In this document: positions 1 through 64,000 of the stretch, piece after piece
Layout: every line of letters begins with the position of its first letter
Position numbering within the stretch: position 1 is the stretch's first letter
Assembly: GCA_965232515.1 (NCBI GenBank)
Contig: CBDDPY010000002.1
Location: 4,256,001 to 4,320,000 of the forward strand
DNA: 64,000 nucleotides
Direction: 5' to 3'
Source of the DNA: Alphaproteobacteria bacterium
Lineage (GTDB): Bacteria; Pseudomonadota; Alphaproteobacteria; GCA-2731375
Translations under genes and position numbers: made by a program
Notes under the pieces: model-generated
Databases searched by the model: none
Told to the model about the DNA's origin: nothing
Seen by the model: only the letters and a program-made list of their open reading frames with translations

Positions 1-172
1 GTTCATCAGCCCGGCGGTCCAGGTCCATGACGTGACTTGCCAGCCCGATGACCGGGTCGGTCGCAGCGAGGGCCGGTAATGCCGCTGTTGTGGCGGCAAC
101 GGGCAAGATACCGGCGCCGGCAACGATTGCACGGCGCGTGACGGTATTCGGTTTGTGGTCTATCGTTGTCAT
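1..172 (-). CDS. Hypothetical protein with Tat-like N-terminus (partial, runs off window)
   Basis: Manual translation MTTIDHKPNTVTRRAIVAGAGILPVAATTAALPALA...; purine-rich upstream sequence. Confidence 0.6.
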   Translation of the reverse strand, partial: MTTIDHKPNTVTRRAIVAGAGILPVAATTAALPALAATDPVIGLASHVMDLDRRADE

Positions 173-245
173 GCTTCTTTTCCCTTCGCGGGTGATTGAG
201 GCAAAGGGGCCGTCCGGGAGGTCCAGTCCTGGACGGCCCGCTGCA

Positions 246-416
246 TTACACCTCGAGCTGGGTCGACAGCCTGTCGAGCCTGCCGGCGATTTCCTGAATG
301 ACGGATGCCTGTTTCCGCACCACGGCGGGATGGGCTTCCGCAAGTTCGTGAAGCCGCGCAGTGTCGCGCCATGCGTCCATCACGACGGCTTCGGCTTCCT
401 GTCTTGGGTTCTGCAT
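246..416 (-). CDS. Small hypothetical protein (56 aa)
   Basis: Manual translation MQNPRQEAEAVVMDAWRDTARLHELAEAHPAVVRKQASVIQEIAGRLDRLSTQLEV*, with GGGAGG RBS 4 nt upstream; below the ORF-track cutoff. Confidence 0.6.
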   Translation of the reverse strand: MQNPRQEAEAVVMDAWRDTARLHELAEAHPAVVRKQASVIQEIAGRLDRLSTQLEV

Positions 417-484
417 TCATCCTCCCTTTGTGACCGGACACGGACTGTCCGCCAGTACCCCGCGGACGGAGCAATAGGAGACAG

Positions 485-814
485 TCACGCGGCTTCGCGG
501 GAGAGTTGGCGGCGCAGGTTTGCGGCCTCGCCCACCATCACAATGCAGATGCTGGTGGCCATGGTGGAACGGCCCAGCGGGTTGGCTCGGTGATACTTCA
601 GCGCCCGCGCCAGCTTCAGCAGGATATGCCCGGTGAAATCCGCCCCGATGTCGTTGTGCACCGTCAGCAGATCGTCGGTCAGGTTGCCGGGATAGACCGG
701 GGCTAGATCGCGGGCGCGGTCGTAGAACTTGGCGGCATCGCGGACCTGGCGCTTGCGGCTGGCAATACCCATTTGCCGGGCTTGCTGGCGGGCTTTGTCG
801 AGAGCGGTTGTCAT
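485..814 (-). CDS. Hypothetical phage protein
   Basis: 109 aa ORF, first gene of the leftward unit divergent from the HTH gene. Confidence 0.65.
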   Translation of the reverse strand: MTTALDKARQQARQMGIASRKRQVRDAAKFYDRARDLAPVYPGNLTDDLLTVHNDIGADFTGHILLKLARALKYHRANPLGRSTMATSICIVMVGEAANLRRQLSREAA

Positions 815-852
815 GATCGTGCGGCCTTGGACGATTGTATTTGCATCTTATG

Positions 853-909
853 TGACTTAATATAAGTCATTATTGACGCAGTTTCAACAGATTTCGGTCA
901 CAAATGACC
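853..909. promoter_or_regulatory. Operator-like inverted repeats in a divergent promoter region
   Basis: TGACTTA-ata-TAAGTCA (853-869) and GGTCA-caaa-TGACC (896-909) in an AT-rich intergenic region. Confidence 0.55.
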
Positions 910-923
910 AAATTTAATTCACT

Positions 924-1157
924 ATGATGACCGGCGCACAAATCAGGATGGCTCGCGGCTACCTCAAATGGTCAGTTCAAGAGCTGGCGAGCAAAGCCGG
1001 CGTCGGCGCGTCGACAGTGCAGCGGATGGAAGCGGTTGAGGGTGTCCCGGCCGCGTCGGGCAAGAACCTTGCGGCCGTCCAAAAAGCCCTAGAGGCTGCA
1101 GGTGTCCGGTTCATAGACGAGAACGGCGGCGGGCCGGGCGTGCGACTGAAGGGCTAG
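924..1157 (+). CDS. XRE/Cro-like helix-turn-helix regulator
   Basis: QIRMARGYLKWSVQELASKAGVGASTVQRME...ALEAAGVRFIDENGGGPGVRL, a typical alphaproteobacterial HTH_XRE pattern. Confidence 0.9.
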   Translation: MMTGAQIRMARGYLKWSVQELASKAGVGASTVQRMEAVEGVPAASGKNLAAVQKALEAAGVRFIDENGGGPGVRLKG

Positions 1158-1160
1158 GCG

Positions 1161-1322
1161 ATGTGGACGACTATCGCGGCCCTCATTTCCCTGTTCGCCA
1201 TCAGCGCGACGATCTGGGTATTCGTCTATCTGGATACCGGCCTTGGGCTGATGTGCGCGGCCATCCTGGCTGGCGGATTGTTTTATCGTTGGATGCTCAA
1301 TCGAGACAATCCGTCAGCGTGA
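1161..1322 (+). CDS. Small two-TM membrane protein (53 aa)
   Basis: Manual translation MWTTIAALISLFAISATIWVFVYLDTGLGLMCAAILAGGLFYRWMLNRDNPSA*; starts 3 nt after the HTH stop. Confidence 0.6.
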   Translation: MWTTIAALISLFAISATIWVFVYLDTGLGLMCAAILAGGLFYRWMLNRDNPSA

Positions 1323-2222
1323 CTATTTATCCGAATCGCGCGCGCGATTCGGATAAAGCAAGAAAACCAATAGCTCGGCCGCTTGGGCCAACTTGGCGTT
1401 TTCATCTTCCAGGCATAGGGTTTCTAGGAGAGTGAGGGCGTGCCCCAAGTTCATGTTGCCGAGTATGTTTTCGCTGTCGTTCAGGTTCTTGTTTGTGGCG
1501 GTCAGATAGCCGGCAACCCATTGCTCCACGGCATATCGATAATTGATTGTCTCGCCGTCGTCTGGTTGCTGTCGTGCTGCGACAAATTCGGCACAACTGC
1601 GCTGGCCGGCGGCAAAGGCTACGTAGCCGCTTCCGGTTGGCGGCGGGCCTACCCGCGTAGCCTGTTCGCCAAAGCGAGGCTTGGGTTTGTCATCCAAAGC
1701 CGCCGCACATTTAGCCAAACGCAAGAGCGCCTTGTTAGAGCCGGTCAGATCAAAGCGGAACGTCTGCGGGTCGGTTTCGACGTAGAGGGCGAACCCGCGT
1801 CGCAATGCCTCAACGTGGCCTTCTTCAGCGCCAAGCACGACACGGAAAGAATCAACGTCGAGCACCTCGATACGGAAGTTGCCCAACTCAAGCGCATCCG
1901 TTCGCACGAAAGCGACCAGATCTCTTTCATAGAAGTCGAATCCGTCTTTTGCGATCACGACAGACAGCCCGCCTTGGCGTGACAGCAATATTGCTAGCCA
2001 TTCACCATTCGGATATCGCTGGTTTATCTGGCATTGCCGATCCGAAATAGCGGAGCCAGACCATAGTCCGGCTTTGAACTCATGACGGGCATCGGCCCGG
2101 GTAAAGGCCGGGATCGCGAGCGCCAATAGCGCCAACATCACGCCCCATACGATCCCTGCCTTAATGCCGTTCATGGCCAACCCCAACCGGTTGCGATACC
2201 CGATTAGATCAGTCTGACGCAT
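1323..2222 (-). CDS. Exported hypothetical protein with a C-terminal HdeA-like cysteine-pair domain
   Basis: Hydrophobic signal-like segment; SCAEFV...WVAGYLTATN...TLC motif; start codon uncertain. Confidence 0.65.
   Translation of the reverse strand: MRQTDLIGYRNRLGLAMNGIKAGIVWGVMLALLALAIPAFTRADARHEFKAGLWSGSAISDRQCQINQRYPNGEWLAILLSRQGGLSVVIAKDGFDFYERDLVAFVRTDALELGNFRIEVLDVDSFRVVLGAEEGHVEALRRGFALYVETDPQTFRFDLTGSNKALLRLAKCAAALDDKPKPRFGEQATRVGPPPTGSGYVAFAAGQRSCAEFVAARQQPDDGETINYRYAVEQWVAGYLTATNKNLNDSENILGNMNLGHALTLLETLCLEDENAKLAQAAELLVFLLYPNRARDSDK
1326..1357. repeat. Perfect 32-bp palindrome
   Basis: TTTATCCGAATCGCGC|GCGCGATTCGGATAAA, no spacer. Confidence 0.95.
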
Positions 2223-2350
2223 CGGCGTTGAAACCGGAATAACGGCCGGGATGTCCGGCAGTTAAATTACACATAAATAACGTAAAATTTTTCTTCATAC
2301 GGATCGGTGCTGGTGATATTGTATTTTCGTAACCAGCAAAGAGGTTAGGC

Positions 2351-2557
2351 ATGGGCCGATACACCAAGATCGTTTCGCACGCCGAAGACCCGGACGTGGT
2401 TGAGCGTGTTCGGGAGCTTGCCGAGCAAGCCGGCACGACGCCGAGCGCGTGGATACGTCAAGCGACGCGGGAGCGGTTGCGCGAAGCTGAGTGGAACGAG
2501 GCTGAATGGGAAGACGCCGAATGGTCGGATGGCTCAGACTTTGAGGGAGCGACCTGA
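2351..2557 (+). CDS. Ribbon-helix-helix (CopG-like) protein with acidic repeat tail
   Basis: DVVERVRELAEQAGTTPSAWIRQATRERL; tail EAEWN-EAEWE-DAEWS; GAGG RBS. Confidence 0.65.
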   Translation: MGRYTKIVSHAEDPDVVERVRELAEQAGTTPSAWIRQATRERLREAEWNEAEWEDAEWSDGSDFEGAT

Positions 2558-3969
2558 TGGCGAGTGGATGGAACGGCAGCGGTCAGGTTGTTCGCTCGGA
2601 CGGCACGAGAACGGGAACAACGGTCTGGGCGCAGGCGAAAGCAGCCGGACAGAGGATCATTGCGGCGTCGCACGATGTCCACGATGAGACGCTGGCCGAC
2701 TCGATAGAGGACTGCATCAACCGGAACGGTGAGAACGCGGTTACCGCCGATATCGGTTGGGGTGGCAACAAGATCACCAATATCGTTGGCATCACGGATG
2801 GTGACGGCGACACGCAAGTTCAGATCGAAGAAGGAGCCGACGACGACACGATCCGACTTGATGCAGCGGGCACGGAAGTTGCGTCGTTCACATCCACGGC
2901 GGCATCGATCAACACCGAACTGACGGTTGCGGAAGCCAATGACGGCGCGGATACATCTCTTGTCCTGAACAATTCCGCCGCTGCCGGATCGACGGACGAG
3001 ACGGCAGCGTTCGCCTTTCAGCAGGCAGGGTTACAGGCGGGCAAGATCGTCGCCGGCCGGATCTCGAACTATTCGTCCGATGCGAACGAAGACAGCTATC
3101 TTGCCCTGTTCACGTCACAAAGCGGGACGGACACCGAAGCCCTTAGGATTGACGAGGCGGGCAAGGTCTTCATCGGCGATACGCTGAATGCAAACGCCAC
3201 CGGTTCGTCGCTCACCATCAACCAGGGCGCGAGCGATGATGAAATCCTGGCGCTTAAATCCAGTGACGTAACGCATGGAACAACGGCCGTGACGGAAACC
3301 GATACGTTCGGCTTCGTTGACAAGAATACCGCCGCTGCGGGGGGATTGAACGTTCGCGGGCTGGCGGCGGCACAGAATGTCGGCCTTAATCTTTTCGCCT
3401 ATTCGCAGAATGACGACGCAAACAAAACCACAACGGCCGGTGGGCGGATGGTGTTGTCCTCGTTCAAGGTTTCCGGGACCGATATCACTGACTCCGGCGC
3501 AAACTCGAACATCTGCATCTGGCAGCATCGTTCGGGTGGCGCTAATCGTATCGCCATGATCCTTGACGAGGACGGCGATCTTCATGTCGATGGCTCGGGT
3601 ACGCTTTCGACGTTTGACGCCTTCAATGACGCCGCTCTTGTGCGCACTTTTGACATGATTCGCTCGCCAAACGAGGTCATCAAGTCGAAGTGGGACGAGT
3701 TTGTCGAATACGGACGTGCCGATCTTGTGAGAGCCGGCATCCTCGGTGATATCTCGCCGGAAGATGAGGCCCGAGGCCATGCACCGATGGTCAATGTTAC
3801 CCAGCTTCAGAGGTTACATAACGGTGCGATCTGGCAGCTTCACTGTCAGATGCGGGAGATGGGCGAGAAGCTCGAAAACCTGCATCGGGACGTTGGGCTT
3901 ATTCCGACGTTCAAGCGGGGGCTGCGGCGGATCTTCTCGGGCGGAAAGTCGGCGGTAGTGAATGGGTGA
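2557..3969 (+). CDS. Phage tail fibre-like protein
   Basis: N-terminus WNGSG...HDVHDETLADSIEDCINRNGENAVTADIGWGGNKITN resembles podovirus fibre anchor domains; G/T/A/D-rich beta-rich body; C-terminal helical chaperone-like region (VNVTQLQRLHNGAIWQL). Confidence 0.7.
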   Translation: MASGWNGSGQVVRSDGTRTGTTVWAQAKAAGQRIIAASHDVHDETLADSIEDCINRNGENAVTADIGWGGNKITNIVGITDGDGDTQVQIEEGADDDTIRLDAAGTEVASFTSTAASINTELTVAEANDGADTSLVLNNSAAAGSTDETAAFAFQQAGLQAGKIVAGRISNYSSDANEDSYLALFTSQSGTDTEALRIDEAGKVFIGDTLNANATGSSLTINQGASDDEILALKSSDVTHGTTAVTETDTFGFVDKNTAAAGGLNVRGLAAAQNVGLNLFAYSQNDDANKTTTAGGRMVLSSFKVSGTDITDSGANSNICIWQHRSGGANRIAMILDEDGDLHVDGSGTLSTFDAFNDAALVRTFDMIRSPNEVIKSKWDEFVEYGRADLVRAGILGDISPEDEARGHAPMVNVTQLQRLHNGAIWQLHCQMREMGEKLENLHRDVGLIPTFKRGLRRIFSGGKSAVVNG

Positions 3970-4363
3970 GATTATGCATAGCACCGCCGAATTGATGGCC
4001 CTGCCGGCGGATGAGCTGGAACGGCTGATAGCCGAACATCCCGAACGTGTGGCCGCTGTATTGGCGGACGGCAACCCAACCACAGCAGACGGGCAGGCGC
4101 TGGGCTCACGGCTCAGCAGCGGTGCGCTGCATACCTTGGTTGCGGCTTGGCATGGCTTAGATATCCCGGCGCACCTGAACCTTGACGACAATGCCCGCTG
4201 TGACGTGCTGCTACGTCTCTGCGGCATTGAGCCGCCGGCCTATGACGCGTTGTCGGAAAACGACAAAGGCAAGATCAACAATTTGATGCAGGCCGGCATG
4301 GATGCCAAGGCCGCGTGGATTGAGGTGACGGGCGAGCCGGCTCCGGAAGCGAGGACGCACTAA
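3962..4363 (+). CDS. Hypothetical phage protein
   Basis: 133 aa ORF overlapping both neighbours (translational coupling). Confidence 0.7.
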   Translation: MGEIMHSTAELMALPADELERLIAEHPERVAAVLADGNPTTADGQALGSRLSSGALHTLVAAWHGLDIPAHLNLDDNARCDVLLRLCGIEPPAYDALSENDKGKINNLMQAGMDAKAAWIEVTGEPAPEARTH

Positions 4364-5778
4364 TGACGGGCACAATGTCACGATTGCTCAGTGCCATGAC
4401 GGAAAGGCAGGCACTTGGACCCTCGGGACAGACGCCGGCTTCTGCTTTTGCCCAACAGCTTCTGACCAATCAGCCTGGCGGGCTTGGAAACCTCGCCAGC
4501 CCGATCATCGCAGCGATGTTGTTGAAACGAGACCAGGAACAGCGACAGCGCATCGAGGGCGAGGACGCGGACATGTTCCGTCAGGCGTTGAAAGCGCTTC
4601 AAGGCGGCGTCAAAGAGTTCCGCAGCCCGGACACGGGCGAGGTGCTCGTACCCGGACAACAGCCCGGCGCACAGGCGTTCGCGCAGGTGCTGGCGGGTAA
4701 CCCCCGCACCGCTCCCATTGCAGCAAACGTCATGGCCGACGCATTGCAGCAGAACCGGCCTAAGTTCGTGAACGTGCCGAATGTGGGGCTGGTCCGAACA
4801 CAGGGCGACACGGCGGAAACGGTCATAGAGGCGCGGCCGGACGAGTTTGAAACGATCAGGCTCAATAACGGTGTGCTGGCCCAGCGGAACAAGCGCACCA
4901 ACAAAATTTCATCTTTGCCACAGACACGCCCGCCATCGGCGCGACAAGCGCGCATACAGTCGTTGATGGACCAGGGCTTGGACCAGACAACGGCAGCCAA
5001 CGTCGCGGATGGCTTTATTCAGATTTTGCCGGACGCGCTGGGCCGACCCGTTGCCGTTAATGTCGTGACGAACGAACAGACGCCCTTACGTGTCAGCAGC
5101 GTCCAAACCAGCCAACAGCCAGCGTCAGCCGCGTCACAAGTTACACAGCCGACACAGAGTCCCGAGCCGGCGAACGTTCCGCAATCTGCCGTCAATGTAG
5201 TTGACGGCACACCCAGTGACAGCGCATCTCCGCCCGCGTTGCCAACCGACCGACCGCCTTTGACGGCCTTCGAGGCTGTCCAGGGCGGTACGGGCATCCT
5301 GCCGGCTATACAGGGCGCAATCTCAAGCACAGCCGGTCAGTTCTTCGAGGGTGCGCAGTTTCCGGGGGTGGCCCAAAGGCGCGCATTCTTTGCCGGCCTT
5401 CAGCAGCAAGCCATTAGAGCGTTCTCGACTGGCGGCAAGACGCCCGTGGTCGAGCAAGAGCGGATCGCAAACATCTTCGCGAAATTGGGCGCATTGGAAA
5501 GCGAGGCGGACGCCGTGGCGTCGCTGCAAACCGCCGTGCAGATGATCGACCAGCGCATTGCGCAGAACGAACGAGCGATGCGGGCTCCCAATACGCCGAC
5601 AAAAGATATCCCCGAGCTGGCCCGAGGCATCACCGAACTCAGGAACCTGAAAGAAGTTGTGGGCGTCCCTTTGCCAGGACAGGTGCAGCAGAACGGGCCG
5701 CAGCAGACGGGTGAGGATTTCGGCGACCTGACGACCGATGAAGCGGATGAGCTTCGACGCCTGCGGGGGCAGCAGTGA
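4363..5778 (+). CDS. Probable phage DNA-ejection / internal virion protein
   Basis: 471 aa, Q/A-rich, helical, no cysteine, with a low-complexity P/Q/S linker; position next to a larger similar ORF as in P22-like ejection modules (inference). Confidence 0.55.
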   Translation: MTGTMSRLLSAMTERQALGPSGQTPASAFAQQLLTNQPGGLGNLASPIIAAMLLKRDQEQRQRIEGEDADMFRQALKALQGGVKEFRSPDTGEVLVPGQQPGAQAFAQVLAGNPRTAPIAANVMADALQQNRPKFVNVPNVGLVRTQGDTAETVIEARPDEFETIRLNNGVLAQRNKRTNKISSLPQTRPPSARQARIQSLMDQGLDQTTAANVADGFIQILPDALGRPVAVNVVTNEQTPLRVSSVQTSQQPASAASQVTQPTQSPEPANVPQSAVNVVDGTPSDSASPPALPTDRPPLTAFEAVQGGTGILPAIQGAISSTAGQFFEGAQFPGVAQRRAFFAGLQQQAIRAFSTGGKTPVVEQERIANIFAKLGALESEADAVASLQTAVQMIDQRIAQNERAMRAPNTPTKDIPELARGITELRNLKEVVGVPLPGQVQQNGPQQTGEDFGDLTTDEADELRRLRGQQ

Positions 5779-8348
5779 TGCCGACGCCGCGCGAAGAACT
5801 CACCATTCGCCGCGAGCTAGCCGCCGGTAATCTGTCACCGAGACGGGAATTGGAATTGCGGCGTCAGTTGTCGGATATCCCGACGCAGGGTGTTTCACCT
5901 TTCAACACGGCGGCGCAACCATTTGTCGGCTTCAACATGGGCTTGGCCGATGTTATCGATCTTCCGCAACGCGTCGGCACGGCGATAACGAACCCGGTTC
6001 GTGAGCTTGTCGGTTTGGAGCCGGCTCCCATCGATCAGACATCGCCAATTACCGATGCGCTGAGATCGGGTGCCGAGACGTTCCCGGCTACGACGGGCGT
6101 AGAGCGCGGGCTAAGGCGTGTAGGGCAAGAGTTCGGTGCAACGGCTCCGATAGCCGCACTGCCGTTTGTCGGCGCGTCGGGACGTGCCGCACAGACAGCC
6201 GCCAACGTCGGCACGCGAGGCTTTCAGGCTTTCCTGAACACTGTCAGGTCCACACCTGGTAGGGCGGCGGTAGGTGAAACCATTGCCACGGCCGGCGCTG
6301 GTACTGGCGCGGCAATAGCGAACGAACTAGCGCCCGGAAGCCAGGGCGCGGAGATCGCCGGCCAGCTAATTGGCGGTGTATCACCCGCCGCCCTTGCCAC
6401 GACGCCGACAAGCCTTGCCGTTCGCGCCGGTCGGAATGTCGCAAGCCGGTTTTCCGAGGATGCCATGCGCACCCGCGCACAGGATCAGGCGCGGGAAGTG
6501 ATCGGCGGCAACCTGACGCAAGAGGCAACCCAGAACCTCAATCAAGCCGACGACGTGACACGCGAGATACCGGGCTTCGATCCGACGCTTGCCGAGCGCA
6601 CAGGATCGCCCGGCCTGACGGCAACGCAACGGCGCATCGAGGCGCAGTCAAGCGGCGCGGACCTGGAAGCGGTCGCGGCCCGCAGACGCGCCAATGAGGC
6701 GGCTATCAACCGCTTCGGGCAGGTACGCGGCCCTTTGGGCGAGGACGCACCCGAATTTGTGATCGATACCGCGGCCCGCCGCGTTGACGATCTGCGCAGC
6801 ACGGTGGAACGCCAACAGGCCAGGACCGCCGGCCAGCGTCAGGACTTGGCGGAAAGCCTGCAACCGACTGACAGGGCTGCACAGGGCCGTGGCTTGCGGG
6901 ACACGCTCTTTGAGGCCCGGTCACGATCAAGCCAGGAAATGACGGCGCTTGCCGAACGGTTGGGCATCAACGACGCTGATGTCACCGCCGAGTTCACGAA
7001 TGCCCGGCAGCGCATCGAACAGGCATTTGCGCCGGGGTCGGTTTTTGAGGACCGGGCCAATGCGCCCGCCGTCTTGCAGGCAATCCGGAACGCTCCCGAG
7101 CAAGTGACGTTTCAGGATTTGAAGGCCCTTCGCGAACGCATCGGTGACGATCTGATGGACGCCGAAACGTCCGCCAATCCGAGTTCGAAGAAAATCCGCA
7201 CGCTGTCTACGTTGCAGCGGATGGTCGATAGCGTGATTGACGATCTTACCCGCACGGCAGACCCGGACCTGGCAGACCGTTACCGCCAATTTCGCACGAC
7301 CTATTTCAACGATCACGTTGCCCGGTTCAACCAGGGCCCGGCCTTCCGGGTAAGGCAGAAAGACGGCCGCGGATTTTTCCGTATCGCCGACGAAAAGGTA
7401 GCGCAGGCGTTTTTCGCACCCGGCGACGTCAGGTCCGCCCGTCAGTTCCGGGCGGTGTTCGGTGACAACCCCGACGCCAACAGCGCCATACAGGCCGTGG
7501 CTATGGATAGCTTGAGAAATGGCGTCGTGCGGGACGGCGTGATTAATCCGAGGGCGCTCGAAAACTGGGTTCGCAAACATCGGTCGGTGTTGGACGAGTT
7601 TCCGGAGATCGACGCGCTGGTGAGAGATGTTGCGTCGGCCGACGAATCCTTGCGAGCGCGTCAGACGCAACTCAGGGCCAGAACACAGACCATCGAAAAC
7701 CAAGCCATCACGAAGGAGCTTACCGCCTTCGGCCGCGCCACCAAGACGAGCGGAAGTGTGATTGACGCGGCCATCCGCGAGCCGCGCAAGATGGCCCAAC
7801 TTGCCGGCCGGTTGAAACGCAACCCCGATGCTTTGGCGGGATTGAGGCGGAACGTCTGGAACCGTGCGATATCGGGAAGCTCGGAAGACATCTTGCGGTT
7901 CATGAACGACAACGCCGGATCGCTAAGGGTGTTGTTCGGCGGCCGGCATTTCCGGGACATCGAAACCATCGCCGCCGCGCGAGCCATGCTCGAACGGGTG
8001 CCGTCGCCGACCGGGGCCGCATTTCAGCCCCGCCCGCTAGAAGGCGTCGAGCGCGCCATAGGCCAGGGCTTGCCGCAACTGTCTAGCCGCCTGTTTGCCG
8101 CCAGGACCGGGCGTGTCGGACGCGGCTATCTGGCGGTGGATACGTTCCTCAGAGGCATTCGAGGCCGTGCTGCCGTCGATGCCGACGACCTGCTGCGGGA
8201 AGCGCTCTACGACAGTCAGGTTGCCCGCGACATGGCCGAAGCCGTCAGGGTCGGTGAAGTCAAGCCGGATGTGGCGAAGCGCCTTGGTGCGCGCCTGTTC
8301 AATCTCGGGCAGCCATTCGAGTTTAGCGACGAGCAACAGAGGCCGTAG
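5775..8348 (+). CDS. Probable large phage DNA-ejection / transfer protein
   Basis: 857 aa, A/R-rich helical, no cysteine, with Gly/Ala-rich hydrophobic stretches in the N-terminal part. Confidence 0.6.
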   Translation: MMPTPREELTIRRELAAGNLSPRRELELRRQLSDIPTQGVSPFNTAAQPFVGFNMGLADVIDLPQRVGTAITNPVRELVGLEPAPIDQTSPITDALRSGAETFPATTGVERGLRRVGQEFGATAPIAALPFVGASGRAAQTAANVGTRGFQAFLNTVRSTPGRAAVGETIATAGAGTGAAIANELAPGSQGAEIAGQLIGGVSPAALATTPTSLAVRAGRNVASRFSEDAMRTRAQDQAREVIGGNLTQEATQNLNQADDVTREIPGFDPTLAERTGSPGLTATQRRIEAQSSGADLEAVAARRRANEAAINRFGQVRGPLGEDAPEFVIDTAARRVDDLRSTVERQQARTAGQRQDLAESLQPTDRAAQGRGLRDTLFEARSRSSQEMTALAERLGINDADVTAEFTNARQRIEQAFAPGSVFEDRANAPAVLQAIRNAPEQVTFQDLKALRERIGDDLMDAETSANPSSKKIRTLSTLQRMVDSVIDDLTRTADPDLADRYRQFRTTYFNDHVARFNQGPAFRVRQKDGRGFFRIADEKVAQAFFAPGDVRSARQFRAVFGDNPDANSAIQAVAMDSLRNGVVRDGVINPRALENWVRKHRSVLDEFPEIDALVRDVASADESLRARQTQLRARTQTIENQAITKELTAFGRATKTSGSVIDAAIREPRKMAQLAGRLKRNPDALAGLRRNVWNRAISGSSEDILRFMNDNAGSLRVLFGGRHFRDIETIAAARAMLERVPSPTGAAFQPRPLEGVERAIGQGLPQLSSRLFAARTGRVGRGYLAVDTFLRGIRGRAAVDADDLLREALYDSQVARDMAEAVRVGEVKPDVAKRLGARLFNLGQPFEFSDEQQRP

Positions 8349-8355
8349 CCAGCCC

Positions 8356-8778
8356 ATGGAATATTACCTTTCCCCCTGGCGTTTCGAGGCAGAGCCATAT
8401 CCGACTTGGCGCAGTCCGTTCGATGATGACGTGGGGTTGATCGATCTGCGCTCGCCGGCCCAGATCCGGTCGGACGGCATTGCCGAAGGCTACGGCCTGT
8501 TTGCAACGCGGGTGCGGCAGACCATTCCTGACTCGATCTACCTCGGGGACTCACTTCACGGCCAGATCGATACAACGACCCTCAAGCGAGAATTGGGTCT
8601 TGGTGAAGACATCGTTGCGACCGGCCTGGGCGAGGTAATTTACGAGTTGCTGACGATGCATGCTGATCCGATGGTATCGACACGTTGGGGCTGTCTGATG
8701 CCCTGCCAAAACGGTCGCAATGAAATTTGGCTTGGCGGTCGCATTGCTCGAATGCTGGTTCTGCCCGGTCAGTGTTGA
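8356..8778 (+). CDS. Hypothetical phage protein
   Basis: MEYYLSPWRF... 140 aa, starting 7 nt after the upstream stop. Confidence 0.6.
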   Translation: MEYYLSPWRFEAEPYPTWRSPFDDDVGLIDLRSPAQIRSDGIAEGYGLFATRVRQTIPDSIYLGDSLHGQIDTTTLKRELGLGEDIVATGLGEVIYELLTMHADPMVSTRWGCLMPCQNGRNEIWLGGRIARMLVLPGQC

Positions 8779-8797
8779 GCGTCCGCGTCTGGAATGG

Positions 8798-8953
8798 ATG
8801 CGCGCGCAATATCCGGATCTGTTTCGCCGCGCCTTGCTGTTGATGCGCGACGTGAACGCGGCTGCTGCAGAGATCGTCATGCACAACGCGGCGATATTGG
8901 ACGCCGCAAGTGAACAACACCGGGAGGTTCGCGAAAATGCCGCCGCTCGATAA
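8798..8953 (+). CDS. Possible small hypothetical protein
   Basis: MRAQYPDLFRRALLLMRD... fills the gap before TerS-1; start uncertain. Confidence 0.35.
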   Translation: MRAQYPDLFRRALLLMRDVNAAAAEIVMHNAAILDAASEQHREVRENAAAR

Positions 8954-9356
8954 CCAGCGTCATGAAAAATTCGCCCAAGCCCTCGCGGAAGGCATGTCAG
9001 CAGATGCCGCTTATGCCGAAGCCGGCTACAAACCCGATAGAGGCAACGCGTCTCGCCTGACGTCAAAAGACAGCATCCAAGCCCGTGTTTATGAGCTGCA
9101 GCAGGCAGCAGCGAAAAAGGCCGTGCTGACGCTTTCCGATCATCTGGAAACGCTCAAAGACATCAGGGATGCGGCCATAGCTGCACGACAGTACGCCGCT
9201 GCGACGAATGCGGAGGTCCATAGAGGCAAGGCGGCGGGTCTGTATGTTGAGCGCATTGAGACATCCGATGTGGTGCGTGTCGTAAGCGCTGAACCGATGA
9301 CGGATGACGAATGGGAGCAGCAGTATGGCGCCCAGACATCGGAAGCGACGCATTGA
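8937..9356 (+). CDS. Terminase small subunit-like protein 1 (Terminase_2 type)
   Basis: LDNQRHEKFAQALAEGMSADAAYAEAGYKPDRGNASRL...IQARVYEL HTH; GKAAGLYVER; GGAGG RBS. Confidence 0.8.
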   Translation: MPPLDNQRHEKFAQALAEGMSADAAYAEAGYKPDRGNASRLTSKDSIQARVYELQQAAAKKAVLTLSDHLETLKDIRDAAIAARQYAAATNAEVHRGKAAGLYVERIETSDVVRVVSAEPMTDDEWEQQYGAQTSEATH

Positions 9357-9643
9357 TGCCGGACACCAGATTCAAACCCGGCCAGAGCGGAAACCCGAAA
9401 GGCAGGCCGAAGGGCGCACGCTCGAGGCTGTCTGAGGCTTTCTTGCAAGAGCTGGCCGAACACTGGGAACAGAATGGGCGCGACGTGCTGGACCAAGTGA
9501 GAAACAACGATCCATCAACCTATCTGCGCGTCATTGCCTCACTAATCCCGAAGGGCATCAGTTTCTCGGGCGATATCAGCTACGCCGCTATACCAATTCC
9601 GGTCAGCGAGCGTGCGCCACTCGATATCGAAACCACGCACTGA
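9356..9643 (+). CDS. Terminase small subunit-like protein 2 (DUF5681 type)
   Basis: FKPGQSGNPKGRPKG motif; DPSTYLRVIASLIPK; TGATG overlap with TerS-1. Confidence 0.75.
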   Translation: MPDTRFKPGQSGNPKGRPKGARSRLSEAFLQELAEHWEQNGRDVLDQVRNNDPSTYLRVIASLIPKGISFSGDISYAAIPIPVSERAPLDIETTH

Positions 9644-9670
9644 TCAGCCTGTTCTTACAGGGATATACAG

Positions 9671-10096
9671 ATGGCGAAGTGGACACAGTGGACGGCAAAA
9701 AAAGAGGCAGACTTCCTCGCGATCCTTAGCAATGGCAGCAGCGTACAGGCGGCGGTACAGGCTATCGGGTGCAGCCGGTCGAACGCGTACAAGCGCAGAC
9801 AGAATGACCCGGAATTCGCCGCTCAGTGGGATGCGGCTATCGAAGCCGGCAGCGACCTACTCGAAGACGAAGCCAAGCGCCGCGCGCATGAAGGCGTTCT
9901 GGAGCCGGTCTACTACCAGGGCCAGGAAGTCGGCCAAGTGCGAAAATACTCTGACACGCTCTTGATGTTCATGTTGAAAGCCAGACGCCCGGACAAGTTC
10001 AAGGAACGCAAGGAACAGCAGCTAACGGGCAAAGATGGCGAGCGTCTCAAGCCAACCATCAACCTTACTATCGGATCTGAACCTTCATCTGCATGA
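9671..10096 (+). CDS. Terminase small subunit-like protein 3 (HTH type)
   Basis: FLAILSNGSSVQAAVQAIGCSRSNAYKRRQNDPEFAAQWDAA...LEDEAKRRAHEG...YSDTLLMFMLKARRPDKF...LTGKDG. Confidence 0.8.
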   Translation: MAKWTQWTAKKEADFLAILSNGSSVQAAVQAIGCSRSNAYKRRQNDPEFAAQWDAAIEAGSDLLEDEAKRRAHEGVLEPVYYQGQEVGQVRKYSDTLLMFMLKARRPDKFKERKEQQLTGKDGERLKPTINLTIGSEPSSA

Positions 10097-10139
10097 GAAG
10101 CAGGGACAGGCGTTCCTGAGCCATGCGACGGAGATCATG
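10035..10139 (+). pseudogene. N-terminal remnant of a terminase large subunit
   Basis: LNLHLHEKQGQAFLSHATEIM resembles the TerL Q-motif region that normally precedes a (L)YGGAAGGGKS-type Walker A; the frame overlaps the TerS-3 end, then similarity stops. Confidence 0.55.
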
Positions 10140-10215
10140 AGAGAACTCAGCTCTTCTAAGACCGACATACCACGTAACGTTGATTTTCGCTCGCCAATGG
10201 GTCAGATTAGTTGGC

Positions 10216-10719
10216 ATGGGGGAAAATGGAAAATCTGCTATCCAAGCAGCTCTTGTCGGAGGAATATTCGCCGTCGTAGCTGCAGTGTTGGGGGCGTTTG
10301 TAGGATATTGGATAGCTTCGCCGGGCGCGGACAGATTAAGGCAAATTGAAGCAGACACTGCTAGAGATCTGGCAACATACTTCTCGGAATTCATAGCATC
10401 TCGTGAACGCTTAGTGCGGCACTTGAAAGGTGAACCTCAGGAGAAAGCACCAGAAGAAGAGATCAACAAATACGTCGAGGAAGCCAAAAAGCTGGACCAG
10501 CAATGGAGAACATCAACGGTAGCGCTGGCGGCTGCACTACGTTTTGCCGAACATAATTTTGACGAGGGTGTTCAGAGCTTAGCCAGCGAATTCATCGAGT
10601 GGCATGCCGAGCAAGAAGCAGCGCGCGCTGGAAAGGCAATCACAGAGTGGGTTGATACAAGCAAGTACCAAGATTGGCGGGATAGGATCTTGAAGGCAAC
10701 ATCTCAAGCTGTGAGATGA
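10216..10719 (+). CDS. Hypothetical membrane-anchored protein (cargo)
   Basis: N-terminal TM (AALVGGIFAVVAAVLGAFVGYWI) followed by a helical domain; AT-richer codons. Confidence 0.7.
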   Translation: MGENGKSAIQAALVGGIFAVVAAVLGAFVGYWIASPGADRLRQIEADTARDLATYFSEFIASRERLVRHLKGEPQEKAPEEEINKYVEEAKKLDQQWRTSTVALAAALRFAEHNFDEGVQSLASEFIEWHAEQEAARAGKAITEWVDTSKYQDWRDRILKATSQAVR

Positions 10720-10738
10720 GCCGTACTCAGGGGCGAAA

Positions 10739-10939
10739 ATGAAAGCTTCGGCTTTTGTCGGATTTTTGTTGCTGGGCTTTCTCGTTGGGGCATTTTCGGC
10801 TGCAGTGGCGGAGGTAAAACAACCCGGCAAGCCGCCTGGTTGCCGGTATTTCTGCCCACCGCCGAACCCGTTGCCGTTTCCAAAGCCGATTAGGCAGCCA
10901 ACCGAGAAAAGCATCAGCAGTCTGGATACATATCGCTAA
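10739..10939 (+). CDS. Small secreted Pro-rich peptide
   Basis: Signal-peptide-like MKASAFVGFLLLGFLVGAFSAAVA followed by a CxxxC Pro-rich mature part. Confidence 0.45.
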   Translation: MKASAFVGFLLLGFLVGAFSAAVAEVKQPGKPPGCRYFCPPPNPLPFPKPIRQPTEKSISSLDTYR

Positions 10940-11057
10940 CGCCGGCTCGAACCTTCGGCCGTGAGTAAGGGCCAATGTCGAGACCCATCGGCAATGGCAG
11001 TGGTGCGGGTGATGCTGGAGATTTTGGGCGGCGTAAGGTGTATCGGACAACAGCAAA

Positions 11058-11582
11058 GTGAAATCGACGCACGAGACGGACCGCTTAACTGCGAGCAAGG
11101 CGTTCTACAGAGCTTTGACAGGACGCGATGAGCTTGGAGTCGTCATACGGGCTCACATCTACATCGAACAACTCGTCAACGAGACGCTAGAATGGTTAAT
11201 TCCATACCCTGACGCCTTGGATGCTATGGACTTGGATTACTCTCAGCGGGTCCGCCTATTGGTGGCACTCGGCTTGAAGGATCAGCACCTTGGTTCATTG
11301 CTAGCGCTCGGGAAACTAAGGAACGAGTTTGCGCACAGACTGGACGCCAAACTTACTGCTGGAAGGATGAATGACTTTTACAAGCGCTTCGACAGCGAGG
11401 ATAAGAAAATCATTCAGAGAGTTTACGATTCGACACGAAAGAAAGCTGGCGATCGCTCCAAGCCGAAGAAAATAACCAGCCTTGAGCCGAAGGATCGGTT
11501 TGCCCTATACGCAGCGACAATTCATGGGGCATTGCGCGCTGCGATAAGCGAATTGTCGGAGCAAAAAGAGCAAGCCCGTTAG
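11058..11582 (+). CDS. HEPN-motif (MtlR-like) protein
   Basis: VIRAHIYIE near the N-terminus and RNEFAH (RxxxxH). Confidence 0.65.
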   Translation: MKSTHETDRLTASKAFYRALTGRDELGVVIRAHIYIEQLVNETLEWLIPYPDALDAMDLDYSQRVRLLVALGLKDQHLGSLLALGKLRNEFAHRLDAKLTAGRMNDFYKRFDSEDKKIIQRVYDSTRKKAGDRSKPKKITSLEPKDRFALYAATIHGALRAAISELSEQKEQAR

Positions 11583-11609
11583 ACTGAGCTTGCTCTTTCC
11601 GGGGTAAAC

Positions 11610-12011
11610 TCAATCTTCGTCAAACCGATGCGTATCCTCATACAGCGCGATGGCTGCAAAATACTCTGACACTTCGCCAGGATCGGCCAGCCAGACGTTA
11701 TCTTCGGTGATAAGCAATCCCGACTTATCGAAAGCGTAAATAAGCTTCGGGTCAATGCCAGATCTGCGCATTGCCTCTATCATGTCCTGGTGCACGGCAT
11801 CGGCATCGCGCGACGTCGGTTCTTCGGCGTCGGGATCGAAAAACACTGGATCGCCAGGCGCCGGCTCGCGGCCGAATTTTTCGATGAACGCCGGTCGCTG
11901 CTTTTTCAACACCTCCATTGCTTCCGGCGATAGCGGCGTACTGGTTTCTTGGCGGCTGGATTTGGTGGAACGACGTTGACGCCGCGGGCGCCCTGATTTG
12001 CTCTTCGGCAT
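11610..12011 (-). CDS. Hypothetical protein
   Basis: 133 aa; FIEKFGREPAPGDPVFFD...GIDPKLIYAF; GGGAGG RBS. Confidence 0.7.
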   Translation of the reverse strand: MPKSKSGRPRRQRRSTKSSRQETSTPLSPEAMEVLKKQRPAFIEKFGREPAPGDPVFFDPDAEEPTSRDADAVHQDMIEAMRRSGIDPKLIYAFDKSGLLITEDNVWLADPGEVSEYFAAIALYEDTHRFDED

Positions 12012-12356
12012 AGCTGCCTCCCTTCTGAAAGCAGCTACCCATTATGTAGATCAGAAACAGGCCGACTATGGAATTTCGCGGGTAATCTTCCATAGTCTCG
12101 TCACGGTTTGTTCGCTACTAGTAGCCGCCGAGTTATGCTCCGAGCAACGCCTGAGCCAGGGAAGCCGGACCTATTTGGGCCGTGAGGGAGTCCTGCCCCT
12201 CCAGGCGCATCCCCAATCTGACGGCAGCCGTCCCGCTATTTCCCGGAACTACCCGAAAAATCCCGCTTCAGAGCTTCGAAACCGCGATTTCTGATTGCTA
12301 TGTGATTGCTAGCCGAGCGCTTGTTCGGCAGTGGTATTGCTAAGTCATTGAAAAGA

Positions 12357-12431
12357 TGGAGCGGGCGATGAGATTCGAACTCACGACTTCAACCTTGGCA
12401 AGGTTGCGCTCTACCCCTGAGCTACGCCCGC
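12357..12431 (-). tRNA. tRNA-Gly (GCC)
   Basis: Reverse complement GCGGGCGTAGCTCAGGGGTAGAGCGCAACCTTGCCAAGGTTGAAGTCGTGAGTTCGAATCTCATCGCCCGCTCCA: cloverleaf, GCC anticodon, TTCGAA T-loop, encoded CCA. Confidence 0.98.
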
Positions 12432-12468
12432 GTCGCTATGCTGCTCGCCATATCCGGAGAGCGAGCGG

Positions 12469-12496
12469 ATAATAAGCAAATCGCTTGCCGTTGCAA
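12469..12496 (-). promoter_or_regulatory. Putative sigma70 promoter of tRNA-Gly
   Basis: TTGCAA-N16-TATTAT on the minus strand. Confidence 0.45.
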
Positions 12497-12584
12497 GCGT
12501 CAAGAGGCGGGTTTTCCGGCGAACCCCGATCTGGCATAACGGCGCGCCAAAGCGACGATAACAAAACCGCCAACAGAACCCGCC

Positions 12585-13076
12585 ATGCCCGCGACACCGG
12601 AAGACCTGTTTGCCCGCCTGGACGACCTGGGCATCGCCACGACGACGCACGCGCACCCGCCGCTGCACACGGTCGAGGAGAGCCGGCGGCTGCGCGGCGC
12701 GCTGCCGGGCGGGCACTGCAAGAACCTCTATCTGCGCGACAAAAAGAAGCGCAACTGGCTGCTGGTGACGCTGGAGGACCGCGAGGTCGACCTGAAGACC
12801 GTGTCGACGGTGCTGGGCGCCGGGCGCTTGAGCTTCGGCAGCGCCGACCGGTTGATGGAGTTCCTGGGCGTGACGCCGGGCTCGGTGACGCCGTTCGCGC
12901 TGATCAACGACCCCGAACAGCGGGTGACCGTGGTGCTGGACGAAGCCATGCTGAAGGTCGATCTGTTGAACTATCATCCGCTGGTCAACACGGCGACGAC
13001 GGCGATCGCGCCCGACGACCTGCTGGTCTTCATCCGCGCCGGCGGCCACGAGCCGCAGATCGTGGCCCTGGACTAG
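12585..13076 (+). CDS. YbaK/ProX aminoacyl-tRNA deacylase (ProXp-ala-like)
   Basis: HPPLHTVEES, GGHCKNLYLRDKK, LGVTPGSVTPFALIND, HPLVNTAT. Confidence 0.92.
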   Translation: MPATPEDLFARLDDLGIATTTHAHPPLHTVEESRRLRGALPGGHCKNLYLRDKKKRNWLLVTLEDREVDLKTVSTVLGAGRLSFGSADRLMEFLGVTPGSVTPFALINDPEQRVTVVLDEAMLKVDLLNYHPLVNTATTAIAPDDLLVFIRAGGHEPQIVALD

Positions 13077-13100
13077 CGGGATGCCGGGCCGCGCCATGCC

Positions 13101-13129
13101 CTTGTATGCCCGCGTAACTGCTCCATAAT
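13101..13129 (+). promoter_or_regulatory. Putative RpoH (sigma32) promoter
   Basis: CTTG...CCATAAT upstream of a chaperedoxin/Lon-N operon. Confidence 0.45.
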
Positions 13130-13193
13130 TAATCACCTGGGGGGCGCGTTCCGGATGCGGACGCCACCCTCCGCAACGGCAAGGAAAACCATA

Positions 13194-14096
13194 ATGGAAC
13201 CGATCATCGCCCCGACACAGGCGCCGCCGGACGCGATCAAGGACAGCGATACCGCCAATTTCGCGCAAGACGTGCTGCTGGCCAGCCGCGAAACGCCCGT
13301 GATCGTCGACCTGTGGGCGCCGTGGTGCGGCCCGTGCAAGACGCTGGGGCCGCTGCTGGAGAAGATCGTCAAGGAGAGCGGCGGCGCGGTGAAGCTGGTG
13401 AAGATCAATATCGACGAGAACCAGCAGCTGGCGCAGCAGTTGAGGGTGCAGTCGATCCCGGCAGTGTTCGCCTTCGTCGACGGCCAACCGGTCGACGGCT
13501 TCGTCGGCGCCCTGCCGGAGAGCCAGCTGAAGCAGTTCGTGCAGCGGCTGACCGGCGATCAGGGCCCGTCGCAGATCGAGCAGGCGCTGGAGGTGGCGAA
13601 ACAGGCGCTGGAAAGCGGCGATCTGGAACAGGCGCTGGGAATTTATGGCCAGATCGTCCGGGCCGAGCCTGGCAATCCGGCGGCGCTCGCCGGCATGGCG
13701 CAATGCTATCTGCAGAACGGCGATGTCGAGCAGGCGAAGCAGGCGCTGGAAGGCGTCGCCGAGGCCGACGTCAAGCATGCCGACGTGGTCTCGGCCCAGG
13801 CCGCGATCGAGCTGGCGGGCCAGGCCGGCGATGCCGGCGAGGTCGGGCCGCTGCGCGCGGCGGTGGCGGCCAACGCCAACGACCATCAGGCGCGCTTCGA
13901 CCTGGCCATGGCGCTGGTCGGCCAGGGCAATCGCGAGGAAGCCGTGGACGCGCTGCTGGAGATCGTGCAGCGCGACCGGCAATGGAACGACGAGGCGGCG
14001 CGCAAGCAGCTGCTGACGCTGTTCGAGGCGTTCGGACCGACCGACGAGTTGACGGTGTCGGCCCGACGGCGGCTGAGCTCGATCCTGTTCTCGTAA
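13194..14096 (+). CDS. cnoX: Thioredoxin-TPR chaperedoxin CnoX/YbbN
   Basis: WAPWCGPC active site, TPR region, C-terminal RRRLSSILFS. Confidence 0.92.
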   Translation: MEPIIAPTQAPPDAIKDSDTANFAQDVLLASRETPVIVDLWAPWCGPCKTLGPLLEKIVKESGGAVKLVKINIDENQQLAQQLRVQSIPAVFAFVDGQPVDGFVGALPESQLKQFVQRLTGDQGPSQIEQALEVAKQALESGDLEQALGIYGQIVRAEPGNPAALAGMAQCYLQNGDVEQAKQALEGVAEADVKHADVVSAQAAIELAGQAGDAGEVGPLRAAVAANANDHQARFDLAMALVGQGNREEAVDALLEIVQRDRQWNDEAARKQLLTLFEAFGPTDELTVSARRRLSSILFS

Positions 14097-14113
14097 GGCG
14101 GAGCCGCACCGAC

Positions 14114-14785
14114 TTGGCCGAGCAACAACGCCAAATGCCCGAGCAGACTCTGCCGGAACGGCTGCCGGTGTTTCCGCTGACCGGCGTGTTGCTGCTGCCC
14201 GGCGGCAAGCTGCCGCTGAACATTTTCGAGCAGCGCTATCTGGACATGGTCAGCGACGCCATGTCGGGCGACCGCATGATCGGCATGGTGCAGCCGACCG
14301 ACCCGACGCACAACTCGCACACGCCGGATATCTATCCCGTCGGCTGCGCCGGACGGATCACGGTCTATGAGGAGACCGACGACGGCCGCTATCTGATCAC
14401 GCTGACCGGCCTCTGCCGGTTCGACATCCGCGAGGAACTGTCGACGACAACCCGCTACCGCCAGGTGCTGGCCGACTGGTCGGGCTATGCCGACGACCTG
14501 GAGCCGCCCGACGAGACCGGCATCGACCGCGCGTGTCTGCTGCCGGCGTTGCGCGCCTATCTCGACGCCGCCGACATTCCGGCCGACTGGAACGCCATCG
14601 AGAACGCCTCCAGCGTGGCGCTGGTCAACTATCTGTCGATGATCTGCCCGTTCACGCCCAGCGAGAAGCAGGCCCTGCTGGAAGCCACCGATGTGGTCGA
14701 ACGCAGCAAGGTCATGACCTCGTTGATGGAAATGGCGGTCATGCAGAGCGGCGGCGCCGACGGTGACGATGGCCAACGGCACTAG
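14114..14785 (+). CDS. Lon protease substrate-binding domain protein
   Basis: LPVFPLTGVLLLPGGKLPLNIFEQRY...EKQALLEA; start TTG 14114 or ATG 14135. Confidence 0.9.
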   Translation: MAEQQRQMPEQTLPERLPVFPLTGVLLLPGGKLPLNIFEQRYLDMVSDAMSGDRMIGMVQPTDPTHNSHTPDIYPVGCAGRITVYEETDDGRYLITLTGLCRFDIREELSTTTRYRQVLADWSGYADDLEPPDETGIDRACLLPALRAYLDAADIPADWNAIENASSVALVNYLSMICPFTPSEKQALLEATDVVERSKVMTSLMEMAVMQSGGADGDDGQRH

Positions 14786-14837
14786 GCCGGTGTAATAAGC
14801 GCGGGCAAACCAAGAATCGCGAGGAGGGACGCGCGCG

Positions 14838-15044
14838 ATGACGGACACCGAGGCGGTGGACCCGAAACTGCTGGAGATCCTGGTCTGTCCGCTGACCAAG
14901 GGCGAGCTGCGCTATGACCGGCAACGCCAGGAGCTGATCAGCGAACAGGCCCGGCTGGCCTATCCGATCCGCGACGGCATTCCGATCATGCTGGTCGACG
15001 AGGCGCGCAGCCTCGATGACGACGACGGGGCGGCCCCGGCCTGA
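14838..15044 (+). CDS. Trm112 family protein
   Basis: [14 protein letters not shown]...[13 protein letters not shown]. Confidence 0.92.
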
Positions 15045-15412
15045 TGGCCGCGGGCAGCGCAACGCCCTGGCCGACCGAGATCCGCCTGAAAAAGGCGGAG
15101 AAGGTCCTGGAGATCGACTTCGACGACAACAAGACCTTCCTGCTGCCGGCCGAACTGCTACGGGTCGAAAGCCCGAGCGCCGAGGTGCAGGGCCACGGCG
15201 GCGAAAAAACGATCGTCGCCGGCCGTCGGCATGTCGGCATCATCGGGCTGGAGCCGGTGGGCCACTACGCGGTGCGGCTGATTTTCGACGATCTGCACGA
15301 CACCGGCATCTTTACCTGGGCCTATCTCTACAAGCTGGGCGACGGCCAGGCCGAGATCTGGGACCGGTATCTGGCCGCACTGGAGGAGAAGGGCCTGAGC
15401 CGCGATCCCTGA
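15044..15412 (+). CDS. DUF971 (GBBH-like N-terminal) protein
   Basis: LPAELLRVESPSAEVQGH...VGHYAVRLIFDDLHDTGIFTW. Confidence 0.9.
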   Translation: MAAGSATPWPTEIRLKKAEKVLEIDFDDNKTFLLPAELLRVESPSAEVQGHGGEKTIVAGRRHVGIIGLEPVGHYAVRLIFDDLHDTGIFTWAYLYKLGDGQAEIWDRYLAALEEKGLSRDP

Positions 15413-15434
15413 TCGCGCCGCCCGCGACAAACCG

Positions 15435-16571
15435 ATGCTGCCATGGCAACGCCACCTGTTCGATATCGACGACGACGTCGCTTATCTGAACTGCGCCTCG
15501 TTCTCGCCGTACCTGAAAACGGTGCACGCGGCCGGCGCCAAGGCGCTGACCCGCAAGCTGCACCCCTGGACCATGGACCGGAACGCGCAGAACGCCGAGG
15601 CCGACGAGGCCCGCGCGCTGTTCGCGGGGCTGATCAACGCGGACGCCGCCGATATCGCCATCGCGCCGTCGACCAGCTATGGGGTGGCAACGGCGGCGGC
15701 GAATCTGTCGGTCGCGGCGGGACAGTCGGTCGTCGTGCTGCAGGACCAGTTTCCGTCGAACTACTATGCCTGGAAGACGCTGGCCGAGCGCAGCGACGCC
15801 CGCCTCGTCACCGTGCCGCGGCCGGACGACGGCGACTGGACGCCGGCCGTGCTGGCGGCGATCGATGACGCCACCGCGATCGCGGCGCTGCCGAACTGTC
15901 ATTGGACCGACGGGGCGCGGCTCGATCTGGAGGCCATCGGCGCGCGCTGCCGCGAGGTTGGTGCGGCGCTGGTGGTGGACGCGACGCAGTCGGTCGGCGC
16001 GCTGCCGACGGACGTCGCCCGCATCCGGCCCGATTTCCTGGTCTGCTCGGCCTACAAGTGGCTGCTCTGCCCCTACACGCTCGCCTTCCTTTACGCGGCA
16101 CCGCATCGCCAGGATGGCCGGCCGCTGGAGCTGCATTACGGCAACCGCGCCGGCGCGACGACGCAGCAGGGCGGCACCGGTTACGCCTACGAGTTCCTGC
16201 CGGGCGCGCAGCGCTACGACATGGGCGAGCGCGTCAACATCATCAACCTGCCGATGGCGGTCGCGGCCATGACCCAGCTGCACGCGTGGGGCGTCGACAA
16301 CATCGCCGCGTCGCTGACGCCGTTGACCGAGGCCGCGGCCGAGATGGCGGCCGCCCGCGGCATGGCTTCGCCCGCGCCGCACGCCCGCGTCGGCCATTTC
16401 ATCGGCATCCGCCCGGGCGCGATGCCGCCCGACATCGCCGAGCGTCTCGCCGCCGAACGGGTTTTCGTGAGCCGCCGCGGCGACAACGTCCGCGTCAGCC
16501 CGCACCTCTACAACGACATGGCCGACATCGAACGGCTGTTTACGGCGCTCGATCGCTGTCTTTCTGATTAA
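15435..16571 (+). CDS. PLP-dependent aminotransferase class V
   Basis: YLNCAS, VDATQSVG, SAYKWL, RVSPHLYN. Confidence 0.88.
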   Translation: MLPWQRHLFDIDDDVAYLNCASFSPYLKTVHAAGAKALTRKLHPWTMDRNAQNAEADEARALFAGLINADAADIAIAPSTSYGVATAAANLSVAAGQSVVVLQDQFPSNYYAWKTLAERSDARLVTVPRPDDGDWTPAVLAAIDDATAIAALPNCHWTDGARLDLEAIGARCREVGAALVVDATQSVGALPTDVARIRPDFLVCSAYKWLLCPYTLAFLYAAPHRQDGRPLELHYGNRAGATTQQGGTGYAYEFLPGAQRYDMGERVNIINLPMAVAAMTQLHAWGVDNIAASLTPLTEAAAEMAAARGMASPAPHARVGHFIGIRPGAMPPDIAERLAAERVFVSRRGDNVRVSPHLYNDMADIERLFTALDRCLSD

Positions 16572-16658
16572 TCAGGCCGCGACTGCGGCCCGCCGGCTTA
16601 TCCGGCGCGCCCGCGCAGGCGCGGACCGTCAGGTCCGCTGCCGTGAGCGCCAAATTGC

Positions 16659-17882
16659 CTACAACGCCACGCCGCGGATCAGTTTCGGCAGGTCGCCGGT
16701 CATGGCGGCGGCGCGGCGTTCGAAGAAGCGTTTCAGCGGCGGGGCACGGTTGACGATGCCGAGGCCGAGGTCGCGGGCGAGGCGCACGGGCGTGATGTCG
16801 TTCGAGAACAGCCGGTTCAGGCCGTCGGTCATCACCAGCATGGTGAAGGAGTCCCAGCGCCGCCATTGCTGATAGCGCTGCAGCACGTCGTCGCCGCCAT
16901 GGTCGAGGCCGAGCCGCGCCGAGTCGATGACGATCTCGGCCAGGCAGGCGACGTCGCGCAGGCCGAGGTTGAGGCCCTGCCCCGCGATCGGGTGCATGGA
17001 GTGCGCCGCGTCGCCGACCAGCGCCAGCCGTCGGTCGACATAGCGTTCGGCGTTCTGCAGGCCGAGCGGGTAGCGCCAGCGCGGACCGTCGTTTTCGATT
17101 CGACCGAGATGATCGCCGGCCCGGGCCGCGATCTCGGCGTCGAAGGCGGCATCGTCGAGCGCCAGCATGGCGTCGGCCAGTTCCGCGCGTTCGGTCCAGA
17201 CCAGCGACGAACGGTTGCCCCGCATGGGCAACAGCGCGAACGGCCCGGCCGGCAGGAAATGCTCCTTGGCGACGCCGTGATGCGGCCGCTCGTGCGTCAC
17301 CGTGCAGACAATCGCCGTCTGCGGATAGTTCCAGGCGATGTTCCGGATACCGGCGGCCTGGCGCTGCGGCGAACCGCGCCCGTCGGCCGCGGCGGCGAGC
17401 GGCGCCGAGATGCGGCGGCCATCGTCCAGCACCGCCATCACATGCCCGCCCTCGCGGTCGAGGTCGGTCACGGCGCAGGGCGCGAACAGCGCGATGTTCT
17501 TCTGCGCCCGCACCGCCTTCAGGAGCGCGATGCGCAGGAACCGGTTTTCGACCATGAAGCCGAACGGCCGGTCGCCGACGTCGCGGTGATCGAAATGCAG
17601 GAACAGCGGCGCGGCGCCGTCGGAAACGCGGATATCCAGAATCGGCTCGGCCTCGTCGGCCAGATGCCGCCAGACGCCCAGCGTGTCGAACAGCGCGTGG
17701 CTGCCGTAGGAGATCGAGCTGACCCGGCCGTCGAAGGCCGGCGTCGTCGTGCTGTCCGGCGCCTGCAGGTCGACCACCGCCACCCGCATGCCGGCCCCGG
17801 CGGTCGCCAGCGCCAGCGTCATGCCGATCATGCCGCCGCCGACGATCAGCAGATCCGCATCCATGCGTCCGTTCGTGCTCAT
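16659..17882 (-). CDS. ubiH: UbiH/UbiF family FAD hydroxylase (ubiquinone biosynthesis)
   Basis: IVGGGMIG, AADG, LVGDAAHSMHPIAGQGLNLGLRD. Confidence 0.88.
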   Translation of the reverse strand: MSTNGRMDADLLIVGGGMIGMTLALATAGAGMRVAVVDLQAPDSTTTPAFDGRVSSISYGSHALFDTLGVWRHLADEAEPILDIRVSDGAAPLFLHFDHRDVGDRPFGFMVENRFLRIALLKAVRAQKNIALFAPCAVTDLDREGGHVMAVLDDGRRISAPLAAAADGRGSPQRQAAGIRNIAWNYPQTAIVCTVTHERPHHGVAKEHFLPAGPFALLPMRGNRSSLVWTERAELADAMLALDDAAFDAEIAARAGDHLGRIENDGPRWRYPLGLQNAERYVDRRLALVGDAAHSMHPIAGQGLNLGLRDVACLAEIVIDSARLGLDHGGDDVLQRYQQWRRWDSFTMLVMTDGLNRLFSNDITPVRLARDLGLGIVNRAPPLKRFFERRAAAMTGDLPKLIRGVAL

Positions 17883-17966
17883 AACGATAGAAGTGCCGCG
17901 CCCGCCCGCCGATGTCCAGCCGTCGACGCGCGATAGATTGTCGCGACCGGCGGCATTTCACCGATT

Positions 17967-18495
<529 letters not shown>

Positions 18496-18523
18496 GAACG
18501 CGCAACAAGGAGGCGAAAAACAG

Positions 18524-19855
18524 ATGATAATCCGTCAGCGACAGATAACGGCGCTTGCGATTGCGGCGATCGCGGCCGTGGGCCTGGCCGGGCCGGCGCA
18601 GGCCGCGGTCGAGGCCGAGACGGCCTATGTCTTCAACAGCTTCTCGTTCCTGGTGCACGGCTTTCTGGTGATGTGGATGGCCGCCGGCTTCTGCATGCTG
18701 GAAGCGGGTCTGGTGCGCTCGAAGAACGTGGCGACGATGTGCGTGAAGAACATCTCGCTCTATTCCGTGGCCGGCATCATGTATTTCCTGGTCGGCTACA
18801 ACCTGATGTATGACGGCGTCGACGGCGGCTTTCTCGGTTCGTTCTCGTGGTGGAGCGCCGACGACACGGCCGCGCTGGAAGGCACCGACTTCGGCGACGG
18901 CGCCGGCTATTCGGCGACATCGGACTGGTTCTTCCAGATGGTGTTCGTCGCGACCGCGGCCTCGATCGTCTCGGGCTGTCTCGCCGAGCGCATCAAGGTC
19001 TGGCCGTTCCTGGCCTTCGTCGTCGTGCTGACGGCGATCATCTACCCGATCCAGGGCTCCTGGCAGTGGGGCGGCGGCTGGCTGTCGGAGCTCGGCTTCG
19101 CCGACTTCGCCGGCTCGACGCTGGTGCACTCGACCGGCGGCTGGGCGGCGCTGGCGGGCGCGATCATCCTGGGTCCCCGCAAGGGCAAGTACGACGCCCA
19201 GGGCAACGTGCATCCGCTGCCGGGCTCGAGCCTGCCGTTGGCGACGCTGGGGACGTTCATTCTCTGGCTCGGCTGGTTCGGCTTCAACGGCGGCTCGCAG
19301 CTCGCCATGGGCTCGGCGGCCGACGTCGTGGCGATCGCCAACATCTACGCCAACACCAACCTGGCCGCGGCCGGCGGCGTGGTCGGCGCGATGATCGTCA
19401 GCCAGCTGGTCTACCGCAAGATCGACCTGACCATGGCCCTGAACGGCGCCATCGCCGGCCTGGTCTCGATCACGGCCGGCCCGGACACGCCGTCCATGGG
19501 CGCCGCTGTTCTGATCGGCGCGGTCGGCGGCGTGTTGGTGGTGTTCGCGATCCCGCTGTTCGACAAGTTCAAGATCGACGACGTCGTGGGCGCGATCTCG
19601 GCCCACCTGGTGGCCGGCATCTGGGGCACCATGGTGGTGCCGGTGACCAACGGCGACGCCACGTTCTGGGCGCAGTTCGTCGGCGTGATCTCGATCGGCG
19701 CCTTCGTCTTTATCCTCAGCCTGATCGTCTGGACGGTGCTGAAGTTCACCGTCGGCATTCGTCTTGACGAGGAAGCCGAGGAAATGGGCGGCGACCGCTC
19801 GGAACTGGGCCTGGAAGCCTATCCCGAGTTCGGCCGCGGCTCGCAAACCATCTGA
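18524..19855 (+). CDS. amtB: Ammonium transporter
   Basis: FFQMVF, DFAGSTLVH, LGWFGFNGGS, DDVVGAISAH. Confidence 0.96.
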   Translation: MIIRQRQITALAIAAIAAVGLAGPAQAAVEAETAYVFNSFSFLVHGFLVMWMAAGFCMLEAGLVRSKNVATMCVKNISLYSVAGIMYFLVGYNLMYDGVDGGFLGSFSWWSADDTAALEGTDFGDGAGYSATSDWFFQMVFVATAASIVSGCLAERIKVWPFLAFVVVLTAIIYPIQGSWQWGGGWLSELGFADFAGSTLVHSTGGWAALAGAIILGPRKGKYDAQGNVHPLPGSSLPLATLGTFILWLGWFGFNGGSQLAMGSAADVVAIANIYANTNLAAAGGVVGAMIVSQLVYRKIDLTMALNGAIAGLVSITAGPDTPSMGAAVLIGAVGGVLVVFAIPLFDKFKIDDVVGAISAHLVAGIWGTMVVPVTNGDATFWAQFVGVISIGAFVFILSLIVWTVLKFTVGIRLDEEAEEMGGDRSELGLEAYPEFGRGSQTI

Positions 19856-19902
19856 GTGGGGGGTCGTGACCCAGCGACCTGCTGTAATGTAGCGTAGCGT
19901 AC

Positions 19903-19938
19903 CGGCCCGGGCGGCATTACCGCCCGGGCCGTTTTTTT
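19903..19938 (+). terminator. Rho-independent terminator after amtB
   Basis: CGGCCCGGGCGG-catta-CCGCCCGGGCCG-T7. Confidence 0.92.
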
Positions 19939-19957
19939 AGGTCGGCCTTGCGGCTTG

Positions 19958-20117
19958 GCTCGACCCGTCCCCTTGACGTGGTTGTCACGCCCGAAGGGCG
20001 CTGGACAACCGAGCCAGCGTCGGCTTCGCCGACGCGCTCGGCACGACAAGCCCCACCCGACCACCCATCAAGCATACTTCCGTGGGTGGTCGGGTGTGGG
20101 AGTGGGATGGGTCGAGC
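19958..20117. repeat. Multi-hairpin structured intergenic element
   Basis: Closing IR GCTCGACCCGTCCC/GGGATGGGTCGAGC (13/14 match) enclosing three hairpins. Confidence 0.6.
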
Positions 20118-20135
20118 ATTTGCCCACAGGCAATC

Positions 20136-20300
20136 CGAATCGCTTTGCGATTCGCGAACAAAGCGGGAATCCGATTCGGCGTGGTTGCGACGCTGGATTC
20201 ACGTCGACACCCAACCCCTTGTGAGGCAAGGCGAACGCCGATACATTATCTGCCATCGTTTTTGAAATGTTCTAATCTGCGCGAATCGGTTGGCGAATCG
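20136..20300. promoter_or_regulatory. Cluster of GANTC (CcrM) sites
   Basis: Seven GANTC sites at 20137, 20149, 20167, 20173, 20196, 20283 and 20295. Confidence 0.6.
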
Positions 20301-20302
20301 GC

Positions 20303-21493
20303 ATGATCAATCCCCGGCTGGCCCTGCTGCCCGACTATCCGTTCGAGCGCCTGCGCGGTCTGTTGGACCCGCTGACGCCGCCAGCGGACATCAGGCCCAT
20401 CGTCATGAGCCTGGGCGAGCCGCAGCACGCCTATCCCGACCTGGTGGCCGAGACGCTGGCCGCGAACAGCCATCTTTATGGAAAGTATCCGCCGGTCGCC
20501 GGCACGCCGGAATTCCGCGCCGCCGTGCACGACTGGCTGGTCCGGCGCTATGACCTACCCGACGACATGTTGGACGCCGACCGCCATATCGCGCCGGTGG
20601 CGGGCACGCGGGAAGCGCTGTTCATGTGCGCGTTTTTGGCGGTGCCGCCGGAAAAGGCCGGCGCCCAGCCGCTGGTCCTGATGCCGAACCCCTTTTACCA
20701 GTGCTACGCCGGCGCGGCGGTGGCGGCGGGCGCGACGCCTGTGTTCCTACCAGCGAGCGCCGAGACCGGATTTCTGCCGGATCTGTCGGCTTTGTCGGCG
20801 GAAACGCTTGAGCGCACGGCGCTATTCTATCTCTGCACGCCCGGCAATCCGCAGGGCGCCATCGCCGACCTCGATTACATGAGCGAAGCCCTGCGTCTCG
20901 CCCGGGAATACGACTTCGTGCTGGTGCTGGACGAGTGTTACGCCGAGATCTACACCGACGCGCCCCCGCCCGGCGGGTTGCAGGCCTGCGCCGGGATGGG
21001 CGGAAGTCTGGACCACGTGCTGGCATTTCATTCGCTATCGAAGCGCTCGAACGTGCCGGGCCTGCGCTCGGGCTTTGTCGCCGGCGACGCCGACCTGATC
21101 AAATTGCTGCTGCGGTTGAAGGAATATGGCGGCAACCCGTCGCCGCTGCCGGTCTACGCGACGGCGACGGCGCTCTGGCGCGAGGAAAGCCATGTCGCGG
21201 CCAACCGCGCGCTCTATCGCGAGAAATTCGATATCTCGGACCGCATTCTCGGCAACCGCTTCGGCTATTACCGGCCGGCGGGCGGGTTTTTCCTCTGGCT
21301 CGACGTCGGCGACGGCGAGGCGGCGGCCCGCGATCTGTGGACGAAGGCGGCCGTGAAGGTGCTGCCGGGCGCTTATTTGTCACAGGCCGTCGATGGACAG
21401 CCCAACCCGGGCGCGGGCTATATTCGCGTCGCCATGGTGCATGACGCGGCGACCACGGCGGAAGCGCTCGCGCGCATCGCCGACGCCTTGTGA
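20303..21493 (+). CDS. dapC: Class I/II aminotransferase (succinyldiaminopimelate transaminase DapC-like)
   Basis: YPFERL, PNPFYQCY, PGNPQG, DECYAEIY, SLSKRSNVPGLRSG. Confidence 0.8.
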   Translation: MINPRLALLPDYPFERLRGLLDPLTPPADIRPIVMSLGEPQHAYPDLVAETLAANSHLYGKYPPVAGTPEFRAAVHDWLVRRYDLPDDMLDADRHIAPVAGTREALFMCAFLAVPPEKAGAQPLVLMPNPFYQCYAGAAVAAGATPVFLPASAETGFLPDLSALSAETLERTALFYLCTPGNPQGAIADLDYMSEALRLAREYDFVLVLDECYAEIYTDAPPPGGLQACAGMGGSLDHVLAFHSLSKRSNVPGLRSGFVAGDADLIKLLLRLKEYGGNPSPLPVYATATALWREESHVAANRALYREKFDISDRILGNRFGYYRPAGGFFLWLDVGDGEAAARDLWTKAAVKVLPGAYLSQAVDGQPNPGAGYIRVAMVHDAATTAEALARIADAL

Positions 21494-21524
21494 GCTGAGC
21501 CGGCACCGTTCAAGGAGTTTGTCC

Positions 21525-23900
21525 GTGGCGCAACGCAACGAAACCAGGCAGCGGGCGGTGTTCCTGCCCGAGGGAATGCGAGAGTTCATGCGCCGGCGCG
21601 CCGTCGAATTGCTGGGCCTTGGCCTGCTGGCGCTGGCCGGCGCGCTGGCGGCGGCGCTCGCCAGCTACAACCCGGCCGATCCGAGCTGGAGCACGGCGAC
21701 GGGCGCGGCGCCGACGAACTGGCTCGGCCTGCCCGGCGCGCATGCCGCCGACCTGATCCTGCAAACCTCGGGGTTGGCCGGCGTGCTGCCGGCGCTGGTG
21801 CTGGCGGCCTGGGCCTGGCGGGTGATCTCGCACCGGGGCCTGCCCATGTTCTGGCTCAGGCTGACGGCGCTGGTGCTGTGCCTGATCGCGGCGGCCACCT
21901 TCGCCTCGGCCCTGCCGGCGCCGTCGGCCTGGCCGCTCGCGACCGGCCTCGGCGGCTTCTACGGCGATCTGTTTCACAACGGCGCGGCGCGGGCGCTGGC
22001 GGCGTTCGGCCTCGACACCTGGCCCTACACCATCGTGGTGGCCACCGGCGTGATCGCGCTGGCGCTGCTGCTGTTCGTGCTGTCGATCAGCCTCGCCGAC
22101 TGGGGCGCGGCCGGCCGCGGCGGTCTGTGGGCGACGAAAACCGCCGGCCGCGGCGTGCAGACGGCGGGCGCCACGCTGGCCCGGATCGGCCGCGGCGCGG
22201 CGCGGCACGTGCGGCGCGAACCGCGGCTGGTGCCCGGCGATGCCGACGACGCGCCTGACCTGGACGAACGGCCGGAGCCGACCATGGCCCGCGCGGCGAA
22301 GCGCCGGGTGACGACGCCGGCGCGCAAGCCGAAGAAAAGCCGCCGCGCGCGGGCAGAAGAACAGCCGAAATTCAATCTCGGCAGCGAGGACGGCTATCAG
22401 CTGCCGCCACTGGCGCTGCTGCAGGAGCCGGGCGATCAGGCCCGGATCCGCCGCGTCAACGAGGAAGCGCTTGAGCAGAACGCGCGCCTGCTGGAATCGG
22501 TGCTGGACGACTACGGCGTGCGCGGCCGCATCATCAAGGTACGGCCCGGCCCGGTGGTGACGCTTTACGAGCTGGAGCCGGCGCCCGGCACCAAGACCAG
22601 CCGGGTGATCGGCCTCTCCGACGACATCGCCCGCTCGATGAGCGCGGTCAGCGTGCGCGTCGCGGTGGTGCCCGGCCGCAACGCCATCGGCATCGAGCTG
22701 CCGAACCAGGACCGCGAGACCGTGTACCTGCGCGAGCTGCTGGCGACCAGTGATTATGAATCCGCCAACGCCACATTGTCGCTGGCGCTGGGCAAGGACA
22801 TCAGCGGCGCGCCGATCATCGCCGACCTGGCGAAGATGCCGCACCTGCTGATCGCCGGCACCACCGGCTCGGGCAAGTCGGTCGCCATCAACACCATGAT
22901 CCTGTCGCTCTTGTACCGGCAGCCGCCGGAGCAGTGCCGGCTGATCATGATCGACCCGAAGATGCTGGAGCTGAGCGTCTACGACGACATCCCGCACCTG
23001 TTGACGCCGGTGGTGACCGACCCGGGCAAGGCGGTGGTGGCGCTGAAATGGACCGTGCGGGAGATGGAGAACCGCTACAAGGCCATGGCGCGGCTGACGG
23101 TGCGCAACATCGCCGGCTACAACCAGCGCCTGGCCCAGGCCAAGGCCAAGGGCGAGACGCTGACGCGCACGGTGCAGACCGGCTTCGACACCGAAACCGG
23201 CGAGCCGATCTTCGAAGAGCAAGAGCTCGACATGGAGCCGATGCCGCATATCGTCGTCGTGGTCGACGAGATGGCCGACCTGATGATGGTTGCCGGCAAG
23301 GACATCGAGGGCGCGATCCAGCGCCTGGCGCAGATGGCGCGCGCCGCCGGCATCCACATCATCATGGCGACGCAGCGGCCGTCGGTGGACGTGATCACCG
23401 GCACCATCAAGGCGAACTTCCCGACCCGGATCAGCTTCCAGGTCACCTCCAAGGTCGACAGCCGGACCATTCTGGGCGAACAGGGCGCCGAGCAGCTGCT
23501 GGGCCAGGGCGACATGCTGTACATGGCCGGCGGCGGCCGCATCACCCGCGTGCACGGGCCGTTCGTCTCGGACGGCGAGGTCGAGCAGGTTGTCGCCTAT
23601 CTGCGCGCCCAGGGCGAGCCGGAATACCTGTCGGCCGTGACCGAGGACCTGGAGCCCGAGGACGACGGCGGCATGGGCGCCGGGCCGGCCGGCGGCTCGG
23701 GCGACGCGCTGTTCGACCAGGCCGTCGACGTGGTCTCGCGGCACCAGAAGGCGTCGACAAGCTTCATCCAGCGCCACCTGCAGATCGGCTACAACCGCGC
23801 CGCCCGGCTGATGGAGCGCATGGAGGAAGAAGGCATCGTCGGCCCCGCCAACCATGTCGGCAAACGCGAGATCCACGTGCGCAAGCCGGACGAGTTTTAG
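21525..23900 (+). CDS. ftsK: DNA translocase FtsK
   Basis: N-terminal TMs, MPHLLIAGTTGSGKS, DEMADLM, ATQRPSVDVITG, gamma domain IGYNRAAR; GTG start after AAGGAG. Confidence 0.97.
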   Translation: MAQRNETRQRAVFLPEGMREFMRRRAVELLGLGLLALAGALAAALASYNPADPSWSTATGAAPTNWLGLPGAHAADLILQTSGLAGVLPALVLAAWAWRVISHRGLPMFWLRLTALVLCLIAAATFASALPAPSAWPLATGLGGFYGDLFHNGAARALAAFGLDTWPYTIVVATGVIALALLLFVLSISLADWGAAGRGGLWATKTAGRGVQTAGATLARIGRGAARHVRREPRLVPGDADDAPDLDERPEPTMARAAKRRVTTPARKPKKSRRARAEEQPKFNLGSEDGYQLPPLALLQEPGDQARIRRVNEEALEQNARLLESVLDDYGVRGRIIKVRPGPVVTLYELEPAPGTKTSRVIGLSDDIARSMSAVSVRVAVVPGRNAIGIELPNQDRETVYLRELLATSDYESANATLSLALGKDISGAPIIADLAKMPHLLIAGTTGSGKSVAINTMILSLLYRQPPEQCRLIMIDPKMLELSVYDDIPHLLTPVVTDPGKAVVALKWTVREMENRYKAMARLTVRNIAGYNQRLAQAKAKGETLTRTVQTGFDTETGEPIFEEQELDMEPMPHIVVVVDEMADLMMVAGKDIEGAIQRLAQMARAAGIHIIMATQRPSVDVITGTIKANFPTRISFQVTSKVDSRTILGEQGAEQLLGQGDMLYMAGGGRITRVHGPFVSDGEVEQVVAYLRAQGEPEYLSAVTEDLEPEDDGGMGAGPAGGSGDALFDQAVDVVSRHQKASTSFIQRHLQIGYNRAARLMERMEEEGIVGPANHVGKREIHVRKPDEF

Positions 23901-23938
23901 GGGGCAGCATTCGCGGTTCGGCCCGTTCCGTCACGCGG

Positions 23939-24029
23939 CCCTGGATCACCGGGTCGCGCCCGGTGATGACGAAAAGACTTGGCATTTCAACACCTTCGTC
24001 ATTGCCGGGCTTGACCCGGCAATCCAGGG
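23939..24029. repeat. REP-like palindromic doublet (GTCAT...ATCCA family)
   Basis: TGGATCACCGGGTCGCGCCCGGTGATGAC and an inverted GTCATTGCCGGGCTTGACCCGGCAATCCA. Confidence 0.8.
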
Positions 24030-24084
24030 AAGCGAACAAGACTGGTTCCTGGATGAACCCCATCCTATATATCAGCGCACTGTG

Positions 24085-24708
24085 ATGACCCTTCTTCGAA
24101 CGATCGGTGCCGCGCTGCTGGCGGTGCTGTTGAGCGGGCCGGCGCTGGCGGCGCTGTCCGAGCAGGACAAGGCCGACGTAGCGCGCGTCACCGACTATCT
24201 GCAGGACATCCGGTCGCTGAGCGCGCGCTTCGTGCAGATCGGGCCCAACGGCGAGCTGGCGAACGGCACGCTCTATCTGCGCCGGCCGGGGCGGCTGCGC
24301 TTCGAGTACAACCCGCCGACGCCGCTCTTGGTGGTGGCGGACGGCACCTGGCTCGTACTGCACGACACCGAGCTGGATCAGGTCAACCGCTGGCCGGTCT
24401 ACAAGACGCCGCTCGGCGTGCTGGTCGCCAAAAAAGTCGATCTGGAAGACAAAGTCGAAGTGGTGCGCGTGGCGCGGCGGCCGGGCGTGCTGAGCCTGAC
24501 CATCGTCGACCGCAGCGCGCCGGACGAAGGCGCCATCGAGCTGGTGTTCTCGGAACCGGCCCTGAGCCTGCGCCAGTGGCACGTGCGCGACGCCCAGGGC
24601 GGCATCACCAACGTGTCGCTGTCGGAGACCAAGCTGAACGTCGACCTGCCGCCGACGCTGTTTCATTTCGACCACTTCCGTTCTGAAACCGACCGCTTCC
24701 GCCGTTAG
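24085..24708 (+). CDS. lolA: Outer-membrane lipoprotein carrier LolA
   Basis: Signal peptide, ARFVQ, RPGRLRFEY, VVADG, TPL; downstream of ftsK. Confidence 0.9.
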   Translation: MTLLRTIGAALLAVLLSGPALAALSEQDKADVARVTDYLQDIRSLSARFVQIGPNGELANGTLYLRRPGRLRFEYNPPTPLLVVADGTWLVLHDTELDQVNRWPVYKTPLGVLVAKKVDLEDKVEVVRVARRPGVLSLTIVDRSAPDEGAIELVFSEPALSLRQWHVRDAQGGITNVSLSETKLNVDLPPTLFHFDHFRSETDRFRR

Positions 24709-24728
24709 CGGTGGAACAAAAAGGCTTT

Positions 24729-24814
24729 CACCACAAAGACGCAAAGACACAAAGATGGCCGGACGGTGGCGCGAGGGTGCAGCGTGATCTTGGTGTCTTT
24801 GCGTCTTTGTGGTG
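24729..24814. repeat. Inverted-repeat element (CACCACAAAGAC family)
   Basis: 28-bp arms with one mismatch: CACCACAAAGACGCAAAGACACAAAGAT / ATCTTGGTGTCTTTGCGTCTTTGTGGTG. Confidence 0.85.
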
Positions 24815-24858
24815 GGGGTTTGTTGCGCCGGCTAGCCGGCGCGTGTTAGCGAAGAAGC

Positions 24859-25656
24859 ATGACGAAACCCATGCTACGGCCGCTTGTCGGCATCAGCTGC
24901 AACCGGCAGGACGGCGACGAGGCCGGTTATCCGCGCCACGTGTCGAGCGAGAAATATATCGAGGCCGTGATCGACGCCGCCGGCGCTATGCCGGTGCTGC
25001 TGCCGGCGTTGGGCAACACGGCAGATATCGACGCGCTGCTGCATCGCCTGGATGGCATCGTGCTGACGGGCGGGGTCTCGAACGTCGAGCCACACCACTA
25101 TGACGGACCGCCGAGCCGCGACGGCACGCCACACGACCCGCACCGCGACGGCCTGACCCTGCGGCTGATCCGCGCCGCCATCGATGCCCATGTGCCGGTG
25201 CTGGGCATCTGCCGCGGCATCCAGGAGATGAACGTCGCCTTCGGCGGCAGCCTGCATCAGTATCTGCACGAGGTGCCGGGCCGGTTCGACCACCGGCGCG
25301 AGCGGCACAAGCCGCTGGACGAGCAACTGGCGCCAAGGCACAAGATCAGCCTGACGCCGGGCGGGCAGCTGGCCGAGCTGCTGAACGCGACCGAGGTCGT
25401 GGTCAACTCGCTGCATGGCCAGGGCATCGACCGGGTCGGCGACGGGCTGACGGTGGAGGCCGTGGCCGAGGACGGCACCATCGAGGCGCTAAGCCTGACC
25501 GACCGCAGCCGGTTCGCGCTGGGCGTGCAGTGGCACGCCGAGTGGCAGGCCGTGGAGACGCCGGTGCATGCCGCGATCTTCGGCGCGTTCGGCGACGCGG
25601 TCGGCACGTTCGCCGCGACACGGTCGGGTCATGGCCGACGTATCGAAGTGGCTTAA
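24859..25656 (+). CDS. puuD: Gamma-glutamyl-gamma-aminobutyrate hydrolase (peptidase C26)
   Basis: LGICRGIQEMNV, VNSLHGQG, GVQWHAE. Confidence 0.85.
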   Translation: MTKPMLRPLVGISCNRQDGDEAGYPRHVSSEKYIEAVIDAAGAMPVLLPALGNTADIDALLHRLDGIVLTGGVSNVEPHHYDGPPSRDGTPHDPHRDGLTLRLIRAAIDAHVPVLGICRGIQEMNVAFGGSLHQYLHEVPGRFDHRRERHKPLDEQLAPRHKISLTPGGQLAELLNATEVVVNSLHGQGIDRVGDGLTVEAVAEDGTIEALSLTDRSRFALGVQWHAEWQAVETPVHAAIFGAFGDAVGTFAATRSGHGRRIEVA

Positions 25657-26971
25657 GGACCGCCGCGTCACCGAGGTCGAATGCGTGGTGCCGGACCTGT
25701 CCGGCGTCGCCCGCGGCAAGATCCTGCCGACCGCGAAGTTCCGCCAGAGCCTGAAGGACGGCTCGCTGCGCCTGCCGGAAAGCGTGTTCGCGCAGACCGT
25801 GACCGGCGCCTTCGCGCCGTCCGACGTGATCGACCCGACCGAGCCCGACGTGATCCTGGCGCCGGACGCCGGCAGCATCCGCCTGGTGCCGTGGTACGAG
25901 GAGCCGACGGCGCTGGTGATCAACGATTGTCGATACCGCGACGGTGGCCCGGTGCCGTTCGCGCCGCGCCAGGTGCTGCGGCAGGTGCTGGCGGCCTACG
26001 AGAAACGTGGCTGGCGGCCAGTGGTGGCGCCCGAGCTGGAGTTCTTTCTTGTCGCCCGCAACGTCGATCCGGACTATCCGCTGGAGCCGCCGCTCGGCCG
26101 CTCGGGCCGGCCGGAGACCGGCAGCCAGTCCTACGGCATCGACGCGGTCAACGAATTCGATCCGATCTTCGAGGAGGTCTACGACTTCTGCGAGGCGCAA
26201 GAGATCGACATCGACACGCTGATCCACGAGGCCGGCTCGGCCCAGGTCGAGATCAACTTCAACCACGGCGACGCGCTGGCCATGGCCGACCAGGCCTTTC
26301 TGTTCAAGCGCGCCGTGCGCGAGGCGGCGCTGCGGCACGAGATCTACGCAACCTTCATGGCGAAGCCGATCGAGCGTCAGCCCGGCAGCGCCATGCACAT
26401 CCACCAGAGCGTGGTCGACGCGAAGACTGGGCGCAATCTTTTCGCCGGCAAGAGCGGCAAGAACACCAAGCTGTTCGAGGCGCATATCGCCGGCCTGCAG
26501 CGCTATCTGCCGGCGGCGATGCCGCTGGTGGCGCCGAACGTGAATTCCTATCGCCGGCTGGTGCCGGGCCTGGCGGCGCCGATCAACCTGCATTGGGGCG
26601 TCGAGAACCGCACCGCCGGCCTGCGCGTGCCGCACGGCAACGGCGAATCGCGGCGGGTCGAGAACCGGGTGCCCGGCGCTGACGCCAATCCCTATCTCGC
26701 CATCGCCGCCAGCCTGGCCTGCGGCTATCTGGGCATGGTCGAGGGATTGCGCCCGACCGCGCCGATGCAGCGCAGCGCGTACGAGCTGAAGTTCGCGCTG
26801 CCGCGCTATCTGCCGGACGCGCTCGCCAAGCTGCGCGCCAGCCGCGAGCTGCGCGCGCTGTTCGGCGAGGATTTCGTCAGCCTGCTGCTGGACGTGAAAG
26901 AGGCCGAGCTCAACGGCTACCAGAACGTCATCAGCGCCTGGGAACGCGAGCACCTGTTGCTGAACGTCTGA
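25631..26971 (+). CDS. Glutamine synthetase family gamma-glutamyl-amine ligase (PuuA/PauA-like)
   Basis: PDLSGVARGK, APELEFFL, HEAGSAQVEIN, FMAKP...GSAMHIHQS, RVENRVPGADANPY. Confidence 0.9.
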   Translation: MADVSKWLKDRRVTEVECVVPDLSGVARGKILPTAKFRQSLKDGSLRLPESVFAQTVTGAFAPSDVIDPTEPDVILAPDAGSIRLVPWYEEPTALVINDCRYRDGGPVPFAPRQVLRQVLAAYEKRGWRPVVAPELEFFLVARNVDPDYPLEPPLGRSGRPETGSQSYGIDAVNEFDPIFEEVYDFCEAQEIDIDTLIHEAGSAQVEINFNHGDALAMADQAFLFKRAVREAALRHEIYATFMAKPIERQPGSAMHIHQSVVDAKTGRNLFAGKSGKNTKLFEAHIAGLQRYLPAAMPLVAPNVNSYRRLVPGLAAPINLHWGVENRTAGLRVPHGNGESRRVENRVPGADANPYLAIAASLACGYLGMVEGLRPTAPMQRSAYELKFALPRYLPDALAKLRASRELRALFGEDFVSLLLDVKEAELNGYQNVISAWEREHLLLNV

Positions 26972-26981
26972 CGGTCCCGGA

Positions 26982-28010
26982 TTAGCCCTGGGGATCTTCC
27001 AGGCGGAAGCGGCGCAACGTCATCGACGGCGGTTCGCCGTAGCGGGCCTTGTAGGCGGCGGCGAACTTGCTGAGGTGATCGAAGCCGCAATCGGTGGCGA
27101 CGTCGGTGACGCCGCGGCCGACGCGGCCCGCCTCCATCAGGTCCCGCCGCGCCATGTCGAGCCGGACCTGCTTGAGATAGGCCATGGGCGACGCGCCGAC
27201 ATGACGCTGAAAGGCCTTGTGCAGAGTCCGCGGCCGGACGCCGGCGGCGGCCGCGATCTCGGGCAGGCGTAGCGGCCGGCGGGCGTTGACCTTGATGAAG
27301 TCCTCGGCGCGCGACAGGTAGTCCGGCCGCGGCGCGCGGGCGCCGGCGATGCGCGCGTCCTCGGAATGCGGCAGGCAGGTCAGCAGCAGCTCGGCGAACA
27401 CCTGGCCCACCCGGTCGGCCATGCCGGGATGGGCCCAGCCGACGCCGCCCGCCCGCGCATCGGCGCAGACCGCGCGCAGGAACTGGAACAGGCTGGCGCT
27501 GCGCGACGTCTCCGTGACGACGCCGGGGCCGAAGCGCGCGAGCGGCAGCACGGCCGCAGCAGCCGGTCGGGCGAGCGCGGCGACGGCGTCGTCGATCAGC
27601 GTGCGGTCGGCCCGGACGATGAGCTGCGTGCAGGCGGCGTCCCAGAACTTCTCGTAGGCGCGGTCGGGATTGATGACGTAGAGGCTGCCGGCGGCGGCGA
27701 GGTCGCTGCCATCCCCGTGTTCGTAGCGCGCCGTGCCGGCGAGCGTCCACTGCACCAGATAGAAGTCGCGTAGCGGCGGAATGCCGATGCGGGTCTCGGC
27801 GCCGTAGGTCAGATGGTTGACGGAGAGCGCGCCGACCGTGGCGTGCGAATGCCGGAAGCCGGCGCAGGCCGCGTCCGCCGTGTCGAGCGCGTGCGAGCGG
27901 AAGAAGCGCGAGACATGCCGGCGTGCCGCCGCGCCCGAGGCCACCTCCGGCACCGCGCCGGAGTCGAACATGGCGGGCGCATTCGGGACGGCGTTGAACC
28001 CCTCTTCCAT
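26982..28010 (-). CDS. AraC family transcriptional regulator
   Basis: C-terminal HTH VTDVATDCGFDHLSKFAAAYKARYGEPPS. Confidence 0.92.
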   Translation of the reverse strand: MEEGFNAVPNAPAMFDSGAVPEVASGAAARRHVSRFFRSHALDTADAACAGFRHSHATVGALSVNHLTYGAETRIGIPPLRDFYLVQWTLAGTARYEHGDGSDLAAAGSLYVINPDRAYEKFWDAACTQLIVRADRTLIDDAVAALARPAAAAVLPLARFGPGVVTETSRSASLFQFLRAVCADARAGGVGWAHPGMADRVGQVFAELLLTCLPHSEDARIAGARAPRPDYLSRAEDFIKVNARRPLRLPEIAAAAGVRPRTLHKAFQRHVGASPMAYLKQVRLDMARRDLMEAGRVGRGVTDVATDCGFDHLSKFAAAYKARYGEPPSMTLRRFRLEDPQG

Positions 28011-28120
28011 TGCAAAGCTCTGTTGTTAGCCAAGGCCGATTCAGGCTAGCCGGGCGCTCCGGGGCTAGTCAGGTCTCAGCCTAGCGGCCAAGATGGCGAC
28101 GTCAATGGGAGGGTCGGCGC

Positions 28121-29173
28121 ATGGATGCCGCGGATGTGAAGGCGATCGCCACGGAGCTCGGCGCCGATCTGGTCGGCATCGCCAGCGCCGAGACGCTGAA
28201 CGCCTTTCCGCCCGATCCGCGCTGGCCGCAGACGCCGGAACGGATCTCGCCGCACTGCAAAAGCGTGATCGTCATCGTCAGCCGCATTCCGGTCGCCGCG
28301 TTCCGGGCCAAGTCGAACGTCGCGGTGCAGTACATGGACATGATGGTGTTGCGGCGCATGGACGTGATCGCCCACCGGCTGGCGGAAGCGCTGGAGCGCG
28401 AGGGCCATCCGTCCTTCGTGACGGCGGCGCAGGAGACCGACTGGGACTACAAGAACGCCAGTTACGGCCGGCTGTCGACACGGCACCTCGGCATCGAGGC
28501 GGGCATCGGCACCTTCGGGTTGGAGGTGAACATCCTGACGCCAGAGTTCGGGCCGCGCATCTATCTGACCGGCATCCTGACCGAACTGGAGCTCGAGCCC
28601 GACGAACGCATCACCGAGCAGGTCTGCATCGGCGAGTCCTGCTCGCGCTGCCTCTATTCCTGCCCGACCGACGCCGTGCGGCATTTCGGCATCGACAAGC
28701 GCGCCTGCGCGCAGGAGGCGCAGGAGTTCGGCTTCATGACGTCGCTGTCGGTGCTGGAGGAATTCATCGAGACCGACGATCCGTCCCGGCGCAAGGAGAT
28801 CATCGCCAGCCGCGACATCTATGGCTTCTGGCAGGGGCTGCTGCGCGTCGTCGGCTCGTTCGGCGACTGTCCGCGCTGTCTCGCCGTCTGTCCGGTCGGC
28901 AACGACTACCATGCCTATCTGGCCGGACCGCAGAAGCAGATCCCGGAGAAGACGCCCGAGAAGGTCGCGAAGGCCAAGGGCTTCAAGGACGCGCGCAAGT
29001 CGGGCGCCGATGTCACCGGGCTGAACGACTGGAACATCCGCTGGGTCGGCGAGGACGGCTATCAGGGCCTGGTGGCGCGGCAGCTTCAGGCCTTCAAGCA
29101 GCTACAGCGCGACCGGCAGGCCGCCTATGAGCGACGCGTCGCCGCGGCCGACACCAACGACTCCGGGGACTGA
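28121..29173 (+). CDS. QueG/reductive dehalogenase-like 4Fe-4S protein A
   Basis: LGADLVGIA, AGIGTFG...LTPEFGPRI, CxxxxCxxCxxxCP and CxxCxxxCP. Confidence 0.8.
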   Translation: MDAADVKAIATELGADLVGIASAETLNAFPPDPRWPQTPERISPHCKSVIVIVSRIPVAAFRAKSNVAVQYMDMMVLRRMDVIAHRLAEALEREGHPSFVTAAQETDWDYKNASYGRLSTRHLGIEAGIGTFGLEVNILTPEFGPRIYLTGILTELELEPDERITEQVCIGESCSRCLYSCPTDAVRHFGIDKRACAQEAQEFGFMTSLSVLEEFIETDDPSRRKEIIASRDIYGFWQGLLRVVGSFGDCPRCLAVCPVGNDYHAYLAGPQKQIPEKTPEKVAKAKGFKDARKSGADVTGLNDWNIRWVGEDGYQGLVARQLQAFKQLQRDRQAAYERRVAAADTNDSGD

Positions 29174-29178
29174 GGCGC

Positions 29179-30183
29179 ATGGTCGAGGTCTTCCAGGAAC
29201 CGATCACGGCCGAGGCGATCAAGGCGAAGGTGCGCGACCTCGGCGCCGACCTCGTCGGCATCGCCGACGGCGAGGTACTGAACCAGAACCCGCCGGACCC
29301 GGCGAACCCGAAACGCCCCAGCGACATCACCGACCACGATGCGGGGCGCGTGATCGTCATCGCCAAGCGGCTGACCGCCGGCACGACGCGGCTCACGCGC
29401 TGGGACGAGCGGCACAAATACTACAACGACGAACTGGTGCTGAACGCGCTCGAGATGCTCTCGCTGGAGCTGGTGCTGTGGCTCGAGGACCGTGGCTATC
29501 CGGCGTTGATCGTGCCGCCGACCCACGTCGATCCGTTGGATTATCAAGGCGATCCCGGTGCCTCATTGGGGCAGATCCTGTCGCTCGAGCATGCCGCGGT
29601 CGAGGCCGGCCTCGGCACGCTGGGCCTGAACCAGATGCTGCTGACGCCGGAATTCGGTCCGCGCGTGCGGCTGACGGCGGTGCTGTCGTCGGTGCCGGTC
29701 GACTGCGACGAACGCATGACCGAGAGCCTGTGCCGGGGACCCGGCTGCGGGCGCTGCCTCAGCGCCTGCCCCGGCGACGTGATCGGGCATTGGGACCGCG
29801 ACTGGGAAGCCTGCGATACCTACCGCTCGCCGCACGGCTTCCACGCGCTCGCCGACCATATCGGCCGCATCATCGACGAGCCGGATGTGGCCAAGAAGAA
29901 GGCCATGCTGCGCTCGGAGGATCAGTTCTACATCTGGCAGAGCATCCTGCGCGGAGCCGGCGTAGTGACCGGCTGCCGGCGCTGCCAGGACGTCTGTCCG
30001 GTCGGCGACGATTACGCGGCGTTGGCCGACGCGCTCGACGCGATCCCGGAGGACAGCAACGACAAACGCGCCCGCCTCGCGGCCATGCTCGCCGACGAGG
30101 CCGAGGGCGCCCTGCCCGCCAGCTACCTCGCCGCTCAACGCTGGATCGGCGCGCTCACTGGGCCGGACGACGGGGGGACATGA
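29179..30183 (+). CDS. QueG/reductive dehalogenase-like 4Fe-4S protein B
   Basis: LGADLVGIA, HAAVEAGLGTLG...LTPEFGPRVRL, CxxxxCxxCxxxCP and CxxCxxxCP. Confidence 0.8.
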   Translation: MVEVFQEPITAEAIKAKVRDLGADLVGIADGEVLNQNPPDPANPKRPSDITDHDAGRVIVIAKRLTAGTTRLTRWDERHKYYNDELVLNALEMLSLELVLWLEDRGYPALIVPPTHVDPLDYQGDPGASLGQILSLEHAAVEAGLGTLGLNQMLLTPEFGPRVRLTAVLSSVPVDCDERMTESLCRGPGCGRCLSACPGDVIGHWDRDWEACDTYRSPHGFHALADHIGRIIDEPDVAKKKAMLRSEDQFYIWQSILRGAGVVTGCRRCQDVCPVGDDYAALADALDAIPEDSNDKRARLAAMLADEAEGALPASYLAAQRWIGALTGPDDGGT

Positions 30184-30187
30184 CGCG

Positions 30188-31480
30188 ATGGACACCGAGT
30201 CGTTGATGCTGCCGAAATCGGCCGAGGAGTTGGCCGCGTTGCAGTCCGCGCGCAAGCGGGCCGCGGTCGAGCGGGCGCGGACCTCGCGGTTCTGGGCCGA
30301 CAAGCTCGCCGACATCGACCTCGACCGGCTGGACGAGCCTGACGAATGGCGGCGCATCCCGATCCTGACGAAAGAGCAGCTGCGCGAGATCAGCATGGAG
30401 GCGTTCTACAGCGACTTCTGCATCGCCGGACGGCGCGAGACCAGCGAGTTCTGGCGCTCGGGCGGCTCGACCGGACGGCCGCTGTTCTATCCGCGCACCA
30501 CCGAGGATTTGGCCTACGCCATGGTCGGCTTCCGCCGGGTCTATGCCTGCGCCGGCGTCGGGGTAGACGACCTGGTGCACCTGTCGCTGCCGCTCGGCAT
30601 CCATCCGGCCGGACATCTATGCGCCCGGGCGGCGGAGCGCGAGGGCGCGGCGGTGATGTGGGTCGGGGCCGGCAACGCCGCGCCGTCGGCGATGCAGCTC
30701 GACCTCATCCGCAACTTCCGGCCCTCGGTCTGGGTCGGCATGTCGAGCTACGCCATCCATCTCGCCAACCTCGCCGCCGCCGAGGGCGAGAAGCCGGCCG
30801 ACCACGGCGTCGAAAAAATCATCTGCACGGCCGAGCCGCTGTCGGACGCGAAGCGCGCCAAGCTGTCCGAGCTCTGGGGCGCTCAGGTCTTCGATTCCAT
30901 CGGCATGACCGAGATGATGATGATGGGCGCCGAGACTGCGCCGGGCAGCGGCTTCCGGATCTGGTCGGACTTCGTCTATCCCGAGGTGATCGACGCCGAC
31001 AGCGGCGCGCCGGTGGCGCCCGGCGAGGAAGGCCTGCTGGTGGTGACGTCGCTGGCGACCAACAACGCGACGCCGTTCCTGCGCTGGAACACCGGCGACA
31101 TCGTGCGGCTGACCGAGCCCGACGGCGATGGCACGGGTTTCGATCTGTTTCCGGTCATGCGCCACGCCCACCGCACGGCCGGCTTCTTCAAGGTGCGCGG
31201 CGTCAATATCGGCCACAACGACCTGGAGGACATGATGTTCGCGAACGCCGATGTCGGCGACTTCCGGGTCGAAGCCGCGGCCACGGACGGCCGCGACGTC
31301 CTGCTGCTCTACCTGGAAGCCCGCACCGGTGCCGATGCCGATGCGCTCGGCGTCACGATTGCGGCCGACGTGCAGCGCTCCTTCGGCCTCACGCCGGATC
31401 TGGTCTGGTGCGAGCCCGGCGCCATCGCCAAGACTTTCGAGCAGTCCGTCAAGGCGACGCGTTTCATCGACACGCGGTGA
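30188..31480 (+). CDS. Phenylacetate-CoA ligase (PaaK) family adenylate-forming enzyme
   Basis: IPILTKEQLR, SGGSTGRP, IGMTE, PFLRWNTGD, FKVRGVNI. Confidence 0.85.
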   Translation: MDTESLMLPKSAEELAALQSARKRAAVERARTSRFWADKLADIDLDRLDEPDEWRRIPILTKEQLREISMEAFYSDFCIAGRRETSEFWRSGGSTGRPLFYPRTTEDLAYAMVGFRRVYACAGVGVDDLVHLSLPLGIHPAGHLCARAAEREGAAVMWVGAGNAAPSAMQLDLIRNFRPSVWVGMSSYAIHLANLAAAEGEKPADHGVEKIICTAEPLSDAKRAKLSELWGAQVFDSIGMTEMMMMGAETAPGSGFRIWSDFVYPEVIDADSGAPVAPGEEGLLVVTSLATNNATPFLRWNTGDIVRLTEPDGDGTGFDLFPVMRHAHRTAGFFKVRGVNIGHNDLEDMMFANADVGDFRVEAAATDGRDVLLLYLEARTGADADALGVTIAADVQRSFGLTPDLVWCEPGAIAKTFEQSVKATRFIDTR

Positions 31481-31484
31481 GCCG

Positions 31485-31877
31485 TTAGTCCGCCTCTGAT
31501 TGCCGAAACACCGGGCGTCGCAAGGCAAAGCCGAGCAACAGCCAAGGCAGCGCAAGCGCGACCGTCGGCAGGATCGACGGAATTTCTTGAAACGTGCCAG
31601 ACCAGAGCGCCCAGGCCGATCCCGCGGCAAGCACCACCGCGTAGACCACGCCGACAATCTTCGTTGTGGCCGTCGCCAGACGCTCGTCGACGAACTTGAT
31701 CAGGCCAAGCTGGCACAGCACGGCGCCGACGCTCCCTTGGACAAAACTGTAGATGCATCCGGCGATCAGCGAGCCGTAGAACGGTTTGCCGAGAAGCAGG
31801 TAGATGGCCGCCATCGCATAGTGCACGACCAAGATGCTCATGAAGGCCGCGATGAACCCAATGGCGAAGCGCTTCAT
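31485..31877 (-). CDS. Hypothetical four-TM membrane protein
   Basis: Four hydrophobic segments; start ATG 31877 or TTG 31892. Confidence 0.6.
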   Translation of the reverse strand: MKRFAIGFIAAFMSILVVHYAMAAIYLLLGKPFYGSLIAGCIYSFVQGSVGAVLCQLGLIKFVDERLATATTKIVGVVYAVVLAAGSAWALWSGTFQEIPSILPTVALALPWLLLGFALRRPVFRQSEAD

Positions 31878-31888
31878 GAGACCGGCCC

Positions 31889-32317
31889 TCAACTCGCCAG
31901 CAGCTTCTGCAAACGCGCGCGGACATCCGCCGGGGGCTCGGCGCTGGCGGGGCCGTGCATGAAGACGACGACGGATTCGGCGGTGGCGAGGCAGTGGCCG
32001 TCGTTGAAGACGCCGCTGCCGACGGTGAAGCTGGTGCGGCCGACGCGGACGACACGGGCGCCGATGCGGAGCGCGCCGGGCCAGTGCGCTTCGCGCAGAT
32101 AGTTGATGGTGATGCGGGCGACGACGATGCGGTCGTCGGGGCCGCGGTGGGGCCGGATCTCGCGCACGAAGGCGACGCGGCCGGATTCGAAATAGGCGGC
32201 GAACGCGGTGTTGTTGACATGGCCGCCGGCGTCCTGGTCGGAGAAGCGGATGGTGTCGTCGACCCAGAAGGCGTAGGTGCCGGGGTCGGCAAGGTCGAAG
32301 TTGCTGTCGCTGGTCAT
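31889..32317 (-). CDS. Acyl-CoA thioesterase (4HBT family)
   Basis: IRFSDQDAGGHVNN...YFESGR. Confidence 0.9.
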   Translation of the reverse strand: MTSDSNFDLADPGTYAFWVDDTIRFSDQDAGGHVNNTAFAAYFESGRVAFVREIRPHRGPDDRIVVARITINYLREAHWPGALRIGARVVRVGRTSFTVGSGVFNDGHCLATAESVVVFMHGPASAEPPADVRARLQKLLAS

Positions 32318-32341
32318 GGCGTACTCACTCGGTCAGGACGG

Positions 32342-32776
32342 TCATTTCTTGGCGCGGAAGTAGCGGTGGCATTCGGAACAGGTGCGGGTGAGCGCCAGGA
32401 AGGCGCCCGCGGCGGTGGCGCCGTCCCGGCGTTCGGCAGCGGCGGCGAGGTCGGCGCCGTGGGATTCGAGGGCGCGGGCACGCTTTTCGAATTCGGGCCA
32501 ATAGGACCAGACCTCCGGCTGGGCCCGGCTGGGCGGCGTGAGGCTGCCGGCCGGGAACAGGGCCAGGAACTGACCGGACTCCCGATGCAGACGCGTTGCC
32601 TCGGCCGCTACCACGTCGATCCGCAATTCGGTCTGGCCGTTGAACATCGGCGCCATGACTTTCATGGCCTCGCCAATGGATTTCATCAGGTCGATGCGCT
32701 GGCGGACGACGTCATCGGCAGCGGCGGGAACGGCGAGCATCGACGCCAACAGGATGGAGACTGTCAGCCGACGCAT
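32342..32776 (-). CDS. Cytochrome c' / c556 (class II)
   Basis: Signal peptide, RIDLMK, SRAQPEVW, C-terminal CSECH. Confidence 0.88.
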   Translation of the reverse strand: MRRLTVSILLASMLAVPAAADDVVRQRIDLMKSIGEAMKVMAPMFNGQTELRIDVVAAEATRLHRESGQFLALFPAGSLTPPSRAQPEVWSYWPEFEKRARALESHGADLAAAAERRDGATAAGAFLALTRTCSECHRYFRAKK

Positions 32777-33210
32777 CAACGGGTGTCGGCGATACGGCGC
32801 AGCAGGCGGCGCAGCGTTTCCTGCTCGTCGGCGGTGAGGTCGGCGGCGATGCGTGCCTCGTGCCGGCGGACGAGCGGCCGGAGCGTCGCCACCAGGCGCG
32901 CGCCCTCCGGCGACAGGCGCAGGGCGTAGGAGCGGCGGTCGGTCGGCGACGGCGCCCGCTCGACGAGACCCCGGTCCTCGAGCCGGTCGATCACCGCGAC
33001 CACGGTCGAGCGGTCGATGCCGATGGCGTTGCCGAGCTGGGTCTGATTCAGGCCGGTATTGGCCTCGATGAGCGTCAGCACGCCGAATTGGCCCGGCGTC
33101 ACGTCGTGCTCGGCCATCGAGGTCATGAAATCGTTGAATACCCGGTCCTGCGCACGCCGCAGGTTGTAGCCGATCAGCTCGGGCAGCAGGCCATAATCGA
33201 ACTCGCTCAT
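32776..33210 (-). CDS. MarR family regulator
   Basis: LIGYNLRRAQ...IDRSTVVAVIDRLEDRGLVER...DRRSYALRLS. Confidence 0.92.
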   Translation of the reverse strand: MSEFDYGLLPELIGYNLRRAQDRVFNDFMTSMAEHDVTPGQFGVLTLIEANTGLNQTQLGNAIGIDRSTVVAVIDRLEDRGLVERAPSPTDRRSYALRLSPEGARLVATLRPLVRRHEARIAADLTADEQETLRRLLRRIADTR

Positions 33211-33233
33211 ACGGTATTCCCGGCCGCTCGAAA

Positions 33234-33311
33234 TATTGTTGGGGTACCAAACATTTTTCTTGCCAAGCCCGTTCCCGCCACCTAGGTTATTGTTGGGGAT
33301 GCAAGCAATAA
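33234..33311. promoter_or_regulatory. Two putative MarR operators
   Basis: TATTGTTGGGGTACCAAACATTT and TTATTGTTGGGGATGCAAGCAATAA: shared 11-mer, imperfect palindromes. Confidence 0.6.
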
Positions 33312-33324
33312 ACCGGATGGGACG

Positions 33325-34353
33325 GTGACGCACAAGGTTTGGGTCCGTCAGGCCGATCAGACGATCGAAGTAGCCGACGGCGACACGATACTGAACGCCG
33401 CGCTAACTGCCGGCATCGATTACCCCTTTGGCTGCCAGTCGGGCAATTGTGGGGCCTGCAAGTCGCGGCTGCTGGAGGGAAGCGTCGAGATGCTGCCCTA
33501 TTCCGAATACGCGCTGACCGATGAGGAGAAGGCCCAAGGCCTGATCCTGGCCTGTCAGTCGATGCCGGAAGCGGACTGCCGCGTCGGCTGGCTGGACCTT
33601 GACGAGACCGTGCAGCATCCGCTGCGCAAGCTCGACTGCAAGGTCGTGGCCTGCGAGAAGGCGACGCACGACATCACCGTCGTGCGGCTCGACATCGAGG
33701 CCGGCGGACCGTTCAGCTTCAGCGCCGGGCAATACGCCTCGGTGACGTTTCCGGGCCAGGCGCCACGCGACTATTCCATGGCCAGCCGGCCCGAGGACGC
33801 GCAGATCGAATTCCATATCCGCGCCATGGACGGCGGCTCGGTCAGCCACTACGTCAACGAGCAGCTGAAGGTCGGCGATGCGGTGCGGGTCGAAGGGCCG
33901 ATGGGCCTTGCTTACCTGCGCGAGCAGCATACAGGGCCAATCCTGGCCGTCGCGGGCGGCTCGGGCCTGGCGCCGATCAAGTCCATCGTCGAGGAGGCGC
34001 TGGGCAAGGGCATGGGCCAGCCGATCGCGATGTATTTCGGCGTGCGCGGCGAACGGGACCTCTATCTGGAAGAGCACTTCAAGGCGTTGGCGAAGGCACA
34101 CGCGAACTTCGACTTCACGCCCGTGCTGTCCGAGCCGAACGGCGCCACGGACCGGCGTACCGGGTTCCTGGCGGACGCGGTGGCCGCGGACTTCCAGGAC
34201 CTCGACGGCTTCAAGCTCTACATGGCCGGACCGCCGGTGATGGTCGACACGACGACGGCGGCCTGCACGCCGCTGGGCCTGCGGTCGGAGGACCTGCACG
34301 CCGATCCGTTCTATTCCGCGCACGAGTTGGCGGAACAGGGAGCGGCCACATGA
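33325..34353 (+). CDS. 2Fe-2S ferredoxin-NAD(P)H reductase (oxygenase reductase)
   Basis: CQSGNCGAC...LACQ, RDYSMAS, AGGSGLAP, YMAGPPVMV. Confidence 0.92.
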   Translation: MTHKVWVRQADQTIEVADGDTILNAALTAGIDYPFGCQSGNCGACKSRLLEGSVEMLPYSEYALTDEEKAQGLILACQSMPEADCRVGWLDLDETVQHPLRKLDCKVVACEKATHDITVVRLDIEAGGPFSFSAGQYASVTFPGQAPRDYSMASRPEDAQIEFHIRAMDGGSVSHYVNEQLKVGDAVRVEGPMGLAYLREQHTGPILAVAGGSGLAPIKSIVEEALGKGMGQPIAMYFGVRGERDLYLEEHFKALAKAHANFDFTPVLSEPNGATDRRTGFLADAVAADFQDLDGFKLYMAGPPVMVDTTTAACTPLGLRSEDLHADPFYSAHELAEQGAAT

Positions 34354-35297
34354 GCGCCGACGAACTCGCCGGCCGCGTGGCGCTGGTGACGGGCGCCGGC
34401 CGCGGCGTTGGCCGCGCCATCGCCGAGAGCCTGGGCGCACGCGGCGCGTCCGTGGTGGTCGCCGACAGCGGCACCGGCATTTCTGGCGACGGCGCCGATC
34501 CCGGCGTAGCGCAGGAGGTGGCGACAGCAATCGGCGACAACGCCGCGGCGTTCACGGAGTCGGTGGCGAGCCCCGGCGCGGCGAAAGCCGCGGTCGAGCT
34601 GGCGGTCAGCCGTTTCGGCGGGCTCGACATTCTGGTCAACAACGCCGCCATCCTGCGCGACGCGTTCGTCTTCAAGGCCGATCCCGGCGACTACGAGGCT
34701 GTGATCCGCAACAACCTGTCGGCCGCCTTTTTCCTGATGAACGCAGGCACGCCTGTCATGCGTGAGCAGGCCAAGGCCGGCCGCGGCGGCGGCGATAGCT
34801 ACGACTGGGGCCGCATCGTCAACATCGTCTCCAGCGCCGGGCTCTACGGCAATCTGGGCCAGAGCGGCTATGCCAGCGCCAAGGCGGGCCTCGTCGGCCT
34901 GACCCGGGTCGCGGCCATGGACCTGGCGCGCGCCGGCATCACCGTCAACGCCGTGGCGCCGTTCGCGGCGACGCGCGTAACCGAGATCATCCAGCCGGCG
35001 AACGATGCGCAGGCCGCCTACAAGGAACGCGCGCTGAAAATCCCGGCGAGCCACGTGGCTGACGTGGTCGCCTATCTGGCCTCGCCGGCGGCGCAGTCCG
35101 TCACCGGCCAGATCTTCGGCGTGCGCGGCCGCGAGGTGTTCCTGTTCTCGCAGCCGCGGCCGGTGGCGCGCATCGTCAACGACGGCGGCCCGTGGGACAC
35201 TGACAGCCTGGCCGCGGCCGTGAACGCCGAGTTCGCTGGTTCCTTCACCGACCTGACCACCGACCTGGAAGCCTTCAACACCGAGCCTGAGATCTGA
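34350..35297 (+). CDS. SDR family oxidoreductase
   Basis: TGAGRGVG, NNAAILRD, YASAK. Confidence 0.92.
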   Translation: MSADELAGRVALVTGAGRGVGRAIAESLGARGASVVVADSGTGISGDGADPGVAQEVATAIGDNAAAFTESVASPGAAKAAVELAVSRFGGLDILVNNAAILRDAFVFKADPGDYEAVIRNNLSAAFFLMNAGTPVMREQAKAGRGGGDSYDWGRIVNIVSSAGLYGNLGQSGYASAKAGLVGLTRVAAMDLARAGITVNAVAPFAATRVTEIIQPANDAQAAYKERALKIPASHVADVVAYLASPAAQSVTGQIFGVRGREVFLFSQPRPVARIVNDGGPWDTDSLAAAVNAEFAGSFTDLTTDLEAFNTEPEI

Positions 35298-35311
35298 CCA
35301 AGGGGTCCATC

Positions 35312-36028
35312 ATGAGCCAAGCCGAGAAGTTCGAAGTCAAGACCGTCGACGAGCTGCACGCCCAGCCCGACGAATACCAGACGATGATCAAGAAGATCGT
35401 CGTCAGCCACGCCGTGAACGAACTCTACGGCGCCCAGGCCTTCGACGAGCCGGCCATCGCATTGGCGCCGACGCCGTACGACAAGTGGCTCGCCTGCCGC
35501 ATCGCCATGGAGGAGTACGGCCACCACGTGCGCTTCCGCGAGCTGGGCGACGAGATGGGCGTGGCGCGCGAGGAGATGACGCCCGAGCAGAAACAGCCGC
35601 TGTCGATCTTCGAGTTCCCGCTGAAGACCTGGGCCGAGTTCTGCGTCATCAAGCTGCTGGCGGATCTGGCCGAGATCCTGCAGGTCGAGGATCTGGTCCA
35701 CTGCAGCTATCTGCCGCTGCGCCGTCTGGCGCGGATGACCATGCCCGAGGAGCGTTTCCACGCCCAGTTCGGCAAGGACACCTGCAGCGACCTGTGCAAA
35801 ACCGAGGAAGGCCGTGAGGCCGTGCAGGCGGCGATCGACGAGTATTTCCCCTACCTGCCGCCGTTCTTCGGCCGGGCCAAATCGAAGAACAACGAGCTCT
35901 ATCGCAAATGGGGCATCAAGCTGCGGACCAACGAAGACATGCGCGAGGACTATCTGCGCCGCGCACGCGAGCTGGTCGAGGACGAGCTGGGCCTGAAGCT
36001 GCCGGACGTCGAACTGGAAGCAGCCTAG
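35312..36028 (+). CDS. PaaA/PaaC-like ferritin-fold diiron protein (aryl-CoA oxygenase)
   Basis: NELYG, EEYGH and EERFH diiron ligands; YRKWGIKLRTNEDMR. Confidence 0.75.
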   Translation: MSQAEKFEVKTVDELHAQPDEYQTMIKKIVVSHAVNELYGAQAFDEPAIALAPTPYDKWLACRIAMEEYGHHVRFRELGDEMGVAREEMTPEQKQPLSIFEFPLKTWAEFCVIKLLADLAEILQVEDLVHCSYLPLRRLARMTMPEERFHAQFGKDTCSDLCKTEEGREAVQAAIDEYFPYLPPFFGRAKSKNNELYRKWGIKLRTNEDMREDYLRRARELVEDELGLKLPDVELEAA

Positions 36029-36066
36029 CGTCGCGGGCTAAGCTCAGTCCAACGGGAGGACGTGCC

Positions 36067-37119
36067 ATGACCGACGCCGCCACCGAGCAGACCACATCCG
36101 AAACGCGTCAGGAATTCTACGACCGCATCGACGGCGACAACCTGGCGCCGTTGTGGGAGGTGATGAAGAACCTGATCACGCCGGAGCCGAAGACGCCGGT
36201 GCGGCCGGCGGTCTGGCACTATGACGAGATCCGGCCCTACATCATCGAGTCGGGCGAGCTGATCACGGCCAAGGAGGCCGAGCGCCGGGTGCTGATCCTG
36301 GAGAACCCGGGCCTGCGCGGCCAGTCGAAGATCACGCATACGCTCTATGCCGGCCTGCAGCTGATCCTGCCAGGCGAGGTGGCGCCGGCGCACCGGCACA
36401 GTCAGAGCGCGCTCAGGTTCGTGGTCGAGGGCGAAGGCGCCTATACCGCGGTCGACGGCGAGAAGACCATAATGCGGCCGGGCGATTTCGTGATCACACC
36501 GTCCTGGACCTGGCACGACCACGGCAACGAGTCGGACCAGCCGATGGTCTGGCTCGACGGCCTGGACATTCCCATTGTCGGCATGCTGGACGCCGGTTTT
36601 GCCGAAGGCATGGCGCAGGACAGCCAGCCGTTGTCCCGGCCCGAGGGCGACGCGCTGGCGCGCTATGGCTCGGGCCTGCTGCCGGTCGGCTACGAGAACA
36701 CGGCGCCGACTTCACCGGTGTTCAACTATCCCTACGAACGCACGCGCGAAGCACTGGAGCAGATGCGCCGGGCCGAGGAATGGGACGAATGCCACGGCCT
36801 GAAGATGCGCTACGTGAATCCGGTGACCGGCGAGTTCGCCATGCCGACCATGGGCACGTTCATGCAGCTGCTGCCGAAGCACTTCAACACGGCCTCATAT
36901 CGCTCGACCGACAGCATGGTCTATTCCGTGGTCGAGGGCCGCGGCCGGACCGTTGTGGAGGGCGAGATGCTGCACTGGGGACCGCGCGACGTGTTCGTGG
37001 TGCCGAGCTGGCAGCGCCATCACCACGAGCCCGACGAGGACGCCGTGCTGTTCAGCTTCTCCGACCGGCCGGTGCAGCAGAAGCTGGGCCTCTGGCGCGA
37101 GGACCGGGGCAACCATTGA
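36067..37119 (+). CDS. gtdA: Gentisate 1,2-dioxygenase
   Basis: EAERRVLILENPG, PGEVAPAHRHSQSALRF, TPSWTWHDH, WLDGLDIP. Confidence 0.95.
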   Translation: MTDAATEQTTSETRQEFYDRIDGDNLAPLWEVMKNLITPEPKTPVRPAVWHYDEIRPYIIESGELITAKEAERRVLILENPGLRGQSKITHTLYAGLQLILPGEVAPAHRHSQSALRFVVEGEGAYTAVDGEKTIMRPGDFVITPSWTWHDHGNESDQPMVWLDGLDIPIVGMLDAGFAEGMAQDSQPLSRPEGDALARYGSGLLPVGYENTAPTSPVFNYPYERTREALEQMRRAEEWDECHGLKMRYVNPVTGEFAMPTMGTFMQLLPKHFNTASYRSTDSMVYSVVEGRGRTVVEGEMLHWGPRDVFVVPSWQRHHHEPDEDAVLFSFSDRPVQQKLGLWREDRGNH

Positions 37120-37156
37120 TGCCCTTCCCGTCTCTGCCGTTGCCGCGTTGAGGCCG

Positions 37157-37747
37157 ATGTCGGACCGCGATTCCGAGCTGGACGAGGCTGAGCTCAGCGA
37201 CTTCCCCGGCGTCGCCGCGGCCTCGCAGTTCGCCAAAATGGTGGCGAGCGTGCCGTGGTTCGCAAGCCTCGGCAACGAGCTCGACGACGACGAGATCGAC
37301 TGGGCCGACGCCTATCTCGCCAATCTCGGCTTTCCCGACGCGCATGCCGTGCTGATCGACAGTTGGGAGGACGCCGAGGCCGCAGCGCGCAATCCCGACT
37401 GGAACACCGAGTGGTGGGAAGCGGAAGAACAGATGCGCATGGCGCTGATCTCGGAAGCCTGCGCGCTGGCTGGCGAGGACCGGGTGATGGTGGCGCTGAC
37501 CAACGTCACCAACCAGGTCTCGGACGTGGCGCACGGCGCCGCGGCGGTGGCGGCCGCGCATGCCCGCATCGCCGACGAGGCGCTGATCCGCGCCGCCGCC
37601 GGCGCGGCGACGCAGGCCTGCTATCAGGCCGCGCTGGTACTTGCGGCCGAAGGCGATGAAGAGCATCCTTTCGCCCTGAAGTACCGCCTGTTCGAGAACG
37701 GCCGCTGGCCGTTGAGCGTGGTCGGCAACAGCTTCAATCTTTTCTGA
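37157..37747 (+). CDS. Hypothetical acidic helical protein
   Basis: 196 aa, host-like codon usage; HPFALKYRLFENGRWPL. Confidence 0.75.
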   Translation: MSDRDSELDEAELSDFPGVAAASQFAKMVASVPWFASLGNELDDDEIDWADAYLANLGFPDAHAVLIDSWEDAEAAARNPDWNTEWWEAEEQMRMALISEACALAGEDRVMVALTNVTNQVSDVAHGAAAVAAAHARIADEALIRAAAGAATQACYQAALVLAAEGDEEHPFALKYRLFENGRWPLSVVGNSFNLF

Positions 37748-37769
37748 CTATCCAGCATCAGGGGCAGAA

Positions 37770-38456
37770 ATGAGTTACGTCATTCCCGAACCGCCGCGCG
37801 CGACGGTGCCGGTCGCCGGCAGCGCCCATACCTTTCCGGTGCGCCGGATCTATTGCGTCGGCCGCAACTACGCGGCGCACGCGCGCGAGATGGGCTTCGA
37901 CCCGGACCGCGAGCCGCCGTTCTTCTTCACCAAGCCGGCCGACGCCATCGTGCCCGACGGCTCGGTGCTGGACTATCCGATGGCGACCGAGAACCTGCAC
38001 CACGAGATCGAGCTGGTCGTCGCCATCGGCACCGGCGGCAGCAACATCGCCGAGGACATGGCGCTGGAGCATGTCTACGGCTACGCCGTCGGCCTCGATA
38101 TGACCCGCCGCGACCAGCAGATCGCCGCGCGTGAGAAGGGCCGGCCCTGGTGTGTCGGCAAGGCCTTCGACCATTCGGCGCCGATCAGCGAGATCCGGCC
38201 GGCGGCCGAGATCGGCCATCCGAGCAACGCCCGCATCTGGCTGGACGTGAACGGCGAGACGCGCCAGGACAGCAACCTGACGCACCTGATCTGGAACATT
38301 CCCGAGACCATCGCATACCTGTCGGGCCTGTTCCAATTGGAGCCGGGCGACCTGATCTATTCGGGCACGCCCGAAGGCGTCGGCGCGGTCGGTGCCGGCG
38401 ACAAGCTCTCGGGCGGCGTCGACGGCGTCGGCACGCTCGACGTCAGCTATCGCTAG
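37770..38456 (+). CDS. Fumarylacetoacetate hydrolase family protein (fumarylpyruvate hydrolase-like)
   Basis: RRIYCVGRNYAAHAREMG, HHEIELVV, DMTRRD, GTPEGVG. Confidence 0.92.
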   Translation: MSYVIPEPPRATVPVAGSAHTFPVRRIYCVGRNYAAHAREMGFDPDREPPFFFTKPADAIVPDGSVLDYPMATENLHHEIELVVAIGTGGSNIAEDMALEHVYGYAVGLDMTRRDQQIAAREKGRPWCVGKAFDHSAPISEIRPAAEIGHPSNARIWLDVNGETRQDSNLTHLIWNIPETIAYLSGLFQLEPGDLIYSGTPEGVGAVGAGDKLSGGVDGVGTLDVSYR

Positions 38457-38474
38457 CCGGGACGACAGACGGTC

Positions 38475-39275
38475 ATGCGCCTGAAGATCGCCACCTGGAA
38501 CATCAACTCGGTCCGTTCGCACATGGACACGGTGCGGCAGTTCGATGCCGAACACGCGCCCGACATCCTCTGCCTGCAGGAGACCAAGGTCGCCGACGAG
38601 CTGTTCCCGCTCGAGGCCTTCGAGGCCATGGGCTACAAGCACCACGCCATCAAGGGCCAGAAGGCCTATCACGGCGTCGCCACCTTCTCGCGCGAGCTGC
38701 CGCTCGAAAAAATCACGCGGCTCGACTGGTGCGGCAAGGAGGACGCGCGGCATGTCGCCTGCACCATCGCCGGCGACATCGTGTTGCACAATTTCTATGT
38801 GCCGGCCGGCGGCGACGTGCCGGACCCGGAGAAGAACGACAAGTTCGACCACAAGCTGACCTTCATGACCGAGGCGGCGGATTGGTTCCGCAAGCGCAAG
38901 CGGCGCAACAACCGTTTCCTACTGGTCGGGGATCTCAATGTCGCGCCGCTGGAGACCGACGTCTGGAGCCACAAGCAGCTTCTGCGCGTGGTCAGCCACA
39001 CGCCGGTCGAGGTCGAGCATATGGATCGCTGGTACGCGAGCCACGACTGGGTCGACGTGGTGCGCCGCTACATCCCGCCGGAGGAGAAGGTCTATTCCTG
39101 GTGGAGCTACCGCTCGCCGAACTGGGAAAAGGCCGACAAGGGCCGGCGGCTGGATCATATCTGGGCGACGCCGGCGCTGGCCGACAACCTGCGTCACGCC
39201 GAGGTGGTGAAGGCCGCACGCGGCTGGACGCCGGCGAGCGACCATGCGCCGGTGATCGCCGAGCTGGAGCTTTAG
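38475..39275 (+). CDS. xth: Exodeoxyribonuclease III
   Basis: ATWNINSVR, LQETK, GDLNVAP, RRLDHIW, SDHAPV. Confidence 0.95.
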   Translation: MRLKIATWNINSVRSHMDTVRQFDAEHAPDILCLQETKVADELFPLEAFEAMGYKHHAIKGQKAYHGVATFSRELPLEKITRLDWCGKEDARHVACTIAGDIVLHNFYVPAGGDVPDPEKNDKFDHKLTFMTEAADWFRKRKRRNNRFLLVGDLNVAPLETDVWSHKQLLRVVSHTPVEVEHMDRWYASHDWVDVVRRYIPPEEKVYSWWSYRSPNWEKADKGRRLDHIWATPALADNLRHAEVVKAARGWTPASDHAPVIAELEL

Positions 39276-39276
39276 C

Positions 39277-40710
39277 TTGGTCGCTCGCGACCTGACGCCG
39301 TTCTTCTATCCCAAGAGCGTCGCGGTCGTCGGCGCCGGCGAACGGCCGGGCAGCTCCGGCGGCGCGGTCTGCCAGAACCTCGATATCAGCGGCTATGCCG
39401 GCGCTGTGGTGCCGGTGAACCCGAAGGGCGGCACGATCTTCGGCAACGAAGCGCGGACCAGCCTGCGCGAGTTGGAGCAACCCGCCGACCTGGCGGTGAT
39501 CGTGATCCGGCCGGATTTGATTCCAGGCGCCGTGCGCGAGGCGGCCGAGACCGGGCACAGGAACCTGCTGATCCTGCCGGGTGGATTCGCCGAGGCCGGG
39601 GCCGAGGGCGAGGCCCGCGACGCCGAGGTCCGGGCGGTCGCCGCCGAGGCCGGCGTCACCATCGCCGGGCCCAACTGCGCCGGCATCATCCACCTGACCG
39701 ACGAGAGCCGGTTCGGCGCCACGTTCCTGCGCGACATGCCGCCCGGCGGCGGCATCGCCTTCATCTCGCAGTCCGGCGCGCTGGCGGAGGAAGCCATCGC
39801 CGCGGCCAACGACCGCGCCCTCGCGCTCGGTACCGTGGTCTCGGTCGGCAACGCCATGCATCTCGGCGTCGAGGACTATCTGGAGTTCCTGGGCGAGCAG
39901 GACCGCTGCACCTGCGTTTTGCTCTATGTCGAATCCATCGAGGACCCGGCCCGGTTCCGCGACATCGCCCGCCGCGTCGCGGCGAAAAAGCCGGTGGTGA
40001 TGTTCATGGCGGGCGGCACCGGGCCCGGCGGGCCGGCCGCCCGCGCGCACACCGGCGCGGTGATCAACGACGCCGAGACCATTGCGGCCTTCGCCGCCGA
40101 CTGCTGCGCCGTGCAGGCGACGTCGCTGCGCCGGCTGCTGCTGGCAGCGAAAGCCTTCGGCGCGCATCCGCAAGGCATCGGCAAGCGGGCGCTGATCCTG
40201 TCGAACTCGGGCGGACCGGGGGTGATCTGCACCGACCGGGCGGCGCGCGAGGGCCTGGACCTGCCGCCACTGCCGCCGGCGATGGCGCAAGCCATGCACG
40301 CCGAGCTACCGCCGGAGGCGTCGGTGGCCAACCCCATCGATCTGCTGGCGGACGCGCGCGAGGACCGTTTCGGCCTGACGCTCGACCTCGCCATCAAGCA
40401 TGGGCCGAGCACGTTCGATGCCATCCTGATGATCCACGTGGTGCCGTTCATGGTCGACGCCGGCCCGGTGATCGAGCGCCTCGCCGCCGATGTCGGCAAA
40501 TCGCCGCTGGCGGTGTTCCATTCGATGATGGGCACGCTGCCGGGCAAGGCCGAATGGTTCGCGGCCATGGAAGCCGCCGGCGTGCCCATGTTCAACGACG
40601 TCGAGGAAATGGCCGAGGCCGCCGGCATGCTGGCGCAATACCCCGACCTGAAAGCGCGCGCCGCCGCGCCCCCGGAAGGCGTTCTCGGCTTGAAAGGCCG
40701 CGGCGGCTGA
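39277..40710 (+). CDS. Acyl-CoA synthetase (NDP-forming) alpha-type / CoA-binding protein
   Basis: PKSVAVVGA, GPNCAG, SQSGAL, AHTGA, SNSGGPG, NPIDL. Confidence 0.88.
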   Translation: MVARDLTPFFYPKSVAVVGAGERPGSSGGAVCQNLDISGYAGAVVPVNPKGGTIFGNEARTSLRELEQPADLAVIVIRPDLIPGAVREAAETGHRNLLILPGGFAEAGAEGEARDAEVRAVAAEAGVTIAGPNCAGIIHLTDESRFGATFLRDMPPGGGIAFISQSGALAEEAIAAANDRALALGTVVSVGNAMHLGVEDYLEFLGEQDRCTCVLLYVESIEDPARFRDIARRVAAKKPVVMFMAGGTGPGGPAARAHTGAVINDAETIAAFAADCCAVQATSLRRLLLAAKAFGAHPQGIGKRALILSNSGGPGVICTDRAAREGLDLPPLPPAMAQAMHAELPPEASVANPIDLLADAREDRFGLTLDLAIKHGPSTFDAILMIHVVPFMVDAGPVIERLAADVGKSPLAVFHSMMGTLPGKAEWFAAMEAAGVPMFNDVEEMAEAAGMLAQYPDLKARAAAPPEGVLGLKGRGG

Positions 40711-40720
40711 TACGCATTGG

Positions 40721-40841
40721 CCGATGGCCGCGCTTCGAGACGCGCCGTTGGCGCTCCTCAGCGTGAGGCTGGAGCTCGATATCAGTTCCTTGCCTTACGC
40801 TGAGGAGGTCCCGAAGGGACCGTCTCGAAGCGCGCCATCGG
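40721..40841. repeat. Palindromic intergenic repeat (CTTCGAGACG...CTCAG family)
   Basis: CGCTTCGAGACG...CTCCTCAGCGTGAGG / CCTTACGCTGAGGAG...CGTCTCGAAGCG between convergent genes. Confidence 0.85.
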
Positions 40842-40842
40842 G

Positions 40843-42084
40843 TCAGCCCTTCACGCAGACCACCTGCTTCAGCGTGTGGACCACGTCGACCAGGTCGGTC
40901 TGGGCGGCCATGACGGCGTCGATGTCCTTGTAGGCCATCGGCGTCTCGTCGATGACACCCGTGTCCTTGCGGCATTCGACGCCCTCGGTGGCGGCGATGT
41001 GGTCCGCCTCCGTGAAGCGCCGCTTGGCCTCGGCCCGCGACATGGCGCGGCCGGCCCCGTGCGAGCACGACAGGAAGGCATCCGCGTTGCCCTTGCCGCG
41101 CACGATGTAGGACCGCACCCCCATGCTGCCCGGAATGATGCCGAGCTCGCCGTCGCCGGCGCGCACGGCCCCCTTGCGGGTGACCCAGACCCGGGCGCCG
41201 AAATGTTCCTCGCGGGCGACGTAGTTGTGGTGACAGTTGACCGCCACCTCGCCCACGCGGAAGTCCGTGAACGTCTCGGCCATGACCTCGAGGATCCGGG
41301 CCATCATGCATTCGCGGTTCGCCCGCGCGAAGGCCTGGGCCCAGCCGACCGCCTTGACGTAGTCGTTGAAGCCCTCGGTGCCCTCCGGCAGGTAGGCGAG
41401 ATCGGCGTCCGGCAGCCGGATGAACCAGCGCTCCATCTCGCGCTTGGCGCGCTCGATGAAATAGCTGCCGATGCGGTTGCCGATGCCGCGCGAGCCCGAG
41501 TGCAGCATCACCCACACCCGATCCGCTTGGTCGAGGCAGACCTCGACGAAGTGGTTGCCGGTGCCGAGCGTGCCCAGGTGATGCACGCTGTTGGCCTTGG
41601 CGAGCTTCGGGTGCTTCTCGGTTAGCGCCTTGAGCCCGGTCTCGAGCGTACCGTCGCGGTAAGGCGTGTCGCGCCATGCCGAGGCCACAACATCCGGCAC
41701 ATCGGTCCAGGCGCCGGCGTCGCGGCGGCGGTCACCCTTGCCGGTACGGCCATGCGGCACCGCGGCCTCGATGCCCGCGCGCAGGTCCGACAGGCTGTCG
41801 GGCAGGGCCTGCGAGGTCAGGCTGGTCTGCACCGCCATCATGCCGCAGCCGATGTCGACGCCGACCGCGGCCGGGATGATCGCGGCCTTGAGCGGGATCA
41901 CGCTACCGACGGTGGCGCCCATGCCCCAGTGCACGTCCGGCATCGCGGCGACATGCTTGTGCACGAACGGCAGGCTGGCAACGTTGCGGAGCTGCTTCAG
42001 CGCCGCATCTTCCACCGGCACGCCCTTGGTCCAGGCCTTGATCGGCGCGCCGCCTTCGGTCTCGATGTACTCGTACCCACTCAT
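40843..42084 (-). CDS. rtcB: RNA ligase RtcB
   Basis: MPDVH, DIGCGM, GNHFVE, HSGSRG, HHNY, RKGA, PGSMG, SHGAGR, DETPMAYK. Confidence 0.97.
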   Translation of the reverse strand: MSGYEYIETEGGAPIKAWTKGVPVEDAALKQLRNVASLPFVHKHVAAMPDVHWGMGATVGSVIPLKAAIIPAAVGVDIGCGMMAVQTSLTSQALPDSLSDLRAGIEAAVPHGRTGKGDRRRDAGAWTDVPDVVASAWRDTPYRDGTLETGLKALTEKHPKLAKANSVHHLGTLGTGNHFVEVCLDQADRVWVMLHSGSRGIGNRIGSYFIERAKREMERWFIRLPDADLAYLPEGTEGFNDYVKAVGWAQAFARANRECMMARILEVMAETFTDFRVGEVAVNCHHNYVAREEHFGARVWVTRKGAVRAGDGELGIIPGSMGVRSYIVRGKGNADAFLSCSHGAGRAMSRAEAKRRFTEADHIAATEGVECRKDTGVIDETPMAYKDIDAVMAAQTDLVDVVHTLKQVVCVKG

Positions 42085-42138
42085 TGTTCCTCTCCTCAGA
42101 TGCGGGTCCCAAGATTGCGCCGCCCATGTCGGGTCATC

Positions 42139-42172
42139 AAAAAACCCCTCCGGAGCGGGTCTCGGGAGGGGT
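42139..42172 (-). terminator. Intrinsic terminator in the rtcB leader (attenuator)
   Basis: Minus strand ACCCCTCC-cgagacccgctcc-GGAGGGGT followed by a T run, 54 nt upstream of the rtcB ATG. Confidence 0.85.
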
Positions 42173-42204
42173 CGCGGTGTGCTTGGCTGTGTTGCCTTGT
42201 CGGC

Positions 42205-42318
42205 TTAAGCGATGCGCACGCCCTCCTGGTCCGTGGCGGACAGTGTCCGCCCGGAATTCTTGCTGTTGGCGGCCGGGTAAGCCGCGACCGCTATCGTTGA
42301 GGTTTCTGAACTACGCAT
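42205..42318 (-). CDS. Putative rtcB leader peptide (37 aa)
   Basis: MRSSETSTIAVAAYPAANSKNSGRTLSATDQEGVRIA*, ending 32 nt before the terminator; its last codons are complementary to the terminator 5' arm. Confidence 0.6.
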   Translation of the reverse strand: MRSSETSTIAVAAYPAANSKNSGRTLSATDQEGVRIA

Positions 42319-42433
42319 CGTTCCGCTCGCTTCGTGCCCGAGGCCGTTGCCTCGAAGCGGCTCTCGGAGGTCGAGGGTGATACAGCCTTCGGTCGCGCCG
42401 GTCAAGGTTTATGCCCGCAAAGCCGCTGTTCCG

Positions 42434-42502
42434 CGTCATGCTGGCGAAGGCCAGCATCCACGGCAGACTCGGAAATGGATCCTGGCCTGCGCCAGCATGA
42501 CG
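42434..42502. repeat. REP-like palindromic doublet (GTCAT...ATCCA family)
   Basis: CGTCATGCTGGCGAAGGCCAGCATCCA ... TGGATCCTGGCCTGCGCCAGCATGACG. Confidence 0.8.
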
Positions 42503-42521
42503 GCAGACGTGGAAGCTGCCG

Positions 42522-43481
42522 CTACTCGAAACTGAAGCCCATGGTGCGGCAGTGGTAGTAGAGGCCGCCGTCCTGGACGATGAGGCAGAGCATGCGCTCG
42601 GCGCCATCGTTGTGGTGCGAGTGCATTTCGGCCGGCGGCGTCACCATGACGGCGTTCTCGGCCCAGTCGATGCGCTGGCCGTCGATCACCGAATAGCAGT
42701 CGCGGCCCTGCACCGAGAGGGTGACGGCCACTGAGTTATGCCGGTGCGGCGTCTGCGCGTCGCCGGACGGCAGCGAGTTCATGGCGAGCGTCAACGTCGG
42801 CGTGATGTTGCGGACATCGGCCAACTTGTCGCTCGAAAAAATCAGCGCGTAGCCCGGCCGCGGCACGACATGCTCGAGCTCGGCATAGACGCGGTCGAAC
42901 TGCTGCGCGATCTCGGCCGCGGGATAGTGCACGGCCTGGACCAGCGCCTCGTCGGCCTTGGGCGGCTGAAAACGCTCGAAGGCGAGCTCGGGCTCGTTGG
43001 TGATCAGCCAGAGAATGCTGTCGGTATCGCCCGCGGTATGCACGCTTTCGTGTCCGCCCGGCAGTGAGAAGACGTCGCCTTCCGCCCAGTCGATGCGCTC
43101 AGCCCCATTCTCGGTATGGCCGGCGCCGGCGCAAACGTAATAGAGCTCGCCGCTAGCGATCAGGTTCGTCGACAGCGTCTCGCCCGCGCGGATGCGGACG
43201 TAGCGCGTCAGGATCAGCGGCGTCGTCGCCGGCGCGTCGAGGCCCATGGCGGCGCTGAGGTCGAGATCGATCAGGCCGGTCGGCGTATCGGCGGCGAAGG
43301 CCCGATCGCGCTCGGCCAGGAACTGGTGCTTCGGCACCGGCGGCTTCTTGATGTTGAAGGCGTTGCCGGAATGGAAGAACCGCGCCCGCCGCTGCTGCGG
43401 CGTCGCCGCGCCGTCGGCCGGCACGCCGTCGAAGCTATCCGTCCCGGTCTCGACCGCCGCCGTTTTCGCGCTCGCCATCAC
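42522..43481 (-). CDS. Bicupin protein (gentisate dioxygenase-like superfamily)
   Basis: PHRHNSVAVTL...TPPAEMHSHHN metal-binding cupin in the C-terminal half. Confidence 0.75.
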   Translation of the reverse strand: MMASAKTAAVETGTDSFDGVPADGAATPQQRRARFFHSGNAFNIKKPPVPKHQFLAERDRAFAADTPTGLIDLDLSAAMGLDAPATTPLILTRYVRIRAGETLSTNLIASGELYYVCAGAGHTENGAERIDWAEGDVFSLPGGHESVHTAGDTDSILWLITNEPELAFERFQPPKADEALVQAVHYPAAEIAQQFDRVYAELEHVVPRPGYALIFSSDKLADVRNITPTLTLAMNSLPSGDAQTPHRHNSVAVTLSVQGRDCYSVIDGQRIDWAENAVMVTPPAEMHSHHNDGAERMLCLIVQDGGLYYHCRTMGFSFE

Positions 43482-43530
43482 GTCCTCCCCACGCCGTTGC
43501 CTGCGACGATCTTACACGAAAACCAAGTCG

Positions 43531-43638
43531 GCCGGCTTCGAGACGCCGGCTACGCCGGCTCCTCAGCCTGAGGTGGAGGAGATTGAAAACGAGAATGCCT
43601 CAGCCTGAGGAGGCCCGAAGGGCCGTCTCGAAGGCGGC
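43531..43638. repeat. Palindromic intergenic repeat (CTTCGAGACG...CTCAG family), second copy
   Basis: CTTCGAGACG...CTCCTCAGCCTGAGG / CCTCAGCCTGAGGAG...CGTCTCGAAG. Confidence 0.85.
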
Positions 43639-43641
43639 AGG

Positions 43642-44049
43642 TCAGGACTTGGGCGGCAGGACGAGTTGGGTTTGCGTGACGAGCGCGGCGAGCTTGCCGG
43701 CTTCGGTGGTGATGCGGGTCTGCCAGACCATGGTGGTGCGGCCGCGATGCACGGGCGTGGTCTCGGCCGTGAGCGTGGTGCCGACGGGCGCGGCGGCCAC
43801 AAAGTTGGTCTTGCTTTCGATGGTCGTGGTGCCGGCGCCCTGGGGCAGGTTCAGGAACGTGGCGACGCCGCCGAGCGTATCGGCGAACGCCATCAGCGCG
43901 CCGCCATGCGCGACGGCCGGACGAGTGCAGAGATCGTCGCGGACCGGCAGTTCGGCAACGATGCGCTCGGGCGTCGCTTCCGTCAGACGAATACCCATCA
44001 GCTTGCCGAACGGCAGCATGTTCTCGTTGAGCATGTCGAGCTGGTCCAT
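43642..44049 (-). CDS. PaaI family thioesterase
   Basis: HGGALMAFADTLGG, TTTIESKTNF, HRGRTTMVW. Confidence 0.9.
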   Translation of the reverse strand: MDQLDMLNENMLPFGKLMGIRLTEATPERIVAELPVRDDLCTRPAVAHGGALMAFADTLGGVATFLNLPQGAGTTTIESKTNFVAAAPVGTTLTAETTPVHRGRTTMVWQTRITTEAGKLAALVTQTQLVLPPKS

Positions 44050-44287
44050 GTCATGTCCTCCGATCCGACGCGTTGGCTTCGCGCCATACTGACAGCGAGC
44101 ATCGTCGGTTCAATTACGTCCGAGGTAGGCGCGGACGGCAAGACAGCATTCACGGCAACTTGCGATGGGCGCCGGACTGCGCGAGCATTGATCCCGGCGA
44201 AATCGCCAGCTCGGCGAATCCCTTAGAGAACCGAATGACAAATGGCCGACGCACCGATGGCCGAAATGGAAGGGAGGTCCAGACATT

Positions 44288-45265
44288 ATGCCCATCAAAC
44301 TGACCCGGCGGGGCTTTAGCGGCGGAATGGCAGCGACAGTGGCGGCGGCGGGGCTGCCACGGCAAGCGGACGCCGCGGTGACGTTCAAATATGCCAACGC
44401 CTCGAACGAGCAGAACCTGAGCAATCAGTTCGCCGCCATGTTCCTGAAGGAGGTGGAGAAGCGCACGAACGGCGAGGTCAAGACGCAAATCCTCTACAAC
44501 ATGGGCGGCGAGAAATCGATCCTCGAAGGCGTGTCGCTGGGCACGCTCGACATGGCCGTGGTCGGTTATTCGGGCCTGCGCGAGTTCGACGTCTTCTACA
44601 CGCCCTATCTGCTGCGCGACATCCCGCACGGCGTCGAGGTGATGAAGGGGCCGATCGGCGAGCGTGCGGCGAAGGCGATGAAGGACCGCTACGATGTGCG
44701 CCTCGTCGGCGTCGGTTCGACGGGGCCATTCCTGCTCGGCATCAAGGAGCCGGCCGGGTCCTGGGCCGACCTGAAGGACCGCAAGATCCGCGTGCCGCAG
44801 TTCGAAGCCTATCTGGAAGCCATCGCGGCGCTGGACGCGCGGCCGACGCCGATCCCGTTCAACGAGGTCTATCTGGCCCTGCAGCAGGGGGTCGTCGAGG
44901 GGTTGGTGACGATCCTCAACGTCATGCTGGCGAACAAGTTCGTCGAGGTCTGCAAATACGTTGTCGCCAACGATTTCGGCGTCGGCCTGGACAAGTTCGT
45001 GGTCTCGGAGCGGAGCTGGAGCCGCATGACGCCGGCGCAGCAGCAGATCTTCCAGGATACCTATGACGAGATGATGCCGACCCACTTCGTCCAGCGGGCG
45101 ATCGACCAGGCCGCGCTGGACTTCAAGAAGTGGGAAGAGCTGAACGGCGCCGGCACCGTGCTGCGTCTCGACGCGGAACAGCTCCAGCGCACCATGGAGC
45201 CGGTCGGCCGCAAGCTGGCCGACGACATCTACGGGCCCGGCGCCTACGACCTGTTCCAGGCCTGA
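44288..45265 (+). CDS. dctP: TRAP transporter substrate-binding protein DctP
   Basis: Tat signal TRRGF; DLKDRKIRVP, PIPFNEVYLALQQGVVEG. Confidence 0.9.
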   Translation: MPIKLTRRGFSGGMAATVAAAGLPRQADAAVTFKYANASNEQNLSNQFAAMFLKEVEKRTNGEVKTQILYNMGGEKSILEGVSLGTLDMAVVGYSGLREFDVFYTPYLLRDIPHGVEVMKGPIGERAAKAMKDRYDVRLVGVGSTGPFLLGIKEPAGSWADLKDRKIRVPQFEAYLEAIAALDARPTPIPFNEVYLALQQGVVEGLVTILNVMLANKFVEVCKYVVANDFGVGLDKFVVSERSWSRMTPAQQQIFQDTYDEMMPTHFVQRAIDQAALDFKKWEELNGAGTVLRLDAEQLQRTMEPVGRKLADDIYGPGAYDLFQA

Positions 45266-45359
45266 CGCCGGTCAGCAACGCCATATCGACAGCCCCGCCC
45301 GCCAAGACCTGGCCGGGCGGGGCTCCCATTACGATCCGCTGTCCGGAAGGAGCTCCGCC

Positions 45360-45839
45360 ATGGAATCCGGCGACGTCCAGCCGCAAGGATATCTGCAAAC
45401 CGGCCTGCACCGCCTGACGGCCGCGTTGATGATCGCGATCACCGTGGTCGTGCTGTACGCGACCGTCATGCGCTACTTCTTCCAAGCGCCGCCGCTCTGG
45501 GGCGAGGACGTGCCGCGGGTGCTGTTCGTCTGGATGGTTTATATGGCGGCCGGGCTGGCGATCGCGCTGGGCCTGAACATCCGCGTCGCCTATTTCATCG
45601 AACGGGTGCCCGACCGCCCGCGCGCCTGGATCGAGGCGGCGATGCACCTCTCGGTGCTGGCGCTGCTGGTCGTGCTGTTCTTCAACAGCATTCCGCTGGT
45701 CGAGCTCAACCTGCGCGGCACCATGCTGTCGACGGGCTGGTCGAACGCCGTGTTCTATCTGCCGCTGCCGGTGGGCTGTCTGTTGATGGCCTGGTACGAG
45801 GCGAAACGCCTGTGGCGCTGCGTCGCCCGGCTGCGCTGA
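45360..45839 (+). CDS. dctQ: TRAP small permease DctQ
   Basis: Four TMs; RYFFQAPPLWGEDV. Confidence 0.88.
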   Translation: MESGDVQPQGYLQTGLHRLTAALMIAITVVVLYATVMRYFFQAPPLWGEDVPRVLFVWMVYMAAGLAIALGLNIRVAYFIERVPDRPRAWIEAAMHLSVLALLVVLFFNSIPLVELNLRGTMLSTGWSNAVFYLPLPVGCLLMAWYEAKRLWRCVARLR

Positions 45840-45852
45840 CGGCGGCGCGAAC

Positions 45853-47142
45853 ATGCTGCTGCTGATCGGCCTCACCTTCGTTCTGATCTTCCTGGGCATG
45901 GAAATCTGCTGGGCGATCGGCATCGCCTGCCTCAGCTATCTGATCCTGGGCAACGTTACCGGCGACAATCCGCTGCCCTTCGTATTGTTCTCGCAACAGG
46001 TGGTCGACGGCGTCGACAGCTTTCCCCTGCTGGCAATCCCGCTGTTCATCTTCGCCGGCCTGTTGATGTCGGCTTCGGGCATCACCGCCCGCCTGATCCG
46101 ATGCGCCGGCGCCTTCGTCGGTCATATCCACGGCGGGTTGGCGAACGTCGCGGTGACGTCGAACTTCCTGATGTCGGGCATGTCGGGCTCGGCCATCGCG
46201 GACGCGGCGTCGACCGGCTCGGTGCTGATCCCGGAGATGAAACGCAAGGGCTACCCGGCCGCTTTCGCCTGCGCCGTGATCGCCGCCGCCTCGACCGTCG
46301 GGCCGATCATTCCGCCGTCGATCATGTTCGTGCTGCTGGGGGCCATCATCAACCTGTCGGTCGGCAAGCTGTTCCTGGGCGGCGTGCTGCCGGGCGCCTT
46401 CATGTTCATCGCCATGTTCGTGCTGACCTACATGATCTGCCGCTGGCGCGCCTATCCGCGCGAGCCCCGGGTCGGCTGGCGCGAGCGCGGCACCGCCGTG
46501 CTGGCGGCGCTGTTGCCGCTGGCCGCGCCGTTGGTCGTCGTGCGCAGCATGGTCGTCGGCGTCGCCACGCCGACGGAGGCCGCCGCGATCCTGGTGTTCT
46601 ACGTGCTGATCGTCGGCGTTGTCTTCTACCGCTCGCTGTCGGTCGACGCGATCATGCACTGCGCGGCACGGGCCGGCCTGTTGACGGCCGCCATCATGCT
46701 GGTGGTGGCGACATCGAAGATGTTCACCTGGCTCGCCGTGCAGGAGGATTTCGGCGCCGCGATCGCGAGCGCCATGCTGGCGATTTCCGACAACGTCTAC
46801 GTGCTGCTGCTGCTGACCAACGTCGTGCTGCTGATCCTGGGCGCCCTGATGGATCCGCTGCCGATCATCCTGGTGCTGGGGCCGATCCTGTTTCCGCTGT
46901 TCGCGAGCATGGGCATCGACCCGATCCACTTCGGCGTGGTGATGACCGTCAACCTGATCCTCGGCCTGACAACGCCGCCCGTCGGATTGATCCTGACCGT
47001 GGTCGGCGTGATCGGTCGTTCCGACGTGATGGCGATCTTCCGCGCGGCCGTGCCCTATATCGCCACCCTGTTCCTGGTGCTGCTGGCCATCACCTTCGTG
47101 CCGCCGATCGTGCTCTGGCTGCCGAACCTGCTGTTGCCATGA
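45853..47142 (+). CDS. dctM: TRAP large permease DctM
   Basis: LLAIPLFI, SGSAIADA, IIPPSI, TPTEAA, GIDPIHFG, TPPVG. Confidence 0.93.
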   Translation: MLLLIGLTFVLIFLGMEICWAIGIACLSYLILGNVTGDNPLPFVLFSQQVVDGVDSFPLLAIPLFIFAGLLMSASGITARLIRCAGAFVGHIHGGLANVAVTSNFLMSGMSGSAIADAASTGSVLIPEMKRKGYPAAFACAVIAAASTVGPIIPPSIMFVLLGAIINLSVGKLFLGGVLPGAFMFIAMFVLTYMICRWRAYPREPRVGWRERGTAVLAALLPLAAPLVVVRSMVVGVATPTEAAAILVFYVLIVGVVFYRSLSVDAIMHCAARAGLLTAAIMLVVATSKMFTWLAVQEDFGAAIASAMLAISDNVYVLLLLTNVVLLILGALMDPLPIILVLGPILFPLFASMGIDPIHFGVVMTVNLILGLTTPPVGLILTVVGVIGRSDVMAIFRAAVPYIATLFLVLLAITFVPPIVLWLPNLLLP

Positions 47143-48746
47143 GCGCGTCGGACAGCTTCGACTATGTCATCGTCGGCGCCGGCTCGGCCGGCTGTGTGCT
47201 GGCGGCGCGGTTGAGTGAGGACCCTGATGTCCGCGTTCTGCTGCTGGAGGCCGGCGGCCGCGACAGCAATCCGTTCATCCACATCCCGGCCGGCTATTTC
47301 CGCACGCTCGACAATCCGGCCGTCAACTGGCGGTACCGCAGCGAGCCCGAGCCGGGCACGGCCGGCCGTGAGATCCCGTTTCCCCGCGGCAAGGTGCTCG
47401 GCGGCTCGAGCTCGATCAACGGCCATGTTTTCGTACGCGGCCAGGCCGGCGACTACGACGGCTGGGCCCAACTCGGCAACCGCGGTTGGTCCTATGACGA
47501 CGTGCTGCCGTATTTCCAGCGGATGGAGAACTGGACGGGGCCGGACCACGCACTGCGCGGCCGCGGCGGTCCGCTGCAGGTGCAGGAGCACGGCGAGCGT
47601 CACGTCCTGACCGAGGCCTTCATCGCCGCCGCCGAACAGCTCGGCTTGCCGCGCAACCCGGACTACAACGCCGGCGACCAGGAAGGCGTCGGCTACTTTC
47701 AAACCGTGATGCGGGACGGCCGCCGGCTGAGCACGGCGCGCGCCTATCTGAAACCGGCCGAGGCGCGGCGGAACCTGACGGTCGAAACCGGGGCGGCCGT
47801 GCAGCGCATCACCGTCGACGGGCGTCGCGCCACCGGCGTCGTCTACCGGCGGGACGGCCACACCATGACGGCGACGGCGAAACGCGAGGTGCTCCTCTCG
47901 GCCGGCACCATCGCCTCGCCGCAAGTGCTGCAGCTTTCGGGCATCGGGCCAGGCGCGCATCTGACCGGCCTGGGCATCGCCGTCGTTCACGACCTGGCGG
48001 GCGTCGGCCGCAATCTGCAGGATCACTATATCGCCCGCGTCGCCTGGCGGGTGACGCAACCCGTCACCATCAACGAGCAGGCGCGCGGCCTGCGTTTCCT
48101 GGGCGAGCTGGCGCGCTATGCCCTGTTCCGGCGTGGCCTGCTGTCGTTGCCGGCCGCCCATGTCGGCGCCTCGGTGCGGCTGGCGCCCGGCGCGGCCGAC
48201 CCCGACGTGCAGATGATCCTGGCGCCCGGCAGCTATGCCGGCGGCCAGCTCGGCAAGCTGGAACGCGAGCCCGGCATGACCTGCGGCATCTGGCGGCACC
48301 GGCCGGAGAGCCGGGGCGAGGTGATGATCCGCTCGGCCGATCCGGCCGCGCCGCCGGCGATCCGGCCGAACTATCTGTCGGCCGCCAGCGACGGCGAGCT
48401 GACGGTGGCGGCGATCCGCTTTGCCCGCCGGCTGATCGCGACACCGCCGTTCGATCCCTATCGCGGACCCGAGATTCTGCCGGGCATCGACATCGAGAGC
48501 GACGCCGACATCCTCGACTATGCCCGGCGCAACGGCAGCACCGTCTATCACCCCGTCGGCACCTGCCGTATGGGCCCCGATCCCCATTCCGATGCCGTGG
48601 TCGACGATCGGCTGCGCGTGCATGGGCTTGACGGCCTGCGCGTGGTCGACGCCTCGGTCATGCCGCGCCTGCCGGCGGCGAACACGAACGCACCGACGAT
48701 CATGATCGCCGAGAAGGCGGCCGATCTGATTCGCGCCGACGCCTGA
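47139..48746 (+). CDS. GMC oxidoreductase (choline dehydrogenase-like)
   Basis: [53 protein letters not shown]. Confidence 0.93.
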
Positions 48747-48766
48747 GCATCGGGCGCCTGTTGCGA

Positions 48767-49726
48767 TCAGGCCGTTTCGGCCAACGACTTGAACCGTTCC
48801 GTCGCGGCGATCAACGCGGCCTTGGTGCCGGGCTCGCTGGCTGCGTGGCCGGCGTCGGGCACGATCTTATAGGTCGCTTCCGGCCAGGCCCGGGCAAGCT
48901 CGTCGGCGGAAGCGATGGGGCAGACGATGTCGTAGCGGCCCTGGACGATGGCACACGGCAGATGGCGGATGCGGTCGAGCCCGGCCAGCAGTTCGTCCTC
49001 GCCAACGAAGCAATCGTTGACGAAGTAGTGCGCTTCGATACGGGCGATGCCGAGCGCCGTGGTGCCGTCCTCGAACGCCGCCGCGACATCGGCGTCCGGC
49101 AGCAGGGTCGAGCAGGCGCCCTCGTAGCGGCTCCAGGCATGCGCGGCGGCCATGCGCGCCGTCTCGTCGTCGCCGGTCAGGCGCGCGTAATAGGCGCCGA
49201 GCAGATCGCCGCGTTCGGATGTGGGCAGATGCTCGGCAAAGTCGCGCCAGGCCTCGGGGAAGATCCGGGCCATGCCGGTAACGAACCAGTCGATCTCGCG
49301 GCGCCGACCGAGGAAGATGCCGCGCAGCACCAGGCCGGTGACGGCGTGCGCATGCGCCTGGGCATAGGCGAGCGCCAGGGTGGAGCCCCAGGAACCGCCG
49401 AACACCAGCCAGCGTTCGATGCCGAGCGCGTCGCGCAGGCGTTCGATGTCGGCGACCAGGTGCTGGGTCGTGTTGTCGGCGAGTTCGCCGAGCGGCGTCG
49501 AGCGCCCGGCGCCGCGCTGGTCGAACAGCACGATGCGGTAATGGTCCGGATCGAAATAGCGCCGGTGCGTGGGCGAGCAGCCGGAGCCCGGACCGCCGTG
49601 CAGGAAGACCGCCGGCGCGCCGTCGGGATTGCCGCATTCCTCCCAATGGATCTCATGCGTGTCGTCGAGCCGCAGGCGGCCGCTGCGATAGGGCGCGATC
49701 TCCGGAAACAGGTCGCGCCTGGTCAT
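48767..49726 (-). CDS. pip: Proline iminopeptidase
   Basis: HGGPG, FDQRGAGRSTP, GGSWGSTL, GRYDIVCP, AGH. Confidence 0.95.
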   Translation of the reverse strand: MTRRDLFPEIAPYRSGRLRLDDTHEIHWEECGNPDGAPAVFLHGGPGSGCSPTHRRYFDPDHYRIVLFDQRGAGRSTPLGELADNTTQHLVADIERLRDALGIERWLVFGGSWGSTLALAYAQAHAHAVTGLVLRGIFLGRRREIDWFVTGMARIFPEAWRDFAEHLPTSERGDLLGAYYARLTGDDETARMAAAHAWSRYEGACSTLLPDADVAAAFEDGTTALGIARIEAHYFVNDCFVGEDELLAGLDRIRHLPCAIVQGRYDIVCPIASADELARAWPEATYKIVPDAGHAASEPGTKAALIAATERFKSLAETA

Positions 49727-50160
49727 GTCCGGTCCTCGCCGCGCGGCCGCCAGGTCGCCGTGGCGCTGGCCGTGGCCAGCAACGTATCGTCGGCCGCCAG
49801 CAGCCGGCCTTCGGTGAAGACGATGTTGCGGCCGGAACGCACGACCGTGCCCTCGCCGATCAACACGCCCGGCATGGCCGGCCTGAGGAAGTTGATCTTC
49901 AGCTCCAGCGTCGGCACGAAGCGGCCGAAATCGACGGTGGCGATGGCGGCCATCGCCATGGCCTCGTCCAGCATCGCGGCCTGGAAGCCGCCCTGCAGCA
50001 TGCCCATGGGATTGCAGAATTCCGGCTTGCCGTCGAACTGCAGCCGGGCGAAGCCGCGCGCATCGATGTCCAGCAATTGCGGCGACAGCAGCGAGGCCGC
50101 CGGCGAATGCGGCCGGTCGGCGTAACGCGCGCGCAGGTCGGGCGATCCGGCGTCGTTCAT
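49723..50160 (-). CDS. PaaI family thioesterase
   Basis: NPMGMLQGGFQAAMLD, TLELKINFLRP. Confidence 0.9.
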   Translation of the reverse strand: MNDAGSPDLRARYADRPHSPAASLLSPQLLDIDARGFARLQFDGKPEFCNPMGMLQGGFQAAMLDEAMAMAAIATVDFGRFVPTLELKINFLRPAMPGVLIGEGTVVRSGRNIVFTEGRLLAADDTLLATASATATWRPRGEDRT

Positions 50161-50657
50161 GCCGGCGCTCCGGTGTGGCGGTACATGTGATAGCGGCCCG
50201 GCGCGACACCGTCGGGCAGCGGCAGCGGCGTTAGCGACGGGTCGTCGAGCGGCTGATCGCCGACCACCACGGCACCGTCAGCCAGCAGCGGCACCAAAGC
50301 CGGGCCCAGCCAGGCCGCCAGCTCGGCGGTGGCCTCGCGGTCGCCGCTGCCGATATCGCAATGGGCGAGCGCCGCCGGCGCGCCGATGCGGGCGAGCGCC
50401 GCCGGCACGGTGCCGTGAAAATCGCCGAGCAGCAGATGCTCGTCGTCGGGAATGCAGTCGGGATGCGCCGCGACCTGGCGGTCGAACACGAAGATCTCGC
50501 GGCCGGGCAGGATCTCGCGCAGATGATCGAAGGTGCGGCCGTTGCCGAGGCCGAGCTCCAGCGCCGGACCAGGCAGGTCGCCGATCAGGCGGGCGGCGGC
50601 GTCGAGGCAGTCGCGCTGTGCCGTGACGCGGCGGATGAAGCTGTTCAGGCGGGACAC
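50157..50657 (-). CDS. Class I SAM-dependent methyltransferase (Methyltransf_17-like)
   Basis: MSRLNSFIRR, LELGLGNGRTFDHLRE, HCDIG. Confidence 0.82.
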   Translation of the reverse strand: MSRLNSFIRRVTAQRDCLDAAARLIGDLPGPALELGLGNGRTFDHLREILPGREIFVFDRQVAAHPDCIPDDEHLLLGDFHGTVPAALARIGAPAALAHCDIGSGDREATAELAAWLGPALVPLLADGAVVVGDQPLDDPSLTPLPLPDGVAPGRYHMYRHTGAPA

Positions 50658-50699
50658 GGGAAAAGACGTATGCGGGATCGGACGCTCGGGGCCGGCGGC

Positions 50700-51173
50700 T
50701 CAGCCGGCGCCCTCGGTCGCTTCTTTCAGCTTGCGGTTGGCGTCGGTCAGCTGGTTGTTGGTCATCTCCAGGCGGTGCGCCAGCTCGCGCATGATCTCAA
50801 CCGCCATGGTCGGGAATTCCTGCACCAGCCGGAAGAACAGGTCCTTGGAGATCTTCAGCGTGTCGAGCTTGCTGGTCGCGGTCACCGTCGCCGTGCGCGG
50901 CACGTCGCAGAGGATGGCGATCTCGCCGACGAAGTCGTTCTTACCAATGGTGGCGACGGTGATCGGCCCCCCCGGCGTGTCGATGATCACGTCGGCGTCG
51001 CCGTCGACGATAACATAAGCCGCATCGCCCATATCGCCCTGACGGCAGACATCCTGGCCGGGCCGGAAGGTCAGACGCTCGCTGGTGAAGGCGAGCAGCT
51101 TGAGCTTCGAGGGCTCCATCTTGGCAAAGAGGGGAATCGCCCGTAACAGGTCGACTTCTTCGTTCAGGCTCAT
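50700..51173 (-). CDS. Cyclic nucleotide-binding domain protein
   Basis: QGDMGDAAYVI, FVGEIAILCDVPRTATV; no HTH. Confidence 0.9.
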   Translation of the reverse strand: MSLNEEVDLLRAIPLFAKMEPSKLKLLAFTSERLTFRPGQDVCRQGDMGDAAYVIVDGDADVIIDTPGGPITVATIGKNDFVGEIAILCDVPRTATVTATSKLDTLKISKDLFFRLVQEFPTMAVEIMRELAHRLEMTNNQLTDANRKLKEATEGAG

Positions 51174-51201
51174 GGTCGCCTCCCGGGGGTCATATTATGG
51201 C

Positions 51202-53859
51202 TCATTCGGCATCCAGCAGCTGTGTCAACGTCGAGCCGGGCCTATTAAGCTCGGCAAACGTGCCCTGTTCAACCACCCGTCCGTGCTGCATGACGACGAC
51301 ATGGTCGAAATGTTCGGCCATAGCGGCGCGGTGCACAGCCCAGATCAGCCCCCCCGTTTCGTACGCCTGCAACAACCGTTCGCGGATCCAGGTCTGGCTG
51401 GCCGCATCGAGCGACGCCGTCGCTTCCGACAGGATCAGCACATCGGGCTGCTTGATCGCCGCGCGGGCCAGCGCCAGCTTCTGACGCTGCGCCGACGACA
51501 ACCGCGAGCCGGCGATGCCGGCATGGAAGTCGAGACCGACGGCGGCCACGGTGTCGCGCAGATCCAGTTCCTCGACGACGTCGCGGACCAGTTGCCCGAC
51601 CCGCTGCGCCGCCTGGGCGACGCCGTAAACCTGTTTTCCGAACAGAATGTTGTCCTGCAGATTAGCAGCCGCGTTGTATCTGTCGACATCAAAGAAGGCC
51701 ACGGCGTCGCGCAGCTCTTCCGGCAGGCCGTCGGCAAAGGCCTCGCGCGCTTCCAGGATCTTGGCCTGCATGTCGTCGTCGATCAGACCCAGACGGTGCC
51801 GCGCCGGCTCGAGCTTGAACGGCAGCGACATCAGCCGGGTGCGGTCTTCGGCCGCGAGATCACCGAGATTGTTCCGGTCGGCGCGTTGCAACAGGGACTG
51901 CACCTCCGGCAGCTCGTCGGAGGAGACGAAGCTGAACTGCTGGAACAGCTCGTGATCGGGCGGCAGATCGGCGAACAGCTCGACCATTGTCGCGGCCAGC
52001 TGATAGCCGACCTGAAGGAAGCTCTCGGTGAGGCTGACCTGGTCCAGCACCTTCAACACGTAATCGTTCTCGGCCAGGTGATCCATGTCGAAGGCGTCGC
52101 CGACCGGACTGCCGAACAGCAGGTTCTCGCCGACGGACGCATTGGTGTTGTAGGCGTCGCGGTCGAAAGCCTCGATCAGCTCGCCGACCTCCTCGTCCGC
52201 CGCCAATCGCTCGCGCAACGCCGCGCGGGCGCGCAGAATGGCTTCGGCCAGATCCGGCCGGGCGTCGGGATCGATGGTGCCGCGCAGGCCGAAATTGTAG
52301 ATGTCCTCGGACATACCGACCATCTCGAGGACCCGCAGGGCCGCGGCGCGCAAGGCGGCGGCATCGTCGGCGCCGGCGGCATTGTAATCGATCCAGTCGG
52401 CGTCGAGATCGTGCTCGATATTGCCCGAGCGCTTGGCTTCGACCACATAGCGCTCGCGATCCTGCGCCGCCTCGCCCTGATGATCGGGCGGCTGCAGGGG
52501 CCGGTGCTTCAGGCCGAAGAACAGGTTGTCGGCCAGCGTGCCGGCGAAAATGAAGGCGTTCGGCGCGACATGCGCCATGCGCCGCCCGGTCACCGCCTCC
52601 GGCAACTCGGCGGCGTCGGCGCCGTTGATCTGCAGACTGCCGCGATCCGGATCCAGCAGACGGGCCAGCAGCATGGTGAACTCTTCCTTGGCGCTGCCGG
52701 CCGCGCCGATCACGGCGACGCGCTTGTCGAGCGGGACCTGCACCGACACGCCGTCGATCAACGCCGCGTCCTGGTCGTCGTAGAGCGTCAGGTTGGCCGT
52801 GGCGAGCTGGCCCTCGATGTGGGGTATCGGATCGGGCTCGGCGGTCTGATAGTCGGGTTCACGCGTGCCGGCGGGGTCGAACTGGCTGACCACCTGGTCG
52901 TACTTGATGTGGGCGTCGGCCTGCTGTTGGTAGAAGTTCAGCAGCTCCTTCCACGGCGCCGCCAGATCCTTGTGCGCGGCGATCGCGGCGACCAGCGTGC
53001 CGATCTCGAGCTCGCCCTTGATCGCCAGGTAGCCGCCGATCGAATAGAAGAAGAACGGTCCGAGCTGCTGGATGAAGTTGTTCAGGAACTTGATGACGAA
53101 CTTGAGGACGTAGATCCGGTAACGGACATTGAAAATCCCGTCGAGCTGGCCGGAGAAGTCGGCCAGCACCGGATTGGAGGCGTCGTGGGCGTGGATCTCC
53201 TGCACGCCCTGTACGGTCTCGCCGATCCGGTCCGACAGCCGCCGCACCCGCCGCACGCGCTCTTTGCCGAGCAGGTTGACGCGACGCTGCAGCTTCGGGA
53301 TCAGCCACATCTGCAGCGGATAGAGCATCACCGCGGCCAGCGCCATGCGCCAGTCCTGAATGAACAGGAACGACAGGATGGTCAGCAGGTAGCCGCCCTG
53401 GAACGCCGGCAGCGAGAAGGCATCGCCGATGAAGCCGCCCAGCGGCTCGACCTCGGCCGTGATCATCGGGATGATCTCGCCCTGGCTCATCTTGCGGAAA
53501 GTCGGCAGCGGGAAGCGCAGGACCCGCGCGTAGAGCTCGTAACGCAGGCGCCGCAGCATGCGCTCGCCGGTCAGGCCCTTGTAAACGTTGATGACGTATT
53601 TGAAGCCCTGGTTGATGATCACCAAAACCAGGAACGCGCCGCAGAGCACGAACAGGAAGGTGATCTGGTCGACGCTGGCGAAGCCCCAGAGGTCGTACGG
53701 ATACTCGACGCCCTGGCCCTGAATTGCCTGATTGATGATCATCTTGGGCAATTCGTAGAACATATAGAGGAACGGGAACGACAGGGCCGCCATCGCGGTC
53801 AACGCGATCTGTTGCGGCAGGCTGTACCGCACCACATACTTGTAAACTGAAGGTTCCAT
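51202..53859 (-). CDS. ABC exporter-type TMD-NBD fusion with expanded, degenerate NBD
   Basis: Six-TM domain, GAAGSAKE Walker A-like, LSSAQRQK signature-like, ILSEATASLD Walker B-like. Confidence 0.85.
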   Translation of the reverse strand: MEPSVYKYVVRYSLPQQIALTAMAALSFPFLYMFYELPKMIINQAIQGQGVEYPYDLWGFASVDQITFLFVLCGAFLVLVIINQGFKYVINVYKGLTGERMLRRLRYELYARVLRFPLPTFRKMSQGEIIPMITAEVEPLGGFIGDAFSLPAFQGGYLLTILSFLFIQDWRMALAAVMLYPLQMWLIPKLQRRVNLLGKERVRRVRRLSDRIGETVQGVQEIHAHDASNPVLADFSGQLDGIFNVRYRIYVLKFVIKFLNNFIQQLGPFFFYSIGGYLAIKGELEIGTLVAAIAAHKDLAAPWKELLNFYQQQADAHIKYDQVVSQFDPAGTREPDYQTAEPDPIPHIEGQLATANLTLYDDQDAALIDGVSVQVPLDKRVAVIGAAGSAKEEFTMLLARLLDPDRGSLQINGADAAELPEAVTGRRMAHVAPNAFIFAGTLADNLFFGLKHRPLQPPDHQGEAAQDRERYVVEAKRSGNIEHDLDADWIDYNAAGADDAAALRAAALRVLEMVGMSEDIYNFGLRGTIDPDARPDLAEAILRARAALRERLAADEEVGELIEAFDRDAYNTNASVGENLLFGSPVGDAFDMDHLAENDYVLKVLDQVSLTESFLQVGYQLAATMVELFADLPPDHELFQQFSFVSSDELPEVQSLLQRADRNNLGDLAAEDRTRLMSLPFKLEPARHRLGLIDDDMQAKILEAREAFADGLPEELRDAVAFFDVDRYNAAANLQDNILFGKQVYGVAQAAQRVGQLVRDVVEELDLRDTVAAVGLDFHAGIAGSRLSSAQRQKLALARAAIKQPDVLILSEATASLDAASQTWIRERLLQAYETGGLIWAVHRAAMAEHFDHVVVMQHGRVVEQGTFAELNRPGSTLTQLLDAE

Positions 53860-54043
53860 ACTCGGCGCCGCCCCCATGACTTCGCGGCTACCGCGGCCCA
53901 CGCGGTGAGATTAAGTTGACCTCAGAGAATTTCTTTTTCTGGCCGATAGTTAAGATTAAATACCGCAAAGACTTCGATCCAGAAAGAGGTTTTCGCCGAC
54001 AAGCGGGCTATGCCATAGTCCTGCCAGCTTGGGGGCTGCCGGG

Positions 54044-55288
54044 ATGAAGATAGAAAATACAGGTCCGCGAGTCCTGATCTATAGCCACGATACCATGGGG
54101 CTGGGGCATCTGCGCCGGTGTCGGACCATCGCGCACTCGCTGGTCGGGTGCTTTCCGGACATGTCGGTATTGATTCTGTCGGGCTCGCCGATCATCGGCA
54201 GCTTCGACTTTCGCGCGCGGGTCGACTTCGTGCGCATTCCCGGCGTCATCAAGCTGCGCAACGGCGAATACACCTCGCTCAACCTCGGCATCGGCTTCGA
54301 CCAGACGCTGTACATGCGGGCGCAGATCATTCAGCACACGGCCAGCACCTTCGCACCCGATCTGTTCATCGTCGACAAGGAACCGCTCGGCCTGCGCGGT
54401 GAGGTCGCCGACACATTGAAGGTGCTGAAGGCACGCGGCACGCGGCTGGTGCTGGGCCTGCGTGACGTCATGGACGAGCCCCGCAGCCTGGCGCCGGAAT
54501 GGCAACGCAAGAACGTGATGCCGGCGCTGAACAATCTCTACGACGACGTCTGGGTTTATGGCCTGCCGCAGATCTGCGATCCGCTGGAAGGCATCGACGT
54601 GCCGGTCGGCGTGCGCCGCAAGATGGTCTATACCGGTTATCTGCGCCGCAGCGTGCCGGAGGCGCAGCCGACGCGGCCGCTGCCGGAGATCGTCGACCGA
54701 CCCTATATCCTGGTCACCACCGGCGGCGGCGGCGACGGCGACTCGCTGATCGAGTGGGTGCTGCGCGCTTACGAGACCGACCAGCGGATGCTGTATCCGG
54801 CCCTGCTGGTGCTGGGCCCGTTCATGCAGCCGGAACGCCAGGCCGAGTTCATGGCCCGCGCAGGCCGGCTGGCAAACGTCGAGGCCATCACCTTCGACGC
54901 CCAGATGGAACAGCTGGAGGCGAACGCCGTCGGCGTCGTGGCCATGGGCGGCTACAACACTTTTTGTGAGATCCTGAGCCTGGACAAACGGGCGCTGATC
55001 GTGCCGCGCACGGTGCCGCGTCTGGAGCAGCTGATCCGCGCCCGGCGCGGGCAGGAACTGGGCCTGGTGCGCATGCTGGAAGACGACGGCAAGCTGGAGC
55101 CGGAGGTCATGGCCAAGGCGCTGCGCGAGCTGCCCTATCAGAACCGGCCGTCCGACGTCGTCGTACCGGGCCTGCTGGAAGGCCTCGACAACGTCAACAA
55201 GCTGGTGCAGCCCTGGCTCGATGCGACCGCCGCCGACAGCGTCGCCGCCAATGACATCGAAACGGCCTATCCCTATTCGGCCGGCTGA
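54044..55288 (+). CDS. GT-B glycosyltransferase (GT28 C-terminal-like)
   Basis: YSHDTMGLGHLRR, TGGGGDG, MGGYNT, PRLEQ. Confidence 0.85.
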   Translation: MKIENTGPRVLIYSHDTMGLGHLRRCRTIAHSLVGCFPDMSVLILSGSPIIGSFDFRARVDFVRIPGVIKLRNGEYTSLNLGIGFDQTLYMRAQIIQHTASTFAPDLFIVDKEPLGLRGEVADTLKVLKARGTRLVLGLRDVMDEPRSLAPEWQRKNVMPALNNLYDDVWVYGLPQICDPLEGIDVPVGVRRKMVYTGYLRRSVPEAQPTRPLPEIVDRPYILVTTGGGGDGDSLIEWVLRAYETDQRMLYPALLVLGPFMQPERQAEFMARAGRLANVEAITFDAQMEQLEANAVGVVAMGGYNTFCEILSLDKRALIVPRTVPRLEQLIRARRGQELGLVRMLEDDGKLEPEVMAKALRELPYQNRPSDVVVPGLLEGLDNVNKLVQPWLDATAADSVAANDIETAYPYSAG

Positions 55289-55296
55289 GGGCCGCC

Positions 55297-56556
55297 TTGG
55301 CGATTGCGTTCGTCCTCAAGGGCTATCCCCGGCTTTCGGAGACGTTCATCGCTCAGGAGATGCTGGCGCTGGAACGGCGCGGCCTCGACATCCGCATTGT
55401 TTCGCTGCGGCATCCGACGGACCGTAAGCGTCATCCGATCACCGATCAGATCAAGGCCGGCGTCAACTATCTGCCGGAATACCTCTATCAGGAGCCGCTT
55501 CGGGTCTGGCGGGCCTGGCGCGCGGTGCGGGCCTGGCCGCGCTACGCGCATGCACGCCGGCAATGGCTGGCCGACCTGCGCCGCGATGTCACGCCCAACC
55601 GAGTCCGGCGCTTCGGCCAGGCGCTGGTGCTGGCCCACGAACTGCCGGCCGACGTGACGGCGCTGCACGCGCACTTCCTGCACACGCCGGCCTCCGTCGC
55701 CCGCTACGCGGCCATGCTGACCGGCCTGCCGTGGTCGGGCTCGGCGCACGCCAAGGACATCTGGACGACGCCGGACTGGGAGAAGCGCGAGAAGCTGGCC
55801 GACTGCGGCTGGCTGGTCACCTGCAGCACCGCGGCGGCGGAACACCTGTCGGCGCTGGCGCCCGACGGCAATGCGCACGACACGGTCGCGCTGGTCTATC
55901 ACGGTCTCGATCTCACGCGATTTCCGCCGCGGCCGGACCCGCCATCGGCGCGCGACGGCCGCGATTCGGCCGATCCCGTGCGGCTGCTGTCGGTCGGCCG
56001 CGCCGTTCCGAAGAAAGGCTATGACGACCTGATCGACGCGCTGGCGCGGCTGCCGGCTGACCTGCACTGGCGGCTGACCCATATCGGCGGCGGCCCGGAC
56101 CTCAAGGTCCTGAAACGACGCGCTGAAAGGGCCGGGATCGCCGATCGCATCGACTGGCGCGGGCCACAGCCCCAGGACGCGGTGCTGACCGCCTATCGCG
56201 ACGGCGACTTGTTCGTCCTGGCAAGCCGCATCCACGACGATGGCGACCGCGACGGCCTGCCGAACGTGCTGCTGGAAGCACAGAGCCAAGCATTGGCCTG
56301 CATCGCCAGCAACGTCTCGGCCATTCCCGAAGCGATCGAAGACGGTGTCACCGGCCTGCTGCCGCCGCCGCGCGCGCCGGCCGAGATGGCGGCGGCCATC
56401 GCGGCGCTCGCCGCCGATCCCCAACGCCGCAACGCCATTGGCGCGGCCGGCGCCGCCCGCATCGCCGAGCGCTTCTCGCTGGAGCGCTGCGTCGCGCCCC
56501 TGCTGGCGAAGTTCGGGCTCGAAAACGAGACGCCGGCGGCACGGCGGCGGGCCTGA
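55297..56556 (+). CDS. Glycosyltransferase family 4
   Basis: KGYPRLSETFI, VGRAVPKKG, DGLPNVLLEA. Confidence 0.9.
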   Translation: MAIAFVLKGYPRLSETFIAQEMLALERRGLDIRIVSLRHPTDRKRHPITDQIKAGVNYLPEYLYQEPLRVWRAWRAVRAWPRYAHARRQWLADLRRDVTPNRVRRFGQALVLAHELPADVTALHAHFLHTPASVARYAAMLTGLPWSGSAHAKDIWTTPDWEKREKLADCGWLVTCSTAAAEHLSALAPDGNAHDTVALVYHGLDLTRFPPRPDPPSARDGRDSADPVRLLSVGRAVPKKGYDDLIDALARLPADLHWRLTHIGGGPDLKVLKRRAERAGIADRIDWRGPQPQDAVLTAYRDGDLFVLASRIHDDGDRDGLPNVLLEAQSQALACIASNVSAIPEAIEDGVTGLLPPPRAPAEMAAAIAALAADPQRRNAIGAAGAARIAERFSLERCVAPLLAKFGLENETPAARRRA

Positions 56557-56566
56557 CCGACGCGCC

Positions 56567-57676
56567 ATGCGCATCGCCTTCTACGCGCCGCTGAAAGCGC
56601 CGACGCACGAAACGCCGTCCGGCGACCGCCGCATGGCGCGGCTGCTGCAGGCGGCGCTTCAAGCCGCCGGTCACGAGGTGACGCTGGCCTCCGACTTCCG
56701 CAGCTTCGACCGCGACGGCGATCCGGCGCGGCAGGCGCGCCTGAAAGACGCGGGCACGGACATCGCCGCCGACCTGATCGCCGACTACAAAACGTCGGCG
56801 ACGCCGCCCGAGGCCTGGTTCACCTATCACCTCTATCACAAGGCGCCGGACTGGCTGGGACCCACCGTGGCCAGGGCACTGGCGATCCCCTATCTGGTCG
56901 CCGAACCGTCATTCGCGCCGAAGCGCGCCGGCGGCCCCTGGGACCTGGGCCATCAAGCCGCGGCAAAAGCGATCGCCGACGCCGATCGGCTGTTCTGCCT
57001 GACGCGGCTGGACATGGCCTGCATCGCGCCGCTGTTGTCGCACCCGGACCGCATGGCCTTCCTGCCGCCGTTCCTGGACGCCGCGCCGTTCGCCGCCGCC
57101 CGGCCCCGACGCGACACGCTGGCCCCACGCTTCGGGCTCGATCCGGACAAACGCTGGCTGCTGGCCGTCGGCATGATGCGGCCGGGCGACAAGTGGCAGT
57201 CGTTCCAGCGCCTGGGCGCGGCGATGACGGAACTCGACGGCGATGGCTGGCAGCTGCTGGTGGTCGGCGACGGCGAGCTGCGCGCCGAGGTGGAAGCGGC
57301 GCTACCGGGCGCCGCGTTCGCCGGCGCGCTGCCGGCGGCCGAACTGGCGGACGTCTATGCCAGTTGCGACCTCTATGTCTGGCCGGCCGTGGGCGAGGCT
57401 TACGGCATGGCCCTGCTGGAAGCGCAGGCGACCGGCCTGCCGGTGGTCGCCGGCAACGAGCGCGGCGTGCCGGACGTGGTCCGGGACGGCGAGACCGGCC
57501 TGCTGACACCGCCGGGCGACATGGCCGCTTTCGCCGACGCCATCGCCGACCTGCTGCGGGACGACGACCGGCGGGCGGCCATGGGCCGGGCGGCCGCGGC
57601 CTTCGTGCGCGACGAGCGCACCGTCGCGGCTGCCGCGGTCCAACTCGATGCCGGCTTACACGCGGTAACGCCATGA
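56567..57676 (+). CDS. Glycosyltransferase family 4
   Basis: MRIAFYAPLK...SGDRRMAR, EAYGMALLEAQATGLPVV. Confidence 0.9.
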   Translation: MRIAFYAPLKAPTHETPSGDRRMARLLQAALQAAGHEVTLASDFRSFDRDGDPARQARLKDAGTDIAADLIADYKTSATPPEAWFTYHLYHKAPDWLGPTVARALAIPYLVAEPSFAPKRAGGPWDLGHQAAAKAIADADRLFCLTRLDMACIAPLLSHPDRMAFLPPFLDAAPFAAARPRRDTLAPRFGLDPDKRWLLAVGMMRPGDKWQSFQRLGAAMTELDGDGWQLLVVGDGELRAEVEAALPGAAFAGALPAAELADVYASCDLYVWPAVGEAYGMALLEAQATGLPVVAGNERGVPDVVRDGETGLLTPPGDMAAFADAIADLLRDDDRRAAMGRAAAAFVRDERTVAAAAVQLDAGLHAVTP

Positions 57677-58263
57677 CGCTGCTGGCGTTGCTCCGTCACG
57701 GCCGAACCGCATGGAACGCGGCCGGACGGCTGCAGGGCCGAGAGGACATCGCGCTGAGCCCCGAGGGCCGGGCGGAACTGACAGGTCGGCATCTGCCGGC
57801 GGCGCTGGCGGATGCGCGCTGGCACGTCAGCCCACTGCGCCGCGCGCGCGAGACCGCGGCACTGTTGGGCGGCAGCGACGACGCGATCGAACCCGCCCTG
57901 ATCGAGATGGATTTCGGCGCCTACGAGGGCCGGCGGCTGGCCGACCTCCGGGCCGAGCTGGGCGCGGATCTGGCGCGGAACGAGGCCCGCGGCCTCGACT
58001 TCCTGCCGCCGGGCGGCGAGAGCCCGCGCATGGTCCAGACACGGCTGCGGCCCTGGCTGGCCACCATCGCCGCCGAGGGCGGCCGGCATGTCGCGATCTG
58101 CCACAAAGCAGTGATCCGGGCCATGCTGTCGCTGGCCTACGACTGGCCGATGCTGGACAAGCCACCGGTGAAACTGGACTGGACTTGCCTGCATCTGTTT
58201 ATTCTCGACGCCGATGGCCGCCCGCGGCCGCAACAGATGAACCTGCCGTTGGAGCGCGAATGA
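57673..58263 (+). CDS. Histidine phosphatase family protein
   Basis: LRHGRTAWN, SPLRRARET, PGGES, ICH. Confidence 0.9.
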   Translation: MTLLALLRHGRTAWNAAGRLQGREDIALSPEGRAELTGRHLPAALADARWHVSPLRRARETAALLGGSDDAIEPALIEMDFGAYEGRRLADLRAELGADLARNEARGLDFLPPGGESPRMVQTRLRPWLATIAAEGGRHVAICHKAVIRAMLSLAYDWPMLDKPPVKLDWTCLHLFILDADGRPRPQQMNLPLERE

Positions 58264-59423
58264 GCCGCCACCGCGTAATGTTCTACGTCCAGCACCTGCT
58301 GGGCATCGGCCACCAGCGCCGCGGCGCCACCTTGACCCGGGCGATGACGGCGGCCGGCCTTGACGTCGGCTTCGTCTCCGGCGGACACGAGATCCCGAAC
58401 CTGGACCTGGGCGGCGCCCGGCTGATGCAGTTGCCGGCGACGCGGGCCGTCGACCTCTATTTCAAGAAGCTGGTGGACGAGAACGAGCGGCCAATCGACG
58501 ACGACTGGCGCAACCGGCGGCGCGACATCCTGCTGGACTATTGGCGCGACTTCCAACCCGACGTGCTGATCTTCGAGCTGTTTCCGTTCGGCCGCCGCCA
58601 AATGCGCTTCGAGCTGCTGCCGCTGCTGGACGCGGCGCACGCGCTGCCGCGGCGGCCAGCCGTGGTCTGCTCGGTGCGCGACATCCTGGTGGCGCCGCCG
58701 AAGCCCGAGCGCGAGCTGGAGATGCTGGACCGCATCGAGCGTTATTTCGACCATGTGCTGGTGCACGGCGATCCTGATCTGATCCCGTTCGGCCGCACCT
58801 TTCCGCACGCCGACGAGATCGCCGACAAGCTGCATTACACCGGCTATGTGGTCGATTCCTCGGGCCGGCGCGGCGGCCCCGGCGATCCGGGTTGGGAGGA
58901 GGTCGTGGTTTCCGCCGGCGGCGGCGCCGTTGGCAGCCAGCTGCTGCGCGCCGCCATGCAGGCGCGCGCCGACACGCGCCTGAAGAACCGGACCTGGCGG
59001 GTGCTGGTCGGCGTCAAGGTCGAGGCGGACGAATTCGAGGCGATGCGCCGCGACGCGCCCGACGGCGTGATCGTCCAGCGGGCGCGCGGCGATTTCACCA
59101 GCCTGTTGATGAACTGCACGCTGTCAATCAGCCAGGCCGGCTACAACACGGTGATGGAGGCCATGCGGGCCGGTTGCCGCGCCGTTGTTGTGCCCTATGC
59201 CGGCGGCCTGGAGACCGAGCAGACATTGCGCGCGGAGCTGCTGGCCGAGCGCGGCGTGCTGCAGACCGTGCCCGAGAGCGACATCACGCCCGAAAACATC
59301 GCCGCCGCCGTCGAGCGCGCCATGGACGGCGCGCCGGCGAGCGCCGCCGGCATCCGCTGCGATGGGGCCGAGGAATCGGCCCGGCTGGTCGCGGCCTGGG
59401 CGGCGGACGGCACCGGCGCCTGA
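58260..59423 (+). CDS. GT-B glycosyltransferase (GT28 C-terminal-like)
   Basis: YVQHLLGIGH, FPFGRRQMRFEL, SAGGGAVG, SQAGYNT, ETEQ. Confidence 0.85.
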   Translation: MSRHRVMFYVQHLLGIGHQRRGATLTRAMTAAGLDVGFVSGGHEIPNLDLGGARLMQLPATRAVDLYFKKLVDENERPIDDDWRNRRRDILLDYWRDFQPDVLIFELFPFGRRQMRFELLPLLDAAHALPRRPAVVCSVRDILVAPPKPERELEMLDRIERYFDHVLVHGDPDLIPFGRTFPHADEIADKLHYTGYVVDSSGRRGGPGDPGWEEVVVSAGGGAVGSQLLRAAMQARADTRLKNRTWRVLVGVKVEADEFEAMRRDAPDGVIVQRARGDFTSLLMNCTLSISQAGYNTVMEAMRAGCRAVVVPYAGGLETEQTLRAELLAERGVLQTVPESDITPENIAAAVERAMDGAPASAAGIRCDGAEESARLVAAWAADGTGA

Positions 59424-59425
59424 CC

Positions 59426-60193
59426 ATGGCGAGGTGGCGCGATCTCGAGGCCGAACTGGCGGCCTGGGCCGCCGATGGCCGCACGGCCGCATTCTGGTGG
59501 CGCGACGACGATGCCCGCACAGCGACGCCGGCGCTGGACCGGCTGCTGGCCCTCGCCGAAGACGCCGATGTGCCGCTGACGCTCGCCGTGGTACCGGCCG
59601 ACGCCGACCGCGCACTGGTCCGGCGGCTGAACGGCCTCGACCTGGCGGATGTGGCGCCGCACGGCCTGCGGCACGCCAACCACGCGCCGGCCGACCAGAA
59701 AAAGGCCGAATTCGGCGCCCATCGGGCCACAGACCTGATGCTGGCGGAGATTGGCGAGGGCCGGCGGCGGCTGCGCGAGCTGTTCGGCGACCGCGCCCGG
59801 CCGGTATTCGTGCCGCCGTGGAACCGCATCGCGCCCGACCTGGTCGACGGCCTGGCGGCGATCGGATTCACGGGCCTGTCCCGCTTCGGCGCACGCGCTC
59901 GTGCCGCCCCGGCGCCTGGCCTGAGCGAGGGCAATTGCCATATCGATGTCATTAACTGGCGGCAAGGTGGCGGCTTCGTCGGCACCGCGGTCGCGCTGGA
60001 TCAGGTCGTCCGTCATCTGTCGGACCGACGCCTGGGCGCGGCCGACCCGGTGGAGCCGACCGGCCTGATGACGCACCATCTGGCGATGGACGAGGATTGT
60101 TGGGGCTTTACCGCGCAACTGATTGATTTTATTAAGAAGAGTGAGACGGCGTGCTGGTATTCAATGCAACATAACTTCCGCCTTCCGGCATGA
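59426..60193 (+). CDS. Polysaccharide deacetylase family protein
   Basis: WWRDDD, PHGLRHANH, FVPPWNRI, THH. Confidence 0.85.
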   Translation: MARWRDLEAELAAWAADGRTAAFWWRDDDARTATPALDRLLALAEDADVPLTLAVVPADADRALVRRLNGLDLADVAPHGLRHANHAPADQKKAEFGAHRATDLMLAEIGEGRRRLRELFGDRARPVFVPPWNRIAPDLVDGLAAIGFTGLSRFGARARAAPAPGLSEGNCHIDVINWRQGGGFVGTAVALDQVVRHLSDRRLGAADPVEPTGLMTHHLAMDEDCWGFTAQLIDFIKKSETACWYSMQHNFRLPA

Positions 60194-60681
60194 CGGGCCA
60201 TCGCTATCCGCACGGCGCGCTGGTGGCCGACTATGCGCGCGCCGGACTCGGCTTCGTGATAACGGCCGGTTTAGCCTTCTTTGCGCAAATAGCACCTGTG
60301 GTAACGTACATCCTGAGCGCCCTGGCGATGGTTTTTCTGCTGTACGGCGTTCGCACCGCCATTCGACAGCAGACAAGAATCGAAATAGGCGAACAGGGGA
60401 TTGAAGCCGCCGGACCGATGGGCGCGAGCATCGCTTGGGGGGAATTGACCGATGTGCAGTTGCGTTACTATTCGACCCGGCGGGACAGGCAGGACGGCTG
60501 GATGCAGCTAGGTGTAAAAGGTGCGGGGCGTACCATCAAAGTCGATTCCACCCTTGACGGCTTCGACGACGTCGTCGCCAGCGTGGTCGCGGCGGCCGAG
60601 CGCAAGGGCCTGACCTTTGGCGAGCCGACGTTGGAGAACCTGAGGTCGATGGGCCTCGCCAGTCCGGCGGAGACGCCCTGA
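60190..60681 (+). CDS. Hypothetical two-TM membrane protein
   Basis: Two N-terminal TMs plus a beta-rich domain (LRYYSTRRD..GWMQL); coupled to both neighbours. Confidence 0.75.
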   Translation: MTGHRYPHGALVADYARAGLGFVITAGLAFFAQIAPVVTYILSALAMVFLLYGVRTAIRQQTRIEIGEQGIEAAGPMGASIAWGELTDVQLRYYSTRRDRQDGWMQLGVKGAGRTIKVDSTLDGFDDVVASVVAAAERKGLTFGEPTLENLRSMGLASPAETP

Positions 60682-62570
60682 TGGCGAATGTCCTGCGGGT
60701 GCGCGACCTCGCCGTCGAGTTCCGGGTCGCCGAGGGGCTGATCCGGGCGGTCGACGGGGTCTCGTTCACGGTGCCGCAGGGCAAGACGGTGGCGCTGGTC
60801 GGCGAGTCCGGCTCCGGCAAGAGCGTGGTCAGCCAGACCATCATGCGGATCCTGCCGAAGGTCGCGAACATCGCCGGCGGCGAAGTGCTGTTCTTCGATC
60901 CCGACAAGCCGGGCTCGTTCGTCGATATCACCCGCCTTGGCGCCCAGAGCCGGGACATGCGCATGATCCGCGGCGGCCGGATCTCGATCATCTTTCAGGA
61001 GCCGATGACCTCGCTGTCGCCGCTGCACACGATTGGCGACCAGATTTCCGAGGCGCTGCACCTGCATCGCGACGTCGACAAGGCGACCGGCCTGGAGATG
61101 GTCGCCGACATGCTGCACATGGTCGGGTTTCCCGACGCCAAGCAGGCGGTCTACAAGTATCCGTTCGAGCTGTCCGGCGGCCTGCGGCAGCGCGCCATGA
61201 TCGCCATGGCGCTGATCTGCCGGCCGGCGCTGCTGATCGCCGACGAGCCGACCACGGCGCTGGACGTGACGATCCAGGCCCAGATCCTGAAGCTGATGCA
61301 CGACCTGCAGAAGGAACTGGGCATGGCCGTGCTGATGATCACCCACGACCTGGGCGTCGTCGCTAACGTCGCCGAGGAAGTGATCGTCATGTACCACGGC
61401 AAGGTGATGGAGCGCGGCAGCGTCGCCGACATCTTCCGCAAGCCCGAGCATCCCTATCTGAAGGCGCTGCTGCAGGCCGTGCCGCGGTTCGGCATGAAGC
61501 CCGGCGAGCGCCTGACGCCGCTGCGCGAGATCAAGGCCGAGGCCGGCGGACTGCTGCGGCAGAAGGCGCCCTGGCCGGCCGACGCCGACAAGTCGGGACC
61601 GCTGCTGCAGGTCGAGCATCTGAGCAAATCCTTCACCACGCGCAAGCGCAGCATGTTCGGCGGCCAGCCGGGCGGCGCGGTCATGGCGGTCGACGACGTC
61701 AGCTTTCACATCGAACGCGGCGAGTGCCTGGGTCTGGTCGGCGAGAGCGGCTGCGGCAAGACCACGACGTCAAAGATGATCATGCGGGCGGTGTCGCCGG
61801 ATTCCGGCGGCTTGAAGCTGAACGACCACGGCAAGATCGTCGACGTGCTGGCGCTGAAGGACGACGACCTGTTCCGGTTCCGCCGCAAGGTGCAGTTCAT
61901 CTTCCAGGACCCGTTTTCGGCCCTGAACCCGCGCATGACGGTGTTCGACATCGTCGCCGAGCCACTGGTGATCCACAACATCGGCAACCAGGAAGAACGG
62001 TTCGAGCGGGTCAAGGAGCTGATGACGCTGGTCGGCCTGGACGTACGCTTCCTGCGCCGTTATCCGCACAGCTTCTCCGGCGGCCAGCGCCAGCGCATCG
62101 GCATCGCCCGGGCGCTCGCCCTGCAGCCGGACCTGCTGATCTGCGACGAACCGGTCTCGGCGCTGGACGTCAGCGTGCAGGCGCAGGTGCTGAACCTGCT
62201 GAAGGACCTGCAGGAAGAGCTCGGCCTGACCTACCTCTTCATCTCGCACAACCTGGCTGTCGTCGACTATATCGCCGACCGCATCGCCGTGATGTGCGCC
62301 GGCCGCCTGGTCGAGATGGCGCCGCGCGAGGAGCTGTTCCAGAACCCGGCGCACCCCTACACCAAGGCGCTGCTGGCGGCCGTGCCCAAGGCCGACCCCG
62401 GCGCCCGACTGGACCTGACGCTGTTGATGGAGGGCAAGGCGTCCGATCCCATGGCCTGGCCCGCGCCGTTCACGCTGGACGGCACGACGCCGGTCGACCT
62501 GATCGACATCGGCCGCGGCCACTATGTCCGCGCCGCCGTCGATCTGAGAGAACAAAAAGTGGCGGAATAA
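60681..62570 (+). CDS. Peptide/nickel-type ABC importer, double ATP-binding protein
   Basis: GESGSGKS and [16 protein letters not shown] and [16 protein letters not shown] and DEPVSALD. Confidence 0.95.
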
Positions 62571-62592
62571 AAAACCGACAAGATGAGACATC

Positions 62593-64000
62593 ATGAGGCT
62601 TCACAAACTCTTTGGCGTGGCGGTTTTGGCCGCGTTGATCACGGCGCCGGCAGCGGCCCTCGAACTGCAGGAAGTGCCGATGTTCGAGGCGGACGTCGGC
62701 GCCGGCAAGCTGCCGCCGATTCGGGAGCGCGTACCGAAGACGCCGTCCGTCGTTAGTTTCGACGGCGACGGCAAACGCGTCGGCCGCTACGGCGGCGAGC
62801 TGCGCACGCTGATCTCGCGCGCCAAAGACATCCGTCTGCTGGTCGTCTACGGCTATGCCCGCCTGGTTGCTTACAACCAGAACTTCGAGATCGTGCCGGA
62901 CATCCTGGAATCCTTCGACATCGAGGAAGGCCGGATTTTCACGCTCAAGCTGCGGGAAGGCCACCGCTGGTCGGATGGCACGCCGTTCACGTCCGAGGAC
63001 TTCCGCTATTGGTGGGAAGACGTGGCCAACAACGAACGGCTGTCGCCGTCGGGTCCGCCGCGAGCGATGTGGGTCGGCGACGAAAAGCCGGTGTTCGAGG
63101 TGCTGGACGACCGCACTGTGCGTTACACCTGGACGAAACCGAACCCGTTCTTCCTGCCGCGGCTGGCCGGCGCCTCGCCGCTCTATATCTTCCGGCCGGC
63201 GCATTACCTGCGGCCGTACCACGAGAAGTACAGCGACGCCGATGAGCTGAAAAAGCGCCTGCGGGCGGCACGGACCCGGAACTGGGCGTCGCTGCACAAC
63301 CGGCTCGACAACATGTACCGCTTCGACAACCCGGACCTGCCGACCCTGCAGCCCTGGGTGAACACCTCGAGGCCGCCGGCCACCCGCTTCGTCGCCAGCC
63401 GCAATCCCTATTATCACCGCGTCGATCCAGAAGGCCGGCAGCTGCCCTATATCGACCGGGTCGTGCTGAGCGTCGCCGACGGCAAGCTGATCCCGGCCAA
63501 GGCCGGCACCGGCGAGGCCGACCTGCAGGCCCGCAACCTTGCCTTCAACAACTACACGTTTTTGCGCGAGAACGAGGACGCCAACCGGTTCAAGACCAAC
63601 CTCTGGCGCATCGCCAAGGGCGCGCATATCGCGCTGTTCCCGAACCTGAACGCCAGCGATCCGGTCTGGCGCGAACTGATGCGCGACGTCCGCTTTCGGC
63701 GCGCGCTGAGCCTGGGCATCGACCGCTCGATCATCAATGAATCGCTCTATTTCGGCGTCGCGCTGGAGTCCAACAACACCGTGCTGCCGGACAGCCCGCT
63801 GTTCCGCGAGGAATACCAGACCATGTGGGCCGAGTACGATCCCGACCAGGCCGAAGACCTGCTGGACGAGATCGGGTTGAGCGAATTCAACGACGAGGAC
63901 GTGCGGCTGCTGCCGGACGGCCGGCCGCTGGAGATCATCGTCGAGACCGCCGGCGAGGATACCGAGCAGACCGACGTGCTGGAGCTGGTCCGCGAGACCT
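62593..64000 (+). CDS. ABC transporter substrate-binding protein family 5 (partial, runs off window)
   Basis: Manual translation MRLHKLFGVAVLAALITAPAAA-LELQEVP...GKLPPIRERVP...YGG...LREGHRWSDGTPFTSEDF...QLPYIDR. Confidence 0.9.
   Translation, partial: MRLHKLFGVAVLAALITAPAAALELQEVPMFEADVGAGKLPPIRERVPKTPSVVSFDGDGKRVGRYGGELRTLISRAKDIRLLVVYGYARLVAYNQNFEIVPDILESFDIEEGRIFTLKLREGHRWSDGTPFTSEDFRYWWEDVANNERLSPSGPPRAMWVGDEKPVFEVLDDRTVRYTWTKPNPFFLPRLAGASPLYIFRPAHYLRPYHEKYSDADELKKRLRAARTRNWASLHNRLDNMYRFDNPDLPTLQPWVNTSRPPATRFVASRNPYYHRVDPEGRQLPYIDRVVLSVADGKLIPAKAGTGEADLQARNLAFNNYTFLRENEDANRFKTNLWRIAKGAHIALFPNLNASDPVWRELMRDVRFRRALSLGIDRSIINESLYFGVALESNNTVLPDSPLFREEYQTMWAEYDPDQAEDLLDEIGLSEFNDEDVRLLPDGRPLEIIVETAGEDTEQTDVLELVRET

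What the first reader, a model, noticed from the sequence alone, without database searches (positions are those of the whole stretch)
1..12431. Candidate new type of phage satellite at tRNA-Gly: three TerS, tail fibre and ejection proteins, but no capsid, portal or TerL
Seen: one largely coupled rightward unit, RHH - tail fibre - hypothetical - two ejection-like proteins - hypothetical(s) - three TerS-like genes - TerL stump - cargo, ending at the tRNA 3' end. No capsid, portal, scaffold or lysis gene is recognisable, and the order (fibre, ejection, TerS) is the reverse of a usual P22-like late operon. Established: PICI-type satellites encode TerS to redirect helper packaging. Inference: this element may hijack podovirus helpers and supply its own receptor-binding and DNA-delivery proteins, which would set its own host range. 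The long ORFs are intact, which argues against simple decay, but a degraded prophage is not excluded and the left end is unseen.
Basis: partly seen in the sequence, partly recalled or inferred. Interest (0 to 1): 0.85.

Follow-up and report, generated by a model that had tools for sequence, protein, structure and literature searches.

The report
Capsid-less island with phage injection genes
A 35.8-kb mobile island inserted in a tRNA-Gly gene carries a phage tail-fibre-like gene, DNA-injection genes and several DNA-packaging-recognition genes but no capsid genes, and similar islands occur in other bacteria, so it is probably a new kind of phage parasite, though this copy shows wear.

Summary
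Window 2351-10140 is one tightly coupled rightward gene block: RHH, tail-fibre-like protein, a 133-aa ORF, two ejection proteins (E2, E3), two small ORFs, TerS_A, a DUF5681 protein, TerS_B and a roughly 35-codon TerL stump. Low-GC cargo and tRNA-Gly follow.

The unseen left end lies 23.4 kb upstream, at an exact 55-bp copy of the tRNA 3' end. The 35.8-kb island has a P4-type integrase and a RepA-like helicase. I found no capsid, portal or TerL in it. A related strain has the empty site.

In 7 phage contigs and 2 complete prophages, E3 ends the virion operon and no TerS was found after it. Where located (the 2 prophages), TerS lies about 20 kb upstream. In two other capsid-less, integrase-bearing alphaproteobacterial loci (G632 att-bounded; G811 boundaries undetermined), E3 is followed directly by a TerS-like gene. 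A third island (G009) has internal-virion protein, TerS_B, TerL.

So the architecture recurs, and a satellite-like lineage is the best reading (about 0.55). Helper use is not shown. This copy is eroding: the TerL stump, and in a second sample a 4-nt duplication truncating the fibre gene plus a joint skipping 9517-12350. The fibre was found only in this copy.

The parts
1..923 (.). Interior of the island. It continues leftwards for 23.4 kb outside the window, to attL at G000:C2:4232548-4232602. That part holds a P4-type integrase (L001:4731-6020), a RepA-like AAA_25+HTH protein (L001:8189-9148), SNase-like and SRAP genes, a HAF-repeat protein, two tandem tyrosine recombinases and an Endonuclease_NS gene.
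924..1157 (+). HTH (Cro/CI-type) regulator shared with related islands: 75% identical in G009:C33, 40-42% in G632, 41% in G008
1326..1357 (.). Perfect 32-bp palindrome (self-match on the opposite strand); function unknown
2351..2557 (+). RHH protein, first gene of the coupled block; its stop overlaps the next gene's start
   Evidence: Pfam hits below curated cut-offs
2557..3969 (+). Tail-fibre-like protein (470 aa). The C-terminal half is conserved and widespread in viral contigs; the N-terminal half is variable among homologues.
   Evidence: A truncating 4-nt duplication after 3557 is seen in a second sample.
3962..4363 (+). 133-aa hypothetical. It stands where phages carry E1 but is not detectably related to it.
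   Evidence: hhalign probability 0.1%
4363..5778 (+). E2, middle ejection / internal virion protein (471 aa)
   Evidence: hhalign 96.5%, E 9e-10 against the positional E2 set
5775..8348 (+). E3, largest ejection / internal virion protein (857 aa)
8356..8778 (+). 140-aa hypothetical, 7 nt after E3
   Evidence: no phage match
8720..8953 (+). 77-aa hypothetical
8910..9356 (+). TerS_A (Terminase_2 / phrog_51 type). This is the TerS family found at the start of the virion operon of the E3-bearing prophages G612 and G599.
9311..9643 (+). DUF5681 protein, TerS-like by one annotated phage match
9671..10096 (+). TerS_B (Sf6-like / phrog_4044), 50% identical to the TerS of the G009 islands
10035..10140 (+). 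TerL N-terminal stump of about 35 codons. It ends before the Walker A motif, where GC drops.
10141..12350 (.). Low-GC (0.52-0.53) cargo: ORFs 10180-10719 (+), 11058-11582 (+, phrog_5483) and 11610-12011 (-). No defence-system match.
12351..12405 (.). attR: exact 55-bp direct repeat of attL, made of the tRNA 3' part plus 6 nt
   Evidence: empty site in run X4
12357..12431 (-). tRNA-Gly(GCC), the integration target

Best explanation
The block belongs to a 35.8-kb integrative island, inserted as one unit in the 3' end of tRNA-Gly. The island is a member of a recurrent class of capsid-less, phage-derived islands of Alphaproteobacteria. These islands keep podovirus DNA-ejection (internal virion) genes directly upstream of one or more TerS genes.

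The most likely mode of action has five steps, all inferred and none shown.
1. A short-tailed helper phage infects the cell.
2. The island excises with its tyrosine integrase and replicates with its RepA-like helicase.
3. Its TerS proteins recognise island DNA and recruit the helper's large terminase, which fills helper capsids.
4. The island's E2 and E3, and in this copy a fibre, are built into those particles.
5. In this way it would act as a phage satellite that brings its own DNA-delivery parts.

This copy is a composite and is partly eroded. It once carried TerL next to TerS_B, as the G009 islands still do, and lost it. It has also gathered unrelated cargo.
For: Shown: one mobile unit.
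- Exact 55-bp direct repeats bound 35.8 kb of low-GC DNA (0.46-0.66, against 0.65-0.745 in the flanks).
- A contig of a related strain (run X4, flank 10 differences in 657 nt) runs from the tRNA straight into the sequence left of attL, 29 of 30 letters identical. That is the empty site.
- The island has an intact P4-type integrase (Phage_integrase, Arm-DNA-bind_3).
- Its AAA_25 protein resembles the RSF1010 RepA helicase (PDB 1g8y, E 6.7e-5).

Shown: no capsid machinery found.
- PHROGs gave no capsid, portal or TerL for the 56 chosen ORFs plus 103 further stop-to-stop ORFs of 93 aa or more.
- tblastn with 21 proteins of the G612 prophage (among them its virion genes from TerS to E3) found only E2 and E3.
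- The major head family of that prophage lineage (phrog_334) rings in G612 and G599 but nowhere in G000, G632 or G811.

Shown: the order recurs.
- In 7 phage contigs (L005, L006, L007, L011, L013, L016, L019), E3 is followed by lysis genes, a divergent replication module or unassigned ORFs, and no TerS was found after it.
- In 2 complete prophages (G612, G599), TerS lies about 20 kb upstream, at the start of an operon with portal and head genes.
- In the att-bounded 21.7-kb island of G632 at tRNA-Glu, the ORF overlapping the end of E3 matches annotated TerS in 8 of 8 phage hits.
- In G811, E3 is followed by a 156-aa ORF 42% identical to TerS_A, with an integrase 6 kb on.
- G632 also shares SNase (39%), SRAP (33%), HTH (40%) and integrase (26%) with this island.
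- The 17.9-kb att-bounded G009:C33 island shares integrase (51%), HTH (75%) and TerS_B (50%). It has a 1598-aa internal virion protein, then TerS, then TerL, with no portal.

Shown: tight coupling. Gene overlaps or gaps of 27 nt or less run across the whole block 2351-10140.
Against: - No helper, packaging, excision product or transfer was observed.
- G000 holds no Terminase_6N, TerL_ATPase, Phage_capsid, Phage_portal or phrog_334 gene, so no resident helper of these families was seen.
- TerL is reduced to a stump at a GC break, which is a deletion scar.
- In a second sample of the same study (X3), one contig at depth 12.2 of 12.2 carries a GATC duplication that truncates the fibre at 337 aa.
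- In the same sample, one contig joins 9516 to 12351, skipping the rest of the DUF5681 gene, TerS_B, the stump and the cargo. This suggests weak constraint.
- The fibre has no counterpart among the G612, G811 and G632 proteins I compared it with, and none turned up in the tblastn comparisons with G009, G632 or G811.
- E1 is missing.
- At 35.8 kb, with nucleases, a HAF-repeat gene and a tandem recombinase pair, the island is far less compact than described satellites.
- No nucleotide-level relative was found in 400 genomes of the phylum, so selection on this copy could not be measured.
Confidence: 0.55

Rival explanations
1. It is a dead prophage remnant. Pieces of one or two podovirus-like prophages (the end of a virion operon and the start of a packaging module) were brought together by deletions and recombination inside an integrative island. 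They have no present function.
For: - The TerL stump sits at a GC break.
- Sample X3 carries a fibre-truncating duplication and a joint that skips 9517-12350.
- The island has a mosaic composition and much unrelated cargo.
- TerS_A belongs to the same family as the TerS of the complete E3-bearing prophages G612 and G599, so a phage origin is clear.
- G008 has an orphan TerS-TerL pair and an orphan E3-like gene scattered among opposite-strand genes.
Against: - The same non-phage order (E3, then TerS) occurs in two further loci, G632 and G811, with non-identical TerS types; G632 is att-bounded.
- All four long ORFs are intact in G000, and the joins are tight, for example 7 nt between E3 and the next gene.
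- The exact 55-bp repeats, the intact integrase and an empty site in a related strain point to recent mobility of the capsid-less form.
- Deriving the order from a G612-like prophage needs at least three separate deletions.
Confidence: 0.25
2. It is an interference (defence) island rather than a transfer device. The island-encoded TerS, ejection proteins and fibre act as decoys that misdirect the terminase or spoil the virions of an infecting podovirus. They protect the host population, and the island spreads by other means.
For: - Satellites and islands are reported to block helper packaging and tail assembly. I saw this only in the search listings and abstracts for the PLE packaging paper (10.1101/2024.04.22.590561) and the Tai paper (PMC11364771).
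- Three different TerS-like genes in a row would suit blocking several phage types.
Against: - No PADLOC family matched the 31 flanking, cargo and left-part ORFs scanned; the block genes 2351-10140 were not scanned.
- Interference and satellite transfer are not exclusive in known systems.
- There is no direct evidence either way.
Confidence: 0.12
3. It is a complete virus of an unknown kind, whose capsid and portal genes are among the unassigned ORFs of the left 23 kb.
For: Many ORFs of 230-350 aa in the left part have no family assignment.
Against: - These ORFs lie on both strands among nuclease, recombinase and HAF-repeat genes, not in an operon.
- TerL is truncated.
- There are no PHROG hits.
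Confidence: 0.03

Closest known systems
PICI (phage-inducible chromosomal islands, including SaPIs), as defined in the SatelliteFinder paper (PMC10085698; passages of its section on PICI read)
   Same: It is an integrase-bearing, att-bounded island with regulators, a replication-type protein and TerS gene(s). It has no capsid, portal or TerL. The presumed logic is the same: TerS redirects helper packaging.
   Different: - It carries virion delivery genes (E2, E3) and a tail-fibre-like gene. Tail genes are 'forbidden' components in the PICI model.
- No AlpA, MerR or Stl homologue, primase or capsid-morphogenesis gene was found.
- It has two to three TerS-type genes plus a TerL stump.
- It is 35.8 kb long.
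Capsid-forming PICIs (cf-PICI) and the Streptomyces satellites MulchRoom and MiniFlayer (PMC10690885, passages read; 10.1101/2025.02.11.637232, abstract in a search listing)
   Same: These are satellites that bring some virion parts of their own. MiniFlayer encodes a tail fibre protein, so a satellite-encoded fibre has a precedent.
   Different: Those elements encode their own capsid and packaging genes and borrow tails. This island has no capsid genes, and instead has ejection proteins and TerS.
Ejection proteins of P22-like podoviruses (gp7, gp20, gp16; recalled, not from a call) and the prophages G612 and G599 found here
   Same: E2 and E3 are homologous (30-38% identity) or positionally equivalent to the last genes of the virion operon, after a PHROG 'DNA ejection protein'.
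   Different: In phages these genes follow TerS-TerL-portal-head-tail genes. Here they stand without them and ahead of TerS.
   Same: It has the same overall idea and host class. The G632 and G811 loci that I found independently fit its description.
   Different: I could not compare sequences with it. The present island adds a fibre-like gene, three TerS-type genes, a TerL stump and a RepA-like helicase.

Membership tests
PICI (SatelliteFinder definition, PMC10085698) | Integrase | tested here: met
   L001:4731-6020 hits Phage_integrase at 1.4e-16, Arm-DNA-bind_3 at 7.4e-13 and phrog_1 at 2e-59
PICI (SatelliteFinder definition, PMC10085698) | Regulation module homologous to alpA, merR or stl | tested here: inconclusive
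   HTH_31/HTH_3 (924-1157) and RHH (2351-2557) regulators are present. No AlpA or MerR family hit appeared in the Pfam scans of the island ORFs.
PICI (SatelliteFinder definition, PMC10085698) | Primase-replicase module | tested here: inconclusive
   An AAA_25 protein with a C-terminal HTH is present. It is like the helicase part of phage primase/helicases and like RSF1010 RepA. No primase domain was found.
PICI (SatelliteFinder definition, PMC10085698) | Small terminase subunit | tested here: met
   TerS_A and TerS_B
PICI (SatelliteFinder definition, PMC10085698) | No tail, holin, portal or connector genes ('forbidden' components) | tested here: not met
   A tail-fibre-like gene lies at 2557-3969. 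Portal and holin were not found.
cf-PICI | Own capsid, portal, head-tail connector and TerL genes | tested here: not met
   None was found by PHROGs or Pfam in the island. Only a TerL stump remains.
P4-like satellites | psu-delta-sid operon, alpA, epsilon, alpha primase | tested here: not met
   Only the P4-type integrase architecture is shared. No PHROG or Pfam hit to the other components was found.
Complete or defective prophage of the E3-bearing podovirus lineage (G612, G599) | TerS-TerL-portal-head-tail genes upstream of E1-E2-E3, or their remnants | tested here: not met
   tblastn with the G612 prophage's 21 proteins found only E2 and E3 in the island. phrog_334 is absent from G000. TerS_A of the same family is present, but downstream of E3.
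Capsid-less E2-E3-TerS islands (G632 and G811 here; scan note e1-5178593) | tRNA-integrated and att-bounded, with a tyrosine integrase next to the partial tRNA copy | tested here: met
   G000. G632: 49-bp repeat of the tRNA-Glu 3' part beside the integrase. The ends of the G811 locus were not determined.
Capsid-less E2-E3-TerS islands (G632 and G811 here; scan note e1-5178593) | E2-E3 pair followed directly by a TerS-type gene, with no head genes | tested here: met
   G000. G632. G811. Absence of head genes.

The most novel reading that the evidence does not exclude
This would be a family of satellites of short-tailed phages that borrow only the helper's capsid, tail core and large terminase, and supply their own DNA-ejection proteins. 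This member would in addition carry its own receptor-binding fibre and three alternative TerS proteins. It could then parasitise several helper lineages and choose its own recipients, building chimeric particles whose delivery end belongs to the satellite.
Probability: 0.3. Interest if true: 0.85.

Novelty: new variant of a known kind. Interest (0 to 1): 0.68.

Why it matters
Described satellite families take over capsid size, packaging specificity or, in cf-PICIs, build the head. None of those I saw in four literature searches is described as capsid-less yet carrying the proteins that travel with the DNA into the next cell.

If these islands are packaged, ejection proteins and even fibres would be exchangeable between a helper and its parasite. 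That bears on three matters:
- how host range and entry barriers of transducing particles are set;
- how many 'unexplained' genomic islands at tRNA genes move;
- how satellites arise from phages, since the TerL stump and the G009 islands with intact TerL look like stages of reduction.

It also matters for annotation. Current satellite finders would reject such an island because tail genes are 'forbidden' components (PMC10085698).

Tried and rejected
No fold evidence exists for any protein.
- PDB sequence searches of the fibre (single sequence and profile) gave nothing. The E3 profile gave only weak homeodomain noise.
- E3, the 140-aa ORF and most of the fibre have no or almost no match among 50,697 cultured phage records.
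- Pattern-based scans of genome contigs for E3 found nothing. HMM searches were needed.
- E2, the fibre and TerS_B were not found by single-sequence search in the four IMG/VR records that hold E3.
- The TerLs of phages POR1 and RcRudolph left no trace in the island, and the G009 TerL does not align with the stump.
- No internal att copy exists, so tandem elements are not indicated.
- PADLOC gave no defence system, only weak HTH hits.
- NCBIfam added only the HAF repeat.
- The promoter and terminator scans did not exceed the shuffles.
- No nucleotide-level relative was found in 400 genomes of the phylum.
- TerS_B relatives in 42 genome loci share nothing else with the island. TerL relatives of the G009 type share only TerL.
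- Runs X4 and X5 have no cover over the island interior. For X4 I use only the contig that bridges the empty site. Otherwise a lack of cover is not evidence.
- The Terminase_6N search in G632, G811 and G008 was uninformative, because the TerL of the G612 prophage does not belong to that family.
- dN/dS was not attempted, because the related islands are too diverged (33-45% protein identity).
- Supplementary files of papers were not consulted.

Full report
**What is in the window**

The window is G000:C2:4256001-4320000. ARAGORN finds one tRNA, tRNA-Gly(GCC), on the minus strand at 12357-12431. Left of it the GC content is 0.52-0.66. To its right GC rises to 0.65-0.72.

From 2351 to about 10140 there is one rightward block with overlapping or nearly abutting genes:
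- RHH at 2351-2557;
- a 470-aa ORF at 2557-3969;
- a 133-aa ORF at 3962-4363;
- a 471-aa ORF at 4363-5778 (E2);
- an 857-aa ORF at 5775-8348 (E3);
- a 140-aa ORF at 8356-8778 and a 77-aa ORF at 8720-8953;
- TerS_A at 8910-9356;
- a DUF5681 protein at 9311-9643;
- TerS_B at 9671-10096;
- an ORF starting at 10035.

Pfam and PHROGs recognise only some of these. The RHH scores weakly. TerS_A hits phrog_51 at 8.8e-14, DUF5681 scores 2.9e-11, and TerS_B hits phrog_4044 at 8.9e-39.

**The left end**

An exact 55-bp copy of window 12351-12405 (the tRNA 3' part plus 6 nt) lies at C2:4232548-4232602, 23.4 kb left of the window. No third copy exists, not even a degenerate one. The repeats enclose 35.8 kb of GC 0.46-0.66, between flanks of 0.72-0.745 on the left and 0.65-0.72 on the right.

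The upstream 23.4 kb holds the following:
- next to the left repeat, a P4-type tyrosine integrase (Phage_integrase, Arm-DNA-bind_3);
- an AAA_25 protein with a C-terminal HTH;
- SNase-like and SRAP genes;
- a HAF-repeat protein;
- two tandem tyrosine recombinases;
- an Endonuclease_NS gene;
- many unassigned ORFs on both strands.

The AAA_25 protein resembles the helicase part of phage primase/helicases and the RSF1010 RepA helicase (PDB 1g8y, E 6.7e-5).

I scanned 56 chosen ORFs and 103 further stop-to-stop ORFs of 93 aa or more against PHROGs. None is a capsid, portal, large terminase, tail tube or lysis protein.

**It is one insertion**

Logan contigs of four coded runs were laid on window 1-16000. 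Run X1 is identical and may be the source sample.

Run X4 has another organism label, and its flank differs at 10 of 657 letters. It has a contig that covers the tRNA and the right flank. Before place 12351 that contig continues with 30 letters, of which 29 equal the G000 sequence just left of the left repeat. This is the empty site in a related strain. The 35.8 kb between the repeats is therefore an insertion with exact ends.

**What the large proteins are**

E3 has nine homologues of 41-49% identity in the large protein collection. It has none among cultured phages. It has relatives in 8 IMG/VR and 8 metagenome loci.

PHROG scans of the neighbours show one pattern: head or virion structural proteins, then tail fibre genes, then a 'DNA ejection protein' (phrog_4287 or phrog_598, here called E1), then a 410-555-aa protein (E2), then the E3 homologue of 865-926 aa.

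What follows E3 in the phage contigs is:
- an endolysin in L007, L011 and L013, and in L016 after two further ORFs;
- a divergent replication module in L005;
- unassigned small ORFs in L006;
- an M15 peptidase in L019.

The window's 471-aa protein matches a profile of the positional E2 proteins (hhalign probability 96.5%, E 9e-10). The 133-aa ORF does not match the E1 profile.

The 470-aa protein has 175 homologues. They share its C-terminal half and differ in length and N-terminal parts. 248 IMG/VR stretches encode relatives. Its only two matches among cultured phages are annotated tail fiber protein. 'Tail fibre' is thus a reasonable label but not a proven one. No fold evidence could be obtained.

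**The packaging genes**

TerS_A and TerS_B belong to different TerS families, and each matches annotated TerS genes of phages. The DUF5681 protein matches 7 phage records, and in one of them it is the annotated TerS at the start of the genome.

The first 35 codons or so of the ORF at 10035 give tblastn E-values of only 0.1-1. Of the 25 listed matches, 21 lie under features annotated TerL, and one of these is at the first bases of its record. The motif L-x-L-H-x-x-Q-x-Q-A-x-x-S-x-A resembles the N-termini of TerLs found next to TerS_B relatives. After this motif, where a Walker A motif should follow, the sequence turns unrelated and GC falls to about 0.50. This is a truncated TerL.

**Comparison with other genomes**

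No paralogue of any block gene exists elsewhere in G000. No nucleotide-level relative was found in 400 genomes of the phylum.

An HMM of E3 found 4 other genomes among 400 of the class. It found one more among the 14 genomes of the order of G632.

G612 and G599 hold complete prophages. Their order is TerS (phrog_51, the family of TerS_A), TerL, portal, major head protein (phrog_334), tail genes, E1, E2, E3, then small genes and a tRNA-Ser.

G632 holds a 21.7-kb island bounded by a 49-bp repeat of the 3' part of tRNA-Glu:
- E1-E2-E3 begin 410 nt after the tRNA.
- The ORF that overlaps the end of E3 matches annotated TerS in 8 of 8 phage hits.
- SNase-like, HTH and SRAP genes follow, homologous to those of the G000 island (33-40% identity).
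- At the far end, beside the partial tRNA copy, sits an integrase. The same placement is seen in G000.

G811, of the same genus as G632, has E2, then E3, then a 156-aa ORF 42% identical to TerS_A over 79 residues. It also has a homologue of the 245-aa neighbour of the RepA-like gene, and an integrase 6 kb on. Its ends were not determined.

Neither G632 nor G811 shows any match to the G612 virion proteins other than E2/E3. Neither genome has phrog_334.

TerS_B led to G009, which is in the same bacterial family as G000:
- A 17.9-kb island bounded by direct repeats has an HTH 75% identical to window 924-1157.
- It has a 1598-aa internal virion / polyvalent protein, a TerS 50% identical to TerS_B, and an intact TerL.
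- Small ORFs, an excisionase-like gene and an integrase 51% identical to that of G000 follow.
- No portal or head gene was found.
- A second copy, disrupted by IS elements, lies elsewhere in the same genome.

G008 has an orphan TerS-TerL pair and an E3-like gene near a tRNA-Ala.

In summary, E3 is followed by lysis genes, a divergent replication module or unassigned ORFs, with no TerS found after it, in 7 phage contigs and 2 complete prophages. It is followed by TerS in all three capsid-less, integrase-bearing loci (G000 and G632 att-bounded, G811 with undetermined ends). A fourth island has the analogous order with a different injected protein.

I treat it as a lead. The loci named above were found independently of it.

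**Signs of wear**
- TerL is a stump.
- The right 2.2 kb is low-GC cargo.
- The island is twice the size of its relatives and carries nucleases, a HAF-repeat gene and a recombinase pair.
- In run X3 (a second sample of the same study, nearly identical sequence) one contig has a GATC tandem duplication after 3557, at depth 12.2 of 12.2. It would end the fibre at 337 instead of 470 aa.
- In the same run one contig (depth 22.6, 30 letters on the shorter side, letters between not known) joins 9516 to the start of the att repeat at 12351. Other X3 contigs still cover 9483-10064 and 11197-11790.
- The fibre has no counterpart among the G612, G811 and G632 proteins I compared it with, and none turned up in the tblastn comparisons with G009, G632 or G811.
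- G000 has no Terminase_6N, TerL_ATPase, Phage_capsid, Phage_portal or phrog_334 gene anywhere, so no resident helper of these families is present.

**Reading**

The comparative pattern favours a lineage of capsid-less, integrase-borne islands that keep ejection genes next to TerS. This is satellite-like: TerS would recruit a helper's terminase and capsids, and E2/E3 would travel with the DNA. I put this at about 0.55.

A functionless remnant is at about 0.25. It is supported by the scars, but it does not explain the recurrence or the tight joins. An interference role (about 0.12) is compatible with the same genes. An unknown complete virus is unlikely (about 0.03).

By the PICI definition read in PMC10085698, the island has the integrase and TerS. 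It has a doubtful regulator and replication module, no capsid-morphogenesis gene, and a 'forbidden' tail gene. It works like a PICI but is not a member.

A satellite-encoded tail fibre has a precedent in MiniFlayer, which however has its own capsid genes (PMC10690885). Four literature searches showed no described capsid-less satellite with ejection proteins. Supplementary files were not consulted.

Noticed in passing
window 1326-1357: A perfect 32-bp palindrome inside the island, between the HTH gene and the RHH gene. It also breaks the Logan contigs of run X1 at this place.
   Followed up: no
L002:4314-7279 (G000:C2:4248314-4251279), left of the window: Two overlapping tyrosine recombinase genes (648 and 340 aa) lie next to a HAF-repeat protein on the other strand. 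This may be a nested mobile element inside the island.
   Followed up: partly
L167, L168, L169, L172 (alphaproteobacterial MAG contigs) and L171: A small phrog_15261 ORF (seen in L167, L168 and L172) plus a TerL 55-60% identical to the G009 island TerL stand without any portal or head gene after them. One MAG has five such TerL loci (L168, L169, L170, L172, L179). L172 also has a DnaC-like loader and an integrase nearby. This could be another class of capsid-less, terminase-bearing elements.
   Followed up: partly
G811:C11, E3 gene (L199/L200): The 1155-aa E3 of G811 contains a segment 36% identical over 176 residues to the large polyvalent / internal virion protein of the G009 island. This suggests domain exchange between the injected proteins of these islands.
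   Followed up: no
L187 (G008:C22:1-20000): An orphan TerS (phrog_51) and TerL pair, an E3-like 810-aa gene and an HTH 41% identical to window 924-1157 are scattered among opposite-strand genes near a tRNA-Ala. This may be a more decayed relative.
   Followed up: partly
G000 whole genome: No match to Phage_capsid (PF05065), Phage_portal (PF04860), Terminase_6N or TerL_ATPase was found anywhere in this 7.4-Mb alphaproteobacterial genome. Contigs C3 (5.5 kb) and C4 (10.9 kb) have GC 0.46 and 0.42, against 0.655 for the chromosome.
   Followed up: no
L002:7780-8296 (window-relative about -3985 to -3758): A second SNase-like stretch in the island is 38% identical over 76 residues to the SNase-like gene of the G632 island, in addition to the copy at L002:3-422.
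   Followed up: no

Follow-up and report, generated by a model that had tools for sequence, protein, structure and literature searches.

FeS1, FeS2, and a PaaK-like ligase appear to form a self-contained three-gene catabolic module, located here beside the gene of an AraC-family regulator, in which an aryl-CoA made by the ligase would be reduced by a corrinoid pair of the iron-sulfur proteins FeS1 and FeS2; taken as a whole, this reading is given about an even chance. The genes lie in a 64,000-nt stretch of DNA, the whole of which was analyzed and is called the window, with the following features.

26982..28010, minus strand: AndR-like AraC-family regulator of 342 aa (AraC_binding_2 and HTH_18), divergent from the operon
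28011..28120, no strand assigned: divergent intergenic region containing a candidate operator, the direct repeat GGCTAG
28121..29173, plus strand: FeS1, 350 aa, QueG/RdhA fold with 2 x [4Fe-4S]; proposed catalytic, putatively corrinoid-binding subunit
29179..30183, plus strand: FeS2, 334 aa, diverged paralogue with 2 x [4Fe-4S]; proposed partner/electron-transfer subunit with a degenerate active site
30188..31480, plus strand: PaaK-like adenylate-forming acid-CoA ligase, 430 aa (Pfam AMP-binding and AMP-binding_C_2)
31485-31892, minus strand: membrane ORF, 135 aa
31889..32317, minus strand: 4HBT-fold acyl-CoA thioesterase (Pfam 4HBT_2, 59.8 bits; 4HBT, 57 bits), context outside the conserved core
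32776..38456, no strand assigned: gentisate-type cluster, context only, encoding MarR, a BenC-like reductase, an SDR, a PaaA-like di-iron protein, gentisate 1,2-dioxygenase, and a FAH-family hydrolase

Gene calls placed the divergent AraC gene, the two Fe-S genes, and then the PaaK-like ligase gene at the positions given in a preliminary description of this DNA. The gaps are 5 nt between FeS1 and FeS2 and 4 nt between FeS2 and the ligase gene, and the divergent region between AraC and FeS1 spans 110 nt. FeS2 followed FeS1 in all 75 related loci with room for it, including L050 and L058, in which the two genes overlap by a few bases, and in 69 of the 72 loci with room the ligase gene came next after FeS2 in the same orientation. 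Nearly all related loci show this arrangement, which puts it far beyond chance; the preliminary description had named a failure of this three-gene linkage elsewhere as a point against its proposal, and the linkage proved to be kept. The membrane ORF had no tblastn match with at least 60% query coverage and E ≤ 1e-10 in the 80 related loci, and no small membrane gene accompanying the module was conserved among them.

FeS1 and FeS2 share 37% identity across 299 residues (E 2e-58), and both contain LGADLVGIA, EAG(I/L)GT(F/L)GL...LTPEFGPR, and eight Cys residues in two motif sets, in agreement with their earlier description as diverged paralogues. The Cys residues of FeS1 (C169, C174, C177, C181, C196, C250, C253, and C257), which have equivalents in FeS2, were invariant in 81 of 81 FeS1 and 75 of 75 FeS2 orthologues (window included). 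FeS1 orthologues are 72-86% identical across distant Alphaproteobacteria, and long stretches of FeS1 outside the cluster motifs are also invariant. Pfam gave only weak Fer4 matches for both proteins. The AF2 models had pLDDT values of 93.6 (FeS1) and 91.3 (FeS2), and the matches listed with E ≤ 0.001 in Foldseek searches of the PDB were only QueG, PceA, NpRdhA, and MMACHC for FeS1 and only RdhA, QueG, and MMACHC for FeS2. In addition, a phmmer search of the PDB with FeS1 retrieved QueG (5d08) at E 7e-11. These results confirm the QueG/RdhA fold proposed for both proteins. The TM-scores of the models to the solved structures were only 0.37-0.53, which was counted against the best explanation. 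According to excerpts of PMC4646009 and PMC5175355, QueG, RdhA, and MMACHC-type proteins are B12 binders, and the excerpts of PMC4646009 describe the cobalamin module of class III B12 enzymes as a nitroreductase-type fold and the class as having no diagnostic B12 sequence motif. Both AF2 models and their Foldseek matches agree with a nitroreductase-type module of the cobalamin-binding kind followed by a ferredoxin-like module, and the eight Cys ligands for two [4Fe-4S] clusters, as in class III enzymes, are present in both proteins. FeS1 and FeS2 are probably class III B12-type reductases of a new family whose presumed substrate is an aryl-CoA, with B12 binding likewise putative. No twin-arginine motif was seen at the N-terminus of either protein in the translations, and no reductase domain was found in either by Pfam. 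The module therefore has none of the RdhA hallmarks sought (Tat signal, RdhB anchor, or fused reductase), and the earlier view of the proteins as cytoplasmic, with neither a Tat signal nor a membrane anchor, was upheld.

Natural FeS1-FeS2 fusions that keep the gene order (P0121, 670 aa; P0122, 678 aa) were found, two among the 150 cluster representatives listed. In a phylogenetic tree, FeS1 and FeS2 formed sister clades (SH-aLRT 94) with matching sub-topologies. A model of the FeS1/FeS2 complex, a check suggested in the preliminary description, scored 0.69, compared with 0.00 for the best of three controls; in the benchmark, 116 of the 157 solved complexes attained this mark, as did 2 of the 215 mismatched pairs, counts that apply only roughly to our own alignments. 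The model runs agreed in at least 91% of contacts with a partner pLDDT of at least 89, and the predicted interface brings the C-terminal helix of FeS1 into contact with FeS2. Because of the invariant adjacency, the two natural fusions, and the complex model that passed its controls, together with the matching subtrees, the heterodimer claimed earlier is likely and well supported. PceA crystallizes as a homodimer, and the complex model may have passed in part because the pair resembles relatives known to be dimeric, which was counted against the best explanation.

The two subunits are unequal in the conservation of active-site positions, which is a new observation. R121, H122, S114, Y115, Y148, and T101-W108 of FeS1 were invariant or nearly so in 81 sequences. 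The phmmer alignment to 5d08 places QueG Arg141, which sits under the corrin according to an excerpt of PMC5175355, opposite R121, and this position was Arg in all 81 FeS1 sequences. In FeS1, the invariant A113-S114-Y115-G116 corresponds to the Asp134 loop of QueG, with Asp134 itself opposite S114, and the D-Y-H motif of QueG falls on I83-A84-H85. In contrast, the FeS2 positions matching R121 (P18/D17/N14) and Y148 (M36/L21/I12) were variable in 75 sequences. Since FeS1 keeps the corrin-Arg and catalytic-loop positions of QueG and FeS2 has lost them, FeS1 looks catalytic, and these alignments suggest that it is probably the corrinoid-binding subunit. Class III enzymes have a single conserved Tyr above the corrin (Tyr101/105 in QueG and Tyr246 in PceA). 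Its counterpart in FeS1 was not located by the sequence alignment, which was counted against the best explanation; Y115 and Y148, both invariant, are candidates. FeS1 also has Tyr at the GPRIY position, like QueG (GSYVY), where PceA has Arg305. No cobalamin riboswitch or B12 gene was found in the 64,000-nt window, which was counted against the best explanation.

The lost positions of FeS2 would also fit a pair that has kept the fold without a corrinoid and serves neighboring enzymes as an ordinary iron-sulfur (or flavin) oxidoreductase or in electron transfer. Nitroreductases bind flavin, and databases name members of this family "ferredoxin"; the nitroreductase-type fold and the lack of a class-wide B12 motif mentioned above point the same way. 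However, no flavoprotein was among the Foldseek matches listed with E ≤ 0.001, the high identity of FeS1 and its invariant stretches beyond the cluster motifs fit a catalytic pocket better than a carrier, and the module accompanies a ligase and no fixed redox partner. We consider a pair of this kind unlikely.

In the preferred reading of an aryl-CoA-reducing corrinoid pair, the PaaK-type ligase would turn an aromatic carboxylic acid into its CoA thioester. The ligase matched PaaK (2y27) in the PDB at E 1.4e-30, and its scores were 139.9 bits against PaaK TIGR02155 (cut-off, 646.3), 164.8 against a haloarchaeal PaaK model (cut-off, 700), and 103.8 bits against the BagE/FevW model. Its assignment as a PaaK equivalog was rejected because the score is far under the TIGR02155 cut-off, and membership in the PaaK-like fold family was kept. 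This family also includes enzymes that form esters or amides, not CoA esters, which was counted against the best explanation, as was a second ligase, of the benzoate-CoA-ligase type, beside the module in 14 loci.

The genes flanking the module in 80 related loci (the window being counted separately) differ from locus to locus, within the range of aromatic-acid or CoA genes. A benzoate-CoA-ligase-family gene and an enoyl-CoA hydratase gene were each present in 14 loci, an acyl-CoA dehydrogenase gene in 10, a Liv-type ABC ATPase gene in 16, arylformamidase and BenE genes in 3 each, and an unrelated 4HBT_2 thioesterase gene near the module in 4. A GTP cyclohydrolase II gene adjoins the module in 13 loci and a transglutaminase-like gene in 12, and a 767-aa FAD_binding_3 and Oxidored_FMN fusion is encoded beside it in L046. 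Kynureninase genes occurred in 7 of the 80 loci, and the two products scanned (L079 and L080) exceeded the TIGR01814 cut-off. In L029, the AraC, FeS1, FeS2, ligase, arylformamidase, and kynureninase genes share one strand, and successive genes are 16 nt apart or overlap. One sub-clade is tied to kynurenine/anthranilate genes, which is likewise new here. The ligase linkage and these neighbors agree with the catabolic, rather than tRNA-modifying, context suggested at the outset. The differences between these neighborhoods, which make a single family-wide substrate uncertain, were counted against the best explanation. Many of the organisms carrying the module are marine, and most look like aerobes; cultured ones include Amorphus coralli DSM 19760 and Tateyamaria sp. 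ANG-S1.

Two other suggestions of the preliminary description proved weak. The proposal that the module feeds a gentisate route agrees with the adjoining cluster, whose products include gentisate dioxygenase (TIGR02272, 585 bits; cut-off, 442), a BenC match (NF040810, 216 bits), a PaaA_PaaC match (102 bits), and the FAH-family protein at 37770-38456; however, a gentisate dioxygenase homologue (41-42%) was found within 8 kb of the module only in L011 and L046 of the 80 loci. Control by AraC is consistent with the divergent gene in the window, but an AraC gene was adjacent in only 8 of the 80 loci besides the window, and LysR, MarR, or TetR genes flank the others. In L001 (Amorphus coralli), the AraC orthologue is 60% identical and occupies the same divergent position, and an AndR-like AraC gene with 33-34% identity lies upstream on the module strand in 7 further loci. 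The regulator matched PF14525 (87.5 bits) and PF12833 (83.5 bits) in Pfam, and its best NCBIfam match was AndR NF041686, spanning positions 29-334, nearly the whole length, with 164.8 bits. This is under the cut-off of 350, and the regulator was judged to be AndR-like only, not AndR (anthranilate dioxygenase regulator) itself. In the intergenic region, a direct repeat of GGCTAG (28044-28049 and 28063-28068) with the copies 19 nt apart was found, and in the corresponding region of Amorphus coralli the block holding both copies is conserved as well. The repeat is a candidate operator judging from this conservation. No sigma-70-like promoter was detected in the intergenic region by a consensus scan.

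Instead of the proposed aryl-CoA reductase, the pair could be a catabolic reductive dehalogenase acting in the manner of NpRdhA/BhbA on natural halogenated aromatic acids, free or as CoA esters, with the ligase and thioesterase forming a CoA route like that for 4-chlorobenzoate. The structural matches of both proteins include RdhAs such as NpRdhA (E 9e-8 to 2e-9), the habitat of many carriers and the 4HBT thioesterases near the module in the window and the four loci are compatible with it, and RDH-family genes occur within 8 kb in 7 of the 80 loci. In two of these, L011 and L046 of the Roseobacter group, a gene of an RDH cluster directly follows FeS2, with a 4-nt overlap in L011; the L016 representative of that cluster scored 202 bits with TIGR02486 (cut-off, 160.35). 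In contrast, FeS1 and FeS2 scored only 32.2 and 27.7 bits with this model, and the separate true RDH beside the pair suggests another job for the pair itself. Furthermore, in seven loci the module lies in a kynurenine operon, where no halogen is expected, and no haloacid-specific gene is conserved. Dehalogenation by the pair thus seems improbable.

With QueG as the nearest solved relative of FeS1 and the QueG-like Tyr at the GPRIY position, epoxide reduction also has to be weighed. A ring-epoxidized aryl-CoA, such as 1,2-epoxyphenylacetyl-CoA or 2,3-epoxybenzoyl-CoA, would be reduced back to the aromatic CoA ester for detoxification or salvage. The ligase is PaaK-like, a PaaA-like di-iron oxygenase and a reductase are encoded 2-5 kb away in the window, and the neighboring enoyl-CoA hydratases gave matches below the cut-offs to oxepin-CoA hydrolase (153 bits) and PaaG (122 bits). 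However, FeS1 has Ser in place of the catalytic Asp134 of QueG and lacks the D-Y-H motif, no paa or box oxygenase was present among the scanned gene clusters that recur in four or more of the 80 loci, and a PaaA-like gene lay near the module in none of the 80. It is therefore very unlikely that the pair acts on an epoxide.

The best NCBIfam match of both proteins is QueG TIGR00276, with 49.8 bits for FeS1 and 38.3 bits for FeS2 against a cut-off of 200; the matches span only model positions 129-207 and 136-196, respectively, of 337, with nothing past the first cluster motif, and Pfam DUF1730 did not match. In a quick tree with only two QueG sequences, the annotated proteins of Bacillus thuringiensis and Latilactobacillus curvatus fell among distant single-module relatives, on a branch 2.9 in length. 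No family member lay within 3.8 substitutions per site of them, and branches with supports of 95-99 separated them from FeS1 and FeS2; this comparison, which had been suggested earlier, agrees with the claim that the pair is not QueG. Thus, although several homologues bear the database name "epoxyqueuosine reductase QueG", the low scores, the separate branch, the missing Asp134 and D-Y-H, and the catabolic operon with its CoA ligase make it extremely unlikely that one or both genes encode QueG paralogues reducing epoxyqueuosine in tRNA, and the assignment was rejected.

In the mechanism proposed for the aryl-CoA-reducing pair, a soluble FeS1/FeS2 heterodimer with four [4Fe-4S] clusters in total would carry out a two-electron reduction of the aryl-CoA. 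Like class III B12 enzymes, FeS1 would hold a base-off corrinoid beside its proximal cluster, and FeS2, with both clusters retained and its active-site positions lost, would probably stabilize FeS1 and relay electrons. Since the module encodes no reductase, the electrons would come from a general ferredoxin or flavodoxin. The likeliest chemistry would be reductive removal of an amino, hydroxyl, or halogen substituent from an ortho-substituted benzoyl-CoA, with anthraniloyl-CoA as the best single candidate. No characterized member was found in literature searches, in line with the preliminary description, and the three-gene set may encode a new kind of B12 enzyme that breaks down aromatics. A more specific proposal, which is decidedly unlikely, is that FeS1/FeS2 is the gene-orphan enzyme for reductive deamination of 2-aminobenzoyl-CoA (anthraniloyl-CoA), a corrinoid/[4Fe-4S] heterodimer cleaving the aromatic C-N bond to yield benzoyl-CoA or hydroxybenzoyl-CoA. 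To our knowledge, there is no precedent for reductive C-N cleavage by a corrinoid. If it were true, Alphaproteobacteria would channel tryptophan-derived anthranilate into CoA-dependent or gentisate pathways, and the enzyme would add a third class III B12 reaction type after dehalogenation and epoxide reduction, being the first of its class to use a CoA-thioester substrate and to operate as a catalytic/pseudo-catalytic pair.

Like QueG (5d08 and 5d6s), FeS1 and FeS2 have a nitroreductase-type module at the N-terminus, and the 2 x [4Fe-4S] ferredoxin module after it follows the same eight-Cys logic. They also share with QueG an AG-G--G...PE(F/Y)G core, the Arg at the Arg141 position (FeS1), and a cytoplasmic location. 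Unlike QueG, they have no matched C-terminal tRNA-binding domain, no D-Y-H, and no Asp134, and their genes are linked to a CoA ligase gene and catabolic genes. They are probably paired paralogues, whereas QueG is monomeric according to an excerpt of PMC5175355. The fold and redox-chain layout are shared with NpRdhA/BhbA and PceA (4ras, 6zxx, 4uqu, and 8q4h), which FeS2 matches best. NpRdhA is described as soluble and oxygen-tolerant with a substituted hydroxybenzoate as substrate in the PDB titles and excerpts of PMC10463259. FeS1 and FeS2 differ from it in having about half its length and no fused reductase, and from both NpRdhA and PceA in the heterodimeric architecture and the presumed CoA-thioester substrate.

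The order of a ligase followed by an aryl-CoA enzyme, accompanied in the window, L011, and L046 by neighboring genes for a 4HBT thioesterase and the gentisate route, resembles CoA-dependent pathways that activate, transform, and hydrolyze, such as FcbABC for 4-chlorobenzoate and the Sdg conversion of salicylate to gentisate via salicylyl-CoA. The transforming enzyme in those pathways is a crotonase-type dehalogenase or a flavin mono-oxygenase, whereas here it is a QueG/RdhA-fold Fe-S pair. Another pathway of this kind, the aerobic 2-aminobenzoyl-CoA pathway, is described in excerpts of PMC4539516, and anaerobic reductive deamination of 2- and 4-aminobenzoyl-CoA to benzoyl-CoA is reported for Azoarcus evansii and Desulfatiglans anilini in those of PMC4539516 and PMC7500099. 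Molybdenum enzymes like 4-hydroxybenzoyl-CoA reductase are the candidates proposed for 4-aminobenzoyl-CoA (PMC7500099, excerpt), and the excerpts of both papers name no gene for the 2-amino enzyme. Unlike the organisms of that anaerobic deamination, the module carriers mostly look aerobic, and the link is drawn from the kynurenine-operon context. The reaction proposed here would nevertheless be of the same kind, namely, a two-electron reductive loss of a ring substituent from a ligase-formed aryl-CoA.

The four-gene arrangement reported in the preliminary description was confirmed by gene positions, paralogy, motifs and Pfam matches, as follows.

26982-28010, minus strand, AraC-family regulator gene (Pfam AraC_binding_2 and HTH_18)
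28121-29173, plus strand, FeS1, 350 aa (weak 4Fe-4S matches only in Pfam)
29179-30183, plus strand, FeS2, 334 aa (weak 4Fe-4S matches only in Pfam)
30188-31480, plus strand, PaaK-like acid-CoA ligase, 430 aa (Pfam AMP-binding and AMP-binding_C_2)

FeS1, FeS2 and the ligase gene, hereafter the module, lie in high-G+C DNA (approximately 0.67-0.70) and look co-transcribed because the gaps between them are just 5 nt (FeS1/FeS2) and 4 nt (FeS2/ligase). The divergent regulator gene is separated from FeS1 by 110 nt. FeS1 and FeS2 showed 37% identity with each other (E 2e-58), and both carry the motifs that had been quoted for them. In the AraC-FeS1 intergenic region, the hexamer GGCTAG occurs twice as a direct repeat (positions 28044-28068, copies 19 nt apart), which is also kept in the orthologous region of Amorphus coralli (L001); judged from the sequence, it is a candidate AraC operator. 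In the scan of positions 27900-32400, no promoter-like site was detected, and the two terminator-like sites against 1.9 expected were uninformative. Neither a cobalamin riboswitch nor another RNA element was found near the operon when the whole window was compared with Rfam at gathering thresholds; the sole match was a tRNA gene at 12360-12431. No queG was present in the 64-kb window. A 135-aa membrane ORF at 31485-31892 was considered as an RdhB-like anchor and rejected, since it had no match in the 80 loci described below and no family match.

Other parts of the window were also inspected. The first 12 kb (1-12431) had a G+C content of 0.53-0.63, compared with approximately 0.67-0.70 elsewhere, and contained a series of large ORFs on the plus strand (470, 471 and 857 aa) without a Pfam family, together with weak small-terminase matches at 8910-9356 (PF03592, 25 bits) and 9671-10096 (PF20901, 23 bits). 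This stretch is bounded by the tRNA gene, which is on the minus strand, and resembles either the remnant of a prophage or an island that entered at the tRNA. Just upstream of the AraC gene, positions 24859-26971 encode a gamma-glutamyl-GABA-hydrolase-like amidotransferase (199 bits; cut-off, 266) and a glutamine-synthetase-like protein (195 bits with the gamma-glutamylputrescine synthetase model; cut-off, 650). Pairs of this type act in polyamine use and also gamma-glutamylate arylamines, for instance aniline. Positions 40843-42084 (minus strand) encode an RNA ligase of the RtcB family.

A word-indexed search gave 2502 proteins with E ≤ 0.001 among 8000 candidates scored; the 120 listed showed 75-100% identity and bore the names "hypothetical", "ferredoxin" or "epoxyqueuosine reductase QueG". 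When one genome per species was scanned, 267 of the 335 pattern matches were confirmed as relatives, and the best 80 of these were taken as the locus set (L001-L080). These loci are mostly from Alphaproteobacteria, including Amorphus coralli DSM 19760 and Tateyamaria sp. ANG-S1. In each of the 75 loci where enough sequence was available (at least 1100 nt), FeS1 was followed by FeS2, which overlapped the end of FeS1 in two of them (L050 and L058). Of the 72 loci with room for a ligase gene, 69 had it downstream in the same orientation. In the exceptions, the ligase gene was within 8 kb on the opposite strand (L011 and L046) or absent (L040). Identities to the window copy across the 80 loci were 72-86% for FeS1, 60-78% for FeS2 and 47-70% for the ligase. 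The three-gene linkage noted at first sight is therefore conserved, and the loss of linkage that the preliminary description had named as a refuting result was not seen. A tblastn search with FeS1 against 72,556 plasmid records detected no copy of the module and returned five distant matches (24-34% identity), two of them annotated as queG, one under no annotated feature and two under SCP2 sterol-binding domain genes. The look-alikes in the ESM Atlas belonged only to clusters named "hypothetical", "ferredoxin" or "epoxyqueuosine reductase family".

In passages of the 2015 QueG structure paper (PMC4646009), the class III B12 enzymes are limited to QueG and the reductive dehalogenases. According to passages of the same paper and PMC5175355, a nitroreductase-type module with base-off cobalamin is followed in these enzymes by two [4Fe-4S] clusters, no diagnostic B12 motif is present, and more families are expected. 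The top NCBIfam matches of FeS1 and FeS2 were to the QueG model (49.8 and 38.3 bits, respectively; cut-off, 200), and the RDH model gave 32.2 and 27.7 bits (cut-off, 160), so that both proteins fall below both curated cut-offs. The matches spanned only approximately 60-80 residues, in the region of the AG-G--G...PEFGPR core and first cluster motif. Significant matches to PDB sequences were limited to QueG and PceA-type dehalogenases. AlphaFold2 models built on our own alignments were confident, with pLDDT values of 93.6 (FeS1) and 91.3 (FeS2), and the Foldseek hits listed against the PDB with E ≤ 0.001 were solely QueG, PceA-type RdhA, NpRdhA and MMACHC/CblC (TM 0.37-0.53). In the PDB-sequence alignment, the catalytic Asp134 of QueG lies opposite Ser114 of FeS1 and the D-Y-H motif opposite I-A-H, and no match of FeS1 or FeS2 reached the C-terminal tRNA-binding region of QueG.

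A quick IQ-TREE search without bootstraps was performed on 48 rows (two annotated QueG proteins from the plasmid collection, eight FeS1, eight FeS2, four fusion halves, 22 single-module relatives and four RDH-family proteins from the loci), from which fragments shorter than 250 aa and tandem-module proteins were omitted. The QueG pair, only two sequences and both from Firmicutes, was placed on a branch 2.9 long amid distant single-module relatives, and every family member was over 3.8 substitutions per site away from it; the branches parting it from FeS1 and FeS2 had SH-aLRT values of 95-99 in this quick tree. By their sequences, FeS1 and FeS2 are neither QueG nor RdhA.

Column counts were taken over 81 FeS1 and 75 FeS2 sequences. 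Eight Cys residues were invariant in both subunits. R121, the aligned counterpart of the Arg141 that lies beneath the corrin in QueG, was invariant in all 81 FeS1 sequences, as were H122, Y148 and the A113-S114-Y115-G116 segment opposite the Asp134 loop of QueG; T101-W108 was invariant or nearly so. The equivalent positions of FeS2 were variable (n = 75), with Pro (18), Asp (17) or Asn (14) at the Arg position and Met (36), Leu (21) or Ile (12) at the Tyr position. From this difference, we propose a catalytic role for FeS1 and a structural or electron-relay role for FeS2.

An exhaustive representative search gave 2138 proteins (E ≤ 0.001), and two of the 150 listed representatives, P0121 (670 aa) and P0122 (678 aa), were fusions that join FeS1 and FeS2 in the order of the genes, with identities of 52-54% between the N-terminal half and FeS1 and of 47-49% between the C-terminal half and FeS2. 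Distant relatives included two- or three-module tandem proteins (P0208, P0216 and P0224). A quick tree of 72 rows contained both subunits from the window and 12 of the 80 loci, the four fusion halves, 38 full-length single-module representatives and four RDH-family outgroups. In this tree, FeS1 and FeS2 each formed one clade (SH-aLRT 88 and 98, respectively), and the two were sisters (94) nested inside the single-module family. Their sub-topologies agreed (window with L001, L011 with L046, L037 with L066, and L014 with L071), and the branch length of FeS2 was approximately twice that of FeS1. The FeS1/FeS2 complex model scored 0.69, compared with 0.00 for the best of three controls. Of the reference cases, 116 of 157 solved complexes attained this mark, as did 2 of 215 mismatched pairs; since the alignments were our own, these counts are valid only approximately. 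The runs shared at least 91% of contacts, with a partner pLDDT of at least 89. As a prediction rather than a measurement, the modelling supports binding of FeS1 to FeS2, and part of the score may stem from resemblance to dimeric relatives.

All ORFs of the 80 loci were clustered, and the cluster representatives were scanned against families. No universal neighbour beyond the three module genes was found in these loci.

Neighbouring genes of the module (number of the 80 loci)
Liv-type ABC ATPase: 16
Enoyl-CoA hydratase: 14
Benzoate-CoA-ligase-family enzyme, 538 aa (TIGR02262, 349 bits; cut-off, 375): 14
GTP cyclohydrolase II: 13
Transglutaminase-like protein: 12
Acyl-CoA dehydrogenase: 10
AndR-like AraC: 8
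Kynureninase (TIGR01814, 311 and 315 bits; cut-off, 246): 7
RDH-family protein: 7
OYE-type flavoenzyme: 5
FadB: 5
Family III CoA-transferase: 5
4HBT thioesterase: 4
3-Hydroxybenzoate-6-hydroxylase-like FAD mono-oxygenase: 4
Arylformamidase (287 bits; cut-off, 223): 3
BenE: 3
Rieske benzoate/anthranilate-dioxygenase-like pair: 3

The transglutaminase-core protein (PF01841; cytoplasmic, approximately 255 aa) is encoded next to the module, for example at 7207-7971 of L038 and 5986-6786 of L029, often between BenE or AraC and FeS1. In L029, genes for the transglutaminase-like protein, AraC, FeS1, FeS2, the ligase, arylformamidase, kynureninase and malate synthase A are arranged on one strand, with 16 nt from the ligase to the arylformamidase gene and an overlap between the latter and the kynureninase gene. 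Anthranilate is the product released by kynureninase. The regulators of the window and seven loci were closest to the anthranilate-responsive AndR, below the AndR cut-off.

In the window, genes for a thioesterase, cytochrome c', MarR, a BenC-like reductase, an SDR, a PaaA-like di-iron protein, gentisate 1,2-dioxygenase (GDO) and an FAH-family hydrolase neighbour the module and constitute a gentisate-type cluster. Among the 80 loci, this theme recurred only in two of the Roseobacter group: L011 (FAH, GDO, MarR, FeS1, FeS2, RDH-family gene, TRAP transporter genes, ligase and thioesterase) and L046 (GDO, flavin reductase, ligase, TetR, FeS1, FeS2, RDH-family gene and a 767-aa FAD_binding_3 and Oxidored_FMN fusion). 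Gentisate linkage as a general property of the module was rejected, since a GDO homologue occurred within 8 kb in only 2 of 80 loci and the 3-hydroxybenzoate-6-hydroxylase-like FAD mono-oxygenase in 4. Linkage to gentisate genes is real in this lineage but is no property of the module at large. The BenC-like ferredoxin reductase, SDR and 238-aa PaaA/PaaC-family di-iron protein genes (33325-36028) lie directly upstream of the GDO gene and close to 4HBT thioesterase and MarR genes, and could encode a di-iron aryl-CoA hydroxylase route to gentisate; this arrangement was not found beside the module in any of the 80 loci. Another bicupin gene, strongly diverged (42522-43481, minus strand; weak gentisate/5-aminosalicylate dioxygenase likeness, 64 and 47 bits), adjoins genes for a PaaI-like hotdog thioesterase and a TRAP transporter (43642-47142), which together may form another small aromatic-acid locus.

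The RDH-family gene is located directly 3' of FeS2 in L011 (10015-11406, overlapping FeS2 by 4 nt) and L046 (10047-11405), and RDH-family genes were within 8 kb of the module in seven of the 80 loci; the cluster representative, from L016, scored 202 bits with TIGR02486 (cut-off, 160). This adjacency suggests a functional tie between the FeS1/FeS2 pair and catabolic RdhA homologues.

In the mechanism that we propose, the ligase would convert an aromatic acid to its aryl-CoA, which would then undergo a two-electron reduction by the FeS1/FeS2 heterodimer, at a corrinoid held by FeS1. Electrons would pass from a general low-potential donor through four [4Fe-4S] clusters to the corrinoid, and a ring substituent would be removed. 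We give this mechanism about an even chance. Anthraniloyl-CoA is the best single candidate substrate, for one sub-clade only, because kynureninase genes, whose product would supply anthranilate, and AndR-like regulators occur near the module. Reductive deamination of anthraniloyl-CoA as the specific reaction is quite unlikely. That reaction has been described biochemically in passages of PMC4539516, and molybdenum-enzyme candidates for the 4-amino isomer are proposed in PMC7500099.

Among the alternatives, a true dehalogenase, to be weighed with the RDH-family neighbours on one side and the sub-cut-off RDH scores on the other, is unlikely. That the pair are corrinoid-free Fe-S proteins is just as unlikely. 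An epoxy-CoA reductase is very unlikely. QueG paralogues, despite the database names, are extremely improbable given the substituted catalytic Asp and the distance in the tree.

No characterised family member was found in the full-text literature searched, subscription-only papers being outside its scope, or in the ESM Atlas, in agreement with the preliminary description, which knew of no characterised example. The superfamily is already known; the family, its unequal two-subunit architecture and the ligase coupling are new. Further class III families without a recognisable motif are predicted in passages of PMC4646009, and the module, with 267 confirmed relatives, is a concrete and widespread candidate for one. 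Confirmation would bring aryl-CoA substrates within the range of corrinoid chemistry and would correct the names "QueG" and "ferredoxin" on some homologues in databases. The module may also supply a missing gene for a reductive step in the breakdown of aromatic amines or acids, and the cultured carriers Amorphus coralli DSM 19760 and Tateyamaria sp. ANG-S1 make the question directly testable. Compared with the known class III enzymes, the module is distinguished by two unequal paralogous subunits, obligate coupling to an acid-CoA ligase, and catabolic settings that include tryptophan/kynurenine operons.

Follow-up and report, generated by a model that had tools for sequence, protein, structure and literature searches.

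We propose that the stand-alone rtcB gene in the 64,000-nucleotide stretch of DNA analysed here (the window) lies behind a ribosome-dependent leader-peptide transcription attenuator, which would turn the gene on when translation of the leader lags; we put the probability of this reading at about 0.7. Within the approximately 290 bases 5′ of the rtcB start lie a small reading frame and a transcription stop signal that can be switched, all on the minus strand. An initial annotation had listed on that strand a 37-codon ORF, then 32 nt, a terminator and the rtcB RBS, and this arrangement was confirmed base for base. In the direction of transcription, the elements are:

42377..42405, minus strand: promoter-like site, TTGACC (42405-42400), a 17-nt spacer and TATCAC (42382-42377; TGTATC at 42384-42379)
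42338..42367, minus strand: 5′-UTR hairpin, CCGAG..CUCGG around GCCG..CGGC, found in RNA folds
42205..42318, minus strand: upstream reading frame (uORF), ATG at 42318, 37 sense codons, TAA at 42207-42205
42269..42291, minus strand: hairpin P0 within the uORF, GCGGUCG..CGGCCGC, present in the MFE structure
42230..42255, minus strand: hairpin P1 within the uORF, UCCGGGCGGAC..GUCCGCCACGGA, counterpart of the mid-uORF hairpin of the wider family
42217..42226, minus strand: antiterminator 5′ strand (region 2), GGAGGGCGUG, about −21 to −7 nt relative to the stop
42194..42204, minus strand: post-stop hairpin, GCC-GACAA-GGC, directly 3′ of the uORF stop
42165..42176, minus strand: antiterminator 3′ strand (region 3), CGCGACCCCUCC, overlapping the terminator 5′ arm
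42139..42172, minus strand: intrinsic terminator, stems of 8 bp and 3 bp and U6, hairpin of about −20.9 kcal/mol
40843..42097, minus strand: rtcB with its SD GAGGAGAGG (42097-42089), CDS 42084-40843, 413 aa, ATG at 42084

Along the transcript, the uORF stop is followed after 32 nt by the terminator, and the terminator after 41 nt by the rtcB SD. The terminator hairpin reads ACCCCUCC-C-GAG-ACCCG-CUC-C-GGAGGGGU and is followed by six U.

In the proposed mechanism, a constitutive-looking promoter would yield a transcript of about 235 nt that carries the 37-codon uORF. Region 2, the G-rich end of the uORF, would pair with region 3, the C-rich 5′ arm, before region 4 is made, and RNA polymerase would then read into rtcB. 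A ribosome that paces the polymerase to the last codons or the stop would cover region 2 with its footprint, so that regions 3 and 4 could fold and transcription would stop 55 nt before rtcB. If instead the ribosome lagged, or stalled before entering the last third of the uORF, region 2 would stay free and rtcB would be transcribed. Because the peptide is not conserved and contains no single-codon run, the cue would be a slowing or halting of translation in general, with damage to tRNA or rRNA, antibiotics that target the ribosome and starvation as candidates, rather than one particular amino acid. We infer the direction of the switch in vivo and its physiological signal.

The terminator was part of the MFE structure in both folds, and the 301-nt leader was more stable than all 100 of its shuffled versions (z −3.69). 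The duplex of GGAGGGCGUG with CGCGACCCCUCC, proposed in the initial annotation as a mutually exclusive antiterminator, lies exactly at the coordinates given there and reaches −18.9 kcal/mol, against −20.9 for the terminator hairpin. A pairing of the 5′ arm as good as this was offered by only 1.6% of 1138 local 36-nt windows. When the whole leader was folded with either state forced, the energies were −99.8 kcal/mol for the terminator and −94.9 kcal/mol for the antiterminator. These energies make it a two-state RNA whose outcome can be decided by whichever helix forms first.

We then modelled a translating ribosome by masking 28 nt centred on successive A-site codons while folding the nascent RNA as far as the terminator loop. 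In the window, sequestration of the terminator 5′ arm fell from 0.82 to 0.41 when the ribosome footprint masked the last codons, which supports in silico the earlier suggestion that a ribosome at the leader stop masks the strand and causes termination. The untranslated RNA favoured the antiterminator, both in the window (0.83) and in G001, a genome of the same genus (0.79). The companion claim, that stalled or absent translation allows read-through, thus applies to leaders of the window type and not to every member of the family described below: 6 of 22 leaders are predicted to form the terminator by default when untranslated, and one (L005) has no predicted antiterminator.

The leader appears to start at a promoter of its own. 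The promoter-like site was missed by our sigma-70 scan because its −10 element is without the final T. Transcription is predicted to start near 42372, which would give a 5′ UTR of about 54 nt containing a hairpin. The block 42417-42379 is the same in G001 save one spacer base, and similarity to G001 begins exactly at this promoter block, the DNA farther upstream being unrelated. The 37-codon uORF is the 3′ part of a 66-codon frame that opens with TTG; as the conserved promoter uses that TTG in its −35 hexamer, the reasonable choice of start is ATG 42318. Its SD, GAAGCGAGCGGA, is weak (−5.2 kcal/mol compared with −9.8 for the rtcB SD, both calculated against what we take to be the anti-SD motif). 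The 5′-terminal CCUCC (42369-42365) can pair with GGAGG at the uORF end; we dropped it as an anti-antiterminator of the window since it is absent from G001. Another pairing spotted by eye, GGUCGCGG with CCGCGACC, competes with hairpin P0 and is not claimed.

Comparison with G001 (83% identity) brought out which features are kept. A DNA search with the leader in 61 related genomes returned this same-genus genome only, plus two spurious matches of 24-30 nt. The start, stop and length of the uORF are kept in G001 despite 20 substitutions, distributed 6/9/5 over codon positions 1/2/3, and 11 of 37 residues differ. The 5′-UTR hairpin is changed on both sides (CCGGG..CCCGG, GCCGGUG..CACCGGU) with pairing kept; P0 reads GCGAUCG..CGAUCGC and is still paired, with two pairs different; P1 is likewise kept through two-sided changes. 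The terminator is identical in the two genomes. The post-stop hairpin occurs in G001 and also in leaders of the Caulobacterales type.

The same layout recurs widely. Searching 185,579 species genomes, we found it 5′ of rtcB in 20 of the best 80 RtcB loci, and these 20 together with the window and G001 make up our set of 22 leaders. A further 14, from metagenome contigs and sampled genomes (12 passing the automatic layout test, and L096 and L173 recognized by eye only), bring the total to 36, which span at least 11 sequence lineages of Alphaproteobacteria. Carriers include Caulobacter, Brevundimonas, Hyphomonas, Rhodospirillales and other alphaproteobacterial records; Caulobacter vibrioides gave no match in the RtcB control search. 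The 5′ part of the family layout comprises a −10-like GCTATC, a short 5′ UTR with a C-rich beginning, a purine-rich SD and an ATG or GTG. There follows a frame of 25-42 codons with a mid-frame hairpin and a GCGYGCG-GGAGGGG block near its end, and then the stop codon, a small hairpin and a CCCCUCC...GGAGGGG-U-rich terminator. The terminator is kept in all 36 leaders, the uORF stop lies 25-39 nt 5′ of it in all 36, and the distance from terminator to rtcB is short in nearly all members.

The encoded peptides are unrelated among the approximately 11 lineages and show no conserved sequence. The statement in the initial annotation that the leader contains no run of a single amino acid held when the peptides of the 22 leaders were checked, none of which has a single-residue run. 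The mid-frame hairpin differs by lineage (CUCGACC/GGUCGAG, UCCGACC/GGUCGGA, UGGACC/GGUCCA, CGCCGC/GCGGCG and CAUCGC/GCGAUG) and is GGCGGAC/GUCCGCC in the window. In alignment A4, all seven pairs of the P1 helix show changes on both sides; this alignment was fitted to the covariance model, leans towards it and includes reverse-strand terminator rows, and we take only the P1 helix from it as support. In MAFFT column counts P1 appears weak because MAFFT leaves hairpins of different sequence unaligned. Aligning rtcB upstream regions had been put forward initially as a check. The spacing of the uORF stop is conserved and P1 carries compensatory changes, but covariation of the antiterminator is weak. 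Column by column in the MAFFT alignment, its level was reached by 62 of 500 shuffles, since CCCCUCC hardly varies. RNAalifold on an 18-sequence alignment returned the terminator only. When each leader was scored against its own background, the antiterminator duplex was in the best 5% in 15 of 22 leaders, the other seven standing at 0.052-0.36. The lineage of the window type is thinly sampled, its nearest RtcB proteins in genomes and metagenomes being 74-75% identical. The best match of the metagenome scan (L100, 75% identity) was without a recognisable leader.

We examined how specific the layout is to rtcB. A covariance model was built from 18 Caulobacterales-type leaders, with the window left out. 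Among 59 sources (402 kb), the window leader was its best match (42309-42135), although the match is modest (E 0.0033) and mostly due to the terminator. In each of five whole genomes the model found exactly one forward copy, always the rtcB leader. Across 151 evenly drawn genomes of the class it gave one strong match (E 6e-14), directly 5′ of an RtcB gene; two genomes also gave weak matches (E 3e-4 to 8e-4), which fall within or next to unrelated genes. The automatic layout test flagged 22 of the 150 rtcB upstream windows and, among 2931 control windows taken from the same loci, a single one, which is a second leader of the same build 5′ of a MatE efflux gene. A looser triad pattern matched in 8 of 401 genomes, including that of the window. 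Two of the seven non-self matches lie 5′ of rtcB (L186, Pfam-confirmed, and L185, judged by its likeness to L186); the other five were set aside as unrelated palindromic repeats or coding DNA. In the host genome the terminator motif of the window occurs once, and a simple terminator scan flagged the 42172-42139 site (1 found, 0.5 expected).

The second leader of this kind was found on two metagenome contigs (L157 and L106), where it stands just after rtcB and in front of the MatE gene (PF01554, E 5e-23). It has a promoter, a frame of 31-32 codons, a stop 25-27 nt before the terminator and a U-tract, and its terminator is nearly identical to that of the window. L157 additionally bears a window-type leader 5′ of its rtcB. 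By analogy, a drug pump behind such a leader would fit a cue of translation inhibition. These leaders form a distinct, conserved alphaproteobacterial family found in front of canonical rtcB and of a MatE pump.

The distribution bears on two other explanations. If the terminator served only to insulate rtcB from upstream transcription, the uORF and the antiterminator pairing would be products of chance. The upstream gene, which is cupin-type dioxygenase-like, does run on the same strand as rtcB, and GC-rich DNA yields many open frames and many G-rich/C-rich complements. However, a REP-like palindrome, repeated across the host genome, and the conserved promoter separate that gene from the leader, the layout is found in at least 11 lineages with different upstream genes, and the control rate was 1 in 2931; this explanation is already disfavoured and we regard it as hardly credible. 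The unit from promoter to terminator could also be an independent gene for a trans-acting sRNA, with the rtcB promoter in the 55 nt past the terminator. It is complete, with a promoter and a strong terminator; Sinorhizobium rnTrpL is reported as an attenuator-derived sRNA with roles in trans; and a TTGATG-17-CAATCT string does lie 3′ of the window terminator. That string is not kept in G001, however, and the unit occurs only directly 5′ of rtcB or MatE, once per genome, with the short distance to rtcB noted above. A trans role would in any case be compatible with a cis role. We consider a purely independent sRNA gene quite improbable.

Whether a ribosome reads the uORF is central to the attenuator model. 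Counting from the aligned start, all 22 leaders have their first in-frame stop 27-39 nt ahead of the 5′ arm, whereas frame +1 gives such a stop in none of the 22 and frame +2 in four; the frame-0 count is partly by construction, because the uORFs were picked by stop position. Support independent of this picking comes from the start, a nearly invariant aligned NTG behind the SD, from the +1 and +2 frame controls and from the control-window test. In 18 of the 22 leaders the start is preceded by an SD that matches AGGAGG at four or more of its six positions. The best pairing partner of the 5′ arm is located, in all 22, no more than 22 nt upstream of the stop (−22 to 0), while the stop itself may be TAG, TGA or TAA and the spacing varies. 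In the masked folds, the 5′ arm was sequestered (P 0.58-1.0) in 21 of 22 leaders with the ribosome in the first half of the frame, and sequestration dropped by at least 0.2 in 17 of 22 once the ribosome had reached the final four codons or the stop. Six leaders (L008, L009, L010, L014, L017 and L035) are predicted, when untranslated, to form a long rod in which early codons pair with region 2 and the terminator is left free (a 1:2/3:4 default).

Over seven close pairs of leaders, substitutions number 73/67/52 at codon positions 1/2/3, with no coding signature; this lack would fit a sequence-indifferent peptide and a non-coding RNA equally well. DNA of such high GC content often contains open frames of 30-40 codons, and we infer translation of the uORF from the geometry of start, SD and stop alone. 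Three raw-read RNA runs under the same species label had 0 reads on the whole stretch and so provide no test. In a fourth run, from a related strain, contigs cover 41997-42168 and 42298-42549 and break inside the leader; they are silent on transcript ends and levels.

The leader might then be an untranslated cis-regulatory RNA, its switch set by a ligand or factor and its open frame a by-product of GC-rich DNA. Such an RNA would account for the unconstrained peptide, for a conserved hairpin with compensatory changes inside the uORF and for a leader that folds better than its shuffled versions, and the weak column covariation of the antiterminator and the weak SD of the window also speak for it. 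On the other hand, the purine-rich SD and the aligned ATG or GTG are kept across lineages, the stop stays within 22 nt of the antiterminator strand in all 22 leaders though its type and distance vary, and the other frames behave differently. We saw none of the conserved unpaired pockets or junctions that ligand-binding RNAs typically have, and at the Rfam gathering score the leaders in L005, L006, L008, L017 and L019 match no family. Likewise, an Rfam scan of 40000-45000 in the window gave only chance-level miRNA matches, on the REP palindrome. On balance, we judge an untranslated RNA unlikely.

Polarity could also be reversed, in that a coupled ribosome would prevent termination and active translation would turn rtcB on. 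uORF-terminator leaders with such pyrBI polarity exist. Here, however, 25-39 nt separate the end of the uORF from the 5′ arm in every one of the 36 leaders, which puts the arm beyond the reach of a ribosome footprint, and masking of the stop region favours the terminator. Since the frame never reaches the terminator, a pyrBI-type blockade is excluded, and we give reversed polarity in general very little credence.

Within the attenuator model, a more specific idea is that the leader monitors the ribosome's own 16S 3′ end; we regard this as a long shot. The leader carries three SD-like GGAGG(GG) copies and the anti-SD-like CCCCUCC, and the spacing between region 2 and the last codons matches that of an SD to the P site, being about 8 nt in leaders of the Caulobacterales type and 8-11 nt in that of the window. 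The anti-SD of a terminating ribosome might hold region 2, in competition with the anti-SD-mimicking region 3. A ribosome with its 16S rRNA cut or trimmed near the 3′ end, or one no longer coupled to the polymerase, would be unable to hold region 2. If so, the failure would induce a ligase able to reseal rRNA or tRNA, and together with the MatE-linked copies the leaders would make up an alphaproteobacterial family of translation-integrity attenuators.

The rtcB product matches Pfam RtcB with E 7e-134, and it is the single RtcB copy found in the host genome (7.39 Mb, 96% complete, with alpha_tmRNA present, hence an alphaproteobacterium). As the neighbouring downstream gene, which is CoA-ligase-like, is convergent, rtcB is monocistronic. 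None of the plus-strand ORFs spanning the leader has a Pfam family. Its TIGR03073 score is 146.9 bits, under the cut-off of 271.8, and no prfH lies beside it; the ligase here is a canonical RtcB and not the PrfH-paired type.

Of the systems known, the PA5471.1 leader peptide in Pseudomonas aeruginosa comes closest; as described in PMC12057347 and PMC13041342, it attenuates armZ (an RtcB-like RNA ligase) and prfH. In those accounts, complete translation of PA5471.1 leads to the 3:4 terminator, and stalling by antibiotics or loss of suhB or of the CCA-adding enzyme leads to read-through (PMC12057347, PMC13041342). As far as those accounts go, a short leader ORF, a segment 3:4 terminator and an RtcB-family gene are common to both. 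In contrast to it, the ligase here is a canonical RtcB, prfH is absent and a MexZ anti-repressor role is not implied; compared by description, our leaders are also longer (28-42 codons) and have conserved internal hairpins and a GGAGGGG/CCCCUCC/GGAGGGG triad. The rtcB leader would work like the PA5471.1 system but is not a member of it. It would extend this one studied precedent from an anti-repressor side function to canonical RtcB, and the two together suggest that stall-sensing attenuation is a recurrent, independently evolved control of RtcB-family genes.

With the classical attenuators (trp, his, leu, thr, pheA) the leader shares four regions with 1:2, 2:3 and 3:4 pairings, a decision by ribosome position and an intrinsic terminator, and the six of 22 family members with a default rod are predicted to terminate when untranslated, as trp does. 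Unlike them, it has no tandem regulatory codons or conserved peptide, its target is an RNA repair ligase and not a biosynthetic operon, and the window type keeps no clear anti-antiterminator. The leaders of vmlR, whiB7 and topAI-yjhQ share a generic ribosome-stalling read-out on a uORF that switches a stress gene, but differ in organisms, sequences and targets; some use Rho or translational control, and none is known to concern rtcB. Our literature search, of partial coverage, found no description of a leader or uORF 5′ of a canonical bacterial rtcB.

Two controls of rtcB are known, one by the enhancer-binding protein RtcR acting with sigma-54 and the other by joint transcription with Ro and Y RNA. 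RtcR/sigma-54 control of rtcBA, of the Escherichia coli type, responds to damage of the translation apparatus; to our knowledge, RtcB switching in bacteria without RtcR has not been described. The initial annotation had seen no rtcR or rtcA nearby and concluded that control would be RtcR-independent. This extends to the whole 96%-complete genome, in which RtcR (PF06956) and RtcA (PF01137) had 0 matches each, and no sigma-54 −24/−12 motif (TGGCAC-N5-TTGC) was found upstream of rtcB in 42085-42521. Thus the target gene family is the same as in the RtcR/sigma-54 system, whereas control would here act in cis by RNA with no enhancer-binding protein. In rsr - Y RNA (YrlA) - rtcB operons a structured RNA likewise lies directly 5′ of rtcB; unlike it, the leader RNA of the window contains an ORF and has a terminator at its 3′ end. 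YrlA (RF02553) had no match in 40000-45000 even at E up to 10, and a Ro gene is absent. The leader would tie RNA repair directly to ribosome performance without a protein sensor. It is a cis element kept in several alphaproteobacterial families, also before a drug efflux pump, and would offer a compact, testable reporter of translation stress in Alphaproteobacteria.

Control of rtcB varies even within the order of the host. RtcB was found in 4 of 33 genomes of this order, and among them G001 shares the leader of the window. One of these loci (L087) has a sigma-54-type −24/−12 site 5′ of rtcB, and another (L088) has Ro-type Y RNAs (YrlA, Rfam RF02553) there; RF02553 was also detected in four other loci. 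We dropped regular-expression classes of the rtcB loci as frequencies, as they count too few sigma-54 and Y-RNA loci and assign no class to 112 of 160. The differing control types within the order indicate that rtcB moves about along with its control region.

The build of the rtcB leader recurs in front of another gene. Just downstream of rtcB in two metagenome contigs, a second leader of this build precedes a MatE efflux gene (PF01554):

L157, 2535-2740: second leader
L106, 3315-3518: second leader

In these MatE-linked leaders, the uORF spans 31-32 codons and its stop lies 25-27 nt ahead of the terminator, which is almost identical to that of the window.

At some loci, the stretch between terminator and rtcB also carries additional elements. 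An ORF occupies this position at two Hyphomonadaceae-type loci:

L030, 2210-2488, and also L116: 92-aa ORF between the leader terminator and rtcB

The ORF matched no Pfam family, and from its position we predicted that it would be co-regulated with rtcB. In Caulobacterales-type leaders (L007-L017, L020, L035 and L068), a third GGAGGGG-like copy is found 30-50 nt past the terminator, before the rtcB SD; the window's leader has no such copy.

We counted the uORF stop codons in 22 leaders (window, same-genus genome and 20 further loci) and obtained 12 TAG, 8 TGA and 2 TAA, a TAG share that looks high against the expectation for GC-rich Alphaproteobacteria, although these leaders are kin and the TAG belongs to a pairing CUAGG stretch.

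Other types of control were found at rtcB loci. YrlA Y RNAs (RF02553) lie directly upstream of rtcB in L055, L074, L076, L077 and L088, and one locus has a promoter-type site:

L087, 1430-1460: sigma-54 -24/-12 site

All three types, leader, YrlA Y RNA and sigma-54 site, are present in the window's own order.

Upstream of the window's leader promoter, we noticed a repeat:

Window, 42431-42504: long palindrome, REP-like dispersed repeat, between the dioxygenase-like gene and the leader promoter

A count over both strands of the genome gives 74 matches to it, and it is missing at the corresponding place in the same-genus genome. Rfam returned nothing for it beyond chance-level miRNA matches.

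Two single loci have further neighbors:

L175, 2458-2800: gene following rtcB, resembling a nucleotidyltransferase as judged by eye
L017, 158-521: alpha-type tmRNA gene, with the rtcB leader lying about 1.7 kb further downstream

A covariance-model match inside the former gene looks spurious, and the proximity of the tmRNA gene, seen at this one locus, is probably a coincidence.
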